The position numbers and the translations under genes are program-made. Of a stretch of 64,000 nucleotides of DNA, positions 1-64,000 are shown one piece after another. This DNA comes from an uncultured delta proteobacterium (GTDB lineage Bacteria; Desulfobacterota; Desulfobacteria; Desulfobacterales; JAFDCJ01): positions 32,001 through 96,000 of the forward strand of contig CAVYNY010000010.1 of the NCBI GenBank assembly GCA_963769935.1, in the 5' to 3' direction. Numbering within the stretch: position 1 is the first letter of the stretch; each line of letters starts with the position of its first letter. The notes beneath the pieces were generated by a model. The model saw nothing but the letters and a program-made list of their open reading frames with translations, had not been told where the DNA came from and made no database searches.

Positions 1-2
1 TT

Positions 3-2114
3 GATCCCCTGACAACGTGTCCGGCGGATCATCCGCTTTTAAATCTGGCGGCCTTTGATCTTACCCCCCAGGACCTGGACCGTGAATTTCTGGCCCGAAG
101 TCCTGCCGAATCAGGCCGAATGCTGCTGCGTGAAATCATTCAGAACCTGAAAGAAACGTATTGCCGTTCCATCGGTGTGGAGTTCATGCACCTGCAGGAT
201 CCGAATGAAAGACAATGGCTGCTGGATCGAATGGAGCCGGTGCGCAACCGGCCGCAAATGAGCGCTGCGGAAAAAAGGCACATATTGGAAAAACTTTATC
301 AGGCCGCCCTGCTTGAACAGTTTCTCAATAAAAAATACATGGCGGTGACACGGTTTTCCCTGGAAGGCGCCGATGCAATCATTCCGGCCCTGTCCGGCCT
401 GATCGAACACGTCACGCCCAAGGGATGCCGGGAAATTATCCTCGGTACGGCCCATCGTGGAAGGCTGAACATCCAGGCCCATATCCTGCACAAACCGTAC
501 GAAGATATTTTTAGTGAATTTGAAAATTGCTATAACCCGGATGATCTGTTCGGCGCCGGTGACGTAAAATATCACAACGGATATCTGGCCGATATTGTCA
601 CCGCCGAAGATCACAGCCTGCGAATTTTTCTGATGAACAATCCCAGCCATCTGGAGTTGGTGAATCCGGTGGTGGAGGGCTTTGTGCGGGCCCGGCAGGA
701 CATGACTGCCGACCGGAATCGAAGCGGGGTGCTGGCATTGCTGGTGCATGGCGACGCCGCGTTTGCCGGTCAGGGCATCGTGGCTGAAACGCTGAACATG
801 TCACAGCTTGAGGGCTATCGAACCGGCGGTACCGTTCACATCGTCATCAACAACCAGATCGGATACACCACCTTACCTGAAGACGCCCGCTCCACGCGAT
901 ATTCGACCGATGTCGCCAAGATGCTCATGGTACCGATTTTTCATGTGCACGGCGAGGACCCGGAAGCCCTCCTTCACGTAGTTCGGCTCGCCGCGGACTA
1001 CCGGTGGGAATTCGGCAAAGACGTTGTCGTCGATGTGGTTTGCTACCGGCGCTACGGACACAACGAAGGCGATGAGCCGTATTTTACCCAGCCGTTGATG
1101 TACGAGCGAATTCGGCAGCGTCCGTCCCTGCACCAGGTTTACGCTGAAAAACTCCTCGAGGAGAAAATTATTCGACAAGACGACATCGAATCGCTGGACA
1201 CAGCCTTTAACACGGCATTGAACACGGCCTACGAAACGGTCCACAACAGCGAATGTCCTTTTCCGACGCCCCGCTTTTATCAAAACTGGGAAAAATTCCA
1301 CGGAAATTATTCCCATAATTCCGCCCATACCGGTGTCGCCAAAGAAAAGCTCATCTCTCTGATCGTGAAGCTGGGCGAGCTGCCCGACGGATTTGCTTTA
1401 AATTCGAAACTGGAGCGGCTGCTGAACAAACGTATCCAAACGGTTGAGCAGGGATACGGCATTGACTGGGCCTGCGCCGAAGCACTGGCCTTTGCCACTC
1501 TGTTGACGGAAGGGGTCCCCATTCGTCTAAGCGGCCAGGACAGCAGCCGGGGGACGTTCAGCCAGCGCCACAGCGTATTGGTGGATACCACGACCGGCAG
1601 CCGGTTTACACCCTTGAACAATCTGGCTGAAAACCAGGGGCCTTTTTATGTCTATGACAGCCTGTTATCAGAAATAGGGGTGCTTGGTTTTGAATACGGC
1701 TATTCGGTCGCCCAACCCGATGGGCTGGAGCTGTGGGAGGCTCAATTCGGAGATTTTGTCAACAACGCCCAGTCGATGGTTGATCTTTTTATTGCCAGCG
1801 GGGAAGCCAAGTGGCAGCGCCTGAGCGGTCTGGTGCTGCTGCTGCCCCATGGATTCGAGGGATTGGGTCCCGAACATTCCAGTGCCCGCCTGGAACGCTT
1901 TCTGCAGCTGTGTGCCGGAGACAATATCCAGGTTTGCCAGCCCACGACCCCGGCCCAGTATTTTCATCTGTTGCGCAGGCAGGTAAAAAGCAGTTATCGC
2001 AAACCGCTGATCATCCTGACGCCCAAAAGCCTGCTGCGCCATCCCATGGCGGTTTCCGGCCTTGAAGAATTTGACACCGGCGCTTTTGAAAGCGTACTGA
2101 ATGATGCCGCGTGA
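3..2114 (+). CDS. sucA: 2-oxoglutarate dehydrogenase E1, main part (5' end outside window; frame open from base 3; ends at a frameshift)
   Basis: Motifs RFSLEGAD, AHRGRLN, GDVKYH, HGDAAFAGQG (TPP binding), GHNEGDEP, WEAQFGDF, GPEHSSAR; the frame has no stop from base 3 to the ATG at 120. Confidence 0.96.
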   Translation, partial: DPLTTCPADHPLLNLAAFDLTPQDLDREFLARSPAESGRMLLREIIQNLKETYCRSIGVEFMHLQDPNERQWLLDRMEPVRNRPQMSAAEKRHILEKLYQAALLEQFLNKKYMAVTRFSLEGADAIIPALSGLIEHVTPKGCREIILGTAHRGRLNIQAHILHKPYEDIFSEFENCYNPDDLFGAGDVKYHNGYLADIVTAEDHSLRIFLMNNPSHLELVNPVVEGFVRARQDMTADRNRSGVLALLVHGDAAFAGQGIVAETLNMSQLEGYRTGGTVHIVINNQIGYTTLPEDARSTRYSTDVAKMLMVPIFHVHGEDPEALLHVVRLAADYRWEFGKDVVVDVVCYRRYGHNEGDEPYFTQPLMYERIRQRPSLHQVYAEKLLEEKIIRQDDIESLDTAFNTALNTAYETVHNSECPFPTPRFYQNWEKFHGNYSHNSAHTGVAKEKLISLIVKLGELPDGFALNSKLERLLNKRIQTVEQGYGIDWACAEALAFATLLTEGVPIRLSGQDSSRGTFSQRHSVLVDTTTGSRFTPLNNLAENQGPFYVYDSLLSEIGVLGFEYGYSVAQPDGLELWEAQFGDFVNNAQSMVDLFIASGEAKWQRLSGLVLLLPHGFEGLGPEHSSARLERFLQLCAGDNIQVCQPTTPAQYFHLLRRQVKSSYRKPLIILTPKSLLRHPMAVSGLEEFDTGAFESVLNDAA

Positions 2115-2511
2115 TGTAGGGGATCCGAAAACCGTCCTGTTTTGCAGCGGCAAGCTCTATTATGAACTGGCAGCCCGGCGCAGGGAGCTGGACATCTCCA
2201 ACATCGCAATTATTCGAATTGAACAGTTTTATCCATTCCCCCAAAATCGAATAAAAAAATTAGCCAAACATTTTTCCGGTGCCAAAAAGTGGTGTTGGGT
2301 CCAGGAAGAACCTCAAAACATGGGCGGCTGGCAATTCATGCAGCCCCGCCTGGAAGAAATCTTGAAACACAACGTGACGTACATCGGCCGCGGGGCGTCT
2401 GCCAGCCCGGCCACCGGTTTTGCGGCAATCTTCAAGCAGCAGCAAAGCGAGATTCTCCGCAAGGCCGTAGGACCGCTGAGCGGAGTCAGGCAAGAGGCAG
2501 CGGTCAGCTAG
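2101..2511 (+). CDS. sucA: SucA C-terminal domain in the +1 frame (frameshifted continuation of sucA)
   Basis: LFCSGKLYYEL, RIEQFYPFP, WVQEEPQNMGGW and YIGRGASASPATG are the canonical E1 C-terminal motifs. Removing one base near 2111-2112 (GCG T GAT) fuses the two ORFs. Confidence 0.9.
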   Translation: MMPRDVGDPKTVLFCSGKLYYELAARRRELDISNIAIIRIEQFYPFPQNRIKKLAKHFSGAKKWCWVQEEPQNMGGWQFMQPRLEEILKHNVTYIGRGASASPATGFAAIFKQQQSEILRKAVGPLSGVRQEAAVS

Positions 2512-2513
2512 GT

Positions 2514-2548
2514 CCGTTGCCCGTGGTCGGTGGCTGTTGATCCGTTGG
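2514..2548. repeat. Degenerate 7-mer array directly after the sucA stop
   Basis: ccgttgc ccgtggt cggtggc tgttgat ccgttgg. Confidence 0.55.
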
Positions 2549-2575
2549 GAATCAACACGGCTTGCCGGATAATCT

Positions 2576-2656
2576 CGGTACTGGAGTGATGGAGGATTGG
2601 CGGGTTGAAAATAAGACATCAATTTTTCAGCCATTACTCCAACACTCCGGTACTGC
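2576..2656. repeat. Inverted 8-mer-array cassette (TGGAGTRA / TCCAWYAC family)
   Basis: Left arm TGGAGTGA TGGAGGAT TGG; right arm CCATTAC TCCAACAC TCCGGTAC; same family as 50171-50274. Confidence 0.8.
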
Positions 2657-2778
2657 AACCTGTCCCGTCGAAGTTACGCCGATGCGTGACGAAGGCGGAT
2701 ACTCTAAAACTAACTAAATTTGTCCTGTTTTAGCGACATATATCAAAAAAACAATCAACGGACATTGCAGGAGTCAAC

Positions 2779-4146
2779 ATGGTCATTGAAATTAGAGTCC
2801 CCAGTGTCGGAGAATCCGTTACGGAAGCGCTGCTGGCCCAGTGGTTTAAAAAAGACGGCGACCGGGTGCAAAAAGATGAGCCGCTTTTTGTGATCGAAAC
2901 CGATAAGGTCACACTGGAAGTCGTGGCCGAGGAAGACGGCGTCCTGACGATTAAAGTGCCGGAAGGCGAGACGGTGGCCATCGGAGCCCTGGTCGGCACC
3001 CTGGATACGGAGGCGGCTCCCAAAGCCGCGGCGGCCAAAGATGCCCCCCGAACCGAGGAAGCCAAAGCGGCAACGCCGGCAGCTGCCCGGGCGCCGGAAG
3101 AAAGAGCACCCAAACCGCCGCCGGAAAAAGAGCTTCAGGAACCTGGCGATACTATTCCACCACCGGCGGCACCGCAGTCCACACCCATCCGGCAGGAGCC
3201 CAAAGAGCCTGCGGCAACCGACCGCCAACTGGCACCGTCCGTGCGACGGCTGGTGGCGGAAAACAACCTGAATCCCTCTCAAATTCCGGGAACCGGCCCC
3301 CACGGCCGCATCACCAAAGGCGATGTTATTTTATACCTGGAAAGCCGCCGGGCGGCAGCGTCGGCCGGCAAAGGCGATCAGGCCATCGAACCTGCCGCCG
3401 GGCAACCCACAGCCGGTGTCCAGCCCGCCGCGGTTCTGCCGGACACGGAACTCGTCCAACGCAAGCCCATGAGCCCCATCCGCCGGCGCATCGCCGCCCG
3501 CCTCCTTGAAGCAAAACAAAACACGGCCATGCTTACGACATTTAATGAAATCGATATGGACAATGTCATGACCCTGCGCCGGCAGTATAAAGAATCATTT
3601 AAGCAGAAATACGGCGTTAATCTGGGCATGATGTCTTTTTTTATCAAAGCCAGCATCGAGGCGCTCAGGGAAATTTCTCGAATTAACGCCTTTATAGACG
3701 GCAAGGATTTTATCGAACATCACTACTACCATATTGGGGTGGCGGTGGGCTCCGAACGCGGCTTGGTGGTTCCGGTCATCCGGCATGCCGATCGGCTGAG
3801 TTTCGCCGGCCTGGAACAGGCGATCGTTGATTTTGTCAAAAAGATCAATGAAAATCGTCTTGAAATCTCCGATCTGGAAGGCGGTACGTTTACCATCAGC
3901 AACGGCGGCGTTTACGGCTCTTTGCTGAGCACTCCTATTTTGAACACACCCCAAAGCGCGATTCTGGGAATGCACAAAATCGAGAAAAGGCCGGTGGTCA
4001 TCGACGATCAAATCGTCATCCGTCCCATGATGTATGTGGCGTTGAGCTATGATCACCGTATCGTGGACGGCAGGGAAGCGGTCACGTTCCTCAAGCGGAT
4101 CAAGGAATGTGTGGAAAATCCGGAACGCATGTTAATGGAGATCTAA
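2779..4146 (+). CDS. sucB: Dihydrolipoamide succinyltransferase E2
   Basis: Lipoyl motif [11 protein letters not shown]3-binding [13 protein letters not shown], catalytic [15 protein letters not shown]. Confidence 0.97.
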
Positions 4147-4147
4147 A

Positions 4148-5575
4148 ATGGCCAAATCACAAAACTATGACGTCGTCATTATCGGCAGTGGTCCCGGCGG
4201 GTATGTGGCCGCAGTTCGCGCCGCTCAGCTCGGCCTGAAAGCTGCCTGTATTGAAAAAGAACCCCGCCTGGGAGGCGTCTGCCTGAATGTCGGGTGCATT
4301 CCCAGCAAAGCCCTGCTTGATTCCAGTGAATACTACCTGCTGGCCAAAGAGCAGTTCGCAGACCATGGGATCAAAATCGGCAAAGTCGGCCTGGATCTTC
4401 CCGTCATGATGGCCCGCAAGGAAAAAGTGGTTTATGAGCTGACCGAAAATGTCAGAAAGCTCCTTGAAGGCCATAAAATCGATATCATTCACGGTACGGC
4501 CAGACTGGCCGGGGCGGACCGGGTCGAAGTAGCGGTCCATTCCGACGGATCTGAAAAGGCAGCGGGGTTGAACCTGCAGGCCGGTGCCATCATTTTAGCG
4601 ACCGGCAGTGAACCGCTTGCGCTGCCGGATGCGGGGTTTGACGGCCGGCATATTGTCAGCTCACGCGAGGCCTTAACCTTTGATTCCGTGCCCAAACATC
4701 TCGGCATTGTCGGCGGCGGGTACATCGGACTGGAGTTGGGCTCGGTGTGGCTTCGACTGGGCGCCAAAGTAACGGTGATCGAAATGCTGCCAAATATCGC
4801 CACTGGCCTGGATGGACAGGTCGGTCGCAAGCTGCAGCGGGTGCTCAAGCGCCAGGGGATCGACTTTAAGTTGCAAACCAAAGTGACCGGTGCCGAAATC
4901 TCGGACAAATCCGTAAGGGTGAACCTGGAGACCAAAAAAGGGGCGGAAACATTAACCTGCCACCCCCTGTTAATCAGCGTCGGACGACGTCCCCTGACCC
5001 GGGGCCTGGGCCTGGACGAGGTGGGAGTTAAAACCGACCCCGACACCGGACACGTGCTGGTGGACGCGTCATATCGCACCAGCATCGATTCAATTTACGC
5101 CATCGGCGACCTGATTCCGGGACCGATGTTGGCCCACAAAGCATCGGCTGAAGGCATCGCCGCGGTGGAAGGCATCGCCGGCAAACCCGGTGAGGTTAAC
5201 TATGATGCCGTGCCGGCGGTCATTTATACCTGGCCCGAGGTTGCCAGCGTGGGGCTCACCGAGGAACAGGTCAAAGAGCGCGACATCCCCTATTGCACCG
5301 GCACCTACCCGTTTGCCGGCGCCGGGCGCGCCCGCTGCCTCGGCGAAACCGAAGGCTTTGTCAAAGTTATCGCCCACGGGAAAACCGATCGAGTTCTGGG
5401 GGTGCACATCATCGGTCCCCGGGCCGCCGATATGATCGCCGAGTGCGTTCTGGCCGTTGAGTTCGGCGCCAGCTCCGAGGACATCGCGCGCACCATCCAC
5501 GGTCATCCGACCTTTGCCGAAGCACTGCAGGAGGCGGCCATGGCGGTGCAGAAGTGCTCGATTTATGGGTCTTAA
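4148..5575 (+). CDS. lpdA: Dihydrolipoamide dehydrogenase E3
   Basis: GSGPGGY, GGVCLNVGCIPSK disulfide, GGGYIGLE, HPTFAE; follows sucB with a 1-bp gap. Confidence 0.97.
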   Translation: MAKSQNYDVVIIGSGPGGYVAAVRAAQLGLKAACIEKEPRLGGVCLNVGCIPSKALLDSSEYYLLAKEQFADHGIKIGKVGLDLPVMMARKEKVVYELTENVRKLLEGHKIDIIHGTARLAGADRVEVAVHSDGSEKAAGLNLQAGAIILATGSEPLALPDAGFDGRHIVSSREALTFDSVPKHLGIVGGGYIGLELGSVWLRLGAKVTVIEMLPNIATGLDGQVGRKLQRVLKRQGIDFKLQTKVTGAEISDKSVRVNLETKKGAETLTCHPLLISVGRRPLTRGLGLDEVGVKTDPDTGHVLVDASYRTSIDSIYAIGDLIPGPMLAHKASAEGIAAVEGIAGKPGEVNYDAVPAVIYTWPEVASVGLTEEQVKERDIPYCTGTYPFAGAGRARCLGETEGFVKVIAHGKTDRVLGVHIIGPRAADMIAECVLAVEFGASSEDIARTIHGHPTFAEALQEAAMAVQKCSIYGS

Positions 5576-5584
5576 AGCAAAAAA

Positions 5585-5893
5585 GGTTTCGGGTGTCAGG
5601 TGGGAGTGGTTTCCAGCCCAGCGACTACGCTGACACCTCATATGAAACTACATCTCACACAGAGCGCTCAGAGATCACAGAGGTCTGGATTTACAGGCGC
5701 CTGCGGCGAAAGAAAAATGTTCTCTGCGGTCTCTGTGAGCTCTAACGGCTTGTCGGGTCGTAGCTCGAAGAGCGAAGCCTGAAAGTGGGCGTGATATTAA
5801 ATCCAACTGTGTCCGATTTCCAAAAGTTTCTTTTATGATCAGACCGGCCGTTGTTTTGGCCGGCGGCGGGGCTGACACCTGAACACTGAAACC
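5585..5893. repeat. Composite nested intergenic repeat (7-mer arms, inverted 9-mer arms, hairpin modules)
   Basis: GGTTTCG GGTGTCA GG versus CTGACACC TGAACAC TGAAACC; CACAGAG-n2 x3 (5658-5682) versus CTCTGYG-n2 (5722-5743); 55-bp core shared with 9231-9285. Confidence 0.8.
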
Positions 5894-5894
5894 T

Positions 5895-6974
5895 CTATTT
5901 CCATGTCTCCCGCAGCACGCGCTCCCAGTTTGCATGGGCGATTTTGTGCAGGGAATCGTTGTCAAATCCCTGCTCGCGCAGAATCCTGACAAGTTTGGGC
6001 ATCCCTGCCACGTCGCCGAGTTCCTGCGGCATGATGGCGCCGTCAAAATCCGATCCCAGCGCGACATGCTCGATTCCGATACGGTGCGCGATGTAATTAA
6101 TATGGTTTGCAATTTCTTCAAGGGGCGTATCAGGATCCAAAAGACCGTCTTGGCGCAGAAAACCTACATGAAAGTTGATTCCCACAACCCCCTTGGACTC
6201 ACCGATGGCATCCAGCTGTTTATCGGTTAAATTGCGGGTGGCGGGGCAAAGGGCATGAACCCCCGCATGGGTTACCACCAGCGGCGCATCTGTGATCTCG
6301 GCTGCATCCCAGAAGCCTTTTTCATTGATATGAGCCAGATCGATCATAATACCGAGCCGGTTGCAGGCCGTTGCCAATTCCCGCCCCGCCTCGCTCAGGC
6401 CCGGGCCCGTGTCCGGCGATTGGGGAAACCGGAAGGGGACGCCGTGGGCGAAAATATTGGGGCGGCTCCAGGCAATCCCCAATGATCTCAGGCCGGCCTG
6501 GTAAAAAACTTCCAGAGACTCCAGCGCGGGGTCAATGGCTTCGGCGCCCTCAAAATGCAACACTACGGCGATAGTCCTGCGGCGCAGGCATTCAACCAGC
6601 TCCCCGGCAGTACGCACCACTTTGATCTGTCCCTTGGATTGAGCCTCAAGACGAAACAGACAGGCCATTCCCTTAATGGTAGTTCTTTGGGCGTGGGCCA
6701 AATCGACGGCCGGCGGCAACGGTAAATCATATGCCGCTTTACCGGATTTTGGATCTGCTCCCGGGAACCCATCGTCGAACGTATTTGAGGGTACAAATAT
6801 CGCAAAAAATCCGCCGGCGTATCCACCCTCCCGCATGCGCGGCAAATCAATGTGCCCCTGATCATTTCGCTTAAAAAAGGGCCGCGCTTTTCCATTTTTC
6901 GGTAGATAGATGCTTTGCAGAGCATCATTATGGCCGTCGAAAATCGGCAGGTCGTCAGGCATTATCATGATCAT
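5895..6974 (-). CDS. Membrane dipeptidase family (peptidase M19)
   Basis: IFDGHND, HFEGAE, IDLAH, VVTHAG and LGSDFDGA metal-binding motifs. Confidence 0.93.
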   Translation of the reverse strand: MIMIMPDDLPIFDGHNDALQSIYLPKNGKARPFFKRNDQGHIDLPRMREGGYAGGFFAIFVPSNTFDDGFPGADPKSGKAAYDLPLPPAVDLAHAQRTTIKGMACLFRLEAQSKGQIKVVRTAGELVECLRRRTIAVVLHFEGAEAIDPALESLEVFYQAGLRSLGIAWSRPNIFAHGVPFRFPQSPDTGPGLSEAGRELATACNRLGIMIDLAHINEKGFWDAAEITDAPLVVTHAGVHALCPATRNLTDKQLDAIGESKGVVGINFHVGFLRQDGLLDPDTPLEEIANHINYIAHRIGIEHVALGSDFDGAIMPQELGDVAGMPKLVRILREQGFDNDSLHKIAHANWERVLRETWK

Positions 6975-7324
6975 CCCATTTCAAAATAAGATTTAATTCA
7001 ACTCGATAGCTATCAAGCTTTGTTAAGCTTGTAAAGTTGGAATCCGGGCTTGCGGGCTTTAAACCTGTAACCGAGATCGGGTATTATTTTCATCTGCCTG
7101 AAGGAGTGTCTATTCAGTATTCGCAAGACTAGCGCAATAGTTCCAGTTGACCGCATGCCGGTTAAGTGCTAAATATTACTCCGGCCCGGCGAATTTCAAG
7201 CCGGGCAGGATGGCCTGGTCGTTGCTGAAAGTGAATGGTTTATGGTTTAATAATGATTAAAGGGAAAATTGCTATCCGTTAAATCCCGGCAATCTCAATT
7301 CCCAAAGTCAAATGCAGCTGAAAA

Positions 7325-8902
7325 GTGTCTCTCAATAATCAAGACACAGATTTTAAACAGGTTCTCGGTCTGCAAAAGGACCCATTTTCACCGGAACCGG
7401 ATCCCGCGTTCTACTATGCTTTTGATTCTTTTGAGCAGCGTCTGAAAGTATTGCGGGGATTGGTTCAGGGGACGGATATTCTGGTCCTGATTATCGGCGA
7501 GCCGGGCAGCGGCAAGACCACCCTGTTAAACCGTTATCTGGCCGCGGCCGAGGGTCAATGGAAATCCGTTCGGATTCTGACGGATCCGGACACCGCTTCG
7601 CCCCGCACAACGGATACGCTGGACCGCGGGGGGTATCCCGCCTATGTTCTGCAGGATTCAGAGAATCCCATCGTAATCGTCGACGATTCTCACAAGCTCC
7701 CTCAAAAGGAGTTGGAATTTCTGCTCCAGGAAGCACTGGTACCCGGCGGCACCAACAAAATCAAACGATTGGTTCTTTGCGGCGAATCTGATTTACATAC
7801 CAGGGTCACCCGGATTGCGACAACTTACACTGTGCAGCCGGCCGTCAACAAAATCTACCTGCCGGGGTTGACGGAAATGCAAACCGGCGCGTATCTCCAA
7901 CACCGGCTGGCAGCCGCCGGTTACACGGGAAAAAATCCTTTCAATTCTTCAGCGGTTAAAGACATTCATCAAACTTCGGGCGGATATCCGGGAGCTGTCA
8001 ATGAGATTGCCAATCAATGGCTCCGGGTAAAATATTCAACCCAGGAGGAAGGTCAAAGCATGTTGCAGCACTTTTCAACACCCTTACGACGCGTTGCCGT
8101 GTGGATTGCTGCCGGGGTCATTATCTTTTTGCTGGCGGTGTTTTGGTATTTACCGGGTCGCAAGCCGGCGGTATCAAAACCGCCGGATCAAACAGCAGCA
8201 AAAAAAGTGTTTCGTCAAAAGATAACGCAGAATCATCCGCCAGCCGAAACCGTAGTTCGCAAAAAAATAACCCTGGCCAAAGCCGCCACCCCATCGCCGG
8301 CCGAAATCAAGACACCTCAACCGGAAGCAATCGAGACACCTCAACCGGAAGCGATCAAGACACCTCAACCGGAAGCGATCAAGACACCCCAACCGGAAGC
8401 GATCAAGACGTCACCCCAGCCACCGCCGGAAATTAAGACGCAACAGACGGCCAAGGCAGAAACTGCGCTGGCGGAACCGGCTGTTGCCGCGCCGGTAAAG
8501 GAAGCGCCGCTGCAGAAAATTCAAATCCAACCGGCACCCCTGCCGGCGGCGCCAAGCACATCTGCGACTCCCGGAACGATAGCGGATAAAGGAGCAGTCC
8601 AGCGCGAGAAATGGCTTCTATCCCAGGATGCGGCATCTTATACGATCCAGATCATGGGCGTTCACAATGAGCAATCAATCTTTGAATTCATCGAAAAGAA
8701 CCAACTATTGCAGCAAAACGAAATTGCCTATTACGAGTCGACTTTTCAAGGTAAGGCTTGGTACCAGCTGCTGTATGGCCTATATCCGACAAGGCAGGCG
8801 GCTGAACTGGCCGCAAATAATCTACCTGAAAATATCCGCCGGGCCGGACCTTGGATAAGAAAAATGGCGGGTATCCAAAAAACGATTAAAGACAGGGGAT
8901 AG
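7325..8902 (+). CDS. ExeA-like AAA ATPase, TM helix, Pro-rich linker and SPOR domain (DamX-like)
   Basis: LGLQKDPF N-terminus, Walker A GEPGSGKTT, IVDDSH, one TM helix, and a C-terminal YTIQI...WYQLLYGLY...PWIRK SPOR signature. Confidence 0.8.
   Translation: MSLNNQDTDFKQVLGLQKDPFSPEPDPAFYYAFDSFEQRLKVLRGLVQGTDILVLIIGEPGSGKTTLLNRYLAAAEGQWKSVRILTDPDTASPRTTDTLDRGGYPAYVLQDSENPIVIVDDSHKLPQKELEFLLQEALVPGGTNKIKRLVLCGESDLHTRVTRIATTYTVQPAVNKIYLPGLTEMQTGAYLQHRLAAAGYTGKNPFNSSAVKDIHQTSGGYPGAVNEIANQWLRVKYSTQEEGQSMLQHFSTPLRRVAVWIAAGVIIFLLAVFWYLPGRKPAVSKPPDQTAAKKVFRQKITQNHPPAETVVRKKITLAKAATPSPAEIKTPQPEAIETPQPEAIKTPQPEAIKTPQPEAIKTSPQPPPEIKTQQTAKAETALAEPAVAAPVKEAPLQKIQIQPAPLPAAPSTSATPGTIADKGAVQREKWLLSQDAASYTIQIMGVHNEQSIFEFIEKNQLLQQNEIAYYESTFQGKAWYQLLYGLYPTRQAAELAANNLPENIRRAGPWIRKMAGIQKTIKDRG
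8306..8409 (+). repeat. Intragenic 24-bp tandem repeat, about 4.3 copies (IKTPQPEA)
   Basis: ATCAAGACACCTCAACCGGAAGCG units in frame with the DamX-like linker. Confidence 0.95.
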
Positions 8903-8917
8903 CTGTAATGCTTGATG

Positions 8918-9034
8918 CTAATCTTCAGAATTTTTCTCCGACCCCAGCATCTCTTCGGTCTCCATCCACATTACGTTGATGATCCCAAAGGCACAGGCCA
9001 GCAAGACGCCTAAAATCCATGCAAAGTACCACAT
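8918..9034 (-). CDS. cydX: Cytochrome bd-I oxidase small subunit CydX, 38 aa (not in the ORF track)
   Basis: Translates to MWYFAWILGVLLACAFGIINVMWMETEEMLGSEKNSED*. The N-terminus matches CydX (MWYFAWILG.LLAC.FG); GAGGA RBS; downstream of cydB. Confidence 0.95.
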   Translation of the reverse strand: MWYFAWILGVLLACAFGIINVMWMETEEMLGSEKNSED

Positions 9035-9109
9035 ATTATATCCTCAGAACTCTTATTATTTCCGGTCTCGGATAGATTGTAGTTTAATGCGATGATCATT
9101 TTAACTAGA

Positions 9110-9311
9110 GTCCGTTGTCGGTTGTCCGTTGTATAAAATTGACAAAATGCAGTATACGATGTTGGACGTCCAATGTTCAATGTTCGATGTTCATTTTTTA
9201 ATTAGCCCCCCCGCCTGAAACTTGCCCAGGTCAAGGTTTCTTTTTCGACTAGACTGGCCGCTTTTCAGGCCAATGGCTGCGCTGATGTCTGACCACAGAC
9301 AACTGACATCA
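9110..9311. repeat. Composite repeat cassette between cydB and cydX
   Basis: GTCCGTT GTCGGTT GTCCGTT arm; five RAYGTYS 7-mers (9158-9192); 55-bp core (9231-9285); CTGACCA CAGACAA CTGACAT arm abutting the cydB stop. Confidence 0.8.
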
Positions 9312-10451
9312 GTACGCCGTATGCGTCTCCTTATTAATTTTTTCTTCCGTAACCTTACCCCGCATCACCCGATACACCCAGCTGCTGTAAGCCAGTACAA
9401 TGGGCAGAAAGACAACCACCGCAAAAAACATCAGGTTCAGGGTGCGATGACTTGAAACGGCATCGTAAACAGTCAGGCTGCCGTTAGGGTCCGCGCTGGA
9501 GGGCATGACAAACGGAAACATGGCAAAACCGGCGGTCAGGATGACACCGGCCAGTGCAGCACCGCTGCACACAAAGGCCGCCCCGGCGCGTTTGGTTCCG
9601 GACAGTAAAAGTGCCAGAATGCTTCCGGCAAAGGCCAGTATCGGAGCGATTATCGTGTATCCGCATATGGTGTAGTTTTGCATCCAGGCGCCGGCTGCTG
9701 TTTCCACTTTCTTGGCGAGCGGGCTGAAAGCGGTTCCGGCCTCCGGCATGGCCGCGATTCGATAACCGTCGATACCGAAAGCCTGCCAGATACCGGCAGC
9801 CGCGAAGGCGGCCATGAAGACAATTCCGAAAATCCAGGCCGCTTTTTTGGCACGGGCCTTGATTTCACCTTCGGTGCGCATTTGAAGATAGACCGCCCCG
9901 TGCATGATGAGCATGGTTAAACTGATAATGCCGGCCAGAAGCGCAAACGGATTCAGCAGCCCCCAGAAACTGCCGGTATAGTGCGGACGCATAAATTCAT
10001 CATAATTAAACGGTACCCCCTGCAGCAAATTGCCGAACGCTACGCCAAAAATCAGGGCCGGCACCAATCCCCCCACAAACAGACCCCAATCCCATGCGTT
10101 GCGCCAGCGGGGATCTGAAATTTTGCTGCGGTATTCAAAGCCGACCGGACGGAAAAAGAGCGCAAACAATACCAGCAGCATGGCCCAGTAAAAGCCTGAA
10201 AAAGCCGCCGCGTAAACCAGCGGCCAGGCAGCGAAAAGAGCGCCGCCGGCGGTAATCAGCCACACCTGATTGCCTTCCCAGGTGGGGCCGATGACATTGA
10301 GCACGACACGGCGCTGCGCGTCTGTTCGAGCGACAAACGGCAGAAGCGTACCAATGCCTAAATCAAATCCGTCCATGATTGCAAAACCGATTAATAAGAC
10401 GCCGACGAAAACCCACCAGATGATTTTCAAAGTGAGGTAGTCGAATAACAT
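9309..10451 (-). CDS. cydB: Cytochrome bd oxidase subunit II
   Basis: MDGFDLG, GPTWEGNQVWLI, RPVGFEYRSK, SLTVYDAVSS; multi-TM. Confidence 0.97.
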   Translation of the reverse strand: MLFDYLTLKIIWWVFVGVLLIGFAIMDGFDLGIGTLLPFVARTDAQRRVVLNVIGPTWEGNQVWLITAGGALFAAWPLVYAAAFSGFYWAMLLVLFALFFRPVGFEYRSKISDPRWRNAWDWGLFVGGLVPALIFGVAFGNLLQGVPFNYDEFMRPHYTGSFWGLLNPFALLAGIISLTMLIMHGAVYLQMRTEGEIKARAKKAAWIFGIVFMAAFAAAGIWQAFGIDGYRIAAMPEAGTAFSPLAKKVETAAGAWMQNYTICGYTIIAPILAFAGSILALLLSGTKRAGAAFVCSGAALAGVILTAGFAMFPFVMPSSADPNGSLTVYDAVSSHRTLNLMFFAVVVFLPIVLAYSSWVYRVMRGKVTEEKINKETHTAY

Positions 10452-10539
10452 TTTTCAACTCTCCAATAGGAACGACGTTCAAATTACAATTAAGTAATTA
10501 AGGTCCATTTAAAAAAGAAAGAGCGAAGCGACATCCATA

Positions 10540-10563
10540 AATCTTCAATCTTCAATCTTCAAT
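10540..10563. repeat. AATCTTC x3 7-mer arm containing the cydA stop codon
   Basis: aatcttc aatcttc aatcttc aat; the minus-strand TGA at 10552-10554 lies inside the array. Confidence 0.8.
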
Positions 10564-12120
10564 TCCGCTGCCCTGCTCAAAATAATATCTCCCGGTGTGC
10601 AAACTGCTGGGACCGAGACGGACGAATTTGGTCATCAGATACATTTCAACGATCAGAAGAACCGTGTAAAGTGCGATCACCGCGCTAAGGGAGCCGATGA
10701 TATCCCCTGACGTCAGGCTCGAGGCGGATAGGTAGGTGGGCAGTACCCCGCCGATGGTCCAGGGCTGACGCCCATATTCCGACACAAGCCAGCCCAGTTC
10801 TATGGCGATCCAGGGAACCGGCAGGCTGTAAAACAAGGTTTTTAAAAGCCACCGTTTTTGGTCGAACGCGCGGGTGGCACAAAAGTAAAAGCTGGTCGCA
10901 ATCAGGGCCAGCATATAAAAACCCAATCCCACCATGACACGAAACGACCAGAACATGGTCGCCACGTTGGGAATGGTATTGCGCGCGGCCTGCCGGATCT
11001 GTTGATCGGAGGCATCCACCACCTTGGGCGTATAGCGTTTTAAAAGCAGGCCGTATCCCAGATTCTCCTTGTTTTGGTTGAACAGCAGCTTGTTTTTTGC
11101 CGATTGATCACCTTGGCGCAGTTTCCCAAGCATATCATAAGCAATCATTCCGCTGCGAATGCGTTGTTCGTTGTCCGCAATTAAATCCTGCACCCCGGGC
11201 ACCGGTGTATCAGTCGACCGGGTAACGATAATTCCTCCGAGCCAGGGTATTTTAATTGCGGCGAGGGTTTTCTGCGCTTCCTGATCCGGAAAGCCGAACA
11301 GGGTGAAATGGCCCGGCGGCGGCTCGGTCTTCCATTCGGCCTCCATGGCGGCCAGCTTAACCTTCTGAACCTGGCCGACCACATAGCCGGTTTCATCCCC
11401 CAGCACGATGACGGACAAGATCGATGCCAGTCCGAATCCGGCCGCCACGGCAAAGGAGCGCCGCGCAAAAGCCGGGTCGCGGCCTTTGAGCAAGTAGTAG
11501 GAACTGACGGCCAGCACGAATATGGAAGCCGCCACATAGCCGGCGCCGACCGTATGAACAAATTTCACCTGGGCGACCGGATTATAAAACAGTTCTTTAA
11601 AACTGGCCAGTTCCATGCGCATGGTTTCGAAATTAAATTCCGCCCCAACCGGATTCTGCATCCAGGCATTGGCAATCAGAATCCACAAGGCGGAAAGATT
11701 GGAACCCAGGGCCACTAAAAAAGTCACCGCTAAATGAGCCCGTTTGCTGAGACGATCCCAGCCGAAGAAAAACAGTCCCACAAAGGTGGACTCCAGAAAA
11801 AAGGCCATCAATCCCTCGATGGCCAGCGGGGCGCCGAAGATATCCCCCACATAATGCGAATAGTAGGCCCAGTTGGTTCCGAATTGAAATTCCAGGGTAA
11901 GGCCGGTGGTAACTCCCAGGGCAAAGTTAATGCCGAACAATTTACCCCAGAAACGGGTCATGTCCTTGTAAATTTGCATGCCGGTCATGACATAGACCGA
12001 CTCCATGATAAACAGTATCCATGACAGACCCAGGGTCAGAGGCACGAATATGAAATGGTACAGGGTTGTCAGGGCAAATTGCCAGCGGGATAGATCGACG
12101 AATGCTTCGGTAGGTAGCAT
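10552..12120 (-). CDS. cydA: Cytochrome bd oxidase subunit I, long Q-loop type
   Basis: [46 protein letters not shown] (long Q-loop), FRVM, EYGRQPW. Confidence 0.97.
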
Positions 12121-12256
12121 GAATCGGCTCCTTGCTCGTGTTATTTTTCCAAAAGGCTTTAGATTGGGTTTAAACTTGAACGCCGCAGGCGTTTTGGGGT
12201 AAGAGGACGGTATGATCTCTATTATATTTTGCCGTTAGTTGTCAAACAGATTTCAA

Positions 12257-14041
12257 ATGAAACCCACCAAAAATTCATCCAACAAAATCGCGCGTCGCTG
12301 GCTGCTTAAACGGGTCGGAGCGGCCCGCCGCTGGATATTGCTTTCAATGGGACTGGGGCTGGGCAGCGGAATTTTGCTGATTGTGCAGGCTCGCTATTTA
12401 GCACTTATCGTTCAGGCGGCCCTTTTGCAAAAACGCCCGCTGGCGCAGATGTGGCCCTTTTTCTGGATTCTGATAAGCGTTGTCGGTTTGCGGGCCGCCC
12501 TCGGCTGGGCCAGAGAAATATCCGGATTCTATGCCGGAGCCGGGATTCGGCATCAAATCCGGCTGGAATTAATCACCCACATCACCTCCCTGGGTCCCTC
12601 TTATACGAGCAGCCGGAGCACCGGCGCGCTGGCCAGCGTCGTTATGGAACACGTAGAAGGGCTGCATGATTTTTATGCCTTCTATCTACCCCAGCTGGCT
12701 TTGGCGGTCATGATCCCGGCGGCCATTCTTGCTTTTATCTTTCCTCACAGCTGGGCGGCCGGCGGCCTTTTACTGGCAACCGCACCGCTGATCCCATTTT
12801 TCATGATTCTGGTGGGTATGGGGGCTGAAAGCATCAGCCAGCGTCATTTCAAGGCCCTGGCACGCATGAGTGCTTATTTCCTTGATGTTTTACAGGGCCT
12901 AACCACGTTGAAGCTGTTTGATCGCAGCAAAGGCGCCGAAAAAACCATTGCCGCAGTTTCAGACAACTATCGCAAGCGGACGATGGGGGTATTGCGGGTT
13001 GCATTTTTATCCGCCGCGGTTCTTGAATTCTTCAGCTCCATTTCGCTTGCCCTGGTGGCGGTTTATCTGGGAATGAGCTATCTGGGTTATTTCTCCTTCG
13101 GAGTCTATGGCAAACCGCTGAGTTTGGCGAACGGCTTCTTTATTCTTTTGCTGGCACCTGATTTTTATTTCCCCTTAAGACAACTGGGAACTCACTATCA
13201 TGCCCGGGCAGAAGCCATTGGGGCTGCTGAAGAAATATTGAAAATTCTGACGGTGCCGCGTTCCCGCAAAACGGGTGAGTTAACCGTGCAGCTTGGAAAA
13301 AAGCCTTTTTCCATTCAATACCGGGACGTGCATCTGGCATTTGACGGCGGCCTGAGGCCCGCCTTGAAGGGGATCAGTTTTGATCTCAGATCCGGCGAAC
13401 AGGTGGTGCTGGTCGGCGCCAGCGGCGCAGGTAAAACCACAATTCTAAACCTTTTGCTGGGATTTCTCGTGCCGGACACCGGGCAGATCTTTGTCAACCA
13501 GACGCCTTTGACCGACCTGAATCCCGACCACTGGCGCCATCATATTGCCTGGATCGGACAGCACCCGGTTTTGTTCCATGGAACGATTAGAGAAAATATT
13601 CTGGTCGGAAAACCACACGCATCCGACGAACAGATCGAACAGGCGGCCCGCAATGCCAGGGTCCTGGATTTTTCAATGCATTTGCCGGAAGGACTCGATA
13701 CCCATGTCGGTGAACGGGGTTTGGGCCTATCCCGCGGCCAGGCCCAGCGTGTCGCCCTGGCACGCGCCTTTTTAAAAGATGCGCCGATTTTATTGCTGGA
13801 CGAACCGACGTCCGGCCTGGATGTCGCCAATGAGGCCCTGATCCTCCGGACCTTAAACGAGCTTTCGCAGGGCCGGACGGTTCTTTTGCTGACCCACCGG
13901 TTGGGAAATATCAGGCAGGCGGACCGGATCCTGGTGCTTGAAAATGGCGGTATCGTAGAACAGGGCAAGTACGCCGAGTTGATGCGCGCCGGCGGGATTT
14001 TTCACAAATTGGCAAAAGGGAAATTGAATATTGCAGATTGA
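12257..14041 (+). CDS. cydD: Thiol/heme ABC exporter CydD (alternative TTG start at 12239)
   Basis: TMGVLRVAFLSAAVLEFF, LLLAPDFYFPLRQLGTHYHAR, Walker A GASGAGKT, LSRGQAQR. Confidence 0.95.
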   Translation: MKPTKNSSNKIARRWLLKRVGAARRWILLSMGLGLGSGILLIVQARYLALIVQAALLQKRPLAQMWPFFWILISVVGLRAALGWAREISGFYAGAGIRHQIRLELITHITSLGPSYTSSRSTGALASVVMEHVEGLHDFYAFYLPQLALAVMIPAAILAFIFPHSWAAGGLLLATAPLIPFFMILVGMGAESISQRHFKALARMSAYFLDVLQGLTTLKLFDRSKGAEKTIAAVSDNYRKRTMGVLRVAFLSAAVLEFFSSISLALVAVYLGMSYLGYFSFGVYGKPLSLANGFFILLLAPDFYFPLRQLGTHYHARAEAIGAAEEILKILTVPRSRKTGELTVQLGKKPFSIQYRDVHLAFDGGLRPALKGISFDLRSGEQVVLVGASGAGKTTILNLLLGFLVPDTGQIFVNQTPLTDLNPDHWRHHIAWIGQHPVLFHGTIRENILVGKPHASDEQIEQAARNARVLDFSMHLPEGLDTHVGERGLGLSRGQAQRVALARAFLKDAPILLLDEPTSGLDVANEALILRTLNELSQGRTVLLLTHRLGNIRQADRILVLENGGIVEQGKYAELMRAGGIFHKLAKGKLNIAD

Positions 14042-14160
14042 AAATTGAATAATTAAGGTATCCTGACTTCTATTAGGTGTTGCTTTCATCATGAAGAATT
14101 TAAAAATAAAAATGACAGAATTCCACAAATCTTCAATCTACAATTTTCAATATTCAATCC
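14023..14160. repeat. Inverted 7-mer cassette (ATTGAAW arms / AATYWTC arms) containing the cydD stop
   Basis: ATTGAAT ATTGCAG ATTGAAA ATTGAAT AATTAAG ... AATCTTC AATCTAC AATTTTC AATATTC AATCC. Confidence 0.85.
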
Positions 14161-14179
14161 TATTCGGAGGTTAAACACC

Positions 14180-15931
14180 GTGTTTGATCAATGGCGACAG
14201 CTGGCACCTTTTATCAAGTTATTGCGTCACCATCTGAAATGGATGGCTCTGGGCACCGGACTCGGGCTGCTGGCGGTGGCTTCAGCGGTGGGGCTGCTGG
14301 CGTTATCAGGCTGGTTCATCTGCGCTGCCGCATTCGCCGGTTTATCCGTAACAAGCGCGCCGCTGTTTAATTTTTTCCATCCTAGCATCGGGATTCGATT
14401 GTTTGCCATCGGCCGCACTCTGGCGCGCTATGCCGAGAGAGTTGTTACCCACGACACCACCTTCAGGATTTTGCAAAGCCTGAGGAGCTGGTTTTATATT
14501 CATCTGGAACCCCTGGCCCCGTCACGTTTGATGATGTTTCGCAGCGGCGATATATTAAATCGCATCGTCGCGGATATCGATGCGCTGGACAATCTCTATT
14601 TAAGGGTCTTGTCGCCCAGTTTAATTGCGCTGATAATGATGTTTCTGGTAACGGCCTTCCTGTGGATTTTTAATCCGCTTATTGCACTTTCCACCGCACT
14701 GTTTCTGCTGTTAGCCGGATTTGGTGTATCTTTGGCTGCGTTGCGCCTTGGATCGGCCGTCGGGAATATATTAACCCATCGTGTAGCCGATCTGCGAATC
14801 CGGATTGTCGATGGATTGCAAGGCTTGCCGGAACTGCTGGTTTTCGGGGCCTGTCCTCAATATTTTGAAAGGGTGGCGCAGAGCAGTCTGGCGCTGGTAA
14901 AAAACCAGCTGCGCATGAGTCATATCAGGGGAGCGGCGACGGCCCTGCTCACACTGCTTTCCGGGCTTGCCGTTCTGGTTGTGCTTTATCTGGCGGTAAA
15001 TCTGGTGAATCACGGTTCGCTGGATGGCGCCGGTCTGGCGCTGGTAACTTTGGCCGTCATGGCATCATTTGAAGCCGTTTTACCCCTGCCGGCGGCCTAC
15101 CAGTACCTCGGACAAACGCGGGAGGCCGGCCGACGCTTGCTGCAGATCGTGCACACCCGACCCCAGGTGGTTTTTCCCGATCAATCCATCACCCTGGCCC
15201 GGCCGGCTGGGGTAAAATTTGAAAAGGTCAGTTTTCGCTATCATGAAAAAGGGCCCTGGGCCCTGCGCGCAGTTGATTTTCAGATTCCAGCCGGACAGCG
15301 CGTGGCTGTGATCGGCGAGACCGGCTCGGGGAAATCGACCCTGGTTCGACTGCTGGTGCGTTTCTGGAACCCGGTTGCGGGCCATATTCACATCGGCGGT
15401 GAAGATGTTCGCAATTTTAGCGAATCTGAGCTGCGACGGATAATTTCCGTCGTATCACAGCAACCGCACATGTTTAACACCACTATAAAGGAGAACCTGC
15501 TGGTGGCCTGCCCCGGGGCCGGCGAAGATGATTTACGGGCGGCCCTTGATGCCGTGCAATTATCCAATTTTGTAAATGCCCTGCCCAATGGCCTTGAGAC
15601 CTGGATTGGAGAGGCCGGTCAACTTCTATCCGGCGGCCAGGCGCGGCGCCTGGCCGTCGCGCGAGCCATCCTGCACAATGCACCCTTATGGGTGCTGGAT
15701 GAACCGACCGAGGGCTTGGACCCGATTACCGAAAGAAAAATGATGCAGGCCTTAAAAGAACAAATTGCCGAACGGACCTTGCTGCTGATAACCCATCGAC
15801 TGGTTGATTTAAATTGGATGGATCAGATTGTGATGCTGGATCGGGGCCGCATCATTGCCGCGGGAACCCATGAGGAATTGCTGAAAAACAGCCGGCGCTA
15901 CGCTGAGTTGTATATGCGAGTAACGTACTAA
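14180..15931 (+). CDS. cydC: ABC exporter CydC
   Basis: GLLALSGWFI, RYAERVVTHD, DIDALDNLYLR, LSGGQARR; GGAGGT RBS before a GTG start. Confidence 0.95.
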   Translation: MFDQWRQLAPFIKLLRHHLKWMALGTGLGLLAVASAVGLLALSGWFICAAAFAGLSVTSAPLFNFFHPSIGIRLFAIGRTLARYAERVVTHDTTFRILQSLRSWFYIHLEPLAPSRLMMFRSGDILNRIVADIDALDNLYLRVLSPSLIALIMMFLVTAFLWIFNPLIALSTALFLLLAGFGVSLAALRLGSAVGNILTHRVADLRIRIVDGLQGLPELLVFGACPQYFERVAQSSLALVKNQLRMSHIRGAATALLTLLSGLAVLVVLYLAVNLVNHGSLDGAGLALVTLAVMASFEAVLPLPAAYQYLGQTREAGRRLLQIVHTRPQVVFPDQSITLARPAGVKFEKVSFRYHEKGPWALRAVDFQIPAGQRVAVIGETGSGKSTLVRLLVRFWNPVAGHIHIGGEDVRNFSESELRRIISVVSQQPHMFNTTIKENLLVACPGAGEDDLRAALDAVQLSNFVNALPNGLETWIGEAGQLLSGGQARRLAVARAILHNAPLWVLDEPTEGLDPITERKMMQALKEQIAERTLLLITHRLVDLNWMDQIVMLDRGRIIAAGTHEELLKNSRRYAELYMRVTY

Positions 15932-15965
15932 TCAAGTAGAAACTAGCGGGGCGTCTTTGTCTATA

Positions 15966-16029
15966 AAATAACAAATCACGAGCACCAAATCTCAAATAAA
16001 TTCCAAATTCGAAATTTCAATCTTCAATA
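15966..16029. repeat. Degenerate CAAATY 7-mer array containing the cysK stop
   Basis: acaaatc acgagc accaaat ctcaaat aaattcc aaattcg aaatttc aatcttc aat. Confidence 0.6.
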
Positions 16030-16943
16030 AAAAGCTCCGTACTGATATAACGCTCCCCGGTGCTGGGTATAATGGCCACGATGATTTTGCCGACGGATTC
16101 CGGCCGCTTGGCAACCTCGATGGCCGCCCAGATGGCAGCGCCGGAGGAGATACCACAAAGAATTCCTTCCTGCTTGGCCGCTTGGCGTGCAGTTTCAAAA
16201 GCATCATCATCGGCTACTTTCACTACATCGTCAATCAGCGATCGTTCCAGTACTTCGGGAATGAAACCGGCGCCGATGCCCTGGATCTTATGCGGTCCTT
16301 TTACACCGCCGGATAATACCGCTGAATTGGCCGGTTCCACGGCAATAGCCTTAAAAGACGGTTTTCTGGGTTTGATGCCTTGGGCCACGCCCGTGAGGGT
16401 ACCGCCGGTTCCGACACCGGCCACCAGAATATCGACCTTGCCCTCGGTATCACGCCATATTTCCTCAGCCGTTGTCTCACGGTGAACTCTCGGATTTGCG
16501 GGATTGGCAAACTGGTTCGGCATCCAGGAGTTTTTTTCAGACTCAAGGATTTCTTTGGCTTTATTGATAGCGCCCCCCATTCCCTCGGTACCCGGCGTCA
16601 ATACCAGCTCTGCTCCCAGGTGTTTCAGTAAGCTTCGCCTTTCCCGGCTCATGGTGTCGGGCATTGTCAGGCAAAGACGGTAATTTTTAGCAGCACAAAT
16701 AAAGGCCAGCGCAATCCCCGTATTCCCACTGGTAGGTTCCACGATCAGCGTCTCAGAATCAAGCAACCCTTCGACTTCCGCCGCTTCAATCATGGAGGCC
16801 GCGATCCGGTCTTTGACGCTGCCCAAGGGATTGAAAAACTCGAGTTTGGCGAATATTTCAGCGCCGGTATCTACAACCATTCGGTTAAGGCGCACCAAGG
16901 GCGTCAATCCGATGGTGCTGCTGATGATGGAATGAAATTTCAT
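16017..16943 (-). CDS. cysK: Cysteine synthase A (O-acetylserine sulfhydrylase)
   Basis: [10 protein letters not shown] (PLP Lys), [24 protein letters not shown]. Confidence 0.97.
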
Positions 16944-17011
16944 AACTCATCTCCTTTTAAAATCCGGCCAGTTGGAAAAGCGCGGGAAAAAAATCGATAA
17001 TCAGGAAGCCG

Positions 17012-18013
17012 TCAAGTTTGGTGGGCCGCCGGTTCAAACGAACGTTTCAAAGAAGAATCCTTTTTTGATTTGTAGATGAGACTCGGTGTTTCCATAATGA
17101 CCGTGGTATCTGCAGGCACGGATTCTGTCAGCCACACGTTGCCGCCGATTACCGAACGGGCGCCGATGATCGTATCTCCCCCGAGAATCGTGGCGCCCGA
17201 ATATATAATTACCTCGTCTTCGATGGTCGGATGACGCTTTTTGCCGCGGAATTGATCGGCCTTATCCTTTGGGATAGAGAGGGCACCCAGGGTCACGCCC
17301 TGATATAGGCGAACGCTGCGCCCGATAAAAGTGGTTTCACCGATAACGACACCGGTTCCGTGGTCAATAACGAAGCTTTCATCAATTTCAGCTCCGGGAT
17401 GTATATCGATCCCGGTAACATTGTGGGCATACTCAGTCATGATCCGGGGCAGCAGGGGGACGCCGAATTCGTATAGCTTGTGGGCAACGCGATAGACGGT
17501 AATGGCGAAAATTCCCGGATAACTGAATATAATCTCGTCATAGCTTTTGGCTGCCGGGTCGCCTTCGTATGCCGCCTGCACATCGGTGGCCAGTGTCTTG
17601 CGAATCGAGGGAATCACTTTTAAAAGCTGCAATGCAGTGGTGTGTCCCTGATCGTCACACTCAGAGCAGCTCTGATCGTAGCGGATGCAATCATGTCTGA
17701 TGCTTCTGCTGATTTGGTCAGACAACAGGTCAAAGATGTGGGCCGTAGATTCGCCCATGCTGTATCTCAAATTAATCGGATCGAGTTTTCCCCTGGTAAA
17801 ATATCCGGGAAATAGGATTTCTCTCAACCGGTCGATAATCTCGATGACGCTTTCCCGGGAGGGTATCGGCTCGTAGTCGATGTGGGTATAGCATTCTTTG
17901 TCATTACAGTTTTCAATGATTTCTTCTGCAATTGCGGGCAACTGGCTTCTGATTTGAGCCAGAGAATTCAAGTCGATTTTACACTTTTGCTCTTTTTTGA
18001 CCGTAGCGACCAT
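17012..18013 (-). CDS. cysE: Serine O-acetyltransferase (EpsC-type)
   Basis: [37 protein letters not shown] hexapeptide region; upstream of cysK. Confidence 0.94.
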
Positions 18014-18316
18014 CTTGATGGGATCTCCTTATCGCCGGGTCGCAAATATCGGACCAAATCCTGCAACCGGGTGAGCGAGCACCCGGTCGGTACGGCGGAA
18101 CTCAAAATTGAAGGACGGCGGACATTGCCTCCTCGTATTTTTTTTCATCCCTATTTTTCTCTTTTCGCAGATCTGCTCATCTGTTCACAGGCGCTTTATC
18201 CATTATCGTTTTCGGATCTGTCAATTTGTAATTCTGCAGGATTTTTTACCCGGGCGATACTTCAAAAATAAACTGAAAATGCGCTATGTCAATAAAAGCC
18301 TCATTTTACGTCTTGG

Positions 18317-18451
18317 TTGAAAATTATTGGCATTGATGAAGACTGCCGGGTAAGGCTGGCCTGGCAGGATGCCACCCGACTACTTTATGAAAAACTCGAC
18401 AGCACGACGATTGCAGATCTAGTGAATTCCAATTTTTCCGATTGCAAGTAA
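18317..18451 (+). pseudogene. C-terminal remnant of an Rrf2-family (CymR/IscR-like) regulator
   Basis: The frame reads ...DEDCRVRLAWQDATRLLYEKLDSTTIADLV...*, matching the Rrf2 C-terminal helix pattern (C..r..W......l...L...TlADL). No HTH-encoding 5' part was found; divergent from cysE-cysK. Confidence 0.7.
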
Positions 18452-18483
18452 ACCGGTTTCCCAGGCGCTTGAGTTCGCTGAAA

Positions 18484-18515
18484 GCAGGCAAAACCGAAAA
18501 CCCGGTTTCGCCTGC
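18484..18515. terminator. Hairpin between the convergent DUF2156 gene and the Rrf2 remnant
   Basis: GCAGGCAAAACCG-aaaacc-CGGTTTCGCCTGC; outer pairing extends to 18469-18540. Confidence 0.6.
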
Positions 18516-18544
18516 GGACGGTTCAGCTGCCGGGACTCAATTGC

Positions 18545-19435
18545 TTAAAACGGGCCTGCCAGGGTTACACGATATTTGCGGAGAAATTGGGCCGGATGGT
18601 AGGAAAGTTTGGCCTTGCGAAGGCCTTCGTCGTTTAAATCCTGTTCGCGGTTTACCCACGTAAAATTGTCAGCCCTATGCGCCAGAAACATCTGATTGAT
18701 GGCTTGGTAAATCCCTTTGTACTGCGTGTCGCCTTTTTCAAAATGAATGACGAGCGTGTCCTGGGTCAAAGCGTCGGCAATCGTGTAGGCCGCCATCTTG
18801 CCGTCGATAAAAATGGCGCCCCCCATGGTGCCGTTTAAATGCCGCCAGTCCCTGAGCATCCGGAATATTGCTTTATTTTCAGCTGAGAGAATCTCGGACG
18901 ACTCGCAATCCCGCCAAACGCACCAATCCTGCTGCATGTTCAGCGCCTGCTCGATGGAATCAGGTCCGATGGGGACATAGGTATACTCGTAATTCCTGGT
19001 AAACTGGTTGAACAGGTTCTTTTTTTTGTGGTAGCGGTTGCCCTTTAATTCAATGAGATCCTTTAGCGCATATAAGTAATCCCAATGTTCTCTTGCCTCG
19101 GCAGCCTCTATCCGATCCCCCAGAGCGGCACGCCAGTATTCGACGAGCTTTTCCGGCACCCGAATAAATTCCGTCCGGCGATCGGCCTGCCCGGCAAATC
19201 TGCGTTGCCAGTCGACTAAATCCCAGGCGCCGACCGGCGCCCATAAATGCTCCTCAGGACGCGTTTGCTTGATCCAGACTAATTGCTCTTCCCAGGCCCA
19301 GCGCAGGCCGTAATCTTCAGCCCAGGCCCATAGATTCAGAAAACTGTAGTCTGAGGCAACCTGGGGGCATTTACCCATTAGCTCCAAATAATCCCTTTGT
19401 TTATCCAGGCGTATCGATTCAAAATTTAGCTTCAT
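18545..19435 (-). CDS. DUF2156 / phosphatidylglycerol lysyltransferase C-terminal-like GNAT protein (start reassigned to MKLNF)
   Basis: SDYSFLNLWAW, DYLY..DL..LKG.RY.KKKN, IHFEKG, NREQDL..EGLRKAKLSYHP. Confidence 0.88.
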   Translation of the reverse strand: MKLNFESIRLDKQRDYLELMGKCPQVASDYSFLNLWAWAEDYGLRWAWEEQLVWIKQTRPEEHLWAPVGAWDLVDWQRRFAGQADRRTEFIRVPEKLVEYWRAALGDRIEAAEAREHWDYLYALKDLIELKGNRYHKKKNLFNQFTRNYEYTYVPIGPDSIEQALNMQQDWCVWRDCESSEILSAENKAIFRMLRDWRHLNGTMGGAIFIDGKMAAYTIADALTQDTLVIHFEKGDTQYKGIYQAINQMFLAHRADNFTWVNREQDLNDEGLRKAKLSYHPAQFLRKYRVTLAGPF

Positions 19436-20036
19436 GACTGAGAACTTCGGCAAACTCCTTTCCTGCTTGATAGGCTTCATCCAAATATTGGGGGAACTTA
19501 AGAACATCGCCCTCAAAATCAAGACCCCGGTATAAAAGGGCTTTCCAGAGTTCCATATCAATAACTTCAAAGAAATACTTCAAACTGAGCAGTATTCCAT
19601 CAAACAATTTTTTCCCTTTTGTAGCACCGGCTGAGATGAAAAGCCCTTTACGGCGTTTGGTTTGTTGATCCCTGCCTGTTTTTTCAATCCAGTGTTTTTT
19701 AACCCAAAGAGATTGAAACCGGTCCATTAGAATCTTCGTATGGGCGCTGACAGTATAAAAAAAGACCGGTGAGGCAAGCATTAAACCCTGGGCGGCTAAA
19801 ATCCGGTCCCGTGCTGCCTGAAAATCATCTTTCAGCCTGCATTCACCGGCTTGATTGCAGCCGTAAATCTCAAGGCAGGGAGACATTTTTAAGTCCCGCA
19901 GTACGATTTCTTCTACCCGGGCTCCGGCATCACTTGCACCCCCGACCGCTTTTTTCAACAGCGTCGCTGTATTGCCGTTTCGCCGAGGACTACCATACAC
20001 CGCAACTATCTTTGGTCCTGTCACGCTTTTACCCAT
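19419..20036 (-). CDS. Flavodoxin-fold NAD(P)H-dependent FMN reductase / iron-sulfur flavoprotein family
   Basis: GSPRRNGNT, PCLEIYGC...C..KDD, ASPVFFY, KILMDR. Confidence 0.88.
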   Translation of the reverse strand: MGKSVTGPKIVAVYGSPRRNGNTATLLKKAVGGASDAGARVEEIVLRDLKMSPCLEIYGCNQAGECRLKDDFQAARDRILAAQGLMLASPVFFYTVSAHTKILMDRFQSLWVKKHWIEKTGRDQQTKRRKGLFISAGATKGKKLFDGILLSLKYFFEVIDMELWKALLYRGLDFEGDVLKFPQYLDEAYQAGKEFAEVLSHEAKF

Positions 20037-20087
20037 AAGCTTTTGTCTTAAATGGACCGGATTAATTCCTGAAACCCGTGCCTTTGT

Positions 20088-20888
20088 TCAGATCTCCAGC
20101 ACCAGCCCGATCGGACAATGATCGGAGCCATAAATATCATTGTGGATGGGTGTCTCCTTAACCCAGCCCTTGTCGATGATGTCCCGGGTGATAAAAAAAT
20201 AATCAATTCGCCACCCGATGTCGCGATCCCGGGCCTTGAAACGGTAGGTCCACCACGAGTATTTGACGGTATCCGGATTAAAATAACGAAAGGTATCCAC
20301 ATATTCGTTTTCAATTAGGCGGTCGAGCCAGTCGCGCTCAATTCTAAGAAAGCCGGAAGTATTTTCATTTGCTTTGGGATTTTTCAGATCGATTTCGTTG
20401 TGGGCGGTATTATAATCCCCGGTGATAATGAGGCTTCGGCCCTGCTTTTTATACTCATCCGTATATTTGAAAAATGCTTCATAAAAATCAAGTTTGTACT
20501 GCAGCCGTTCTTCACTCATCTGTCCGTTGGGAAAGTATACATTAAAAAAGACAAAATCATCGAAATCCAGCTCCAGAATACGCCCCTCATCATCGTACCT
20601 GGGTTCTCCGATGCCGTGTTTCACGCTTTTGGGTTTGATGCGCGTATAGGCGGCCACACCGCTGTATCCCTTTTTAACTGTGGCATGCGACCAATGGGAT
20701 TCATACGGCTGGATATCGGTGATTTCCGGGGTAAGCTGCGGATGCTGAAGTTTGGTTTCCTGCAGCGCAACAACATCGGCATCCAATAGTTTGACGGAGC
20801 CGAAGAAGTCCTTTTTGAGGGCGGCCCGCAGACCGTTTACATTCCAGGAAATCAACGATATTCTTTTTCTATTCCTTTTCGTAGTCAT
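20088..20888 (-). CDS. xth: Exodeoxyribonuclease III / AP endonuclease
   Basis: SWNVNGLRA, LQETK, GYSGVA, GDYNTAH, WRIDYF, GSDHCP. Confidence 0.95.
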   Translation of the reverse strand: MTTKRNRKRISLISWNVNGLRAALKKDFFGSVKLLDADVVALQETKLQHPQLTPEITDIQPYESHWSHATVKKGYSGVAAYTRIKPKSVKHGIGEPRYDDEGRILELDFDDFVFFNVYFPNGQMSEERLQYKLDFYEAFFKYTDEYKKQGRSLIITGDYNTAHNEIDLKNPKANENTSGFLRIERDWLDRLIENEYVDTFRYFNPDTVKYSWWTYRFKARDRDIGWRIDYFFITRDIIDKGWVKETPIHNDIYGSDHCPIGLVLEI

Positions 20889-20924
20889 TTTCCCGACGCT
20901 ATCAGAGTTAAAAAATTGATCGAC

Positions 20925-21473
20925 CTACCGGCCCAGCAATCCATGGACTCGGCCATTCAGACTGCTGTTGGGTATGGCCTTCAGCACATTGCCGATCGAA
21001 ACGAAACACTGCCTGACAATTGCCGTTTTGGGCCGTGATGATTCCAGCTGGGCACCAATGGTTTTCAAATCAGCCATCAATTCGGCCAGGGGATCAAAGC
21101 CCAGCCCCAGAGTGCCGACTTGATCTTTGATTTCTGTGACAATTTGCTCAACCGCCTGCCGCGCGGCCGAATTCAAAAGCGGTTCCTCACCCAGCTTGGT
21201 TGACTTGCCGGCATCGGAAGCCAAAGGACCGATCAGGTCCTGAACCAGCTCCGATCCGGCGGCGCTGATTCCGATCCCGCCGGAGAGAGTTCGGATTTCC
21301 ACCAGCTGCGAGCCGATCAACTTTTCGGCTACCCTGGCAGCGGCATCCCGCTCCAGGCCCATCAGCCCGCCGATGTCATACATGGACACCTGCACCGAGG
21401 AATCGCCGCGGGTCTTTTCAAACAATTGGATTAAAAACTGCTTGCCGGTTTCATCAACTTCAGGATCCGTCAT
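20925..21473 (-). CDS. Hypothetical protein (start reassigned to MTDPEV; N-terminal winged-helix-like region)
   Basis: AAGG RBS; sits in the operon between citrate synthase and xth; good coding composition. Confidence 0.7.
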   Translation of the reverse strand: MTDPEVDETGKQFLIQLFEKTRGDSSVQVSMYDIGGLMGLERDAAARVAEKLIGSQLVEIRTLSGGIGISAAGSELVQDLIGPLASDAGKSTKLGEEPLLNSAARQAVEQIVTEIKDQVGTLGLGFDPLAELMADLKTIGAQLESSRPKTAIVRQCFVSIGNVLKAIPNSSLNGRVHGLLGR

Positions 21474-21474
21474 A

Positions 21475-22659
21475 TTACCTTTCTTCCAACGGTGTATATT
21501 CGCATACCGCCGGACCGCAATAGTCCCCGACGTACTCGGATTCAGGTCGGTAGAGCATCGGTTTGGGAGCGGCACCTGCAAATTGTTCCTCGATGATGTG
21601 GGCGCACCAGCCTGCTATCCGGGCAACGGCAAATACCGGGGTGAATAAATCCACGGGAAACCCCATGGCGTAATACAAGGAGCCGCTGTAAAAATCGACA
21701 TTGACGTATATATCCTTCCCCTTGCGTTTTTTAAATTCTTCTTTGCCGGTTTTTTCAAGCAGCGTGGCGATATCGTACCACCTGGTCTCTCCGGTTCTTT
21801 CGGCCATGGCCTTGATCATCTCTTCCAGAATGGGTGCGCGGGGATCGTCGGTATCGTAAACGGCATGTCCCAGGCCAAAAATCACCCGGCCGGCATCAAA
21901 TTCCTGATTGACATAATCATGTACCTTGTCGGCTGAGCCGATTTTAAAAAGCATTTCCATGACCCGCGCATTGGCACCGCCATGCAGGTCACCGGACAGT
22001 GAGCCCACCGCGGCGGCAACTGCGGCATACATGTGGGCTCTGGTGGAGGCAACTTCGCGGGCGGCAAAGGTGGAAGCATTGAAGGAGTGCTCGGCGTGGC
22101 AGACAAGCGCGACGTCCAGAAAACGGGCCACCTGCTTATCGGGAATCTCCCCGGTGAGCATGTATAAAAAATTGGCCGCGTGATCCAGATCGGGTAATGG
22201 CGGGACCGGTTTTTTGTTATTGCGGATTCGGTGCCAGACGGCGATGATCGCCGAAAATTTGGCAATCAGTTTGGTGGCCATGCGCCATGCCGCATCCATG
22301 GTTTGATCTCGGTTGAGGACATCCTCATCATGCTGCGCCAGCATGGGTACCACCGACTGCAAAATGTCCATGGGCAAAGCATTTTTGGGCATGGTGTGCA
22401 TGGCAGCAATCACCTCGTCCGGCAGCCCCTGCTGGGCCCGGATCCGGTGCCGGAACTCTTCTAGTTCGGCTTTGTCGGGCAATTTTTCGTAAAGCAGCAA
22501 ATGGGCGGTTTCTTCAAATGAAGCCCGTTTTGCCAAATCCTGGATTAAATACCCCCTGTAAATTAACCGTCCGTTGGCACCATCAACATCGCATATGCGC
22601 GACTGTGCAATGACAAAGCCTCGCAGGCCCGTATTCAAGATGGGTTTGCATGCTTCCAT
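21475..22659 (-). CDS. gltA: Citrate (or 2-methylcitrate) synthase
   Basis: GRLIYRGY, HAEHSFNAST, GDLHGGAN, FGLGHAVY..DPR, NVDFYSG, RIAGWCAH; GAGGTG RBS. Confidence 0.88.
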   Translation of the reverse strand: MEACKPILNTGLRGFVIAQSRICDVDGANGRLIYRGYLIQDLAKRASFEETAHLLLYEKLPDKAELEEFRHRIRAQQGLPDEVIAAMHTMPKNALPMDILQSVVPMLAQHDEDVLNRDQTMDAAWRMATKLIAKFSAIIAVWHRIRNNKKPVPPLPDLDHAANFLYMLTGEIPDKQVARFLDVALVCHAEHSFNASTFAAREVASTRAHMYAAVAAAVGSLSGDLHGGANARVMEMLFKIGSADKVHDYVNQEFDAGRVIFGLGHAVYDTDDPRAPILEEMIKAMAERTGETRWYDIATLLEKTGKEEFKKRKGKDIYVNVDFYSGSLYYAMGFPVDLFTPVFAVARIAGWCAHIIEEQFAGAAPKPMLYRPESEYVGDYCGPAVCEYTPLEER

Positions 22660-22781
22660 ATTCTCACCTCTCATGTTGTTCTCAGTTCGTTGCGGTCTTT
22701 CAATCTGGATGATTAAAAGGATTTAAAAAGGCCTATTCTAATAATGTATTAATGTGAGTTGTGGGAAAAAAGTCAAGCAAA

Positions 22782-23114
22782 TTAAAAAATCATTTTCTCA
22801 GGCGGCCGGCGTTCGGGAACATACTCGTGTGGTATTCGGCCGTCGTTCCATTCCTGCGAAACATAAAGATTGCAATAGCAGCTGCCGTATTCTTCAATAT
22901 CGGGTATGCTGTAAACGCAAGGGCAGATGATGTCCCGGTCGGCTGCGCGGTCCCCGGAAACCAGGCGGCACGGGCAGCCCATGTATCCATAACGCTCTTT
23001 GTTGACCAGCAGTGCCTCCAACAGCTCAAAGGTCCCCTGCTTGTCCTTGTTGAAATAATAACCTTTGGGTTCCTGAACCTTTTTCATTCTTTCGTAAAGC
23101 GCTTGTGCATCCAT
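22782..23114 (-). CDS. Ferredoxin:thioredoxin reductase catalytic-subunit-like protein
   Basis: CPCR, ICPC and CYC motifs of the FTR beta chain; coupled to the glutaredoxin stop. Confidence 0.9.
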   Translation of the reverse strand: MDAQALYERMKKVQEPKGYYFNKDKQGTFELLEALLVNKERYGYMGCPCRLVSGDRAADRDIICPCVYSIPDIEEYGSCYCNLYVSQEWNDGRIPHEYVPERRPPEKMIF

Positions 23115-23368
23115 CACATTCCCAATGCCTCCTTGATTTCTTTTTCCTTGAATCCGACGATAACCTTATCACCGATAATGATGGTGGGAAAGGAGCAGCG
23201 CGGATTAAATTTTTTGACATCCTCGATAATTGCTTTTCTTTCATCGCCCTTTAGCAGATCCACGTCGATAAATTCGTACTTGATGGTGCAGTCGCTCAGA
23301 TATTTTTTGGTCGCCCTGCAATGGCTGCACGTACTCAGAGAAAATACTTTTACCTCAGGATTAGACAT
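23114..23368 (-). CDS. Glutaredoxin (NrdH-like)
   Basis: CSHC active site, SFPTIIIG, GF motif; 84 aa. Confidence 0.9.
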   Translation of the reverse strand: MSNPEVKVFSLSTCSHCRATKKYLSDCTIKYEFIDVDLLKGDERKAIIEDVKKFNPRCSFPTIIIGDKVIVGFKEKEIKEALGM

Positions 23369-23884
23369 TGAATCTTCCTTTCAAAGTTGGAATGCCGACC
23401 CAGTTTCAGAAGCCGGCTCTAAGGCCGCCGGAAATGATACCTGATGATAATTTGAATTTAGATAATCAATTAAGATAGTAAGATAGCAAAAAATCCGGTA
23501 CATTAACACAGAAAATTTAAAATTAAATATCCAAAACCGGCATGCGTATCCAATCAAATTTTATACCAGGGAAATGATTAAATATACAAGTTATTAGATT
23601 ATTATGATATTAATAGGTTAATTCGATAATATCGGAAAACAATCTCATTATTCAATACAATGAGACAGATGAGACGCTGAAAAGGCCGGTTCATAGATAA
23701 AGAAATCAAAAACATTTAAATTGGCCTCGGACTGGCTTCAAAGTCAGTATCTCAAAAACAGATATTCTGGTGCCGGAAACCGATCAGTACATAACCGTCT
23801 ATTATTGTTATATTTTTTTGGCAACCGAAATTTTATGGTCGAATCTGAATTAAAGGTTCTTTCAATTTAAACAAAAGAGCTGAA

Positions 23885-23923
23885 GTCTCAAGTTTTTATG
23901 ATGCATACATGTATCACAAGACA
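23885..23923. promoter_or_regulatory. Putative enhancer (bEBP) site upstream of cooS1
   Basis: GTCTCA-N19-TGTATCACAAGACA; a near-identical motif lies upstream of cooS2; about 140 bp before the sigma54 promoter. Confidence 0.65.
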
Positions 23924-24062
23924 GTTGCCGAAATGTTTACTAAACACCGAAAGTATGCTATCAAATCGCAGTTCTTTGGCCGCCTCCTGAATTTGGTTAA
24001 TTTCTAAATAGTTACGCAAAGAGCGATTTAAATGCCGCATGTATTTAATTTTCTCTTGCATC

Positions 24063-24078
24063 TGGCATGGAATTGGCA
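24063..24078 (+). promoter_or_regulatory. Sigma54 -24/-12 promoter of cooS1
   Basis: TGGCATGGAATTGGCA versus consensus TGGCACG-N4-TTGCW (GG-N10-GC conserved). Confidence 0.7.
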
Positions 24079-24276
24079 GATAAAATTCGAGAACCTTGTA
24101 ATTGGTTAAATGTTTCTATCACGAGGGCCAACTCGTGGCAGCATAAGTTTGAGTGATATTCGTTTCTGGTAATTTATCCCATTTTAACTTTCAAACTGAA
24201 TTTTCATAATCACATCTAAGGTGGAAGTCCAGCCAGGTTATTTGAATTTCAATAAATCCAAAAAGGGAGGCCACTA

Positions 24277-26250
24277 ATGGAAGAGAAAAAAGTCATCTCC
24301 AAAACAAAGGAGATCGATATTAAAGATTTGACAATCTGCGAGGCCACCGCTCAAATGCTGGCCAAGGCCAGACGAGACGGCGTCGAAACCGCTTTTGACC
24401 GGGCAATTAATATGAAGGCTTGTCCCATCGGGGCGGATTCAGCCTGCTGCAAACATTGCGCCATGGGGCCCTGCCGGCTCAATGCCAAGGATCCTTACGG
24501 CAAAGTCGGGGTATGCGGGGCCACCATCGATACGATCATGGCGCGCAACTTCGCCCGCATGGTGGCCAGCGGCGCTGCCGCTCACACTGACCACGGCATG
24601 AGCATGCTGGATTTGTTCCGCGAAGTGGTAAACGGCAAGATCAAGGATTACCGGATCAAGGATACGATAAAGCTCGAGAAAGTTGCCACAGAAATCGGCA
24701 TTGAGACCGACGGCCGGGAAATCAAAGACATCGCCATGGATCTATATAAGGAGCTTGAGCGCACCTATACCCAGGTTGAAGGCGAAATACCGTTTACCAA
24801 GCGAGTTCCGGCAAAGACCCTTGAAACCTGGCGCAAACTTGGGATCGTGCCCCGGGGTGCCATGCGCGAAATCATGGAACTCATGCATCGAACCCACATG
24901 GGTGTCGACCAGCATTATGAAAATATCACCAAACAATGCAGCCGCACGGCCCTGGCCGACGGCTGGGGCGGTTCCATGGTGGCTACCGAAATTTCAGACA
25001 TCCTCTTCGGAACGCCGACACCGGTCGCAGCCGAGGTAAACATGGGAGTTCTGAAAGAAGATGCGGTCAATATCATTGTCCACGGACATGAGCCCAACCT
25101 GTTCGAGTCTATTCTGGAATCTGTAAATGAGCCGACCCTGGTGCGAGCTGCGAAAGATGCCGGGGCTTCCGGCATAAACCTGGTGGGCATGTGCTGCTCC
25201 GGAGCCGAGATGCTTTCCCGTCACGGAATTCCCCACGCCGGAAATTTCATGTCCACCGAAGCCGTGCTGGTTACCGGTGCCGTTGATGCCATGGCAGTTG
25301 ATGTTCAATGCATTAAACAGGGACTTGCCAAAGTCGCCGAATGTTACAATACGGTTCTGCTGACCACAAACCCCAGATGCCATATTGAAGGTGCGGAACA
25401 CATCGAGCTGCATGAACATGATCCCAAAAGCTGCACCGACGAAATCGTTATCAAGGCTATCGGTCGGTTTAAAAACAGATCGCTGCCCATCGAAATCCCC
25501 AAAATCAAAAACACCGGCATCCACGGGTTTTCGCACGAATATATCAATTATATGCTCGGTGGTACATTCAGAGCTTCGTATACCCCGCTGAATGACAACA
25601 TTATCAATGGACGCATCCGCGGCGTGGCTGGAGTCGTGGGTTGCACCAACCCGAGGGTAAAGCAGGACTACGTGCATGTTGAACTGGTCAAGGAACTGAT
25701 CAAAAACGACGTTCTGGTCCTTCAAACAGGTTGCTCGCAAATATCGCTTGCCAAAGCAGGCCTGCTGACCCCGGAAGCCGCCCATTTGGCCGGTGCCGGT
25801 CTGAAGGAGGTCTGCGAAACTGTCGGCATGCCGCCTGTCCTGGGCGTGGGGTCCTGCGTCGACAATAGCCGCATCCTGATTGCGGCTTCCGAAATGGTTC
25901 GCGTTGGCGGGCTCGGAAACAGTATCGCAGATCTCCCGGCGGCCGGAGCTGCCCCGGAATGGATGAGCGAAAAAGCCATCAGTATCGGTCATTATTTCGT
26001 CGCATCCGGCGTATATACGGTATTCGGAGTAACCTTCCCCATCGTGGAAGAGACCAAATTCCACAAACTTCTCTTTGGAGGGCTGGAAAAACAGGGTCTT
26101 GGAAAATGGGGATTTGCACCGGATCCGATTGAAATGGCCCACCTGATGATCGCCCATATTGATAAGAAACGCAAAGAATTGGGCATCGACAAGGCCAGAG
26201 AACGCACCCTTGTTGATATGGCTGATCGGCGGGCAATGGAAGCAGCGTAG
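24277..26250 (+). CDS. cooS: Ni,Fe carbon monoxide dehydrogenase catalytic subunit, copy 1
   Basis: D/B cluster C-X7-CC-X2-C-X4-C...GVCGA, AAHTDH, HGHEP, MCCSG, DVQC, GCTN, TGCS, GSCVDNSR, EWMSEKA. Confidence 0.96.
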   Translation: MEEKKVISKTKEIDIKDLTICEATAQMLAKARRDGVETAFDRAINMKACPIGADSACCKHCAMGPCRLNAKDPYGKVGVCGATIDTIMARNFARMVASGAAAHTDHGMSMLDLFREVVNGKIKDYRIKDTIKLEKVATEIGIETDGREIKDIAMDLYKELERTYTQVEGEIPFTKRVPAKTLETWRKLGIVPRGAMREIMELMHRTHMGVDQHYENITKQCSRTALADGWGGSMVATEISDILFGTPTPVAAEVNMGVLKEDAVNIIVHGHEPNLFESILESVNEPTLVRAAKDAGASGINLVGMCCSGAEMLSRHGIPHAGNFMSTEAVLVTGAVDAMAVDVQCIKQGLAKVAECYNTVLLTTNPRCHIEGAEHIELHEHDPKSCTDEIVIKAIGRFKNRSLPIEIPKIKNTGIHGFSHEYINYMLGGTFRASYTPLNDNIINGRIRGVAGVVGCTNPRVKQDYVHVELVKELIKNDVLVLQTGCSQISLAKAGLLTPEAAHLAGAGLKEVCETVGMPPVLGVGSCVDNSRILIAASEMVRVGGLGNSIADLPAAGAAPEWMSEKAISIGHYFVASGVYTVFGVTFPIVEETKFHKLLFGGLEKQGLGKWGFAPDPIEMAHLMIAHIDKKRKELGIDKARERTLVDMADRRAMEAA

Positions 26251-26269
26251 TGTCAGCCCACTCCATCGC

Positions 26270-26299
26270 AGGATGGCGTCTCAACCCGGACGCCATCCT
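26270..26299 (+). terminator. Hairpin after cooS1
   Basis: AGGATGGCGTC-tcaacccg-GACGCCATCCT, 11-bp stem followed by a short T run. Confidence 0.65.
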
Positions 26300-26426
26300 T
26301 TGCTGGGCTAAAAAATTTTAAATCAGACCAAAATCCTTTTTTATGATGTTACCCGGACTTGCACTTTGGGGCTCGTCGGCAGCCGGTTTTCAATCTTCCT
26401 CTTTTTTGCGCCATGTCCTGCCATTT

Positions 26427-26466
26427 GTCTCATCATCGATTTAGCACGAACCTGTATCATAAGACA
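26427..26466. promoter_or_regulatory. Putative enhancer (bEBP) site upstream of cooS2
   Basis: GTCTCA-N20-TGTATCATAAGACA (imperfect palindrome); about 144 bp before the sigma54-like promoter. Confidence 0.65.
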
Positions 26467-26609
26467 AACCGCGGATGGCTTTGCATCCTGAACGCTCGTT
26501 TCTTTCCCCCTACTATTTTTCCCATAAAATAAAATTTTATATGTTATTTTAATTGTTTAGCTATTATATCCAGGTTATATTCATACTTATTTAGTATATA
26601 TCAATAAAC

Positions 26610-26625
26610 TGGCATGAAAATTGTT
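26610..26625 (+). promoter_or_regulatory. Sigma54-like promoter of cooS2
   Basis: TGGCATGAAAATTGTT (-24 GG intact, -12 GT variant), with an AT-rich tract upstream. Confidence 0.6.
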
Positions 26626-26660
26626 ATATAATTTATAAATTCAACAAAGGGAGGCCACTA

Positions 26661-28634
26661 ATGGAAGAGAAAAAAGTCATCTCCAAAACAAAGGAGATCG
26701 ATATTAAAGATTTGACAATCTGCGAGGCCACCGCTCAAATGCTGGCCAAGGCCAGACGAGACGGCGTCGAAACCGCTTTTGACCGGGCAATTAATATGAA
26801 GGCTTGTCCCATCGGGGCGGATTCAGCCTGCTGCAAACATTGCGCCATGGGGCCCTGCCGGCTCAATGCCAAGGATCCTTACGGCAAAGTCGGGGTATGC
26901 GGGGCCACCATCGATACGATCATGGCGCGCAACTTCGCCCGCATGGTGGCCGCCGGCAGTGCCGCCCATACGGACCACGGCATGGGCATGCTCGACCTTT
27001 TCCGGGAGGTGCTGAACGGCAACATCCAGGATTACGGCATTAAAGACCCGCTCAAACTCATAGAGGTGGCCAAATCAATCGATATCGAGACGGACGGCCG
27101 GGAAATCAAAGACATCGCCATGGATCTATACAAGGAGCTTGAGCGCACCTACACCCAGGTGGAAGGAGAAATTCCCTTTGCGAAACGGGTGCCGCAAAAA
27201 ACACTGGAGACCTGGCGCAAGCAGGGAATCGTTCCCCGGGGAGCCATGCGCGAAATCATGGAGTTGATGCATCGCACGCATATGGGCGTGGACCAGCATT
27301 ATGAAAATATCACCAAGCAGTGCAGCCGCACCGCGCTGGCCGACGGCTGGGGCGGTTCCATGGTGGCTACGGAAATTTCCGACATTTTGTTCGGCACCCC
27401 ATCGCCGGTAGCGGTCGAGGTGAACATGGGCGTGCTAAAAGAAGACCAGGTCAATATCATCATTCACGGCCATGAACCCAATTTATTTGAATCCATAGTT
27501 GAATCGGTCAATGAACCCACCCTGATTCAGGCCGCCAAAGATGCCGGTGCCAAGGGGATCAACCTGGTAGGGATGTGCTGCTCAGGACTGGAAATGTTTG
27601 TCCGTCACGGAATACCTCACGCCGGCAACTTTATGTCCACCGAAGCCGTACTGGTCACCGGGGCCGTGGACGCCATGGGCGTTGATGTGCAGTGCATTAA
27701 ACAGGGCCTGGTTAAAGTTGCGGACTGTTATGAAACGCCGCTGATTACGACCAACCCGCGCTGCCGCATCGAAGGCGCCCTTCACATTGAATTTCACGAG
27801 CACGATCCCAAGGCCTGCACGGATGAAATCGTCATTCAGGCCATCGGTCGCTTCAAAAACCGCAGGCTGCCCATCGAAATTCCGCAAATCGTCAACACCG
27901 GCGTGCACGGGTTTTCCCACGAGTATATCAATTATATGCTCGGCGGAACTTTCCGGGCCTCCTATACGCCCCTTAACGACAATATTATCAATGGCCGCAT
28001 TCGCGGGGTGGCGGGTGTCGTCGGCTGCACCAATCCCCGGATAAAGCAGGATTGGGTGCATGTGGAACTGGTTAAAGAGCTGATTAAAAACGACGTGCTG
28101 GTGGTACAGACCGGCTGCTCTCAAATCGCACTGGCCAAAGCCGGACTGACGACTCCGGAAGCCGCTCATCTGGCCGGCCCGGGATTAAAAGAAGTCTGCG
28201 AAACTGTGGGTATGCCGCCGGTCCTGGGCTGCGGCGCCTGTGTCGACAACAGCCGGATTCTGATTGCCTGCGCTGAAATGGTCAAAACAGGCGGTCTGGG
28301 AGAAAGCATCGCCGATCTGCCGGTGGCCGGCTGTGCACCGGAGTACATGAGTGAAAAAGCGATCTGCATCGGACAGTATTTTGTGGCTTCGGGTGTCTAC
28401 ACGGTATTCGGTGTTACCTTTCCCATCGTGGAAGGAACCAAATTCTACAAACACCTGTTCGAAGAGCTGGAACAAAAGGGTATGGGAAAATGGGGCTTTG
28501 CCACCGATCCGTATGAAATTGCAGCGATGATGATCGCCCATATCGATAAAAAACGCAAGCAGCTTGGGATCGACAAGACCCGCGAGCGGACACTGGTGGA
28601 TATGGCTGACCGTCGGGCAATGGATGCGGCCTAA
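26661..28634 (+). CDS. cooS: Ni,Fe carbon monoxide dehydrogenase catalytic subunit, copy 2
   Basis: Same cluster ligands as copy 1 (GACVDNSR, EYMSEKA); same length, 657 aa; about 88% identical by hand count. Confidence 0.96.
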   Translation: MEEKKVISKTKEIDIKDLTICEATAQMLAKARRDGVETAFDRAINMKACPIGADSACCKHCAMGPCRLNAKDPYGKVGVCGATIDTIMARNFARMVAAGSAAHTDHGMGMLDLFREVLNGNIQDYGIKDPLKLIEVAKSIDIETDGREIKDIAMDLYKELERTYTQVEGEIPFAKRVPQKTLETWRKQGIVPRGAMREIMELMHRTHMGVDQHYENITKQCSRTALADGWGGSMVATEISDILFGTPSPVAVEVNMGVLKEDQVNIIIHGHEPNLFESIVESVNEPTLIQAAKDAGAKGINLVGMCCSGLEMFVRHGIPHAGNFMSTEAVLVTGAVDAMGVDVQCIKQGLVKVADCYETPLITTNPRCRIEGALHIEFHEHDPKACTDEIVIQAIGRFKNRRLPIEIPQIVNTGVHGFSHEYINYMLGGTFRASYTPLNDNIINGRIRGVAGVVGCTNPRIKQDWVHVELVKELIKNDVLVVQTGCSQIALAKAGLTTPEAAHLAGPGLKEVCETVGMPPVLGCGACVDNSRILIACAEMVKTGGLGESIADLPVAGCAPEYMSEKAICIGQYFVASGVYTVFGVTFPIVEGTKFYKHLFEELEQKGMGKWGFATDPYEIAAMMIAHIDKKRKQLGIDKTRERTLVDMADRRAMDAA

Positions 28635-28667
28635 TCAATCCGACAGACCGCAACAGTCAAAAACAAT

Positions 28668-28709
28668 AAAAACAAAAGGGGCTTCCCAACGGGAGCCCCT
28701 TTTGTTTTT
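28668..28709. terminator. Bidirectional intrinsic terminator
   Basis: AAAAACAAAAGGGGCT-tcccaacggg-AGCCCCTTTTGTTTTT between convergent genes. Confidence 0.85.
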
Positions 28710-28821
28710 GATCTTGGAACGCGAATGCGGCGGTCTTGCTTCTGTTTCAATGCCAGGAGGCGGCCGGCTGGAACCCAAAAATCAATGGGGCCTGAAGCCC
28801 AAACCTCTCAACCCTTACGAT

Positions 28822-29175
28822 TCATCTTTCCACGCCCAATTCACGTTTTAACCAAGCTTTTACATCGTCTTCAAGGGCATACACCCCTTTCAGCTCGCAG
28901 ACCTCCTTTTCATACTGCTGCGGCAGTTCAAATTGTGCCAGTTCAACCGCTTCTTCTGAATTGCGTCGGATCAGGTAAATAAAATAGGGTTTGTGCCAGC
29001 AGTTGACCACAAAATAGGTAGAATAATCGCTTTTCGAACGTATGGTATACTTCCCGCTGCCCCAATCCGTGTTGCCCCATTCCAGATAGAGTTTGACCGC
29101 TTGCTCAGGTCCCAGATCCCAGCTGATCTCATTGATCAGGTCGGTTTCTTTTTTTAATTCTTCCAGCGACAGCAT
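28822..29175 (-). CDS. DVU0772-family protein
   Basis: WDLGPEQAVKLYLEWGN, RSKSD...YFVV, LIRRNSE motifs, recognised from memory of the family; AGGAGG RBS. Confidence 0.75.
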   Translation of the reverse strand: MLSLEELKKETDLINEISWDLGPEQAVKLYLEWGNTDWGSGKYTIRSKSDYSTYFVVNCWHKPYFIYLIRRNSEEAVELAQFELPQQYEKEVCELKGVYALEDDVKAWLKRELGVER

Positions 29176-29217
29176 TTAGACCTCCTTTAATAGCAACCAA
29201 TCCTTTAAAACACAAAG

Positions 29218-29246
29218 AATGTAAGGATGTGTAGGACGGGTGTCAA
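29218..29246 (-). promoter_or_regulatory. Sigma70-type promoter for the DVU0772-like gene
   Basis: TTGACA-N17-TACATT on the minus strand. Confidence 0.7.
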
Positions 29247-29298
29247 ACAGCTGCAGGGAAGGTCCGGTATGGTACTTGCAACCTGGAAATATAAGCGG

Positions 29299-30684
29299 TT
29301 AGGACAGCTTAGCGACTTGATACAGTTCGGGGTGATCCCCTAAAAATCGATAAAGGGTTGCCCGCCCGACGCCGAGCAGCTTGGCGGCTTTGGCCTTGTT
29401 GCCGCCGGTCCTGATCAAGGCCGAGCGTACACCTTCTAAATTTAGTTTGCGGGTGGGCCCTCGGCGGATGCATGTATTTTCAATTTCCCGCAGCTCAATC
29501 GGCAAATCTTCTGCTTCAATGGTGTCGCCGCTGCATTTGACAAAGGCAAACTGGATAGCGTTCTGCAATTCACGGACATTGCCCGGCCAATGGTAGTCCA
29601 ATATTAGTGACAGGGCCGGAGCGGAGACTCTGACAGGATCACGTTTGTAGCGTTCACTGGCTTCCTGCAGAAAGTGTTCGATCAGCAGCGGTATGTCCAT
29701 CTTGCGTTCACGCAAAGGCGGCATATGAATCGGAATGACATTTAGCCTGTAATAGAGGTCTTCGCGAAATCGCCCCTGTTTCACGGCCTCCTTAAGATTT
29801 TTGTTTGAGGCGCTGATGACCCGCACATCAACCGAAATTGTCCGCTCACCGCCGACCCGTTCAAATTTGCTTTCCTGCAGGCAACGCAAAATTTTGGCCT
29901 GCATATTGTTGGAGAGTTCGGCCACTTCATCGAGAAATACCGTTCCGCCATCGGCAAGCTCGAAACGGCCTTTTTTGTCGCGTATGGCGCCTGAAAATGC
30001 GCCTTTCACATGACCGAAAAGCTCGCTTTCGATAAGACCTTCCGGCAGCGCGCCGCAGTTGATGGGAACAAAAGCGGCGCCGTTGCGCGAACTTTCATTA
30101 TGGATGGCATTGGCAACCAGTTCTTTGCCGGTCCCGGTTTCACCGGATATATAAACGGGATAATCATAGCTCGAAACATCGCGTATATGTTTGAAAATTT
30201 TATACATTTTATGGTCCTGGCCGATAATGTTGCCGAAACTGGTCAGTTTACCGGCCTGCAGCTTCAGACTGAAAAGATCGGTAACATCCCGGAAGGAGGC
30301 CAGGACTCCGACAAATTCACCGCTGTCATCCCGCATGCTGGTGATGGTCATTTCCACCCGGCGCGATTCACCGCTTTTAGTTGTGATGCTCAGGGAATGC
30401 TCGGAAGTTTCAGCCAGATCCGGCACGTCGTCACAAAACTTGCAGCGGCCACCGCAAAAAGGATGACCGAAAGCCTCATGGCATTCCTTGCCCAGAACAT
30501 CTCCCCGGCTGTAACCGGAAATACGCTCGGCTTCCTGGTTGAAGAAAAAGATGCGTCGATTCATGTCATGGGCGATTATCCCTTCTTTGAGATTGTCCAG
30601 CACATGCTCCAGGTTATCCTGGTGACACATTAAATTTTCAAGGGAAAGATCCGACATCATTTTCTTTCGATAAATTCTGCTCAT
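29299..30684 (-). CDS. Sigma54-dependent activator with a Cys-rich PAS domain (PAS-AAA+-HTH)
   Basis: PAS with CHEAFGHPFCGGRCKFC, GETGTGKE, ESELFGHVKGAFSGA, WPGNVREL, Fis-type HTH NKAKAAKLLGVGRATLYR. Confidence 0.93.
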   Translation of the reverse strand: MSRIYRKKMMSDLSLENLMCHQDNLEHVLDNLKEGIIAHDMNRRIFFFNQEAERISGYSRGDVLGKECHEAFGHPFCGGRCKFCDDVPDLAETSEHSLSITTKSGESRRVEMTITSMRDDSGEFVGVLASFRDVTDLFSLKLQAGKLTSFGNIIGQDHKMYKIFKHIRDVSSYDYPVYISGETGTGKELVANAIHNESSRNGAAFVPINCGALPEGLIESELFGHVKGAFSGAIRDKKGRFELADGGTVFLDEVAELSNNMQAKILRCLQESKFERVGGERTISVDVRVISASNKNLKEAVKQGRFREDLYYRLNVIPIHMPPLRERKMDIPLLIEHFLQEASERYKRDPVRVSAPALSLILDYHWPGNVRELQNAIQFAFVKCSGDTIEAEDLPIELREIENTCIRRGPTRKLNLEGVRSALIRTGGNKAKAAKLLGVGRATLYRFLGDHPELYQVAKLS

Positions 30685-30773
30685 ACCGTGCAGGGTATTT
30701 TCCGGTTCAATTGAATTCCGCTTAAATCAATACGAACATCATAAGCCAGTATCTCAACACCCCGGTCTGGTCT

Positions 30774-31280
30774 TTAAAACTTATATTTTTCATCCACCTT
30801 TAAATACCTTTCCTCTATAAAGGCCGCCAGAGAATCAATGTCTTCAAGACCGAATACAGGTACATCCAAATCAAAACCGACATCACTGACGACGGCAACC
30901 AGGTGCGGGTCTTCCAGTAGAAGCGCTTGGCTGTGTCGGGCTGCCCGCACCACCTCAATTTTAGGTTTGAGCGCTCTTTTATAACCTTCGGCAATCACCA
31001 GATCCAGATCGTTGAAATAGTTTTGCAGGCTTTCCAGGGTTCCTTGATGATCATTTTTTACCATGGCAATTTTGCCCGGGGAGGCGATGATTACCGTTTC
31101 AGCTCCGGCATCTTTATGGCGCCAGCTGTCTTTGCCGGTTTTATCAAAATCAAAAATGTGGTGAGAGTGTTTGATGGTGCCGATCCGATAACCTTTGCGG
31201 ATGAGTACCGGAATCAACTTCTCGATTAGCGTGGTTTTACCGGACTCTGACCGACCTGCGATGCAAATAATCTGAGGCAT
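30774..31280 (-). CDS. mobB: Molybdopterin-guanine dinucleotide biosynthesis protein B
   Basis: GRSESGKTTLIEK, IKHSHH, GKDSWRH..AGA, EGYK; start reassigned to MPQII. Confidence 0.9.
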   Translation of the reverse strand: MPQIICIAGRSESGKTTLIEKLIPVLIRKGYRIGTIKHSHHIFDFDKTGKDSWRHKDAGAETVIIASPGKIAMVKNDHQGTLESLQNYFNDLDLVIAEGYKRALKPKIEVVRAARHSQALLLEDPHLVAVVSDVGFDLDVPVFGLEDIDSLAAFIEERYLKVDEKYKF

Positions 31281-31362
31281 TCCGAGCTCCCTGCCGAAAT
31301 CGTTTTTCCATTCAGACTCAAAATAGAATTCAACCCAACCGCAGCTGAAAACGTAAGCATCA

Positions 31363-31391
31363 AAATTAGGTTGCAAAAGACATATTGTCAA
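31363..31391 (-). promoter_or_regulatory. Sigma70-type promoter for mobB
   Basis: TTGACA-N17-TAATTT on the minus strand. Confidence 0.55.
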
Positions 31392-31404
31392 GAGTCAACG
31401 ATAA

Positions 31405-31745
31405 CCTGCCAAAATAGATTTTTTACTGAAACTCGGCGAACCGCCCTACGAATATTATGTCAGCGATACCTCCCCCAATGGCTATGAGCCGGAACAAATG
31501 TTCAAGGCCAGCTTAATTCCGGCGGAATTTAAGATCGCCGCCCTTAAAAAGGAAATTCACGCCGGCTCAATCCGGTATATCGACTGGTTGTTTCCGGGCA
31601 TTCCGGCCATGAACATGATGTCCAGCGCACTGTGGAGCGTGGGTTATGTGGTGGTGCGGTATCGCCAAAACGGCGTTTTAAAGCGTTTGAAAGTGACACC
31701 GTTAACGGCCCTGGCCCTGTCGCGCATTTTTCTGCTGATGTTTAC
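31405..31745 (+). pseudogene. Internal fragment of an ABC-2 type permease
   Basis: IRYIDWLFPGI.AMNMM.SALW.VGYVVVRYRQNGVLKRLKVTPL is a typical ABC-2 permease core. No N-terminal TM region or ATPase partner; overlaps a convergent gene end. Confidence 0.7.
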
Positions 31746-32707
31746 CCTTGTGGTGGTCTGGGTGGGTTGCGATTTGATTTTTGCGGTTCGAGTTGTCGGG
31801 TCTTACCTGGACCGGATATTTTGCGGGGCTTAATAGTTCTGCTTTTAGGGATAAACTCAGTGACAAAATGGTTGGAATGGACCAAGGCTGCGATTTTTAT
31901 ATAGATAAAAAGCGGAATCATAGCCCAATGAAAGGGACTGACCGGTATCTGGCGGCTAAAATCTTTAACCATATAAACGATAAAGGCGAGCAGGACCAAT
32001 TCGACCAGGGCATCAAGAAATCCAAGCAAGTACTGACGAATATAAAAATAGCCGCCGCCGGGAAAGATGATGGAACTGATGGCGGCGACAACCTTGCTCT
32101 TGAATTTAAGCCGACATTTTTCACATGCGTATTTTCCCTCGACAAGATCGGCGGTGCAGCGGGGGCAAAGATGGATTCGTCCAGCCGATTGAACCTTGGT
32201 ACCGGAGAGCGGCAGCTTGGTCTTCAGCAAGGCTCTGATTTTTTTTCTTTCGAACACGGCAATGGCCGCGAATTTCTCAATTTTTTTGCCCGCCCCGGCA
32301 AACTGAGCAGTAAGATTTCCCCGCTTCAGCACAATCGACCGGCATCCTGCGTAGGCCACCTGGGCAAGTGAATTTTTATAACCGTAGCTGGCGGTGGTCG
32401 GGACATGAATAATGCGATAATTTGTGAAAACAAACAGGGAGCGTTTAAGATAAACAAAAAGAAATCCTGTCAGGTATTGGGCCGCAGATGCCAGCGGCGA
32501 ATAACCGGTGGTTATCAGGATAATCTGTTCGCCTCTTTTTAAAAACGGCTTTAAAAAAGAGACCTTAACGATTAACTTCCGCTGCCGCTTTTCAATTCTC
32601 TTTTTATAGACGTCTTTATGGTTCGAAAACAGGGTCTCACGATTTACCGGGAGCCCGAATATCTGGGACCCCATGAAGCCGGCCGGTTCAAAAGCCGCTT
32701 CTGACAT
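31742..32707 (-). CDS. Hypothetical membrane protein with zinc ribbon
   Basis: CPRC...CEKC followed by TM helices (PGGGYFY); GGAG RBS. Confidence 0.75.
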   Translation of the reverse strand: MSEAAFEPAGFMGSQIFGLPVNRETLFSNHKDVYKKRIEKRQRKLIVKVSFLKPFLKRGEQIILITTGYSPLASAAQYLTGFLFVYLKRSLFVFTNYRIIHVPTTASYGYKNSLAQVAYAGCRSIVLKRGNLTAQFAGAGKKIEKFAAIAVFERKKIRALLKTKLPLSGTKVQSAGRIHLCPRCTADLVEGKYACEKCRLKFKSKVVAAISSIIFPGGGYFYIRQYLLGFLDALVELVLLAFIVYMVKDFSRQIPVSPFHWAMIPLFIYIKIAALVHSNHFVTEFIPKSRTIKPRKISGPGKTRQLEPQKSNRNPPRPPQG

Positions 32708-32793
32708 CTAAAACTCCTTTCATACGTCGATACATTAACAATTGGGCTCATTTTTCAGGTTATTCCGACGAGACAGTATAACCGCTCGATACC

Positions 32794-33294
32794 CTAGTCT
32801 TGATCTTGCGACATTTCCTGGGCCAGCCGTTCGGGCGTCATGGTCCAAAAGGGCGTGCCATCTTTGGTTAAACGCACTTTAATGACATCAATGTCGGGAT
32901 CCTTTTTTATTTTTGCAGCAATAAAAACATCCTTGCCGTTGATTTCCGCCCAAACACCCTTTAATTTGATGCGCGCATTTTTCTGTAGATGAATTTCGCT
33001 GGGGTTCCGATACCAGGTGGGACAGATCTGCACTTCGAACTCGTCGGACCCTTCTCTCACATCCAGGGCGGTTGCCGGTGACATTCCAGGCATGGGGACA
33101 ACTTCTTTTACCCGAACAACCCAGGCTCTGATTTTTTCATATTCCCGGACATCATAGAGTTTGTTATAAGGATCATCTACGCCCCAACCCTGCATGTCGC
33201 GCTTCTCTTCGTCCCCGGCCCAACTTACGCCGCCGGTAGAAATAAGCAAAATCAGTATCAGAAAATATACGGTCCGTCTCAAAGATTTTTGCAT
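32794..33294 (-). CDS. Exported protein, possibly OB-fold (MamS/MamX-domain-like)
   Basis: Signal peptide; GWG..D.YNKLYD...P.PGMSP...CPTWY...DG.PFW pattern; GGGAGG RBS. Confidence 0.6.
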   Translation of the reverse strand: MQKSLRRTVYFLILILLISTGGVSWAGDEEKRDMQGWGVDDPYNKLYDVREYEKIRAWVVRVKEVVPMPGMSPATALDVREGSDEFEVQICPTWYRNPSEIHLQKNARIKLKGVWAEINGKDVFIAAKIKKDPDIDVIKVRLTKDGTPFWTMTPERLAQEMSQDQD

Positions 33295-33465
33295 GCAAAC
33301 CTCCCTTTAGGGCTCACTATCTTTTTGTCGATATATTTAGGTTGACCATACTGAATATTATATTAATTGATCTACCTTTTGCAACCAAGAAAAACGGCGC
33401 CGGGAGAAACGGCCTTAAAACGGCATTCATTCCCTTTGCCTTTCTAAAGTCGGCCCCGGCAATAT

Positions 33466-34623
33466 CTAGCGTTGATAGGCCTGCTCTTTATAAAGCAGAT
33501 CTCCCTCTCCATATACCGCTACCGGGTAATTCGCCAGGTCGAAGGGATCACCGTTCCAGCAGGTAAATGAGGCCCATTTTCCCTTTTCAAGGGTGCCGAG
33601 CCGTTTATCCATTTCCAGAACAGCGGCATTTTTGCGGCTAACCAGCTCGACAGCCTGTTGTTTGGACATTCCGGCCCTCACAAACCAGCGTGTTTGCAGA
33701 AATAGCTGACGGGCGAGCGTAACCGGATGGTCCGTCATCAAACCGAATTCAACCCGGGAGGCCATCAAGTGGCGGATGTTGCGCCAATCTTCATGTTTTA
33801 ATTCGACTTTATATGCGAAACAGTCGATGGGGCCGTATACAACGGGTATCTTGCGTTTATGCAATTCCTGGAATATTTCAGGCTGGTGGACATCCATGGC
33901 ATGGTCGACGGTCAATTTGATTTTAAAATCATCCACCAGCCGCAACAGGGCGGCAATGTCATCAATCTTGTGCACATGAGCCCGCAGGCGAACCCTGCCG
34001 GTCAGCAAATCCCTCAACACGGTTTCCTCCGCCGAAAAAGTGATTTCCTCTTTCTTACGGCCCCTGGCTTTGCGGTATTGCAGGTTCTTCTGGCGCAATT
34101 CGGCCAGTTTGCCGCGCAGGACGGCAATTGCACCCATGCGTGTTGTGGGGCGCCGACCCTTCCAGCGGCGGGTTGACATTGGATTAAAACCGAAGGCCGC
34201 TTTCAGGCCGGCTCGGCCGATAAGGGCATGGGTGCCGTCCTTGGCAAAATTTCGAATGACGGCCGACTGCCCCCCGACAATGTTGCCGCTGCCCGGAACC
34301 ACACAGGAATACAGCACGCCGGCTTCCACGGCCTCCCTGAACGCTTTGTCGTCCATTTGGACCGAGTCGAGGGCATCCGGAAGGGCCAGAATAGAATCAA
34401 GATGATCATTGGCTTCGCCTTCTGCACTGGGTTCACCGGATCGTTCCATGCCGATGTGGCTGTGGGGGTCGATAAAAGCGGGAGTCAGCACCTCAAACTC
34501 GCCCAGCAATTGACCTTTGGCAGATTTCGACAGACCGGCGATGGTTGACCCGCTAAATACAAGATATCCATCACGGACAATGGATTCGCCCGTGTAAATC
34601 GTTTTCGCAAAGATGCTGTTCAT
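33466..34623 (-). CDS. Amidohydrolase family protein
   Basis: IDPHSHIG, PGSGN..GGQ, KAAFG.NP, HVH, TDHPV, LGTLEKGK.A. Confidence 0.88.
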   Translation of the reverse strand: MNSIFAKTIYTGESIVRDGYLVFSGSTIAGLSKSAKGQLLGEFEVLTPAFIDPHSHIGMERSGEPSAEGEANDHLDSILALPDALDSVQMDDKAFREAVEAGVLYSCVVPGSGNIVGGQSAVIRNFAKDGTHALIGRAGLKAAFGFNPMSTRRWKGRRPTTRMGAIAVLRGKLAELRQKNLQYRKARGRKKEEITFSAEETVLRDLLTGRVRLRAHVHKIDDIAALLRLVDDFKIKLTVDHAMDVHQPEIFQELHKRKIPVVYGPIDCFAYKVELKHEDWRNIRHLMASRVEFGLMTDHPVTLARQLFLQTRWFVRAGMSKQQAVELVSRKNAAVLEMDKRLGTLEKGKWASFTCWNGDPFDLANYPVAVYGEGDLLYKEQAYQR

Positions 34624-34642
34624 ATTCGCCTCTCGATAACTG

Positions 34643-34677
34643 ATTGAATATTTTCGATTGAATATTGAATAATTACC
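34643..34677. repeat. Solo ATTGAAT 7-mer arm
   Basis: ATTGAAT ATTTTCG ATTGAAT ATTGAAT AATTACC; matches the left arm at 14023-14057. Confidence 0.7.
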
Positions 34678-34694
34678 TGTGAAAGTTTACGCGC

Positions 34695-35192
34695 TTATCT
34701 GGTAAAGGTTTTTTTAACCCGCTTTGAAAAAAGAAAATAAGAAATCCAAATTAGGCTCGCAACCAGGGTTCGTATAAAATTAGCAATCGACTCCAAATTG
34801 ACAGGATCGGACTTTATCAGGATGATCCGGGTTAAATAATAGTCAAGACCGACAAAAATCAGATTTGAAGCGATAAAGACAACTGCTAGTTTAGGAACAA
34901 ACTTGCGCCGCGTAAAGAAAAATGAAATAACAGGTATCGAGAAACCAAGAAAGCCGACGTTGCCGACAAGCTCCATTATTAATAATGGACCCCACAAGGG
35001 GTGATAGGAAACAGAGTCGGGCGAGGTCAGGATAAACCAGTTATTTCCTGATAAAGCCGGAATAATATCCGTAAACAGTGATACGGCGGTCTGCACCGGA
35101 AAAAGCAACAAGCCGACGGCACATAGAATCAGCCAGCCGCCGATTTTATTATATTTATTTAGGTCGTTACTTGGAGATTGAACAGCAGCCAT
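34695..35192 (-). CDS. DUF2569-family inner membrane protein
   Basis: IGGWLIL N-terminal and IWISYF..SKRVKKTF C-terminal signatures; 4 TM. Confidence 0.8.
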   Translation of the reverse strand: MAAVQSPSNDLNKYNKIGGWLILCAVGLLLFPVQTAVSLFTDIIPALSGNNWFILTSPDSVSYHPLWGPLLIMELVGNVGFLGFSIPVISFFFTRRKFVPKLAVVFIASNLIFVGLDYYLTRIILIKSDPVNLESIANFIRTLVASLIWISYFLFSKRVKKTFTR

Positions 35193-35209
35193 AAAACAAA
35201 ATCACCGGA

Positions 35210-35965
35210 TTAAAAGCTCATATACCGCTTTTCCCAGTAAATAAGCGGCGTATATTCAAATAGCGCATTCAAATGATGCATAAAGGCATGCCTTCCTTCT
35301 TCCTGCCATAGTTTGGTAATGGTTTGATCGATCTGTTGATAGATTGCTGCAATATCATCGGACGATTCTGGTGGAAATCTTTGCGGATTTTCGGCGGCGA
35401 CGTCTGCAATTAAATTCAGCCACATTCGACTGGCACCCATGATATAATACGGCCATGTTTTTTGGATCGAGACCGGCCATTGTTTGTCCGAGGTGTCTTC
35501 AATATTGGGCCGGGTGATGCGGGTCGGGTCATCATATTCAGTCCGTTCGATGACACCGTCATTTTCTAATTTTTTTATCAACGGATCGGTTTCCAGCGCG
35601 TTGAAAATTTGCCGGGCCGTTTCAGGGGTGGCATAAAAAATGAAACTGAACATCCTGCCGGCAGCATCCCGGGCTGCCCGGCGATGAAAACGCCATAGGA
35701 AAATATCGCTTTTGTGTTTTTCCAGCAGAGGTGAAATGACCTGATGCGCCAGACAAAGGTCCACGTACCAGATCGGCTCGGTATCCGGGGGCCAGTTCAG
35801 GTGGAAGCGGACAAACCACCAGCCGTTGCCTGCGGGCAATACTTGCGGTTGTATCGGCTTGATTGGCTGCCTCTGAATTTGATCAACCGACGCACACCCT
35901 GCCATGACACCCGTAAAAAAAAGAAACATCGTCAACCATTTTTGAAAGCCATTGATCCGCAACAT
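35210..35965 (-). CDS. Hypothetical lipoprotein
   Basis: Lipobox MAG-C; AAGGAG RBS; WRFHRRA motif. Confidence 0.75.
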   Translation of the reverse strand: MLRINGFQKWLTMFLFFTGVMAGCASVDQIQRQPIKPIQPQVLPAGNGWWFVRFHLNWPPDTEPIWYVDLCLAHQVISPLLEKHKSDIFLWRFHRRAARDAAGRMFSFIFYATPETARQIFNALETDPLIKKLENDGVIERTEYDDPTRITRPNIEDTSDKQWPVSIQKTWPYYIMGASRMWLNLIADVAAENPQRFPPESSDDIAAIYQQIDQTITKLWQEEGRHAFMHHLNALFEYTPLIYWEKRYMSF

Positions 35966-36124
35966 GAATTTACTCCTTTGAGCTCCTGCTTAAATTGACC
36001 GCGCAGCGGCAGTGCCAGAGGTGGTTTGAGCAGATAAAACGCTTCGGTCATCAGCGAAAAACCGGCCGAAATGTTTTAAATATTTCCTTTCGCAAAGCAT
36101 TCAGCTTTTGGTGGCCGCGCGGCA

Positions 36125-36370
36125 GCCGCTGCTTTCGCTTCCATCTCATTAAACAGGGAAAACGGCACGGCAAACGACATTAAGTGGTCGTCGAGCTGTT
36201 TGCGGATGTAGGCCCTGGCCGACAGGTCCGTCAGGTCGACAACCGCCCGCGGCTTATCCGCTTTTGCTTCCTGAAAGGGATAGCTACCGATGGTCTGGCA
36301 ACCCGCAGCGTACGGCATAATGACATTTTGATTGTCGCCCCGGCCGTAGTTGGCTAAAATCACCATAGTG
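36125..36370 (-). pseudogene. Fragment of a DUF169-like protein
   Basis: VILANYGR...VIMPYAAGCQTIG.YP..EA....PRAVV.LTDLSAR......MSFAVPF..F.EMEA resembles the DUF169 C-terminal half; N-terminal half absent. Confidence 0.6.
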
Positions 36371-36792
36371 TTTGAGGGCAATGGCCACAGCTATTTTACT
36401 TTCCATAATAGCCCCCTTAATTTGAATATGGTATCATTTAAAAATAAACGCCGGTAGTCTTTTTTGCCTTGCAAAGTCGGCGTTTCAAAGACACTGACTT
36501 TCCAAAGCGAAAAATACAGGCGGAGGCTCTAAATACCGACAACTACAGGATGCAAGCGAACGAAATCCGCATGCCTTCCATTGAATAGTTAAAAGAACCC
36601 TGCCTGTCAAAGGCAATCCCAAGCGTCCACGCACCTGACAGCCGAATTTGGGTAGGCGGCTGCCATCTATTATTGAAAACCAATTGATTTGCATATTCAG
36701 TCGTGATCCTGTATGAGTCGACTGCAGGTCCTCGCAAAAAATTTCGATAACGGGTTGCCGCTATCGGCCGCCACGTATCCAAGGAGAAAAAG

Positions 36793-37275
36793 ATGAATAC
36801 CGCAGAAGACATCGTTAAGGATAAGCAAAGCGAGATTGTCGCTATCTCGTGGGATCAGACGGTTCACCAGGCCTGCCTGGAAATGTCCTCAAAAAAAATC
36901 GGTGCGATTCTAGTTAAAAAAGACGGCAAATACGTTGGCATCTGGACTGAACGTGATCTGCTGCAAAAAATGGCCGAGGAAGGATTCGATCCGCGGACCG
37001 CAAAAATCGGTGACCATATGTCCACTCCGCTTAAGACCGCACCCCACAGTACCCGCATACACAAACTGACAGAAATGTTTTTAGGGCTCTTTTTAAGACA
37101 CCTGCCCATCGAAAAAGACGGCGAGTTTATCGGCCTGCTTTCAATCGGCGATGTTCTCAGGGCCAGCTTGATTAATACGGATCACCATTTAAAAGAAATT
37201 AATGCATTTATCACCTGGGACTATTATGAAAACTGGCGGGAAGGAAGGACCAAGCAATCGAAAAAGCAGGATTGA
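36793..37275 (+). CDS. CBS domain protein
   Basis: Tandem CBS (KIGAILV, GIWTERD, RHLPI, GLLSIGD); AAGGAG RBS. Confidence 0.9.
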   Translation: MNTAEDIVKDKQSEIVAISWDQTVHQACLEMSSKKIGAILVKKDGKYVGIWTERDLLQKMAEEGFDPRTAKIGDHMSTPLKTAPHSTRIHKLTEMFLGLFLRHLPIEKDGEFIGLLSIGDVLRASLINTDHHLKEINAFITWDYYENWREGRTKQSKKQD

Positions 37276-37338
37276 TCGGTGTAATCGAAAGCTCCGGCGG
37301 CGGTGAGGCATATAAATGTCCAAGTCAACGGTGAAATA

Positions 37339-38349
37339 ATGACGGATGCCATTTCAAAGCGGTTATTATTAATTTCGTCAAGCGCCCTTGTATTCCTGGG
37401 GCTCTATTTAGCGAGCCTTTACAGCTATCTCTTCTTCCACAGTGTGGCGGAAATATTCAGTATTGTCGTTGCCTTCGGTATTTTTTCGGTGGCCTGGAAT
37501 TCCCGCGGTTTCATGGACAACAATTACTTCCTGGCGCTTGGCGTTGCCTATCTGTTTGTCGGCGGTCTGGACCTTCTGCACACATTGGCCTATAAGGGGA
37601 TGGGCGTGTTTGTCGGCCACGGCGCCAATTTGGCAACCCAATTATGGATTGCAGCGCGTTATCTGCAAAGCATCTCCCTGCTTTGCGCGCCCTGGTTTCT
37701 TCCAAGAAAAATCAACATGGCTCAGCTCCTAACAGGCTATCTGGCGGTATTTATCGTCCTATTGCTGAGCATTTTCTACTGGAATATTTTCCCGGACTGT
37801 TATCATGAGGCAACGGGGCTAACCGCCTTCAAGATCCTAAGTGAGTATTTGATTTGCCTGATGCTCCTGCTGTCGATCCTATCAATATCCCGCAAACGCA
37901 CCGAATTTGATCCCGCTGTTTTTAAATTGATTATTGCCTCAATTGTCAGCACCATCGGCGCGGAGCTGATGTTCACTTTCTATTTGAATGTTTACGGGTT
38001 TTCAAATCTCATCGGGCATTTTTTTAAAATCATTTCGTTTTTCCTTATTTACAGGGCCGTTATCGTGACCGGTCTGAAAAAACCGTACAGCATCCTGTTT
38101 AGAAATCTGAAACAGAGCGAGGAAATACTGCAGATCGAAAAAAACCGGCTCGAAACGGCACTATCCCAGATAAAAACCCTGAGCGGCCTGCTGCCGATAT
38201 GTGCCAACTGCAAAAAAATTCGGGACGATAAGGGATACTGGAATCAGATCGAAACTTACATCCACGATCATTCGGACGCAAAGTTCAGCCATGGTATTTG
38301 TCCGGAGTGCTTCAAAAAGCTGTATCCCGACCTGTGGGACGGCCGGTGA
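37339..38349 (+). CDS. MASE3 membrane sensor with a C-terminal Cys/His motif and no kinase domain
   Basis: YLFFHSVAEIFS, DLLHTLAYKGM, NLATQLWIAARY (MASE3); C-terminal LPICANCKKIRDD...SHGICPEC. Confidence 0.85.
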   Translation: MTDAISKRLLLISSSALVFLGLYLASLYSYLFFHSVAEIFSIVVAFGIFSVAWNSRGFMDNNYFLALGVAYLFVGGLDLLHTLAYKGMGVFVGHGANLATQLWIAARYLQSISLLCAPWFLPRKINMAQLLTGYLAVFIVLLLSIFYWNIFPDCYHEATGLTAFKILSEYLICLMLLLSILSISRKRTEFDPAVFKLIIASIVSTIGAELMFTFYLNVYGFSNLIGHFFKIISFFLIYRAVIVTGLKKPYSILFRNLKQSEEILQIEKNRLETALSQIKTLSGLLPICANCKKIRDDKGYWNQIETYIHDHSDAKFSHGICPECFKKLYPDLWDGR

Positions 38350-38428
38350 GTTTGGTTTCACCGCCCGGCAAATCAATTGACCGTAAAATAGAGGGTTAAC
38401 CCTAATCTCCTTGCATTTTAGGAAAAAT

Positions 38429-39685
38429 ATGGATCACAAAACAGAAATTCTGGTTATCGGTGGGGGCGCCGTCGGCATTTGCTGCGCATACTACCTTAGT
38501 GCGCTCGGCAAATCGGTCGCGGTGGTTGAAAAAAATGACATTTGCGCGGGCAGTTCATACGGCAATGCCGGTCTTATCGTTCCCAGCCACAGCATTCCGC
38601 TGGCGGCACCCGGTGCCATAACCCAGGGGCTGAAATGGATGTTCAAGCCGGAAAGCCCCTTTTATATTAAACCGCGCCTGGATCGGGAGTTGCTCTCCTG
38701 GTTGTGGAAGTTCCGCGGCGCCTCCACCATACAACACGTGCGCCGGTCCATACCGGTTTTGCGCGACCTCAGTTTGGCCAGCCTGAAATTGTTTGAAGCG
38801 CTGGCCGATACCGAAGGCTTGGATTTCTTTTTAAAAAGAAAGGGCATTGTAGAAGTCTTTAATACCGCCAAAGCATTCAGGGCCGGGGTTGAAGATGTCC
38901 ATTTGATGCAGGAACACGGAATGGAGAACAAAATCCTGGATGCCGGCGAATTGACAGAATTTACCAATGGCCTGCGAACCAATGCGCTGGGGGGGATTTA
39001 TTTCCCGCAGGATGCCCATCTTATCCCCGACCGGTTCGTACATCAGTTAGCCCGCCTGATCGAGAAAAAGGGGGTGACCCTGTTTAAAGCGACGGAAGTG
39101 CTGGCCTTCGAAACCAGCGGCCGTCGCGTAAAAGCAATTAAGACCACCCGCGGCAGCCTAGCGGCCGAAGAAGTCGTTTTGACTGCGGGCTGCTGGTCCG
39201 CTGAAATTGCCCGCCGTCTGCAATTCAGAATCCATATGGCGCCTGCCAAAGGGTATAGCATCACTTTCAAAAAACCGTCACAATGTCCTGCCGTACCGAT
39301 CAAGCTGGCCGAAGCCAGAACCGTACTCACGCCGATGGACGACATGCTGCGATTCGCCGGTACCCTTGAACTTGCCGGATTTGATCAATCCATTAACCTG
39401 CGGCGGGTGCAGGCCATTCTCAAAGCTGTCACAGCATATTTTCCGGATATCAACCCCGAGGCCCTCGATCTGCTCGAAATCTGGCGGGGACTGCGCCCAT
39501 GCAGCCCGGACGGACTCCCCTATATCGGTCGGCCGCCGCGCTACGACAATCTTATCCTGGCAACCGGCCACGGCATGCTGGGCATCTCACTGGCCCCCAT
39601 CACCGGCAAGATTGTCTCCCAGCTGACTGTCAATCAAATTCCCGATATCGACATGGCGGCTCTGAGTCTCGAGCGCTTCAATTAA
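38429..39685 (+). CDS. FAD-dependent D-amino acid dehydrogenase family protein
   Basis: GGGAVG Rossmann fold, SSYGNAG, KGYS, WRGLRPCSPDGLP, ATGHGMLG. Confidence 0.88.
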   Translation: MDHKTEILVIGGGAVGICCAYYLSALGKSVAVVEKNDICAGSSYGNAGLIVPSHSIPLAAPGAITQGLKWMFKPESPFYIKPRLDRELLSWLWKFRGASTIQHVRRSIPVLRDLSLASLKLFEALADTEGLDFFLKRKGIVEVFNTAKAFRAGVEDVHLMQEHGMENKILDAGELTEFTNGLRTNALGGIYFPQDAHLIPDRFVHQLARLIEKKGVTLFKATEVLAFETSGRRVKAIKTTRGSLAAEEVVLTAGCWSAEIARRLQFRIHMAPAKGYSITFKKPSQCPAVPIKLAEARTVLTPMDDMLRFAGTLELAGFDQSINLRRVQAILKAVTAYFPDINPEALDLLEIWRGLRPCSPDGLPYIGRPPRYDNLILATGHGMLGISLAPITGKIVSQLTVNQIPDIDMAALSLERFN

Positions 39686-39797
39686 TCCGCCAATCCGCCG
39701 TGAAATTAGACCGTTCAGGATTGAAAATTGTTCCTTGAAAACAGGAGAACGTAGTTTGATCTGAGGTCCGGAGGATTAATTGCTCTATTCTGCGCAT
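39681..39797. repeat. MITE-like element, copy 1 (ATTAATCCGCC...GGMGGATTAAT)
   Basis: Colinear with 62010-62119; 30/34 identity in the 3' segment; overlaps the TAA stop of the oxidoreductase gene. Confidence 0.75.
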
Positions 39798-39847
39798 ACA
39801 GCGGATTATGGGGAAGGGTACCAGCGAATAACTATTTTCCAATAACG

Positions 39848-41266
39848 TTAGTGGAGCATCTGCGCGGCGGCGCGGCTCAGTTCAATCAGGTGGCCCGGGA
39901 AAATGCCCACCACGGCGATCACCAGAACCATTGCCCCGGTAAGCACTTTGACGGGCAGGGACAGCTGAATGCCGGGCAGCACTTCATCGGGTTCCAGCAG
40001 ATAGGCGGCTTTTATGACCAGCAGATAGTAGTAAAGAGAAATCACCACGTTGATCATGGCTATCAGGGTAAGGGTAAAATAGCCCTTTTCCATGGCGGCG
40101 GTAAATAGCAAAAATTTTCCCGTAAATCCAATGGTCGGGGGAATGCCGGCCAGACTGAAAATCGACACCATCAGCGCCAGGGCCAACAGGGGTGCCCGGT
40201 GGTGCAATCCCGCCAGTTGAGAAATTGCAAGATTCCCGCCGTCGTCCGCCACTTTAATCACCACCAGAAAGACGGTAAATTTCATGATCAGCAAAGCGAC
40301 CGCATAAAAAATCGCGGCGGCGAAGCCGGCGGAATTCATACTCAAAATACCGATGAGAACATATCCGGCATGCGCCACGGTAGAGTAGGCCAGGAGTCTT
40401 TTGAAATCCTTCTGAACGATGGCGGCCAGATTGCCCACCGTCATCGAAACAATCGAAAGCGTAACCAGCACATGTACCAGATACATGCTGCCGTTGCCGC
40501 TGGCGGCGACCATGCGGGTTAAAATTGCAACTGCCGCCACTTTCGAGGCGGTTGCAATATAGGCGGACACCTGATTGGCAGCGCCCTGGTAGACATCCGG
40601 CGCCCAGAAGTGAAACGGAAAGACGGCCAGTTTGAAAAAAAATCCGCACAGGGTCAGCAGCAGTCCAATGACCCCGACCGGCGTTTCAAGAATGCCGGGC
40701 AGCACGTTAATCAGGTCCGTCACATACAGTGCCGGGGTGGTGCTGTAAAGTAAAGCGACACCGAACAGCATCACCGCCGAAGCAACGATGCCCGTCAGAA
40801 AATATTTAATACTCGCCTCAAGGCCCATCTTTTCATCGCGTCTTAAAGCCACCAGGATATAAAGTGAATAGCTGGAAAGCTCCAGGGCCACATATATGGT
40901 CAGAATGTGAACGCTGCTGACCAGCAACATCATGGCCAGCGTGCAGACATTCAGCAGCAGATAAAACTCCGGGTGATGCCGCTCGGCAACACCTTTGAGA
41001 TCCGAGCAAATTGATATTATCAAAAACAGTCCGACGGACAGCGCCACCTTAAATACCTGTGAGAAAAGATCCACCCGATATGCCTGAAAAAAGAGACCTC
41101 CCTGTTGACGGGCGGACGCCAGGCAGACCGCCACCCCGAGCAGCGCCAACAACAATGCCGTATTATAGGCCCGCCGGGGATTGCATTGCTTTGCCAGGGA
41201 TAGAAAAAGGAAAATCAGCCCGCCGGCAAAATAATAAAGCTCAGGATAAAAGAGAAACCAGTTCAT
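39848..41266 (-). CDS. nuoN: NADH-quinone oxidoreductase subunit N (start reassigned to MNWFLF)
   Basis: LELSS, EASIKYF, FKLAVFPFHFWAPDVYQGA, KRLLAYS, SLAGIPP..GF.GK. Confidence 0.93.
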   Translation of the reverse strand: MNWFLFYPELYYFAGGLIFLFLSLAKQCNPRRAYNTALLLALLGVAVCLASARQQGGLFFQAYRVDLFSQVFKVALSVGLFLIISICSDLKGVAERHHPEFYLLLNVCTLAMMLLVSSVHILTIYVALELSSYSLYILVALRRDEKMGLEASIKYFLTGIVASAVMLFGVALLYSTTPALYVTDLINVLPGILETPVGVIGLLLTLCGFFFKLAVFPFHFWAPDVYQGAANQVSAYIATASKVAAVAILTRMVAASGNGSMYLVHVLVTLSIVSMTVGNLAAIVQKDFKRLLAYSTVAHAGYVLIGILSMNSAGFAAAIFYAVALLIMKFTVFLVVIKVADDGGNLAISQLAGLHHRAPLLALALMVSIFSLAGIPPTIGFTGKFLLFTAAMEKGYFTLTLIAMINVVISLYYYLLVIKAAYLLEPDEVLPGIQLSLPVKVLTGAMVLVIAVVGIFPGHLIELSRAAAQMLH

Positions 41267-42738
41267 CACGGCAATCCATTCATAAACGGTATTGAGGCCG
41301 TCCCAATCATGTCGAACATCAGGGAGGGAAAAAGTCCGAACAGCACCAGAACGGCCAGCAAGACCATGCGGGGAATCCCCAGCCCAAAGGAAATATCCGG
41401 CAGGTGGGCATATTTTTCTTTTGGCGGGCCGTAAAAGGTTCGCTGCACAACCCGCAGCATGAACAGGGCGCTGACCACCAGGGCACATACCGCCAGAGTG
41501 CCCCCGAGCGGATAAGTTTTAAAGGCCGCAATGAAAACCATCAGCTCCCCCCAGAAACTGGCCAGACAGGGAACGCCGATGCCGGCCAGGGCGGCAACGA
41601 TGAAGTAGCTTGAAGCCACCGGCATGATGCGGCTCAGGCCGCCGAGATCGGCAATCATTTTGGTGTGGGTTCGATCGTATATATATCCGACGGACGAAAA
41701 TAATAAAGCGGTCATAATGCCGTGGGCAAACATCTGAAACACCGCCCCGTTTAGGCCGTCCACCGATACGGTGGCCAGGCCGAGGCCGACTATTCCCATG
41801 TGGGAAACGCTGGAGTAGCCGATACAGAATTTAAGATCTGTCTGGCTCAACCCCACAAAAACGCCATAGACAATGCCGATGGTTGCCAGCACGGCCATAA
41901 GCGGCGCCCAATACTGCCATCCTTCCGGGCATAGAAAAATACCCACCCGCAGCACACCGAAAGCACCGATTTTCATAAGCACCCCCGCGTGAACCATGCT
42001 CACCGAAGTGGGCGCGGCCACATGCCCCACCGGCGACCAGGTATGAAACGGCCATACAGCCGCCAGGATGCCGAAGCCGATAAACAGAAAAATAAAGGCA
42101 AATTTCTGCTCAAAAGGGGTGAAGATTCCGGGGTGCATAAGAACCGTGACATCGAATGTGTTCAGTCCCGCTTTCACGTATAAATAAATAATCGCCGGTA
42201 AAATCAGTGCACTGCCTGCCAGCAGGTAAAGCGTCAGCTTCATGGCGCCATATTCTTTGCGGGTTGAACCCCAGACGGCGATAAGCAGATACATGGGAAA
42301 AAGCGAGACATCGTACCAGACGAAAATGAAAAACAGATCCAGGCTCATAAAAAGCCCGAAAACACCGAGCACCAGCAGAAAGTAAAGGGCATAGAATTCC
42401 TTGACCCGATAGTCCAGCTCCCACATGGTCAGTACGCCGGTGAAAAACACGATGCCGGTCAGAAGCAGCATGGGCAGGTTAAATCCGTCGGCGGCATTCA
42501 GGTAGGTAATGCCGATCGACTCTACCCAGCGGTATCTCTCGACGAACTGGAGTCCGGCCTGACTCTTGTCGTAGGCCACAAACAGATAGATGGACAGGAT
42601 CAAGGTAATGCCGGAGAAAAACGCACTTACCCATTTGATCTGAGCCTTGCGCTCCTCGGGTATAATGAGGATCACAAAAAGACCGATCACGCAGCTTAAC
42701 AGAATTGTTGTAAGGTACGGAAATCCGGCAAATTCCAT
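41266..42738 (-). CDS. nuoM: NADH-quinone oxidoreductase subunit M
   Basis: PFHTW, AGVLMKIG, YSSVSHMG, QMFAHG, YDRTHT; antiporter-like; position in the operon. Confidence 0.92.
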   Translation of the reverse strand: MEFAGFPYLTTILLSCVIGLFVILIIPEERKAQIKWVSAFFSGITLILSIYLFVAYDKSQAGLQFVERYRWVESIGITYLNAADGFNLPMLLLTGIVFFTGVLTMWELDYRVKEFYALYFLLVLGVFGLFMSLDLFFIFVWYDVSLFPMYLLIAVWGSTRKEYGAMKLTLYLLAGSALILPAIIYLYVKAGLNTFDVTVLMHPGIFTPFEQKFAFIFLFIGFGILAAVWPFHTWSPVGHVAAPTSVSMVHAGVLMKIGAFGVLRVGIFLCPEGWQYWAPLMAVLATIGIVYGVFVGLSQTDLKFCIGYSSVSHMGIVGLGLATVSVDGLNGAVFQMFAHGIMTALLFSSVGYIYDRTHTKMIADLGGLSRIMPVASSYFIVAALAGIGVPCLASFWGELMVFIAAFKTYPLGGTLAVCALVVSALFMLRVVQRTFYGPPKEKYAHLPDISFGLGIPRMVLLAVLVLFGLFPSLMFDMIGTASIPFMNGLP

Positions 42739-42742
42739 AATT

Positions 42743-42777
42743 TAAAATGCCTAAAATGCCTAAAAGTGCCTAAAATT
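42743..42777. repeat. TAAAATGCC 9-mer array at the nuoM start
   Basis: TAAAATGCC TAAAATGCC TAAAAGTGCC TAAAATT. Confidence 0.85.
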
Positions 42778-42923
42778 AATGTGTTCTATCCCTTTTTTAA
42801 AAACAGGGGGCTATGCTCTCTAATTTTGCTTTTCGCGCTATTTCTTCTTGCCCAGTCCTATCCTGACACCCGAAACCTTACATATTATAGCCGACATGTC
42901 GTCAGATAACCGACTCTAACAAC

Positions 42924-44813
42924 TTAGAAGAAGAAGTAAATTCCTAGCAGCACCATGACCGCAAAAATCGTCAGCAGCCGGTATTGCACCATCCCAAGGT
43001 GAAAAAATGAGACCAGCCTTCCGGATTCGACGGTTCCTTTGCTTAATCCCTCGATGCCGCCGTCAATTATTTTTTTATCGTTTTGGGTAGCCAGATTGGA
43101 AACCACACCGTAAATGAAGACATCCAGAAAGCGCCGGTAAAAATGATCGATATACCAGCGTTCGGCAAAAAGATTATTCAAGGGCGCAATTTTTTCGACA
43201 AACCCCACCCGATCGGCACTGCGACGTCCGAATTCCACCCACGCCAGGATCACGCCGAAGGCCGCGCAGCTTAACGCCACCCACGGCAACCAGGCATGAT
43301 GGGCGCCGGGCGCAGCCAGGGCCGACAGGCTTCCCTTAAAAAAGTCTGCCAACTTCTCCTCAAAAAATCCCAGCAGGACTGTTACCGCCGCCAGCGTCAC
43401 CAACGGCCAGGCCATCGGCCAATATCCACTGTGCTGGTGAGCCGGCGCTTGGCCGGCATCCGTCTCGGGTGCAGATTCCCCCGGGAAAAGGATAATAAAA
43501 ATCAGCCGGAACGCGTAATAGGCGGTTAAAAATGCGCCCAGCAGCCCGGCCGCCAGCCACACAGGATTTTTTAATTCGGCCAGGGCACCCAGAATCAGCT
43601 CCTTGCTGAAAAACCCGGACAGAGGCGGCAGCCCGGCCAATGCCGCGGCCGCAATGACAAGACTGACGGTCGGGATTTTCAAACGGCGTCCGCCCTGCCG
43701 GCTGATTTCAAAAACATCATTGCTTCCATAAGCGTGAATGAACACGCCGGAGCAAAGAAACAGCAGCGCCTTGAATCCGGCATGGGTGGTCAGATGAAAC
43801 ACCCCGGCAAAAAAGCTGCCGGCCGCCAGGCCCATGATCATAAAACCCAACTGACTGATGGTGGAATAAGCCCAGACCTGTTTGATATCCCGACTGACCA
43901 TGGCCATGGTCGAGGCCAGCAGCATACTGATCGTGCCGATGGCAAGAAAAATAGTCATGGCCGTCGCCGAGAGGCTGAAAAACGGAAACAGACGGGCAAA
44001 AAGAAAGACCCCGGCCGCCACCATCGTTGCCGAGTGCAGCAGGGCGCTGACCGGTGTCGGGCCCTCCATGGCATCCGGCAGCCAGGTCAACAGCGGAAAT
44101 TGGGCGCTCTTGCCGATGATGCCCCCGAAAATCAAAAGTGCGGCCGTCGTAATCCACGCCGCTGACATCTGAGAGCTCACCTGGGGGCTGTTCAGCACCA
44201 GAATATTTAAGTTGCCCAGATGAACCAGCACCAGCAGGATCCCCAGAAAAAACGCAATGTCCCCGAAACGGGTCATCACGAATGCTTTTTTGCCGGCAGC
44301 GGTGGCGCTGAATTTTTCGTACCAGAAACCGATGAGAAGATATGAGCAAAGACCCACCAGCTCCCAGAAAACATACAGCTGAAGCATGGTGGGGGACAGG
44401 GTCAGATTCAGCATGGCCCACGCGAAAAGGGACATGAACGCATAATACCGGGAAAATCCGGCATCTCCGGCCATATACCCAAGGGAATAGATCTGGACCA
44501 AGAAACTGATCGCGGCCACAATCACAAGCATGAGCAGACCGGTTTGATCGAACAGAAAACCAAATGGAATGGTGATATCGCCCGATACCAGCCAGCGGCC
44601 GACGTATTCGATCGGAGTCTGCAGGTGCCAGTGCCGGGCAAGCAAAAAGACGGCACTTGCCAGGGATATTGTAACTGCGGCAAGCGACAGACCGGCGGAA
44701 AGTCGCGGCGAGTTCCTGGTAAAAACCATAATCAGAAAAAAGGCCACAAACGGCAGCCCGGTAGCCAGTATGGCGGCCGTCAGTGCCGGATTCTGAATAT
44801 AAGTTGGATTCAT
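42924..44813 (-). CDS. nuoL: NADH-quinone oxidoreductase subunit L
   Basis: WELVGLCSYLLIGFW, GKSAQFPL..WLPDAMEGPTPVSALLHSATMV, HAGFKALLFL. Confidence 0.95.
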   Translation of the reverse strand: MNPTYIQNPALTAAILATGLPFVAFFLIMVFTRNSPRLSAGLSLAAVTISLASAVFLLARHWHLQTPIEYVGRWLVSGDITIPFGFLFDQTGLLMLVIVAAISFLVQIYSLGYMAGDAGFSRYYAFMSLFAWAMLNLTLSPTMLQLYVFWELVGLCSYLLIGFWYEKFSATAAGKKAFVMTRFGDIAFFLGILLVLVHLGNLNILVLNSPQVSSQMSAAWITTAALLIFGGIIGKSAQFPLLTWLPDAMEGPTPVSALLHSATMVAAGVFLFARLFPFFSLSATAMTIFLAIGTISMLLASTMAMVSRDIKQVWAYSTISQLGFMIMGLAAGSFFAGVFHLTTHAGFKALLFLCSGVFIHAYGSNDVFEISRQGGRRLKIPTVSLVIAAAALAGLPPLSGFFSKELILGALAELKNPVWLAAGLLGAFLTAYYAFRLIFIILFPGESAPETDAGQAPAHQHSGYWPMAWPLVTLAAVTVLLGFFEEKLADFFKGSLSALAAPGAHHAWLPWVALSCAAFGVILAWVEFGRRSADRVGFVEKIAPLNNLFAERWYIDHFYRRFLDVFIYGVVSNLATQNDKKIIDGGIEGLSKGTVESGRLVSFFHLGMVQYRLLTIFAVMVLLGIYFFF

Positions 44814-44836
44814 CTTCGTACTCTAAAAGATTCGGA

Positions 44837-45139
44837 TTACTTCAATCGGTTGTAATCTGCCGGATCGACTGATCCGGTTTGTCGATAGGCCCACACGATC
44901 AGCGCCAATCCCACCGAGACTTCCGCCGCAGCGATGGCAAAGACAAACAGCACAATCGCCTGGCCATCCAGATTTTGCCAGAGCAAAGATGCGCCGACCA
45001 GCAATACTGCTGAGGCGTTGAGCATGATCTCTACCCCCAGCAGGATCATTATCAGGCTGCGGCGTAAGACCACACAGCTCACACCCATCAAAAAAAGCAG
45101 CCCGGCCAAAATGAGAACATGATTAAACGGGACTATCAT
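44837..45139 (-). CDS. nuoK: NADH-quinone oxidoreductase subunit K (start reassigned)
   Basis: EIMLNA, GQA, AAAEVSVGLA; overlaps the nuoJ stop (ATGA). Confidence 0.93.
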   Translation of the reverse strand: MIVPFNHVLILAGLLFLMGVSCVVLRRSLIMILLGVEIMLNASAVLLVGASLLWQNLDGQAIVLFVFAIAAAEVSVGLALIVWAYRQTGSVDPADYNRLK

Positions 45140-45666
45140 AATTCGCCCTCGGGGGTTTGTCCGGCCGCAGGTCTTCGCGGCAGCCTCGCCAGCAGCAACG
45201 CACCAATGATCGCTACCAGCAGCAGCAGCGATACAATCTCTATCGAAAGCCAATGCTCCTCAAAAATGTACTGCCCCAACACTGCGGGTTCGGCCCGGGC
45301 TGTTTTCAATACAATATGACTGTTCGGATCGGCGGCGATGAGGCCGAGGCCGAGGCCGAGGTAGACAAGCCCGCAAACGATTGCCGGCAGCCACTGCTTC
45401 AATGGCAATAACTGCTGGCCGCTTTTCTCGACTCTGAGCATCATGACGATAAACAAGAACAAGACCATGATCGCCCCGGCATAAATAATGACCTCCAAAA
45501 CGGCCAGCAACGGGGCGCCCAACAGATAAAAAAGCATGGCGCTGCCGAAAAATGAAAAAATCAGGTAAATCACGGCATGCACCAGATCACGCCGGGTAAT
45601 GGCCAGGCCGGTGGTGACCAGAATCAATACTGCCAAAAGATAGAAGATGATTGAATAGATAGTCAT
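45136..45666 (-). CDS. nuoJ: NADH-quinone oxidoreductase subunit J
   Basis: YAGAIMVLFLFIVMML, EIVSLLLLVAIIGA. Confidence 0.93.
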   Translation of the reverse strand: MTIYSIIFYLLAVLILVTTGLAITRRDLVHAVIYLIFSFFGSAMLFYLLGAPLLAVLEVIIYAGAIMVLFLFIVMMLRVEKSGQQLLPLKQWLPAIVCGLVYLGLGLGLIAADPNSHIVLKTARAEPAVLGQYIFEEHWLSIEIVSLLLLVAIIGALLLARLPRRPAAGQTPEGEL

Positions 45667-45692
45667 AATAATTAAATACTAAATACGGTTAA

Positions 45693-45788
45693 GCCGGTTG
45701 GCCGGTGAGCCCGTTAGCCGGTTGGCCGAGTTGGCATTAGGATTGAACCCTTAACCGGCATAACTGGCCAACGGGCAAACGGGCCAAC
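45693..45788. repeat. Inverted 8-mer cassette (GCCGGTTG / CAACGGGC)
   Basis: GCCGGTTG GCCGGTGA GCCCGTTA GCCGGTTG ... TAACCGGC ATAACTGGC CAACGGGC AAACGGGC CAAC. Confidence 0.85.
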
Positions 45789-45798
45789 AGTCTTTCTT

Positions 45799-46335
45799 CT
45801 AAGGCATATTGCTCTTGATATTAACCGGTTTGTCTTCTTTAATATGATCACCTTTGCCCCCGATGTCGGTTGCGATGCCGGCGTATTTATAAAAGCAATA
45901 CTGCTTATCTTTGCCCCCGTGGTCGACCAGCAAGTCCTCTTTTTCATAGACCAGTTTTAAGATGTCTTTCTCGCAGGTCTCAAAGTTGGGTGTCAGCTGA
46001 ATGGCTGAGGTCGGGCACGCTTCTTCACAGAGACCGCAGTAAATGCAGCGCGCAAAGTTGATGCGGAACCAGGGGGCATACCGGCGTCCGTTCTCTTTTT
46101 CAGCCGACTGCATGGATATGCAGCTGACCGGACAAACCGCCGAACACAGATAACAGGCCACGCAGCGTTCGCCACCGTCCGGATCCCGGGTCAGGATAAT
46201 CCGCGCCCGGGTGCGCGCCGGCAAGGGCCGCTTGTACTCCGGGTATTCTTCGGTAATGGGTTTGCGAAAAAGATGTTTGAATGTGGTCGCCAGACCGATT
46301 GCCAATGCTTTCAGTGCTTCAATTGCTTCCGCCAT
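45799..46335 (-). CDS. nuoI: NADH-quinone oxidoreductase subunit I
   Basis: Two 4Fe-4S motifs, CVACYLCSAVCP and CIYCGLCEEACP. Confidence 0.95.
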   Translation of the reverse strand: MAEAIEALKALAIGLATTFKHLFRKPITEEYPEYKRPLPARTRARIILTRDPDGGERCVACYLCSAVCPVSCISMQSAEKENGRRYAPWFRINFARCIYCGLCEEACPTSAIQLTPNFETCEKDILKLVYEKEDLLVDHGGKDKQYCFYKYAGIATDIGGKGDHIKEDKPVNIKSNMP

Positions 46336-46388
46336 GTTATTTCAGATTCCTGTTCGGTTCCATGCAAAATATAGAACCGCAATATCAA

Positions 46389-46477
46389 TTGCCGCTGGTC
46401 CGTTGGCAGTCGGTGTTCCGTCTCATACCGCCTTATACAACCGCAACAATGGACCATTGACAACGGACCAATGACCT
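46389..46477. repeat. Inverted 7-mer cassette abutting the nuoH stop
   Basis: tggtccg ttggcag ... caatgga ccattga caacgga ccaatga. Confidence 0.7.
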
Positions 46478-47459
46478 AGATCAACAGTATTGCTCCGGTT
46501 ACCATTATATTAATCAGAGCCGCCGGTATCAGCACCTTCCACCCCAACGCCATCAATTGGTCATAGCGTAGTCGCGGCAACGTGCCACGTATCCATATCA
46601 TGACCAGCGCCACCAGAATAATTTTAATAAACAGCCACAGCGTCGGCGGCAGAAAGGGGCCGCGCCAGCCGCCCAGGAAAAAAACGGCGGTCAACGCCCC
46701 CAGCACCTGCATATGCACATACTCGCCCAGGAAGAAAAGCCCGAAGCGCATGCCGCTGTATTCGGTATGGTAGCCCGCCCCCAGTTCGTTTTCTGCCTCC
46801 GGCAGATCAAAAGGAATGCGCTTGCTTTCGGCCATGGCGCTGAGGATAAAAATCACAAAGGATAGCGGCTGCACCAGGATGAATGGATAGTCGGCCTGGG
46901 CGTTGACGATGTCCACCAGGCTGAAGGAGCGCGCCAGCATCACGATCGGCACCAGCGAAAGACCCAGTGAAAGCTCATAGCTGATCATCTGGGCTGCACC
47001 GCGGATGCCGCCCAAAAGGCTGTATTTTGAATTGGAGGCCCAGCCGCCCAGAGCAACGCCGTAAACCCCCAGCGAAGACATCGCAAAAACAAACAGCAGT
47101 CCGACGTTAAGGTCGGAGACTACCAGCGGAATTTTCTTACCCCCGATCACCAAATTGTTGCCGAACGGCACAACCGCAAACATCAAAAGGGCGGTCATGG
47201 CCACCACTGCCGGTGCCAATAAAAATATCATGCGGTCGGCCGCCGCAGGCACGATATCTTCCTTGAGCATCATTTTAATGCTGTCGGCAACCGGCTGCAG
47301 CAACCCGAATTTGCCGGCCCGGTTGGGACCGTAACGAATCTGCAGCCGCGCCAAAAATTTGCGTTCAACGAGCACCAGATAGGCTGCCACCAGGAGCAGC
47401 ACTATCAGAACAAGGCCCAGTTTGATGATCAAAAATACAAAACCGATAAGCCAGTCCAT
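46476..47459 (-). CDS. nuoH: NADH-quinone oxidoreductase subunit H
   Basis: ERK..ARLQ.R.GPNR, GWASNSKYSLLG, PFDLPEAE.EL..GYHTEYSG. Confidence 0.96.
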   Translation of the reverse strand: MDWLIGFVFLIIKLGLVLIVLLLVAAYLVLVERKFLARLQIRYGPNRAGKFGLLQPVADSIKMMLKEDIVPAAADRMIFLLAPAVVAMTALLMFAVVPFGNNLVIGGKKIPLVVSDLNVGLLFVFAMSSLGVYGVALGGWASNSKYSLLGGIRGAAQMISYELSLGLSLVPIVMLARSFSLVDIVNAQADYPFILVQPLSFVIFILSAMAESKRIPFDLPEAENELGAGYHTEYSGMRFGLFFLGEYVHMQVLGALTAVFFLGGWRGPFLPPTLWLFIKIILVALVMIWIRGTLPRLRYDQLMALGWKVLIPAALINIMVTGAILLI

Positions 47460-47492
47460 AATCAGATGTCAGTTGTCCGTTGTTTGTTGTCC

Positions 47493-47568
47493 GGTGGGCG
47501 GTGCCCACCCTACATCATTAATTTTCCATATAACGAATCTATGCGTCGTAGGGTGGGCACCGCCCACC
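47493..47568. repeat. GTAG-type REP doublet (perfect 21-bp inverted pair, 34-bp spacer), preceded by TTGTCCG 7-mers (47466-47493)
   Basis: GGTGGGCGGTGCCCACCCTAC (47493-47513) and GTAGGGTGGGCACCGCCCACC (47548-47568); each is itself a hairpin. Confidence 0.85.
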
Positions 47569-47576
47569 TTCACAAA

Positions 47577-50087
47577 TTAGGTCCCTACCTTTTTAATTTT
47601 TTCCCGGCTGATGCTTGACATCCCGGTTTCAAAAATTTGCCAGGACAGCTTCCGGTGCCGAGGAACAACCAGCACGCCGGTAGCCATGTTTTCAACGACT
47701 TTCAGCTTTGCTTCAAGACTACCGTTTCCCGTATGTATGGCAACCGTATCGCCGTCAATCAGGCCCAAACTTGCGGCCGCGCTGGTGTGCATCATAACGG
47801 CCGGTTCCGGTTCCAGTTCCGCCAAACATTGAGAGTGGGCGGAAAGCAATTCAGAGCCGAACGTCAGATCGGTAAAAATTATCTTTAGATTTCCAATGCT
47901 TCCCCGGTCCTCAGCGGGCCGGCGGGACAAATCGGTCATAAACCGCAAATCGGTTTTCGCACCAAGATTAATTCGGATGCCTTCCTCCGGGATATCAGCG
48001 GTTAAATTAACCTCGGCCAGCTGCGTAACAATATCAGCCGGCCACGGGATAGAAGCTGCCGGAAGCATTTTATTTTCCGGCTTTATTTTTTCTTCAGCCA
48101 GTTCCGCCAGAGTCTGCCAAGCAGGCTTTGATTCTGCGCCGGGAGTCCCGGTTCCGTAAGTTCTGGGTGGATGGTCTCCTCCGCCGCTTTGGACGATCGG
48201 AACACCGCCGCTGCAGGCCTGCCGCACCGACTGGGCCCGTCCTTCCTGGTTGACGAATATCCCGTCGGTCTCATAGAGGGTGGTTGTAGGAATAAAAATA
48301 TGCATCTTTTGCAAAGCATCGAATTCGAGGTAGTCCAATACAATCAACAAATCAAGCGCATTCAAGGCCTGCTCTAATCGTCGGCGGTTCGGAAAATAGA
48401 AAAGAGGATCGGATTCTACCAGAATGAGCGATTTGACTTCTCCCTTTTCAATGGCTTCGATGATGTTCAGCAAGGATGCTTGGTCATCGGAGAGAAGCCC
48501 GCCTCCCAAGGCATTGGCGCCCGGCAGCAAGTAAAACAGACCGGCGCTTTTGTCGGCGGCCCGTAAAAACAGGGCCAGATCCGCTGCAACTTCAAGTCCC
48601 TGAGCGGGCAGGATGTCGGTGCCGCATACGATCACCGGCCGCTGACTGTGTTTGAGGCTTTCGGTGGCCGAGGTTATAAAATCCTCCGGGTATCCGGCCA
48701 TCAGATTCCGGTCCGGCAGCGCCCCAAAGAATTTTATCGCATTTTCCCCATAGGAGGCTGCTGGGTCGGGATCCACTGCGGCTTTGATAAATAATCCGAC
48801 CAAACCGCTCAGATCTTCCACGGCAGCCGGCAAATGCTTAAAATCCAGCGGAAGAGAAATGGGCCGGGGATCCATCACAAAAATTTTGGCACCGCTTCTT
48901 TGAGCCTGGCGCATGGCCAACGCCAGCATGGGCGCTTCGTTAATCGGATCCGCCCCGACGCAGAGGATAAAATCCGCTTTTTCCACCTCCCGCAATGACA
49001 CAACCAGTTCGGGCTCCAATCTGGCGATGACGGTTTTTACCTTCGAGGTTGTGGCCGGATCCATAAAATAGGCGGGACTTCGCCAGCCCATTGATTGACA
49101 GAGAAGCCTGAGCATGGCCTGGGTTTCCAGACTGCTGCGGGCGGAGCCGACGGCAGCGATTGCTGATGGCCCAGCGTCGCGGCTGGCCTTGCCCAGTTCG
49201 GCGATCGCAGCCTGCACTGCCTGGTCGTGAGAAGCCGTTTCGCCGCTGATTAATGCCCGGCGCGGTCTGGAGTCGAGGCTGGCGTAGAAAAATCCGTAGC
49301 GCCCCCGATCACAGATAAAATAACCGTTGACGTTTTCGCTGTAGCGGGCTTCCTGCCGCTTGACCTCCCGATACCGGATGTTGGCGATGGTGTGGCATCC
49401 CAGGCAGCAGTTGATACAAATGGAGGGGCTTCGCTGGTAATCCCAGCGCCGGCCGAAATAGCGGGACGGTTTATCCGTATATACGCCGGTGGGGCAGATA
49501 TCGCTCAAGTTGCCGCTGAAGGGGCTTTGCAGCACGCCGTCCTGGAAGCGTCCAAAATAGGTGCGGTTGGCAAGGCGCATCACACCCAGATCGTAAAACC
49601 CGCTGAATTCCTGATAGTAGCGGCTGCAGCGGTAGCAGTGAATGCAGCGATTCATCTCGTGCTGAATCAGGGGGCCCAGGTATTGATCCGTGTAGGTGCG
49701 CTTTTTGCCCGGAAATCTTCGGATCCCGTGACCGCCGGAGACCGTCATATCCTGCAGCAGGCAGTGGCCGCCCTCATCGCAAACCGGGCAATCATGGGGA
49801 TGGTTGACCATCAGCCATTCAATGACATGTTTGCGAAAGTCCACCACCTCTTCGTCCGTAGTGGACACCACCATGCCGTCCCGGGCCGCCACCATACAGC
49901 TCATCTGGATGCCTTTTACCGGCCCGTCGATAAATTTAACGGCACAAACCCGGCAAGCGCCCACCGATCCCAAGGCGGGATGATAACAAAACCGCGGAAT
50001 CATGATCCCCAGCCGGGCGGCGGCCTCGATCACCATAGTTCCGGGTGCAACTTCTATTTCTTGATCATCGATGACAAGTTTGGGCAT
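47577..50087 (-). CDS. nuoG: NADH-quinone oxidoreductase subunit G
   Basis: CYHP...GACRVC, HPHDCPVCDEGGHC, RCIHCYRC...ICPTG, plus an N7-type CINCCLGC...CDRGR. Confidence 0.95.
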   Translation of the reverse strand: MPKLVIDDQEIEVAPGTMVIEAAARLGIMIPRFCYHPALGSVGACRVCAVKFIDGPVKGIQMSCMVAARDGMVVSTTDEEVVDFRKHVIEWLMVNHPHDCPVCDEGGHCLLQDMTVSGGHGIRRFPGKKRTYTDQYLGPLIQHEMNRCIHCYRCSRYYQEFSGFYDLGVMRLANRTYFGRFQDGVLQSPFSGNLSDICPTGVYTDKPSRYFGRRWDYQRSPSICINCCLGCHTIANIRYREVKRQEARYSENVNGYFICDRGRYGFFYASLDSRPRRALISGETASHDQAVQAAIAELGKASRDAGPSAIAAVGSARSSLETQAMLRLLCQSMGWRSPAYFMDPATTSKVKTVIARLEPELVVSLREVEKADFILCVGADPINEAPMLALAMRQAQRSGAKIFVMDPRPISLPLDFKHLPAAVEDLSGLVGLFIKAAVDPDPAASYGENAIKFFGALPDRNLMAGYPEDFITSATESLKHSQRPVIVCGTDILPAQGLEVAADLALFLRAADKSAGLFYLLPGANALGGGLLSDDQASLLNIIEAIEKGEVKSLILVESDPLFYFPNRRRLEQALNALDLLIVLDYLEFDALQKMHIFIPTTTLYETDGIFVNQEGRAQSVRQACSGGVPIVQSGGGDHPPRTYGTGTPGAESKPAWQTLAELAEEKIKPENKMLPAASIPWPADIVTQLAEVNLTADIPEEGIRINLGAKTDLRFMTDLSRRPAEDRGSIGNLKIIFTDLTFGSELLSAHSQCLAELEPEPAVMMHTSAAASLGLIDGDTVAIHTGNGSLEAKLKVVENMATGVLVVPRHRKLSWQIFETGMSSISREKIKKVGT

Positions 50088-50170
50088 GGGGTTGTCCGAA
50101 AATCATTCTTCAGATGGTCACTCCATCATTTAACCGGTGGCCTTTTTAGTTAGGCTTTTGGCCGTAATAA

Positions 50171-50274
50171 TGGAGTGGTGGAGTACTGGAGTAATGGAAA
50201 AATCCCCAAAAGGATCTAAGGAATATAATTCCGCTAATATCCAATTCTCCAATACTCCATTACTCCAACACTCC
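50171..50274. repeat. Inverted 8-mer cassette (TGGAGTAA / TCCAWYAC)
   Basis: TGGAGTGG TGGAGTAC TGGAGTAA TGGA ... TCCAATTC TCCAATAC TCCATTAC TCCAACAC TCC. Confidence 0.88.
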
Positions 50275-50339
50275 GTCAATCAATTAAAACACATAAACTT
50301 CATCAAACAAAAAATCTCAATTTTTTAAGATAGCCCAAT

Positions 50340-51605
50340 CTATCTGAAGGGGCACTTCTTCCGGCTGATATGTTCCTGGATCTCACCCTTAAAATGCTTG
50401 AGCAAACTTTCCAGCGGCGCGATGGCGCCGGGGGCAAAGGCGCAGTAAGCATTCCACAGATGGTGGCACATGCGCTCGAGCATGGGGATATATTCCGGTT
50501 CACCCCGGCCGTCTTCAATCCGTCTGAGAAGTTCCAGAATGTAGGGCAGCCCTTCACGACACGGCGTGCACCAGCCGCAGGACTCCCGGGCAAAAAATTC
50601 AATTAAATTGACAGTGGCACCCACCAGACAGGTTTTATGGTCGAATACCATAATGGCACCGGTTCCAAGACGGTTGCCGATGTCGCGCAGCGGCTTAAAA
50701 TCCATCTCAATGTCGTAGTGTTCTAGCGGCAGGAAACCGGTGGAGGCCCCGCCGGGCAGGCAGGTTTTAAATTCCGAACCTGCCGGCATGCCGCCGGCAT
50801 GTTCTTCTATGATTTCGCTGAGACGGACCCCCATCGGCAGCTCATAACAGCCCGGTTTGTTCACTTTGCCGCTGACGCCGAAAATCTTGGTGCCGGCACC
50901 GCTTTCTGTTAATGCAAGATCTTTGAACCACTGTCCGCCGTTTCTGATGATATGCGGCAGACAGGCAAAGGTTTCAACATTGGAAAGCACGGTGGGCTTG
51001 CCCCAGAGTCCTTTTTCCGTCGGATACGGCGGCGGTTTCATGGGATTTGGCCGTTTGCCCATCAGCGCGTTCAACTGGGCGGTAACCTCACCGCATATGT
51101 AGCGGCCGGCACTGCGATGAACGACAAGCTCCAGGGAATATTTGCTGCCTAAAATGTTTTGGCCCAGATAGCCCTCCCGGCGGGCGATTTCAATTTCTCT
51201 TTCCAGAATTGCAGCAGCATTTTCATACTCGGGGCGGATAAAAATTATGCCCTTTTCCGCCTGCGAAGCATACCCGCCGATGATGATGCCCTCGATCAGC
51301 ATGTGCGGATCGGCGTGGATCAGCACCCGGTCCTTGAAGGTACCCGGCTCCATTTCATCGGCATTGCACACGATATAACGCGGAAATTCCGCATCATCGG
51401 CTACCGACATCAGCTTCATACCGGTTGGAAAGGCCGCCCCGCCGCGGCCGAGCAGGTTGGCATCCATGATCGTCTGCCGGACATCCTTGAGAGAATAATC
51501 CTTCAGAACGTTCGCCAGCGGCTGGTAGCCGCCGCTTCGGCGGTATTCTTCAAGGGTTGCAATCCGGTCCGGTTTGCGGTTTTGAAGTAGAACCTGTGGA
51601 TACAT
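50340..51605 (-). CDS. nuoF: NADH-quinone oxidoreductase subunit F
   Basis: GRGGAAFPTG, NADEMEPGTFKDR, YICGE, ESCGWCTPCREG. Confidence 0.96.
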   Translation of the reverse strand: MYPQVLLQNRKPDRIATLEEYRRSGGYQPLANVLKDYSLKDVRQTIMDANLLGRGGAAFPTGMKLMSVADDAEFPRYIVCNADEMEPGTFKDRVLIHADPHMLIEGIIIGGYASQAEKGIIFIRPEYENAAAILEREIEIARREGYLGQNILGSKYSLELVVHRSAGRYICGEVTAQLNALMGKRPNPMKPPPYPTEKGLWGKPTVLSNVETFACLPHIIRNGGQWFKDLALTESGAGTKIFGVSGKVNKPGCYELPMGVRLSEIIEEHAGGMPAGSEFKTCLPGGASTGFLPLEHYDIEMDFKPLRDIGNRLGTGAIMVFDHKTCLVGATVNLIEFFARESCGWCTPCREGLPYILELLRRIEDGRGEPEYIPMLERMCHHLWNAYCAFAPGAIAPLESLLKHFKGEIQEHISRKKCPFR

Positions 51606-51606
51606 T

Positions 51607-51641
51607 TAAAATGCCTAAATTGCTCTAAAATGCCTAAAATT
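51607..51641. repeat. TAAAATGCC 9-mer array at the nuoF start
   Basis: TAAAATGCC TAAATTGCTC TAAAATGCC TAAAATT; a second 7-mer array TAATAAC GAATAAC TATTAAC lies at 51707-51727. Confidence 0.82.
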
Positions 51642-51759
51642 AGGAAGAAAATCCATCTATCATTTCATCTATCGTACATATAGATGCAGATGCGATCAGC
51701 AAGTTCTAATAACGAATAACTATTAACTCCAAATTGAGCGATTTTCGCTCAATTAAGGC

Positions 51760-52233
51760 TTAAGCTTCCGCTTTTAATTTCTGCAAAATGCCGTCAATTT
51801 TTTCGGCCGTCAAATTCCCGTATGCTTTGCGGTTGATCAGCATGGCCGGCGATCGATCGCAGTAGCCGATACAGCACACGGTTAAAAGCGTAAACAATCC
51901 GTCCGGGGTTGTTTCACCGGGTTGGACACCCAGCTTCCGGCATAGGTAATCCCGCACGGATTCATACCCGTTCATCCAGCAGACCACGCTGTCACAGACA
52001 TGAATCACGTATTTTCCAACCGGCTCACGATAGATAAACGTGTAAAAGGTGGCCAGTTGCTCAATTTCAAGGGGCGACATATCCAGCAGCCGCGCGGCTT
52101 CCTGCACCCCTTCGTCGGTCAGACTGCCGTAAAAATCCTGAATCGCGAACATCACATCCACGGCCAGCTCCCGCGGATGGTCGACGTGGTCGATTTGTTT
52201 CAGCAAAGATTTTTCAAGTTCTGCAGGTATCAT
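51760..52233 (-). CDS. nuoE: NADH-quinone oxidoreductase subunit E
   Basis: ATFY, VCDSVVC, CCIGYCDRSP 2Fe-2S ligands. Confidence 0.95.
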   Translation of the reverse strand: MIPAELEKSLLKQIDHVDHPRELAVDVMFAIQDFYGSLTDEGVQEAARLLDMSPLEIEQLATFYTFIYREPVGKYVIHVCDSVVCWMNGYESVRDYLCRKLGVQPGETTPDGLFTLLTVCCIGYCDRSPAMLINRKAYGNLTAEKIDGILQKLKAEA

Positions 52234-52266
52234 AAAATTGTTCGCTCAGGGGTCGATCAACCGTTA

Positions 52267-52327
52267 TTCCACCTTCCGACTTCCCCATTCCGCCTTCCGC
52301 ATTCGACATTCCGACTTCCGACTTCAG
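52267..52327. repeat. TTCCGAC-type 7-mer array, 8 copies, abutting the nuoBCD stop
   Basis: TTCCACC TTCCGAC TTCCCCA TTCCGCC TTCCGCA TTCGACA TTCCGAC TTCCGAC TTCAG. Confidence 0.9.
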
Positions 52328-52328
52328 T

Positions 52329-54719
52329 TCAACGGTCTATATCCGGCAAGATGTAATCAAAAGATCCGATAATGGCGATCAAATCGGCAATCGTCTCGCC
52401 CACCGCCATCAGGGGCATCACCTGAACATTGGCAAAGCCGGGACCCCGGATGCGGGTGCGGTAGGAATAGCCCAGACCGTCGCTGACCACATAATAGCCC
52501 TGCTCCCCGCGGGGTATTTCACATGCAGCGTAAGCCTCGCCCACGGGTATTTTAGGGCCGCGGGTCACGTTGATGAAGTGATGAATCAGGCTTTCAATGT
52601 CGGCCAGCATATCTTCGCGTCGCGGGATGACATAGCGGTAGTCGTCGGTGACATAGCGGCCGGCCGGCATGTTCTCAGACGCCTGCTTGATGATTCCAAG
52701 GCTCTGGCGCATTTCTTCTATCCGCACCAGATAGCGGGCATAGCAGTCGCCGCCGGTGGCGGTCGGCACTTCAAAATCAAAATTTTCGTAACCCGAATAG
52801 GGAAACGCTTTACGCAGATCCCACTGCAAACCGCAAGCCCGCAGATTCGGACCGGTGACCCCCCAACGCATGGCATCTTCGCGGGTCAGCCGGCCGATTC
52901 CCATGGTTCGCGCTTTAAAAATTGGATTTTTGCGGAGCAGGCTTTCATATTCGGCAAGGTACTTGGGAAATATTTTCACAAAATTATCGACCGCCGCCGA
53001 CCAGCCCTCCGGCAGATCGGCGGCCACCCCGCCCAGCCTGAACCAGGAAGGGTGCAGTCGGCCGCCGGTGATTAATTCAACAATATCCAGAACCATCTCG
53101 CGCTCGCGAAAGGTGTAGAAATTGGGAGCCATGGCGCCGACGTCGTGGGCGTAGGTGCCCAGCCACACCAGATGGTTGCTCAGCCGGAAAAGCTCGCTCA
53201 GCATTACCCGGATGACCTGCGCCCGCTCGGGCACCTTGATGCCGGCCAGAGTCTCCACTGCCATGACATACGGCAGATTGTTGGCGGCCCCGGCCAGATA
53301 ATCGACCCGATCCGTATACGGTATAAACTGGTGCCAGGTTTGCCGCTCGGCGATTTTTTCCGCTGCGCGGTGGTGATAACCGATATCCATATCCATGGAA
53401 GTAATCTCTTCACCTTCGAGCGTTACGATATAGCGGATCAGGCCATGAGTGCTGACGTGGTGCGGCCCCATGTTCAAAATGAGCCGATCGTCCCGGCCGG
53501 ACGCTTGGACATAAACACCGCCGTCCAGGGGTTGGTGCCGGCGGGCATCGGCCAGGGTGTAAGGCGGCATCTCGGTCGCCCGGCCCGGGTAGTTTTTCCG
53601 CAGGGGATGACCTTCCCAGTCATGGGGCATGAGCAGGCGCCGGAGGTTCGGATGACCTTTAAAATGCACGCCGAAAAGATCGAAAACCTCCCGCTCGTAC
53701 CAGTTGGCCGACGGCCAGATATCCGTTACGCTTGCGGTGGCCGGATCCCGCCCCGCCAACGGCACTTTTATACGGATTCGGGCGGCTGGTTCAAAGGAAA
53801 GCAAATGGTAGACAAGGGTGTAATCCGGGTAGGCTGCACGCTTGCGCCGGGCGGATTCATCAATGGCGGTAAGATCATCCAGGCGCTGAAAGCGGGGGAC
53901 GGCCTCTGAGTTGAGAAAACGCAGCACATCTTTAAACCGGTTTGGGGCCACCTGCAGCGTCAGCATATCACTGGAGTGGGCTGCCGGCGCCACTGCTTCG
54001 CCGAAGCGATTTTGCAGTGCGCGGGCAAGCTCCTGTGACTTTGAATCCGGCACGATTTGCGCCGCCGGCGGCGTCCACATCCCATCGGAGCGACTGTCCC
54101 AAAATTGGGTGGGCACCACCGAACTGCCCCGGATAGCCGTGCCTTCCATGCCCGGGCCGCGCGGATCCCTGGATTTGGTTTGACCGTCCACCAGAATTGG
54201 TTTTGTGGTGCCCTGGCTGCCCCCTTCAAGATGCAGGACGGGGCGGGCGGGTTTTTCTTGCGCCGTAATTTTATCCTGCAGCATGACCAGACCTTGCAAA
54301 ACGGCCTCCGGCCTGGGCGGACAACCCGGGATATAAACATCCACCGGCAGGATCTGATCTACCCCCTGCACCACACTGTAAACATCATACATGCCGCCGC
54401 AGTTGGAGCAGGAGCCCATGGAGATCACCCAGCGGGGTTCCGCCATTTGTTCATACAGCCTTAATACGACCGGTGCAATCTTTTTAAAAACGGTTCCGGA
54501 AATAATTAATAAATCCGCCTGCCGCGGTGATGGACGCAGAACCTCAGCTCCGAAGCGGGCCATATCGTAACGGGCGGTGAAGGCCGTGGCTTCCTCGACA
54601 AAACAGCAGGAAAGTCCGAAGAACATGGGCCACAAACTGTACTTGCGGGCCCAGTTGATAACGAGGTCGACATTGTCGAGGAGTCGTTCGTTCAGCTTTT
54701 TATGTGCGTCGGCCCCCAC
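52329..54719 (-). CDS. nuoBCD: Fused NADH-quinone oxidoreductase subunit B/C/D
   Basis: NuoB ([29 protein letters not shown]), NuoC ([21 protein letters not shown]) and NuoD (GPHH.STHG, TDRVDY, DIDR) in one 796-aa ORF. Confidence 0.94.
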
Positions 54720-55102
54720 TCAAGCCCCCCTTTGTTCCATACATAAATCAGGCCAAGAATCAACACAGCAATAAAAAAAGATATGTGCAGCCAGCCGGCC
54801 CAGCCCAATTTTTCCCAGGCGATGGCCCACGCAAATATATAGGCCGCCTCCACGTCAAAAAGTAAAAAAAAGATGGCCACCAGGTAAAACGGCACCGGAT
54901 AACGCAAGCGGGCACTGCCGGTCGGAATGACGCCGCTTTCATAGGGTCTTAATTTTTCGGTATTCGGTTTTTTTTCCCCGAGCCAGGAAGCTATAAAAAG
55001 CAGCAGGCCGATGATTGCCATAACCATCAGGCCGAATATGACCAGGCTTAAAACCCCGGGCTCCCAGGGAGACAGCCCGCCTGAATTTACGAGAGATTTC
55101 AC
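54692..55102 (-). CDS. nuoA: NADH-quinone oxidoreductase subunit A (GTG start reassigned)
   Basis: [33 protein letters not shown] before the GTG at 55102. Confidence 0.93.
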
Positions 55103-55376
55103 GATCCCCTCCGCCAAGACCTCTTCGTTCGTCGTGAGATTAAACAGCAAAAATCAGCTTTGGCACAATGGATGACAACCCGAATCGCATCAGAGCGGAT
55201 TTTGGTCATTGCACTGCTGCTTCTGGCAGCGATTCGCGGGTTAAAAAAATACAACAGGGTGAAATTTATGCAGGAATATCTCAATTTATGCAAGCATAAA
55301 AAAATTTCTAGCTGTTTTTCTTTAAAGCCGTGCATTTTAATCGATTACCGGATTAACCCATCAATCCTTGTTTTAT

Positions 55377-55952
55377 CTACTCTCCTTTCCCGATCCAAAA
55401 TCGCCGCGGCGCCTCGCGATCTTCTGGACTCGCATAGTCAATACCGATTCTCGAACCGGATTTAATCGAAGCCGCCCTAACCGATCGGTGGAACTCAAGC
55501 CACATCAATTGGCCTATTGTGACATCCCAGCCGTTTAGTGATTTGTCGATGGCCATAGCCTGGCATAGTTTGGCCGGACCATTACTCAAGTCTTTTCCTT
55601 TTTTACCCCGCAAGGCTTCCATCTGCGCCAGACCGGTCATCGGTTTAATCGCTCTAATCAAAACGGCACAAGGGTTTCCTACCTGTTCGGTCACAATGTT
55701 GAGCATAAAATGCAGGCCGTAAACAAAATACACATAGGCAACGCCGGCCGGCCCGAACATAACTGAATTACGGGGCGTGCGACCTTTGGATGCATGGCTG
55801 GCGCTGTCGTTGGTGCCTAAATAGGCTTCGGTCTCGGTAATCATACCGCTTAAGACCGTGCCGTTGAATTCACGCACGAGCCTGGTGCCCAGCAGCTCCC
55901 GCGCGACGGTGATGGTATCGCGAAGGAAAAAGGTCTTATTTAAGGGAGCCAT
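55377..55952 (-). CDS. 3-methyladenine DNA glycosylase (MPG/AAG family)
   Basis: VARELLG, ITETEAY, DSASH, YVYFVYG.H, AVLIRA, GPAKLCQA, RIGI; start reassigned to MAPLN. Confidence 0.92.
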   Translation of the reverse strand: MAPLNKTFFLRDTITVARELLGTRLVREFNGTVLSGMITETEAYLGTNDSASHASKGRTPRNSVMFGPAGVAYVYFVYGLHFMLNIVTEQVGNPCAVLIRAIKPMTGLAQMEALRGKKGKDLSNGPAKLCQAMAIDKSLNGWDVTIGQLMWLEFHRSVRAASIKSGSRIGIDYASPEDREAPRRFWIGKGE

Positions 55953-56137
55953 AACACTCCTAAACACCAAACGCAAAACTCTTTTCTCATTAACCAATCG
56001 GGCAAAATGCGCAAAGGATCTGCCCCAAGTTTTTTCCGCATCTTTATCATGAAAATACGCGTTGATCAAAAAAGTTTTATGGAATAAAATCAACAGCGGT
56101 TATTTTGAAATGCAGCCAGGTTAAATCGTGAACGGCT

Positions 56138-57043
56138 ATGCAGACCGGAAAAATTTTTGATATAAAAAAATTCGCCCTCCATGACGGGCCCGGCATCCGG
56201 ACAACCGTATTTTTCAAGGGTTGCCCGCTGTCGTGCTGGTGGTGTCATAATCCCGAGAGCATCTCGCGCGAAACCCAGCGGCTTTATCGCCGGGATCGCT
56301 GCATCGGCTGCAGAGCATGTGAGGATGCCTGCCCCGAGGGTGCGATTCAGGCTTCGGCCGCAGGACTGCTGTGGAATTCAGCCAATTGCAGATTTTGCGG
56401 AACCTGTGCCAGGATCTGTCCGTCGGAGGCGGTGGAATTGGTCGGCAAAACCATGACGGTGGCTGAAGTTGTGGCCGAAATTGCCAAAGACACGGTATTT
56501 TATGATGAATCCGGCGGGGGTGTGACGTTTTCCGGCGGTGAGCCGCTGATGCAGCCGGCCTTTCTGATTGCGCTTTTGAGGGCCTGCGGCGACCTGGACC
56601 TGCACCGGACGGTGGACACATCCGGGCATGCGGACACACAAGCCTTGCTGAAAGCAGCAGGCTTGGCGGAGCTTTTCCTCTACGACTTGAAACACATGGA
56701 TCCTGAAAAACACCGCCGGTTCACGGGGGTGTCCAATGCCAAAATTCTGGCCAATTTAAAATGCCTCAGCCGACAGGATACTGAGATCGTCATACGGTTT
56801 CCCATGGTGCCCGGTTTTAACGATGATGCGGAAAATATCGACCGGACCGGTGCATTTGTTGCTTCGCTGCCGGGAGTCAGCCGCTTGAACATACTGCCGT
56901 ACCACTGTGCCGCCGTGACCAAATATAGAAACCTCGGTTTGAAATTCAAAACAGCGGACATCGGACAACCTTCCCGGGAATATCTCGAGTCGGTTGCCGC
57001 GCGGTTGGAGAATTACCATTTAGAAGTCAAAATAGGAGGGTAG
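56138..57043 (+). CDS. Glycyl-radical enzyme activating enzyme (radical SAM with ferredoxin insert)
   Basis: HDGPGIRT, GCPLSCWWCHNPE, two CxxCxxCxxxCP motifs, SGGEP. Confidence 0.95.
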   Translation: MQTGKIFDIKKFALHDGPGIRTTVFFKGCPLSCWWCHNPESISRETQRLYRRDRCIGCRACEDACPEGAIQASAAGLLWNSANCRFCGTCARICPSEAVELVGKTMTVAEVVAEIAKDTVFYDESGGGVTFSGGEPLMQPAFLIALLRACGDLDLHRTVDTSGHADTQALLKAAGLAELFLYDLKHMDPEKHRRFTGVSNAKILANLKCLSRQDTEIVIRFPMVPGFNDDAENIDRTGAFVASLPGVSRLNILPYHCAAVTKYRNLGLKFKTADIGQPSREYLESVAARLENYHLEVKIGG

Positions 57044-57047
57044 ACAA

Positions 57048-59408
57048 TTGACCCCCAGAGTCGCAGAACTGCGCCGCGAAAGCTTTGAAGCCCAACCTCG
57101 CATATCGGTGGAACGGGCGCTGCTCGTCACCCGATTTTACCGGGAAAATTTCGGCAAATATTCCATCCCGGTTTTAAGGGCTTTAAATTTTAAGAACCTA
57201 TGTCGGAACAAGACCATCTATATCGGCCCCAACGAGCTGATTGTGGGCGAACGCGGGCCGCATCCCAAAGCGGTATCCACCTTCCCGGAGCTGACCTGCC
57301 ACTCGGCCGAAGACCTTAAAATATTGAATTCGAGGGAAATGACCCGCTACCTGATCAGCGATACAGACATCGCGACTTACGAAAAGGAGATCATCGCTTA
57401 CTGGCAGGGCCGCAGCATGCGGGATCGGGTTTTCGACCAGGTTCCGGCGCAGTGGCAGACGGCTTATGCCGCGGGCCTGTTTACCGAGTTTATGGAACAG
57501 CGCGCACCCGGCCATACCGCTCTGGATGACATTATTTACCATAAGGGCATGCTGGATTTCAAAGAGCAGATTGCCCGGTGTCTGAACGGGCTTGACTTTA
57601 TGAACGATCCTGCGGCGGCGGACAAGGCCGAAGAACTGAAGGCCATGGACATTGCATGTGATGCAGCGATTAGTTTCGCCGAACGTCATGCCGATCTGGC
57701 TCAAAAAATGGCGTCCACCGAAGCAGATCCCCAGCGCAAGGCCGAACTTGAGCGGATCGCGGCAACCTGCCGCCGAGTGCCGGCCCGTGCACCGCGGAAT
57801 TTTTGGGAGGCGCTTCAGATGTACTGGTTTGTCCATCTGGGAACCATCACCGAATTAAACGGTTGGGACGCCATGAGTCCGGGGCATCTGGACCAGCATC
57901 TTTACCCCTTCTATCAAAAAGATCTGGCAGACGGTGCCCTGGATAGAGAATCCGCCAAAGAACTCCTCGCGTGCTTCTGGATCAAGGTCAACAATCAACC
58001 GGCCCCGCCCAAGGTCGGCGTAACCGCCCAGGAAAGCGGAACCTACAATGATTTTACCAATATCAACATCGGCGGGTTGACACGGGACGGCGCCGACGCC
58101 GTCAATGAGGTCTCGTATATCATGCTGGAAGTCATCGACGAACTGCATCTGCTCCAGCCCCAGGCCAATGTTCAGATCAGCCATAAAACCCCCGACCGCT
58201 TTCTGAAAAAAGCCTGCCGCGTGATCCGCAAGGGATACGGCTATCCATCGGTGTTTAACACCGATGAAGTCATCATGGAGCAGATGCGCACCGGCAAAAC
58301 CATCGAAGACGCCCGCCAGGGCGGGTGCAGCGGCTGCATTGAAACCGGCAGCTTCGGCAAGGAAGCCTACATCTTAACCGGCTATCTCAATGTGCCCAAA
58401 ATTCTTGAACTGGCACTCAATGACGGCATCGACCCGCTGACCGGCAAGCAAATCGGACCGCCGACCGGCAATTCCCTCAAGTTCAAAAGCTTTGATGAAT
58501 TATACACGGCATTTGAGCGACAGCTGCAATACATTGCCGATCTGAAGATCCGGGTGAACAATCATATCGAGCGCATGTATGCTGCCTATGCTCCCGCCCC
58601 TTTTCTTTCGGTGGTGATAAGAGACTGTATTGCCAAGGGACGGGATTATTATGACGCCGGGCCGCGCTATAATACCAGCTACATCCAGTGCTGCGGCATC
58701 GGTACGATCAGCGACAGCCTGTCCGCCATCAAAAAGCATGTATTTGATGAAATTGGAATCAGCATGGAGCAATTGCTGGCGGCCCTCCGCAATAATTTTA
58801 AGGACCAGGAGGCCCTGCGTTTGCGTCTTGTCAACAAAACGCCCTTCTACGGCAACGATGACGACTATGCCGATTCGATCATGCAACGGGTTTATGCTTC
58901 CCTGTTTAAAGCCATTGACGGCAAACCGAATACCAAGGGTTCCGCGTATCACCTGAACATGCTTTCCACGACCTGCCATATTTATTTCGGAAAAAAACTG
59001 GGCGCCTCGGCCAACGGCCGTCTGGCTGCCATGCCCATATCCGACGGTACCTCCCCTTCCCATGGGGCTGACCGAAAAGGACCGACGGCGGTCATAAAGT
59101 CCCTGGGCAAAATGGATCAAATCAAATCCGGCGGTACGCTGCTCAATCAGAGATTCTTACCCGGTGTGCTCGCGGGTGATGAAGGAATCGATAATCTCAC
59201 CCACCTCATCCGGTCGTATTTCAAACTCAACGGCCACCACATCCAGTTTAATATCGTTGACTCCCGGACGCTGCGCCACGCCCAGGCGGCACCTGATGAA
59301 TACCGTGATCTACTGGTTCGCGTCGCCGGTTACAGTGATTATTTCGTAGATCTGGACCAGGACCATCAGGAAGAAATCATCGCCAGAACCGAACACGAAT
59401 CGTTTTGA
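57048..59408 (+). CDS. hypD: Glycyl radical enzyme, trans-4-hydroxy-L-proline dehydratase-like
   Basis: FTEFMEQRAPGH, WDA.SPG, ES.TY.DF, SGCIETG (Cys loop), YILTGY, MLSTTCH and RVAGYS match the HypD active-site pattern as recalled; GGAGG RBS before a TTG start. Confidence 0.8.
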   Translation: MTPRVAELRRESFEAQPRISVERALLVTRFYRENFGKYSIPVLRALNFKNLCRNKTIYIGPNELIVGERGPHPKAVSTFPELTCHSAEDLKILNSREMTRYLISDTDIATYEKEIIAYWQGRSMRDRVFDQVPAQWQTAYAAGLFTEFMEQRAPGHTALDDIIYHKGMLDFKEQIARCLNGLDFMNDPAAADKAEELKAMDIACDAAISFAERHADLAQKMASTEADPQRKAELERIAATCRRVPARAPRNFWEALQMYWFVHLGTITELNGWDAMSPGHLDQHLYPFYQKDLADGALDRESAKELLACFWIKVNNQPAPPKVGVTAQESGTYNDFTNINIGGLTRDGADAVNEVSYIMLEVIDELHLLQPQANVQISHKTPDRFLKKACRVIRKGYGYPSVFNTDEVIMEQMRTGKTIEDARQGGCSGCIETGSFGKEAYILTGYLNVPKILELALNDGIDPLTGKQIGPPTGNSLKFKSFDELYTAFERQLQYIADLKIRVNNHIERMYAAYAPAPFLSVVIRDCIAKGRDYYDAGPRYNTSYIQCCGIGTISDSLSAIKKHVFDEIGISMEQLLAALRNNFKDQEALRLRLVNKTPFYGNDDDYADSIMQRVYASLFKAIDGKPNTKGSAYHLNMLSTTCHIYFGKKLGASANGRLAAMPISDGTSPSHGADRKGPTAVIKSLGKMDQIKSGGTLLNQRFLPGVLAGDEGIDNLTHLIRSYFKLNGHHIQFNIVDSRTLRHAQAAPDEYRDLLVRVAGYSDYFVDLDQDHQEEIIARTEHESF

Positions 59409-59447
59409 TGCTAAAGTTTCCCACCTAAATGGCGATAACAATTTTAT

Positions 59448-59514
59448 CCGTCCGGCGGATTCGCCGGACGGCTATCCCAATGCTCTGGGGGTGGTTCATG
59501 GTGAGCCACCCCCA
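59448..59514. terminator. Two GC-rich hairpins after hypD
   Basis: CCGTCCGGCG-gatt-CGCCGGACGG and TGGGGGTGGTTCA-tgg-TGAGCCACCCCCA; no clear U-tract. Confidence 0.5.
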
Positions 59515-59689
59515 TCAATGGCGCCTTATGAAGCAGTAAAGAATCCCGGCCTGCAAAACCCGGCCTTGGTGCTGGGACAAAAACCCTTTCCCTCCGACTG
59601 AAAAAATCTATTGCTTTCCAAAAATCAGAATATCCTCAAATGTATCGAGACTTAAAATCATCGATATGGATAATTTAAATCGATCGCAT

Positions 59690-59736
59690 AATTGTGTAAA
59701 AACTTTCACAATTTTTGTGGTATCAAAGTCACAAAA
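59690..59736. promoter_or_regulatory. Tandem palindromic operator sites TGTG-N10-CACA
   Basis: AATTGTG-taaaaacttt-CACAATT and TTTTGTG-gtatcaaagt-CACAAAA, 23 bp apart. Confidence 0.6.
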
Positions 59737-59820
59737 CCGAAAACCAAACCGATCGGAATTTGAACCGCTCCAATAGGCTACCTATTGAAATTATTTGTTT
59801 TTGTTATTGTTTGTCGAAAT

Positions 59821-59836
59821 AGGCACAATTTGTGCT
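59821..59836 (+). promoter_or_regulatory. Sigma54-type promoter of the PilZ gene
   Basis: AGGCACAATTTGTGCT (GG-N10-GC). Confidence 0.6.
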
Positions 59837-59935
59837 AAAGAGCATGAAAACCGGCGGCCGCCGAGGATTGACGCTAAGTTCGATGAAAGAAAAGCTAAGC
59901 CCGGCTTTCTATGAAAACCCTGAGGAAGGTGTTAA

Positions 59936-60232
59936 ATGGAGTTAAGCCCCGACCAGCGCGCAGATGCGCGTTTCCGCCATGAGGCCGCAATCATGTTTGA
60001 ACATTATCTTTCCGGCAAGTATTTTGAAGGTAAAATGTTTAATTACAGCCGGGGAGGAATGTATTTCGAATCGAATTTTGCACCCGCGATCGGCGCCGAA
60101 ATTTTTATAGGTGTCGAAAATTCCCCCTATACCTCCGGCCATGATGTTTATCGTGCCAAGGTCATCTGGCAGAAAAGATTGATGGACGCCCAGTCATTGT
60201 TTCTGCATGGCATCGGCGTCAAATATTTTTAA
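59936..60232 (+). CDS. Single-domain PilZ protein
   Basis: QRADAR (RxxxR), NYSRGG (N/DxSxxG), IGVKY C-terminus. Confidence 0.85.
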   Translation: MELSPDQRADARFRHEAAIMFEHYLSGKYFEGKMFNYSRGGMYFESNFAPAIGAEIFIGVENSPYTSGHDVYRAKVIWQKRLMDAQSLFLHGIGVKYF

Positions 60233-60323
60233 AGGCAAATATCGAATTTCTCGGCGTTCTCCGGCCGGAGCCCGGATCCTCTATAAGCCGGCAACGGCAA
60301 ACTCTGCGTCTAACCATCAGCTG

Positions 60324-61322
60324 TCAGCTTTTAATAGACTGGGCCAGATCATTGATCCGTTCTCTGACGGAAATAAGGTACCGGGCCATCTTGCCGCGAT
60401 GATCTGCCATAATAGAGTCATGATCGCCCCTGAGAACGATCAGCGGATCAAAGGTGCAGATTTGATTCATCTCCCTAAACGCAATGCGGATATTTTCTTC
60501 TCCTCCCTTTTCTTTAATCTCGGGGAAAAGATGAACAAAGGCGCGCAGCACATCTCTTAAGACCAGGATGACGCCCTGAGTGTAATAAATTCGATCGTCC
60601 AGATCGGTATAGGCCACCTCATCATTGGACTGCACCAGCAATCCCAGCGGCTGGTCCAGAAACTGCGTGCTGATGATATAGGCCAGCATGTTGTACATAT
60701 CGTCCGTACGCATGTTAAAAATTGCCTTGCCCTTCAGCAGATCGGATTCGTATTTTTTCAGCCGGGCGATGCCCTTTTTATATTGATTTTCACTTGATGG
60801 AAACCACCAGCTGTCGGCCGTAAAGGCGAAATACTCTTCCCGCGCTTCTTTTAACTGCTGGTTTTCAGCATCCACTTTACCGTATTTGGCTAGGTTGGTT
60901 GAAAAAAAATTCACCATCATACGGGTGGCAAAGATAACCCCCAGTTGTCGGTTGGCGCGGTTGTCAAGCCAGCGGGTCGGCGAAATGATCAGGTCATTGA
61001 CGGACCAGCCGAAGGTTGAGTTCATCTCGTTTTCAAGCTGGTTTCTCAAGGCCGCTGACAGGGCGGCGCCTTTTTGCCGCTGATCGGAATCCGGTGTGGT
61101 TTTTTGCATTAAGGCGATTATGTTTTGATCCAGTTCGGGGAAACGCGTCGGATCGATAATGGTGTAGACTTTATATACCGTCCAGTAAAGTCCGGCCGAA
61201 AGGGGCCAGATCAAAATAAAAGCCAGCATGATTAAGACCGCCCATTTGCCGAACTTCGTCATTTTAGGAATCAGGGATTTTTTTTCAGGTTTATTTTCCA
61301 TTATATTTGTTGTCCTCATCAC
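60324..61322 (-). CDS. DUF2333-family protein
   Basis: N-terminal TM, GW..ND...P..WLDN...Q.G, W.FPSSE..Y, DD..Y...G, P.IVL.G......A.HR. Confidence 0.75.
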   Translation of the reverse strand: MMRTTNIMENKPEKKSLIPKMTKFGKWAVLIMLAFILIWPLSAGLYWTVYKVYTIIDPTRFPELDQNIIALMQKTTPDSDQRQKGAALSAALRNQLENEMNSTFGWSVNDLIISPTRWLDNRANRQLGVIFATRMMVNFFSTNLAKYGKVDAENQQLKEAREEYFAFTADSWWFPSSENQYKKGIARLKKYESDLLKGKAIFNMRTDDMYNMLAYIISTQFLDQPLGLLVQSNDEVAYTDLDDRIYYTQGVILVLRDVLRAFVHLFPEIKEKGGEENIRIAFREMNQICTFDPLIVLRGDHDSIMADHRGKMARYLISVRERINDLAQSIKS

Positions 61323-61361
61323 GGTTTGGCTTTGCTGAGCAGCAGGCCGGAAATCGCAGCC

Positions 61362-61390
61362 ATACTAAACAGTGCCATGTCTGGTGTCAA
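61362..61390 (-). promoter_or_regulatory. Sigma70-type promoter for the DUF2333 gene
   Basis: TTGACA-N17-TAGTAT on the minus strand. Confidence 0.6.
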
Positions 61391-61533
61391 AAATCAACAC
61401 CCCTTCCAATTCTCTTGACACTTGCGGCAACCGTGTTACTAATATATTTTTTTAAAAAATGCTGAAAGAAGAACCATGCCGGCAACCAACGGCACCCATT
61501 GTTATGCCACCTGTTAATTAGAGGAGATATGTC

Positions 61534-62010
61534 ATGTCTAAACATAAAACATGTGCCTCCGCTGCAGCGGCACCGTTAATTGCAGGTCTATCTATCTTGT
61601 TGACAACCGTGTTTTTCGTCGGGTGTGGTTCCGTCACATACGGCCGCCTTGAAAACGACCCGGAGATCACACAAGTGTTTAAAAACAGCCAAATTTTATC
61701 AAACTATCAGTATTATATCAGCGGTTTTCAAAGAGTCCCCTATGCCATTATCGCGATCGACGGCAATTATCACCTTCGTTCCGGTAACTGGCAAGCCCTT
61801 GATATGGATTCATCCACCCTGAATCAAATCGTTTTCCGAATGGATCAGGTCTACAGCCTCACCCCCAGAGGGGCATGGATAGTGGATGATAAAGGCCATC
61901 GACTGGGGGTCTGGTATTCATCCCAGTATCAGACGACGGTGCAACGGGAAAAAGACAACCAGATTGTGGTGGTGAGCCCCGAACCGCCTGATTTAAGAGG
62001 AGTTCCCTGA
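61534..62010 (+). CDS. Hypothetical lipoprotein
   Basis: Lipobox FVG-C; GAGGAG RBS. Confidence 0.75.
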   Translation: MSKHKTCASAAAAPLIAGLSILLTTVFFVGCGSVTYGRLENDPEITQVFKNSQILSNYQYYISGFQRVPYAIIAIDGNYHLRSGNWQALDMDSSTLNQIVFRMDQVYSLTPRGAWIVDDKGHRLGVWYSSQYQTTVQREKDNQIVVVSPEPPDLRGVP

Positions 62011-62119
62011 TTAATCCGCCCTGAAAAACAGCATATTCAAGGTACTGAATGATGCTTTGAATATTGAAGCAAGACGTTCGACTGAAGGTCCGGCGGATTA
62101 ATTACTTTATGCTGCGCAT
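62010..62119. repeat. MITE-like element, copy 2
   Basis: ATTAATCCGCC ... GGCGGATTAAT 11-bp terminal inverted repeat starting at the TGA stop; colinear with 39681-39797. Confidence 0.75.
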
Positions 62120-62179
62120 TATTATCTTTTTTTACTTCAAATCAGCCGAATGAAAATAAAGAGATATGAAAGGAGGAAT

Positions 62180-62578
62180 ATGTTTAAACAAAAAACGGTC
62201 TTACCCGCGCTGTTGATCACCTGGCTGATGACAGGCTGTGTTGCCTTGATTGTGGGAGCCGGTGTCGGCGCAGGCACGTATACCTACGTCAGTGGAGAGC
62301 TTAAAAGGTCGTACCAGGCCAAATTTGACAAAACACTGCAGGTATGCATCGATATTTTAAACGGTTTAAATCAGCCGATCCTGGAAAAAGTCACCGACGG
62401 TGAGAAAACGACGATAAAATCCGAGCGAAAGGACGGCACACCGCAGACAATCGAAGTCTCAATTCTCAGCCAGGACTGGACCCAGGTGTCGGTTAGAACC
62501 GGTGTGTTAGGATACTGGGACAAGGCCATCTCGCAGCAGTTTCATGAATTTATTGCCGAAAGGCTTAAGAAAGAATAA
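62180..62578 (+). CDS. DUF3568-family lipoprotein
   Basis: MTG-C lipobox, VGAGVGAGTYTYVSGEL, VRTG..G; AGGAGG RBS. Confidence 0.8.
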   Translation: MFKQKTVLPALLITWLMTGCVALIVGAGVGAGTYTYVSGELKRSYQAKFDKTLQVCIDILNGLNQPILEKVTDGEKTTIKSERKDGTPQTIEVSILSQDWTQVSVRTGVLGYWDKAISQQFHEFIAERLKKE

Positions 62579-62581
62579 GGT

Positions 62582-63760
62582 TCAATTTTTTAACCGCCGG
62601 GCAAAAGGCAGTTCATAGTTGAGCTTATCGATCTGCACCTGTTCCAGTTGATTTATTTCGTCAATGTGGGTCTGCATGATGCCTGCCAAACGGGCATCAT
62701 AGAAACGATGGAGGCTGTAACTGGGCACGGCCGCAAAGCCCCGCCGTATTTTGTGCACTCCGCCGGCACCCGGGTCGAAACGACGAACCCCATTGGCGAT
62801 AGCCCATTCAATCGGTGCGTAATAACAGGCATTAAAATGAAGTGAATTAACCGGCCGGGAACAGCCCCAGTATCGGCCGTACAACTGGTCCCCCTTTTTC
62901 ACCAGCAAGGCCATTGCCAGAGGTGTTGCCGGATCATTTTTGTCAAAAGCGGCTACCAGAATCAACCGGCCGCGATAATGATGGTACAATCCGTCAAAAA
63001 AGGCAGGTGTAAGATACCTGCATCCCCAGGGACCGAATTTATCATTGGTAGTCTCATAGAAGCCATACATGAGGGGAAAAAACTGGCGGGGAATCTCCTC
63101 GCCTTTGAATATTTTCAGAGATATGCTCTGATTCTCCAGCGCCTGGCGCTCCCGTTTGATGTTGTGCCGCTGGTTGGAATTAAAAACCGCCAGATAATCA
63201 TCAAAGGTTTGATATCCTTGATTCTGCCAGGCGTAACTCTGGTGACGCCAGCCGAAATAGCCATGCTTGAGCATCCCAAGCCGCCATTGATGGTCGGCAA
63301 AAAGAAAGCTGCTGCCCGACATTCCAAAACGGCGGCACAATTGATCGATCTCAGCCACCATGAGTGCCGTCATTCGCGCCTCATCTTCCCCGGCGGCAAT
63401 TAAAAAGCGATATCCGCTCATGGGCGTAAACGGGCTCATTCCGATCAATTTGGGATAATATTGAATTCCCAAACGGGCGGCGACATCGGCCCAGACGTGG
63501 TCAAAAACAAACTCTCCGGCACTGTGCGCTTTGATGTACAGGGGAGCCGCTGCCGCCAATCCCCTGGAAGACCATACTGCCAGATGATGAGGCAGCCAGC
63601 CAGTTTTAGCTGTGGTACTGCCTGATATTTCCATCAGTCGCAGCCAATCCCATTCGAGAAAAGGTGTGGCCAAAGGTCCGGCCAACGCATTCCAGGCCGT
63701 CCGGTCGATATCGGAAATGTTGCTCACCCAGGATAGGGAATATGTTTGTTTTTTAGACAT
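62582..63760 (-). CDS. GNAT/FemAB-like protein (DUF482-type)
   Basis: PLYIK.HS.GEFVFDH.WA, YYPKL...PFTP, LYGRYWG, LHF.ACYY, GAGG.HK. Confidence 0.88.
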   Translation of the reverse strand: MSKKQTYSLSWVSNISDIDRTAWNALAGPLATPFLEWDWLRLMEISGSTTAKTGWLPHHLAVWSSRGLAAAAPLYIKAHSAGEFVFDHVWADVAARLGIQYYPKLIGMSPFTPMSGYRFLIAAGEDEARMTALMVAEIDQLCRRFGMSGSSFLFADHQWRLGMLKHGYFGWRHQSYAWQNQGYQTFDDYLAVFNSNQRHNIKRERQALENQSISLKIFKGEEIPRQFFPLMYGFYETTNDKFGPWGCRYLTPAFFDGLYHHYRGRLILVAAFDKNDPATPLAMALLVKKGDQLYGRYWGCSRPVNSLHFNACYYAPIEWAIANGVRRFDPGAGGVHKIRRGFAAVPSYSLHRFYDARLAGIMQTHIDEINQLEQVQIDKLNYELPFARRLKN

Positions 63761-63940
63761 AATTGGAACACATTTAACCTCTGAACTTTGAACGGTTGTC
63801 AAAACTTAAGTCTGATTTTAGACTCTGTCATCTTTTTTTGATACGTTTGCGTCAAGTCCACCAATTCCTTGACAATTAACGCCAGATAAATGATATTAGG
63901 AAATTAAACTTTTTAATTCATAATAAGAGGGGAAATCACA

Positions 63941-64000
63941 ATGCCGCTATATGAATTCAGATGCCTGCAATGCAATGAGTGCTTCGAAATTTTGGTGATG
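63941..64000 (+). CDS. FmdB-family zinc ribbon protein, 3' truncated by the window edge
   Basis: MPLYEFRCLQCNECFEILVM; GAGGGG RBS; TTGACA at 63869. Confidence 0.8.
   Translation, partial: MPLYEFRCLQCNECFEILVM

Follow-up and report, generated by a model that had tools for sequence, protein, structure and literature searches.

Results

Features of the cooS locus

In the window analysed (the whole stretch of 64,000 nucleotides, to which all positions refer), two cooS genes of a sulfate-reducer relative are flanked by a divergent grx-ftr-cs run and a convergent gene for a sigma54 activator. The features are as follows.

21475..22674, minus strand: citrate synthase (type II), which closes the divergent grx-ftr-cs run
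22782..23117, minus strand: ferredoxin:thioredoxin reductase catalytic chain (PF02943)
23114..23368, minus strand: glutaredoxin-like protein, 84 aa (PF00462)
23553..23569, minus strand: predicted sigma54 promoter of grx-ftr-cs, TGGTAT-N5-TTGA type, function putative
23642..23676, no strand: three clustered TGAGAC-type half-sites, read from the sequence
23885..23923, plus strand: enhancer 1, GTCTCA-N8-TGATGCA-N4-TGTATCACAAGACA, matrix score 29.8, the genome's best
24062..24078, plus strand: predicted sigma54 -24/-12 promoter of cooS1, predicted start ~24089
24277..26250, plus strand: cooS1, apparently stand-alone Ni-CODH of 657 aa, above the TIGR01702 cut-off, with C-cluster ligand motifs
26427..26466, plus strand: enhancer 2, middle half-site degenerate, matrix score 16.4
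26609..26625, plus strand: predicted sigma54 promoter of cooS2, GG-N10-GT, predicted start ~26636
26661..28634, plus strand: cooS2, 88% identical to cooS1, first 291 bases identical
28670..28709, no strand: hairpin between convergent genes, with A and T runs on either side
28822..29175, minus strand: DVU0772-family gene (NF045682)
29189..29246, minus strand: putative sigma70-type promoter (TTGACA-17-TACATT) and PerR-type box with 2 mismatches
29299..30684, minus strand: sigma54 activator with PAS, Sigma54_activat and HTH_8 domains, ending 664 bp past cooS2

cooS1 scores 585.7 bits against TIGR01702 (cut-off 478), and both copies carry the Ni-CODH ligands His269, Cys306-307, 345, 456, 486 and 527 together with the Lys motif. 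No acs gene was found among the ORFs adjoining the pair and no cooF among those flanking it. A third CODH (58%), on contig C16, immediately follows another long ORF; this copy is probably the one linked to ACS.

The initial annotation had proposed sigma54-type promoters downstream of a shared motif, in upstream regions that were otherwise unrelated, and this description holds. TGGCATG begins at 24063 and 26610, 140 and 144 bases beyond the last base of the motif, and blastn finds nothing shared by the two regions beyond the motif and some 40 bases preceding the ATG. The promoter cores are GG-N10-GC for cooS1, whose promoter spacing recurs in 13 other cooS regions, and GG-N10-GT for cooS2, where the -12 base is off consensus; the same departure occurs in the relatives L125, L127 and L129. 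An RNA contig from a close relative (X6) spans the predicted cooS1 promoter and reaches 23987, for which a start at 24089 cannot account by itself.

Several features were absent from the initial annotation. The grx-ftr-cs run has its own sigma54-type site, of a type also present in L125 and L129, and the TGAGAC-type half-sites upstream of it might form an extra enhancer for the grx promoter; the matrix scan gave no score for this cluster. Past cooS2, the activator gene is convergent, and the DVU0772-family gene lies between the two, behind its putative sigma70-type promoter and PerR-type box. The hairpin has the sequence of a likely two-way terminator.

A conserved enhancer motif and its targets

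GTCTCA-N19/20-TGTATCAYAAGACA, the motif initially reported before both cooS genes, was confirmed at 23885-23923 and 26427-26466. It matched in 0/100 shuffles of the window, and the 7.99-Mb assembly holds no exact copies besides these two. What had been taken for an N19/20 spacer contains another conserved half-site, TGAKACA, which is one base off at cooS1 and decayed at cooS2 (4/7 mismatches). Of 301 genomes from the order, 132 contain the resulting pattern, GTCTCA-N8-10-TGAKACA-N4-TGTMTCAYRAKACA, at 249 sites altogether, against only 10 matches for the reversed pattern, and across sites the layout comprises three to four half-sites. By sequence scoring, a sigma54 site of at least 11 lies within 260 bp of 102/148 enhancer sites, versus 93/1500 random positions. 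Judged by these patterns, the motif is genuine, conserved and behaves as a sigma54 enhancer; no description of it was found in the literature searched. Since the motif of the window itself served as the seed of the matrix, the top rank of the cooS1 enhancer is partly circular. The genome's second-best site (22.8, on contig C13), found by the matrix and missed by the seed pattern, precedes a rbr-dfx-ferritin-flavodoxin-rubredoxin-flavodiiron cluster.

Counted over distinct loci, the first gene directly behind the enhancer is most often a small gene ahead of rbr/dfx (30), rubrerythrin (27) or the DVU0772-family gene (21). Further targets are cooS (11), desulfoferrodoxin (9), ferritin-like genes (5+6), citrate synthase (4) and flavodoxin (4), and rarer ones are glutaredoxin (3), rubredoxin (2) and what we take to be thiol-peroxidase-like (3) and cydA-like (2) genes, recognised from their sequence without a family scan. 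The CODH regulon that had been proposed from the window is not borne out by this distribution, in which cooS leads just 11 of the loci sampled, versus 30 for the rbr/dfx small gene and 21 for DVU0772.

In a motif search ahead of orthologous cooS genes, suggested in the initial annotation, enhancer and sigma54 promoter occur together in 14/112 upstream regions and are not found together in the other 98; most orthologues instead have a sigma70-type promoter and a PerR/Fur-type box. The PerR consensus AwnAGnAAtngTTnCTnwT, taken from PMC545781, matches with at most 2 mismatches in 69/112 regions versus 60/2240 shuffles, and some boxes are equally close to the Fur consensus listed in table 11 of that source. 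Seven of the 112 regions combine the enhancer-sigma54 promoter with a PerR-type box, 6 of the 7 with TTGACA; before cooS1 and cooS2 of the present genome such a box is absent. With the enhancer in 14 regions and the PerR/Fur-type box in 69, this apparently stand-alone CODH thus appears to be under two redox- or iron-type systems.

The adjacent PAS-AAA+-HTH activator

Family searches agreed with the PAS-AAA+-HTH gene that had been placed about 660 bp past cooS2 (PF00158, E 2e-70, and PF02954, together the bEBP architecture), which probably starts at the ATG at 30657. The PAS cysteines are present as initially read, C68-X8-C77-X3-C81-X2-C84, and the likeness drawn to OrpR stands, the C-X8-C-X3-C spacing being that described for OrpR in PMC8359166. 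Among close homologues the three-Cys motif is kept in 85/87 and the fourth Cys in 69/87; an acidic residue two positions past the first Cys, which has been proposed as a ligand in OrpR, is variable. A structure model returned the PAS fold (pLDDT 79.5), with the Cys loop modelled poorly, and the protein gave no family match to GAF. Its GAFTGA-type loop reads GAFSGA, the majority form in the family (58/87), its helix LGVGRATLYR is nearly invariant there, and GVGRATLYRF occurs in the activator alone among the genome's 21,939 ORFs. The activator neighbours cooS, DVU0772 and mobB, with no orp operons alongside, and carriers of the activator include Desulfospira joergensenii (L012) and Desulfobacter curvatus (L015), the latter with a matrix site.

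CooA is a heme-binding CRP/FNR CO sensor, and the RcoM CO sensor has a PAS-LytTR architecture. A CO sensor of either type was rejected for the neighbouring gene on its architecture, PAS-AAA+-HTH_8; cNMP-domain matches in the genome number 21.

The enhancer motif occurs in 108/195 activator-bearing genomes versus 24/106 without, where presence was set at E<=1e-120 and related genomes are not independent. Of these 24 motif-positive genomes, 6 gave a strong match to the activator's DNA-binding end, versus 0/30 double negatives, and 18 had no activator by either query; 87 of the 195 activator-bearing genomes have no site at 2 mismatches. Motif and activator lie within 30 kb in 24/57 genomes and within 1 kb in 9, with about 1.4 expected by a rough calculation, and the activator is convergent with cooS, within 1.6 kb, in 50/82 genomes. 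These patterns suggest that the adjacent activator is the likely cognate of the motif. Sigma54-type control by this neighbour, as initially claimed, is consistent with the promoter pairing and the co-occurrence; its dedication to CODH is not, with cooS at 11 loci.

Discussion

A proposed oxygen-defence regulon that includes CODH

We consider it probable that the enhancer copies place both CODHs in a redox-controlled oxygen-defence regulon through the PAS activator; with the added clause that the regulon is on when oxidised, the proposal stands at an even balance. Activator dimers would attach some 140 bp upstream, at the TGTMTCA/TGAKACA half-sites, and a [4Fe-4S] cluster would sit on the PAS cysteines, as it does in OrpR. 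When this cluster is oxidised, the AAA+ domain would be freed and would then open the sigma54 promoters of the rbr-dfx-ftn-fld-rubredoxin-flavodiiron cluster, grx-ftr-cs and cooS. CODH might either be replaced after oxidative damage or be a source of low-potential electrons for the detoxifying enzymes. Control of cooS through the neighbouring predicted Fe-S redox sensor is thus likely to concern oxygen defence and not a CO response.

The proposed direction, opposite to that of OrpR, is drawn solely from what the targets do, and published observations speak against it. OrpR, the only protein with the Cys motif known to have been tested, is OFF when oxidised (PMC8359166); in most sulfate reducers rubrerythrin genes are reported to be transcribed equally whether the phase is oxic or anoxic (PMC11451228); and predicted PerR operons of D. 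vulgaris are reported in PMC545781 as down under oxygen. The same activator and operator could accordingly have OrpR polarity, the reduced, cluster-bound form being ON. While iron and reductant abound, it would keep up a constant supply of proteins rich in iron (rubrerythrin, desulfoferrodoxin, ferritin, rubredoxin, FTR, CODH), and the PerR/Fur-type repressor would act as a separate input for peroxide or iron. We hold this to be possible and on the doubtful side. Low potential is the condition in which OrpR is active (PMC8359166), iron proteins, ferritin among them, make up most enhancer targets, and the two inputs found together in 7/112 cooS regions make more sense if their conditions differ. 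In 4/4 runs of one study, of unspecified redox state, RNA contigs from sediment also match cooS1, cooS2, grx-ftr-cs and the activator gene. Glutaredoxin, thiol-peroxidase-like and cydA-like targets, however, suit defence better than they would a response to iron sufficiency, the activator has a fourth Cys and a clade apart from OrpR, and PexR is a precedent for an oxidant-activated sigma54 activator of antioxidant genes (PMC12754779). A broader form of the oxidised-on proposal is possible but less likely than not: in Desulfobacterales, an undescribed Fe-S sigma54 activator working in reverse of OrpR would be the master switch of oxygen defence, and a widespread stand-alone CODH would truly belong to that defence, doubly recruited, by a PerR-type repressor and the activator, and feeding CO electrons to peroxide and superoxide reductases.

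Other explanations question the partners instead of the polarity. The motif might be bound by another of the genome's ~60 sigma54 activators, the neighbour being merely a synteny relic. The closest homologues (L001-L004, L027) adjoin mobB and mostly DVU0772, not cooS, most genomes with adjacent activator and cooS have a cooS without the enhancer, and in D. vulgaris just one of two activators beside a promoter bound it, as described in PMC4641369. But activator presence tracks the motif, the two lie within 1 kb in 9/57 genomes, and the helix is near-invariant in the family and unique in the genome, which makes this improbable. We find it equally improbable that the enhancer serves cooS1 only, cooS2 being read from elsewhere or weakly behind a decaying duplication relic. 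The cooS2 site has the degenerate half-site, the low matrix score and GT at -12; against this, it keeps the 14-mer, the first half-site, the spacing and the -24 box in a region otherwise unalignable, GT at -12 is also found in single-cooS relatives, and, as a weak point, no RNA contigs were seen spanning 26410-26743. A dedicated CODH regulon, possibly CO-responsive through the PAS metal centre, would suit an activator adjoining cooS in 50/82 genomes and the enhancer at both copies here, yet rubrerythrin and desulfoferrodoxin operons have this motif ahead of them as well, cooS heads only 11 sampled target loci and 98/112 cooS regions are without enhancer plus promoter; we regard it as very unlikely.

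To our knowledge, most stand-alone Ni-CODHs have no known job. The preferred reading, a defence regulon that includes CODH, has two independent regulatory signatures by which a CODH very common in this abundant sediment order is linked to defence genes, and it supplies as test objects an operator of defined sequence, the positions of promoters and a sensor with four cysteines. A role for CODH in oxygen defence has been speculation from a single operon since 2005 (PMC1287953).

Comparison with known systems

That operon, CODH-IV of Carboxydothermus hydrogenoformans, resembles the present case in that CODH was proposed as electron donor to rubrerythrin in oxidative stress; it differs in being one operon (cooS-cooF-oxidoreductase-rbr) with a speculative link, whereas here separate loci share sites (PMC1287953). 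In the CooA-controlled cooSC of Desulfovibrio a regulator likewise adjoins a stand-alone cooS (PMC545781, table 10), but it is of CRP/FNR type with the site TGTCGGCnnGCCGACA, unlike the sigma54 activator and motif here. The PerR regulon of Desulfovibrio, a computational prediction, has overlapping targets (rubrerythrin, rubredoxin-like) and its consensus box precedes 69/112 orthologous cooS; PerR, however, is a Fur-family repressor at sigma70 promoters, and the list in the available part of PMC545781 does not include cooS.

PexR of Myxococcus xanthus is likewise a sigma54 activator that serves antioxidant genes, and its upstream sites are palindromes arranged in tandem, but it senses through a GAF Zn/Fe domain instead of a Cys-PAS, and differs in operator (CACCG-n6-CGGTG), targets (ahpC and katB) and its aerobic host (PMC12754779). 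Closest in design is OrpR (DVU2106) of Desulfovibrio vulgaris Hildenborough, a PAS-AAA+-HTH sigma54 activator with C-X8-C-X3-C at the same place in the PAS (C52/C61/C65) and sites 90-130 bp upstream of sigma54 promoters (PMC8359166, PMC3897727). The activator is 39% identical to the OrpR-like protein at locus L406, which bears OrpR sites. It has GAFSGA for GAFTDA in the loop, GVGRATLYR for GVSKDTLRR in the helix, a fourth Cys at +3 and the operator TGTMTCA/TGAKACA in place of GGGCGYRTTTTGCGCCC, which has 0 matches at 1 mismatch in the present genome. Its targets are defence genes and cooS at several loci, compared with two flanking orp operons for OrpR. In a quick IQ-TREE of 77 rows, in which the OrpR-like L406 and L081 stood in for DVU2106, the GRATLYR clade (45 rows, SH-aLRT 99) excludes these two, which pair with each other (97). 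By clade, helix and operator we reject orthology; the activator is a paralogue of OrpR, and OrpR polarity is therefore not simply transferable. The sensor type is already known; if the proposal is true, the OrpR-type Fe-S PAS module has been put to use a second time, for other targets and with a different helix.

Two cooS genes share an upstream motif

The region under study holds these features:

20925-21581, minus strand: 218-aa ORF overlapping the end of the citrate synthase gene
21475-22674: citrate synthase gene
23885-23923: enhancer 1 (cooS1)
24063: start of TGGCATG, predicted sigma54 promoter of cooS1
24277-26250, plus strand: cooS1, Ni-CODH
26427-26466: enhancer 2 (cooS2)
26610: start of TGGCATG, predicted sigma54 promoter of cooS2
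26661-28634, plus strand: cooS2, Ni-CODH
29299-30684, minus strand: activator (PAS, sigma54 AAA+ and HTH domains), convergent with cooS2

A DVU0772-family gene lies between cooS2 and the activator gene, and genes for glutaredoxin, ferredoxin:thioredoxin reductase and citrate synthase diverge from cooS1. The true start of the 218-aa ORF is probably internal (MTDPEV...). The two CODHs are 657 aa long and 88% identical to each other, all C-cluster ligand motifs are present in both, and the translation shows D/B-cluster cysteines. Among solved structures, the CODHs are closest to the 6t7j and 6b6v/6vwy entries, which we take to be clade E enzymes. Fifteen upstream bases and the first 291 coding bases are identical between the genes (24262-24567 and 26646-26951), followed by 69-88% identity per 100 bases; either a recent gene conversion or a merge in the assembly would explain this block.

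A pattern search of the window confirmed the claim of the initial annotation that GTCTCA-N19/20-TGTATCAYAAGACA precedes both cooS genes, 140 and 144 bases ahead of TGGCATG, with matches in 0/100 shuffles. The upstream regions had also been called otherwise unrelated, and they could indeed be aligned only at the motif and immediately 5’ of the ATG. No third exact copy occurs in the whole 7.99-Mb, 41-contig assembly. The sigma54-type site reads GG-N10-GC at cooS1 and GG-N10-GT at cooS2, the enhancer-promoter spacers are 63-71% A+T, and no IHF consensus was found between enhancer and promoter of either gene at 1 mismatch.

The motif recurs across the order as a predicted enhancer

Among 301 genomes drawn from the order Desulfobacterales, 21 carried the 14-mer with TGGCA 95-145 bases downstream (control, 0). 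Alignment of these cases revealed a larger element, GTCTCA-N8-10-TGAKACA-N4-TGTMTCAYRAKACA, built of the half-site TGTMTCA/TGAKACA. Its 25-bp core, with 2 mismatches allowed, gave 249 sites in 132/301 genomes, and the reversed pattern gave 10 matches. The surrounding DNA was analysed for most of the 150 listed among these 249 sites, in 148 site rows of which about 142 are distinct. Within 260 bp to either side, 102/148 enhancer sites had a sigma54 site with a score of 11 or more on our own scale, compared to 93/1500 random positions of contig C10 of the window’s genome (G000). Because such sites occur on either side, 100-220 bp off, the motif is predicted to act as an enhancer that is active in either orientation at these distances.

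The -12 element varied with enhancer orientation (loci L120-L292): on one side it was mostly TTGC-type (35/54 TGC), and on the opposite side mostly a non-canonical TTGA (46/64). This bias may come from an rbr promoter inherited in common, or activation may be truly asymmetric.

A matrix was made from 113 sites with G000’s own loci excluded, yet its seed was the window’s motif. Scanned over G000, it gave five matches above 15 (the reversed matrix gave none): cooS1 at 29.8 and the reverse reading of the same site at 17.3, C13:619740 at 22.8, cooS2 at 16.4, and a site without a promoter on contig C35 at 15.5.

Predicted targets belong to oxygen and iron-redox defence

Table. Recurrent targets of the predicted enhancer, as distinct loci with the gene first or second behind enhancer and promoter. 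The rubrerythrin, desulfoferrodoxin, flavodoxin, rubredoxin, glutaredoxin, citrate synthase and DVU0772 labels come from matches to scanned G000 genes; the tpx and cydA labels (a), like nifU, sufC and nqrA in the text, are our assumption from recognition of the sequences.
Target: loci
67-87-aa gene without Pfam match, ahead of rubrerythrin or desulfoferrodoxin: 30
Rubrerythrin: 27
DVU0772 family: 21
cooS: 11
Desulfoferrodoxin: 9
Ferritin-like, two groups: 5 and 6
Citrate synthase: 4
Flavodoxin: 4
Glutaredoxin: 3
Thiol-peroxidase-like (a): 3
Rubredoxin: 2
cydA-like (a): 2

Many further targets were single cases. The enhancer site on C13 is directed towards a sigma54-type promoter, behind which lie the small gene and genes for rubrerythrin, desulfoferrodoxin, ferritin, flavodoxin, FMN reductase, rubredoxin and a flavodiiron protein. 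Because of the target list and this rbr-dfx cluster, the predicted regulon serves oxygen and iron-redox defence and counts CODH among its members. That a single genome has one predicted operator ahead of both cooS and the rbr-dfx cluster is new here.

The small protein at C13 (67 aa; G000:C13:620060-620260, L412:5061-5261) has no Pfam match and a GCGILYGVLRDSAYK-like core; its gene stands first at the regulon loci more often than any other, and it is a good candidate for study. Citrate synthase (21475-22674 in the window; L010, L136, L193, L195 and L211 in relatives) is both a recurrent target and a neighbour of a PerR/Fur-family gene. Single targets behind the 14-mer or full motif (L117, L118, L136, L240) resemble a SufC-type ATPase, NqrA and NifU, hinting at links to Fe-S assembly.

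A PerR-type box is the commoner predicted alternative at cooS

The survey of cooS covered 112 distinct upstream regions belonging to its closest orthologues, from about 150 listed plus a few others, leaving out regions under 450 bases and merging cooS2 with cooS1. With 2 mismatches allowed, a box matching the Desulfovibrio PerR consensus (PMC545781) occurred alone in 62/112, nearly always with TTGACA; enhancer and sigma54 promoter occurred alone in 7/112, both types in 7/112, and neither in 36/112. The box arose in 60/2240 shuffles. In the motif search upstream of orthologous cooS, proposed in the initial annotation as a check, enhancer with sigma54 promoter was present in 14/112 regions, a share overstated by the 11/14 that entered the sample through having the motif, and was lacking in the rest. 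These 14 regions span five families (f1, f28, f30, f65, f67). The PerR-type box, also new here, is by sequence the more frequent predicted alternative to the enhancer at cooS, and either PerR or Fur may read it.

In relatives of groups g1, f28 and f65, cooS is preceded at about 3 kb by a Fur-family gene. This gene was not found in G000 (best match 32%, assembly 96.7% complete), the only near-complete assembly of these groups without it, and may be lost or fall in an assembly gap. Replacement of PerR by the activator in enhancer-cooS lineages was considered and rejected, since most g1, f28 and f65 genomes retain this gene at 62-67% identity to that of L010.

The activator resembles OrpR in its cysteine spacing

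OrpR (DVU2106 of Desulfovibrio vulgaris Hildenborough) is described in PMC8359166 as holding a [4Fe-4S] cluster by C52/C61/C65 of its PAS domain, as active at low potential and switched off once the potential has risen by about 140 mV, and as DNA-bound in both states. The initial annotation had proposed an activator of this type. The C-X8-C-X3-C spacing of the PAS domain stands, with a fourth Cys in the activator; three Cys are kept in 85/87 homologues and four in 69/87. A quick maximum-likelihood tree of 77 rows was built from 96 close homologues, sampled as 30 random and a few selected sequences, together with each of 37 distant homologues and 3 paralogues. In it the activator fell in a clade of 45 rows (SH-aLRT 99) that excludes G000’s L081 and L406, an OrpR-like protein found between OrpR sites. 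The activator thus appears not to be OrpR, and we infer that it works in an OrpR-like manner. An AlphaFold model has a PAS fold with the cysteine loop at pLDDT 50-70 and no bearing on the cofactor; a Foldseek search (generic PAS/LOV domains, 16-23% identity) and phmmer (a single weak match, 9wex_A, E 3e-4) were equally uninformative about it.

G000 has two more activators with a C-X8-C-X3-C PAS (L082, C11:483610-485349; L081, C11:131845-133191); one has two PAS domains, and neither has the window activator’s helix. L081 was considered as G000’s OrpR orthologue, as it groups with the OrpR-like protein, but no orp operon is evident by eye beside it, and it was left as OrpR-like.

RNA contigs over the locus

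In four RNA libraries of one sediment study, contigs from a relative about 96-98% identical cover grx-ftr-cs, cooS1, cooS2, DVU0772 and the activator, with starts and strands not resolvable; the genes from cs to grx are joined on single contigs, as are DVU0772 and the activator. Contigs of runs X6, X7 and X9 begin at 24148, which was not accepted as an RNA start because it lies exactly 30 bases ahead of a variant at 24178 and is likely an assembly-graph branch. Another contig extends to 23987, upstream of the predicted cooS1 start, possibly from a second promoter or DNA carry-over. A weak sigma70-like arrangement seen by eye between enhancer and sigma54 site (23937-23965, TTTACT-17-TATCAA with TG ahead), below the threshold of the promoter scan, could account for it. 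The stretch 23470-23979 has no RNA contig in 3/3 runs but is mostly covered in DNA run X1; this gap is not probative.

The cooS1 leader holds a small hairpin at 24120-24137 (CACGAG-N6-CTCGTG), in which two stem bases are altered to G-U-compatible pairs in a close relative’s RNA contig.

Candidate regulator, alternative readings and known systems

An activator match at E<=1e-120 was present in 195/301 genomes, and the motif occurred in 108/195 of these compared to 24/106 others; as kin are not independent, the p-value was given no weight. A strong match to the activator’s DNA-binding end was found in 6/24 motif-positive exceptions compared to 0/30 genomes without both; the other 18/24 are not explained by an activator match. 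Of 57 genomes in which both an enhancer site and the activator had listed positions, 24 have the two at most 30 kb apart and 9 at most 1 kb apart. By top-listed positions, cooS and the activator are convergent within 1.6 kb in 50/82 genomes, within 15 kb in 2, more widely separated on one contig in 4 and placed on two contigs in 26. The recognition helix GVGRATLYR is nearly invariant among 87 homologues and unique within G000. Two observations speak against the pairing: the closest activator homologues examined adjoin mobB and mostly DVU0772, with cooS not in view, and 87 activator-bearing genomes have no enhancer site at 2 mismatches. We infer that the neighbouring activator would bind the enhancer, and consider binding of the motif by another activator improbable.

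In a sister clade (L007:9875-11407, L010:12-1445), the same DNA-binding helix, convergent to cooS, is joined to another cysteine-rich input domain (C-X9-C-X5-C-X2-C), which may represent a sensor swap on one operator. Family members L024:3466-5211 and L028:731-2509 have an additional N-terminal ArsC/LMW-PTP-like domain.

The best reading, to which we give about an even chance, is that the activator would bind the enhancer, sense redox by an Fe-S cluster and turn on the defence regulon, CODHs included, under oxidising stress. Its main rival is the identical circuit with OrpR polarity, on when reduced and iron-replete; this is rather unlikely, and it gains from published rubrerythrin expression in sulfate reducers, which does not favour simple oxygen induction (PMC11451228, PMC545781, PMC2702500). 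The cooS2 site, with a lower matrix match than that of cooS1 and the same motif ahead of its promoter, has a small chance of being a relic. The CODH regulon read by the initial annotation is not borne out by the target counts, with cooS at 11 loci against 30, 27 and 21 for the small gene, rubrerythrin and DVU0772, and a CO-specific regulon is the least probable reading.

In the full-text literature, with subscription journals and RegPrecise outside its scope, we found no account of the operator, the activator, a PerR box at cooS or sigma54 redox control of cooS. Passages of bioRxiv 10.1101/2025.09.14.676152 and PMC6344411 name no sigma54 activator beside CODH, and their supplements could list such neighbours; the main text of PMC4641369 has no GAGAC/GTCTC string, its motifs being shown in figures. 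For the sensor, the closest known system is OrpR, and for the targets the predicted PerR regulon. Also among the closest are PexR (PMC12754779), a sigma54 activator of antioxidant genes, and the CODH-IV hypothesis (PMC1287953).

Follow-up and report, generated by a model that had tools for sequence, protein, structure and literature searches.

The short-period repeat cassettes that fill the long junctions of this nuo operon are probably, at odds that we would put near 60%, the gene-less and decaying remains of selfish inserts that were spread as single-stranded DNA by HUH transposases, and they would have no part in the regulation of complex I. In the mechanism that we propose, a full insert would consist of a G-rich arm of 7-9-nt repeats, a four-helix-bundle gene and an inverted C-rich arm. 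It would land just downstream of a host stop codon, in the direction of the host gene, and would be expressed from the host transcript. Internal deletion would leave hairpins, and more decay or slippage would reduce these to single arms. Each four-helix protein would probably bind the arms of its own insert, and the spread as single-stranded DNA is likely to be helped by rolling-circle (HUH) transposases. The features found in the window, that is, the whole stretch of 64,000 nucleotides that was analysed, are collected in Table 1.

Table 1. Repeat cassettes of the window and their host operon (strand and basis where assigned).
Feature	Position	Strand	Basis
sucA-sucB spacer, TGGAGT/ACTCCA arm pair nested within GTCCGTT/AACGGAC arms	2512..2778		sequence and fold
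Convergent spacer, GGTGTCA/TGACACC arms flanking a multi-copy MITE-like repeat	5576..5894
Spacer after cydB, 7-mer arrays	9110..9192
cydA-cydB spacer, GAAGATT-family arm after the cydA stop	10540..10563
Spacer of cydD-/cydC-like genes, GAAGATT/AATCTTC arm pair, complete but without a gene, containing the inner motif of its family	14021..14159
Convergent spacer, 7-mer array	15998..16028
Host operon nuoA, BCD, E, F, G, H, I, J, K, L, M, N	39848..55150	-
L-M, 9-mer array TAAAATGCC abutting the nuoM start	42743..42776
L-M, weak CTGACAC tract of 2-3 degenerate units	42863..42882
I-J, inverted partner arm	45693..45735
I-J, G-rich 8-mer arm on the mRNA strand, GTTGGCCC type	45753..45788
H-I, degenerate inverted partner arm, below array detectors	46393..46412		sequence and fold
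H-I, 7-mer arm directly after the nuoH stop	46446..46475
G-H, A/C-rich 7-mer array (ACAACGG/ACAACTG on mRNA) abutting the nuoH start	47462..47491
G-H, REP, second copy of the doublet	47493..47513	-
G-H, GTAG-type REP, first copy of the inverted doublet	47548..47568	+
F-G, inverted partner arm	50171..50198
F-G, G-rich 8-mer arm on the mRNA strand, TGGAGTAA type	50240..50274
E-F, 9-mer array TAAAATGCC abutting the nuoF start	51607..51640
E-F, 7-mer array, TAATAAC type	51706..51728
BCD-E, unpaired 7-mer array (GGAAGTC/GGAATGC on the mRNA strand) directly after the nuoBCD stop	52267..52325

The identity of the nuo operon rests on NCBIfam matches above cut-off for BCD, G, I, L, M and N, while the dcw, suc, cyd and CODH genes are presumably what their names say, as recognised from translations and not from family scans. 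A sequence-only reading of this DNA had placed 7-9-nt repeats at every long nuo junction and none at the tight ones. TRF confirmed this pattern, with arrays at 7/7 long junctions (BCD-E 95 nt, E-F 154, F-G 252, G-H 117, H-I 140, I-J 132, L-M 185) and at 0/4 tight ones (A-BCD -28, J-K -4, K-L 23, M-N -1). The rule probably holds largely because an insert makes the junction of a tight operon long. The BCD-E array (7.6 copies of a 7-mer, 72% match) stands without a partner arm, and the inverted 7-mers of H-I were picked up at period 14 only. The CTGACAC repeat claimed for L-M shrank to a few degenerate units below both detectors; a 9-mer array was found at the same junction. Arms described as often inverted are so at 3/7 nuo junctions, plus the G-H REP. 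The F-G arms pair as an uninterrupted 20-bp helix and the G-H REP copies as a 22-bp helix; helices at the other junctions measure 5-11 bp. Compared with shuffles, folding is better at F-G (z -5.3), G-H (z -8.9) and I-J (z -4.3), modestly so at H-I (z -2.7) and E-F (z -2.2), and shows no gain at BCD-E (z +1.5) and L-M (z +0.2). None of the seven nuo cassettes holds an ORF, an Rfam search of the window gave no match, and no transposase was recognisable among its gene calls, which are hexamer-model predictions and not a family scan.

The nuo arrays are members of a set that spans the genome and comprises many unit families, all of one chirality. A strict scan returned 908 arrays with periods of 7, 8 and 9 nt (501, 244 and 163, respectively), as against 3-25 for periods 4-6 and 10-13, and since shuffled spacers (1.83 Mb) yielded 0 strict arrays of period 7, 8 or 9, they are not due to chance. 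Nearly all are intergenic (860/908), 251 distinct units are represented, and a single array is present in 490/641 occupied spacers. On the top strand, the G-rich arm lies to the left and the C-rich arm to the right in aligned and convergent spacers alike, whatever the gene strand. GAAGATT arms are accompanied by the inner motif of their gene-bearing copy in 146/249 cases (background 139/4132), and TGGA-type arms have 112 matches in the genome. A GCTTCGCT-type mini-hairpin was considered as a universal recognition site and rejected, as it occurs at 19/249 GAAGATT arms and at 0-1 in eight other families. Arms were also said to abut gene ends, which is true genome-wide of stop codons (98/395 arrays within 10 nt, 29 expected) but not of start codons (22/395); the arrays thus favour transcribed gaps downstream of stops.

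This distribution bears directly on the function first proposed for the cassettes. They would be domesticated units of RNA processing or stability that fix the subunit stoichiometry of energy-metabolism operons, a view that we now consider very unlikely. The contrast between 7/7 occupied long nuo junctions and 29% of comparable spacers speaks in its favour. Occupancy also climbs from 20% to 37% as runs grow longer and from 18% to 39% as the codon score rises, and the share is high among Fe-S-flanked spacers (33/75, p 0.006 uncorrected); among redox-flanked spacers the excess is mild (odds ratio 1.8, z 2.4). Besides, the genome has an RNase III gene to meet the long F-G and G-H helices, some start-side arms are kept across congeners, and SD motifs are slightly fewer at starts with an array within 25 nt (48/121 vs 499/996, p 0.03). 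However, the scan suggested as a test of operon enrichment found convergent spacers occupied as often as aligned ones (97/342, 28%, vs 504/1723, 29%, p 0.79), with divergent spacers at a scarce 6%, the spacer classes carrying some error since they derive from our own hexamer-model gene calls. Confinement to polycistronic energy-metabolism transcripts is thus not supported: nuo ranks 6th of 144 gene runs for occupancy, with a cell-division cluster ahead of it, and paralogs of nuo, suc and cyd genes are not enriched (8/22 vs 488/1681, p 0.48). The cassettes reported in the suc and cyd operons are present, but two convergent spacers of the window that lie outside operons (5576-5894 and 15932-16016) are occupied too. 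Paired arms show no G:U bias on the mRNA strand (164 vs 159), the BCD-E and L-M cassettes fold no better than shuffles, and nuo subunits assemble one to one. A role in stoichiometry is therefore unlikely, given these figures together with the short alleles and changing units described below; cutting of the long F-G and G-H stems by RNase III would be a side effect.

Comparison of 19 congeneric genomes showed that the elements turn over, in agreement with the earlier view of them as non-autonomous, the presence of a cassette and its unit differing at each junction among congeners and related contigs. Every long nuo junction has a short allele: of the 116 alleles seen, 26 are of 36 nt or less, and each of the 8 junctions contributes two or more of these. 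In two genomes nuoI and nuoJ overlap by 4 nt; K-L, a tight junction in this operon, is long in 7/11 congeners; and unit families are swapped while the proteins remain 58-94% identical. No clean empty target site was seen at the nuo junctions of these congeners, and the short alleles may have arisen by deletion instead of marking sites before insertion. Several of them retain the stub of an arm. Some arms last at one junction across many congeners (BCD-E and the start-side arms of G-H, L-M and E-F), tracts like the A/C-rich G-H array being kept in most, and these persistent arms may have been put to use by the host. Three metatranscriptome runs and one DNA run, all as contigs of mixed relatives and thus silent on transcript ends, add smaller changes: a 130-nt L-M segment holding the CTGACAC tract is absent from related contigs of two runs, 14 nt (two units) are missing from the H-I arm after the nuoH stop in a related contig, and 9 nt (one unit) from the L-M 9-mer array in a near-identical one. 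Contig joints at I-J, F-G, E-F and BCD-E were discarded as cassette events and are best read as spacers of other organisms.

Cassettes that enclose an ORF do exist, and the enclosed ORF is a four-helix-bundle gene (PF05635), a family found in 23/23 genus genomes. An array flanks at least one side of 33/35 such loci and both sides of 25/35 (6/7 genes of this genome have both arms). Protein neighbours were identified at 38/40 loci, and the gene is co-oriented with its upstream neighbour in 34/35 assignable cases. Each unit family is paired with its own four-helix protein clade, protein identity being correlated with arm sequence (Mantel r 0.55 for 38/40 proteins, 0/5000 permutations as high); this concordance follows from co-inheritance alone and is not a demonstration of binding. 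Some gene-bearing arm is matched by 1122/2096 lenient arrays, against 256 in column-permuted controls. Five nuo arrays match arms of four-helix loci. The 5-mer cosines to such arms are 0.84 for BCD-E (locus L042), 0.56 for the TAATAAC-type 7-mer of E-F (L038), 0.37 and 0.53 for the 9-mers of E-F and L-M (both L041), 0.84 for F-G (the genome's own gene on contig C9) and 0.67 for I-J (L029), whose arm family also surrounds the genome's own gene on contig C11. Among 38 gene-bearing arms, none matches the G-H array (best cosine 0.23), H-I or the L-M 7-mer. At H-I, one congener has a frameshifted four-helix remnant between the genes; over 39 aa it shows 77% identity to an intact gene with the same arm family in that congener's own genome. 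Together with the armed genes at other loci, this remnant bears out the suggestion that the full form carries a four-helix gene as its cargo. In this genome the empty cores keep no gene remnant, since a six-frame search of all spacers gave 6 matches, all of them known genes. The further proposal of an autonomous partner stands in part: the gene does lie inside armed inserts, but as cargo or helper and not as a complete partner, because it is not known to have any catalytic activity. GxxExxY, the other candidate partner, fell away, its sole intact gene here lying between longer direct repeats without 7-9-mer arms.

A catalytic partner is seen in relatives, where a clade of IS91 elements carries a four-helix gene between TGGAATAA-type arms, the same type as at nuo F-G. 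The transposase, a Y2 HUH enzyme with PF14319 and PF04986, scores 294 bits against the NCBIfam IS91 model NF033538 (cut-off 125). In this clade 21/22 left ends and 31/31 right ends are armed and the gene is present in 20/22, whereas the sister group has 0/32 armed left ends, 0/32 armed right ends and 0/32 with the gene. The intact example, L129, combines a catalytic transposase, defined ends, arms, a four-helix gene under purifying selection (dN/dS 0.05-0.10 in 11/12 computable pairs of the clade) and natural mini-derivatives. One genome (G007) holds six near-identical copies at different sites, and inspection by eye of the four with both ends revealed no target duplication. Gene-less armed mini-elements of 90-486 bp share one deletion junction at three sites. 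The consulted text of PMC13181058 describes an IS91 family (IS91, IS801, IS1294) with a Y2 HUH transposase and distinct ends, and the armed clade shares its bottom-strand left end (5'-GTTC beside a palindrome, constant in armed and armless members while flanks vary), its lack of target duplication, a small ORF upstream of tnpA and non-autonomous derivatives. It differs in the inverted 8-mer arms just inside both ends, the four-helix gene upstream, a Cys-rich small ORF downstream and variable flanks after the constant right end, mostly T- or A-first and not GTTC/CTTG-type oriIS targets. Armless relatives have identical ends, so the transposon can do without arms and may simply have acquired them.

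This genome has about 16 weak-to-good IS91 right-end matches and 4 left-end ones, few beside its 112 TGGA-type arm matches, and no armed-clade transposase, and contig C10, which bears the nuo cassettes, has neither a right-end profile match nor a left-end motif. The nuo cassettes thus lack IS91 ends, and the enzyme that would have mobilised them is putative. That an HUH enzyme acting in trans mobilises most unit families, those of nuo included, is a tentative proposal to which we give somewhat less than an even chance. Two candidates for armed elements were dropped: the genus's ordinary IS91 transposases, which share 23-30% identity with the armed clade (4 of 30 loci fetched belonged to that clade) and have no paired arms, and L188, which a loose pattern had labelled on the tree and in whose group a stricter test found no arm. 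Viral contigs held no relative of the armed transposase, and predicting a complex of IS91 TnpA with a pair of four-helix chains gave a score of 0.01 ("no answer"), which weighs neither way.

The armed clade also speaks against the idea that arms arise by local slippage or template switching in tolerant spacers, where four-helix genes and IS91 merely land and no element family exists. Unit copy number does differ between close relatives, and the many distinct units and the prevalence of single arrays would suit such an origin, but periods restricted to 7-9, a fixed chirality and inner motifs common to family members do not. It is largely refuted by a protein clade that tracks its unit across genomes and by a wholly armed IS91 clade beside an unarmed sister group, and we hold it to be most improbable.

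Another possibility is that inserts move through RNA like 23S rRNA intervening sequences (IVS), RNase III excising the hairpin and an Avd-like four-helix protein helping a reverse transcriptase to re-insert it behind stop codons. As far as the consulted part of PMC4990558 goes, the IVS of Coxiella burnetii has terminal inverted repeats around a decay-prone four-helix gene (S23p, PF05635), a varying number of tandem heptamers ahead of that gene, and RNase III cleavage; its unit GACAGAT recurs in an arm of L026. PF05635 ORFs within inverted repeats are likewise found in full inserts elsewhere in this genome and genus, but the inserts lie between protein genes, not within 23S rRNA genes, comprise dozens of unit families and are mostly gene-less. 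Co-orientation with the host gene and placement near stop codons, the RNase III gene, 10 reverse-transcriptase matches and a weak Avd similarity (E 7e-4) are what this route would predict. Against it, the mRNA-strand G:U excess is absent, convergent spacers are equally occupied, no array lies within 1.5 kb of 7/9 reverse-transcriptase loci, and the only catalytic partner stably joined to arms is a DNA transposase of the HUH type, so that we regard it as unlikely. One decayed group II intron-like reverse transcriptase nested in arms on C9 is read as a later insertion, and with most loci far from any array, reverse transcriptase was set aside as the partner. A diversity-generating retroelement was rejected as well, the Avd model giving 19.9 bits (cut-off 80) and 0/7 four-helix genes adjoining a reverse transcriptase.

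Our preferred reading of decayed selfish inserts also brings together several bacterial repeats. According to the consulted text of PMC4692102, the GGGAATC heptamers of Xanthomonas and GGGGA(C/T)T of Nostoc, for which generally no mobile-element link was found, are intergenic, genome-wide, rare between divergent genes, G-rich on the strand after stops, often in inverted pairs and next to different genes in related species, as here; they differ in having one G4-forming unit instead of many non-G4 units of 7-9 nt. The TAACTGA repeats of Beggiatoaceae, cyanobacteria and Bacteroidetes are likewise heptamer arrays near start codons of genes without functional pattern, but consist of a single unit in direct repetition, interpreted as a translational signal; in the part of PMC4679880 consulted, the transfer mechanism was not evident to the author, whose speculation is that what moves is a protein binding the repeat. 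None of the consulted portions of PMC4990558, PMC4692102, PMC4679880 and PMC13181058 gives an accepted origin or function for intergenic heptamers, ORF-bearing rRNA intervening sequences or PF05635, three subjects that the nuo locus links. The armed IS91 family offers a testable origin for unexplained 7- to 9-base repeats, makes the role of arm and protein accessible to an ordinary transposition assay, and warns against taking respiratory-operon hairpins for stoichiometry signals. More speculatively, and with rather low confidence, the four-helix protein and its arms might form a packaging module, in which each clade recognises its own unit and pairs the ends of a single-stranded intermediate while HUH rolling-circle transposases carry the cargo. 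One IS91 lineage would have gained the module twice, and its empty copies would be the source of the bacterial heptamer excess and of ORF-bearing rRNA intervening sequences.

REP elements offer a parallel for such mobility, as non-autonomous intergenic hairpins spread in trans by RAYT (Y1 HUH) transposases, although they are short palindromes of fixed sequence and not tandem-unit arms. This genome has 11 PF01797 (RAYT) matches, with loose 8-base REP motif hits near some of them and flanking 7-9-mer arrays at 0/11 Y1 loci. The G-H doublet is itself such an element, a GTAG-led palindrome in inverted doublet, with 27 genome matches at up to 3 mismatches, mostly in facing pairs.

The source genome (7.99 Mb in 41 contigs; the window is C10:32001-96000) carries its nuo operon (nuoA, nuoBCD and nuoE to nuoN) on the minus strand. 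As the sequence-only reading had proposed, arrays of tandem 7- to 9-nt repeats (arms) are present at all seven long nuo junctions (95-252 nt) and at none of the four tight ones. Its statement that the arms are often inverted holds for F-G (the nuoF-nuoG spacer, the others being named likewise), H-I and I-J, but the arms at BCD-E, E-F and L-M are unpaired, and the CTGACAC tract reported at L-M exists but is weak; G-H contains a REP doublet and one arm. The repeat feature is real and not nuo-specific. A strict genome scan yielded 501 arrays of period 7, 244 of period 8 and 163 of period 9; 860/908 are intergenic, and shuffled spacers gave zero arrays. A lenient scan gave 2096 arrays versus 39 in the control, including 206 inverted pairs, 153 of them separated by <300 nt.

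We consider it probable, at roughly 60%, that the nuo cassettes (the repeat inserts at junctions) are relics of inserts of a four-helix (PF05635) type, at varied stages of decay and tolerated behind stop codons. PF05635 genes occur in 23/23 genomes of the genus, with seven copies in the source genome; six lie between two arms, and the seventh is frameshifted with its upstream arm visible. In a subset of all matches (30 loci among the matches listed plus five more from G007, another genome), 33/35 loci have at least one array and 25/35 have both. These loci bear out the partnership with four-helix genes that had been suggested earlier, as does a frameshifted four-helix remnant inside the H-I junction of one congener (profile E 2e-8; E 0.05 with Pfam alone), which is 77% identical over 39 aa to an intact gene of its genome with the same arm family. 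The similarity of nuo arrays to gene-bearing arms reaches 0.84 at BCD-E and F-G, 0.67 at I-J, 0.56 for the E-F 7-mer and 0.53 for the L-M 9-mer, and is weak (0.37) for the E-F 9-mer; no gene-bearing match was found for G-H, H-I or the L-M 7-mer. The inner motif of a gene-bearing GAAGATT copy recurs in 146/249 gene-less GAAGATT arms, versus a 3% background. The four-helix protein tree clusters loci by repeat unit, and protein and arm distances are correlated (Mantel r 0.55, 0/5000 permutations, 38/40 proteins), as co-inheritance alone would also yield. The gene is oriented like its upstream neighbor in 34/35 assignable loci (5/40 were left unassigned). Its product, which may bind the arms, matches TIGR02436 and PDB 2RLD and 2GSC (five chains each). 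Close homologs of the studied elements are labeled Desulfobacterales or deltaproteobacteria.

Among spacers of 80-300 nt, arrays occupy 504/1723 aligned, 97/342 convergent and 14/224 divergent ones; arrays shun promoter regions, yet not gene ends outside operons. Of the proposal that arms abut stop or start codons, the first half stands: 98/395 single arrays lie ≤10 nt from a stop codon (29 expected), but only 22/395 hug a start. On the top strand, the G-rich arm is on the left and the C-rich arm on the right in aligned and convergent spacers, independently of gene direction, and more weakly so in divergent ones; this left/right polarity is a symmetric trait that belongs to the insert. In minority families (AAATTCG, AACGTCC), seen at the fetched loci L058 and L059 and at junctions in L005, L006 and L012, the chirality is reversed and the A/C-rich arm comes first.

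A specificity for operons of energy metabolism, as claimed from the sequence alone, could not be upheld, since convergent and aligned spacers are similarly occupied, and the nuo run (detector occupancy 6/8 spacers, p 0.01) ranks 6th of 144 runs, outranked by a cell-division cluster, and so does not stand out once multiple testing is allowed for. The related idea that cassettes control subunit stoichiometry appears improbable to us. Occupancy does climb from 20% to 37% as runs lengthen and from 18% to 39% as the codon score rises. Fe-S-flanked spacers, one class out of six examined, are enriched (33/75, p 0.006), and in a logistic model the odds ratio is still 1.8 (35/87, z 2.4), but no enrichment is seen for direct paralogs of the nuo, suc and cyd genes (8/22, p 0.48).

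The suggested comparison of nuo spacers across strains revealed that the cassettes vary. Across 19 congeneric genomes, with 20 nuo loci in all, 26/116 alleles of eight junctions are ≤36 nt, with at least two at each junction, and 50/86 long alleles have a detected array, of many differing families. I-J consists of a 4-nt overlap in two congeners, and K-L is long in 7/11. At L-M, 130 nt are absent from other-study contigs (two runs), one of which differs at 19/536 aligned letters; at H-I, two repeat units are absent from an other-study contig, and a near-identical contig, possibly of the same source sample, has one 9-mer fewer at L-M. Local slippage as the origin of the arms is, in our estimation, very improbable. 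In one congener (L018, nuoL-nuoM junction, G008:C52), the nuoL stop codon apparently derives from the stub of a TTTTAGGCA arm, so arms can join gene ends.

A route of movement or processing through RNA is unlikely: in 117 arm pairs of aligned spacers, mRNA-strand G:U oppositions are as frequent as A:C ones (164 vs 159), so nothing points to selection for pairing in RNA. Retention of the start-side arms at G-H, L-M and E-F and of the BCD-E arm in many congeners speaks for an RNA signal, against which stand the missing G:U excess and the short alleles at all eight junctions. Some arms may be used locally as translation leaders; SD motifs are slightly rarer at array-adjacent starts (40% vs 50%, p 0.03).

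A catalytic partner is seen in one insert family: G007 contains six near-identical four-helix genes in one repeated unit at different sites. The unit starts with a constant left end and continues through a TGGAATAA arm, the four-helix gene, a transposase of the IS91 family and a small ORF rich in Cys; the inverted arm comes next, and a right end that is likewise constant closes it. A genome scan gave 28 loci, seven of which are 100% identical to the query and hence not independent. Of 202 metagenome loci, the best 80 comprise an armed clade (41 with ≥65% transposase identity), with arms at 21/22 visible left and 31/31 right ends and the four-helix gene in 20/22, and 39 sister loci, which have the same two ends yet give 0/32 for each count. 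These armless relatives demonstrate that IS91 can persist without the module. In the sister locus L186 the 8-mer pair differs and the four-helix gene is reversed, which a quick tree suggests to be a second gain. In the armless sister group (L160-L199) the ends are conserved and a small Cys-rich ORF lies downstream; an NCBIfam search with the L069 form of this ORF gave no match. The four-helix gene of the IS91 element is under purifying selection, with dN/dS of 0.05-0.10 in 11/12 computable pairs, all against the intact armed element L129.

The armed left end is found in 12/23 genus genomes. At 7/20 fetched sites it closes with the right end within 90-486 bp without the four-helix gene; one deletion junction is common to three mini-elements, so the mini-element itself likely moved. 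Farther along in L051, a second copy of the REP-like palindrome listed below accounts, through recombination, for the shorter element forms. The armed left end matches the GTTC terIS of IS801/IS1294, but the opposite flank is no GTTC/CTTG target (PMC13181058). No armed-clade transposase was found in the source genome, where ends of this type are few, and none of these ends was found at the nuo junctions. Inserts might be mobilized in trans by an HUH enzyme, for which comparison offers support solely in the TGGAATAA family; extension to other families is inferred. Among top-ranked titles and abstract openings, no published link of 7- to 9-mer arms, PF05635 genes and IS91 was found.

Coordinates of further features in the window, the source genome (G000) and G007
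Location	Feature	Observation
Window 120-2114 + 2101-2511	sucA (2-oxoglutarate dehydrogenase E1-like)	Frameshift near 2100; assembly error or pseudogene
Window ~5650-5810 (in 5576-5894)	MITE-like repeat	Nested within GGTGTCA arms; many near-identical genomic copies
Window 8305-8409	Coding 24-nt repeat	4.4 copies, in a 525-aa gene
Window 24277-26250 + 26661-28634	Tandem 657-aa paralogs	DNA 81% identical, N-terminus identical; presumably CO-dehydrogenase-like, by recognition
G007:C3, L051:511-1787	Multi-copy GTAG-type REP-like palindrome	Splits an armed IS91 transposase; an IS110-like gene then follows
G000:C8:187357-189068	Intact GxxExxY gene	Flanked on both sides by a long repeat in direct orientation, three copies in 1.7 kb
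G000:C9:127686-129052	Decayed group II intron-like RT segment	Within nested repeat arms; relatives on C9 and C14
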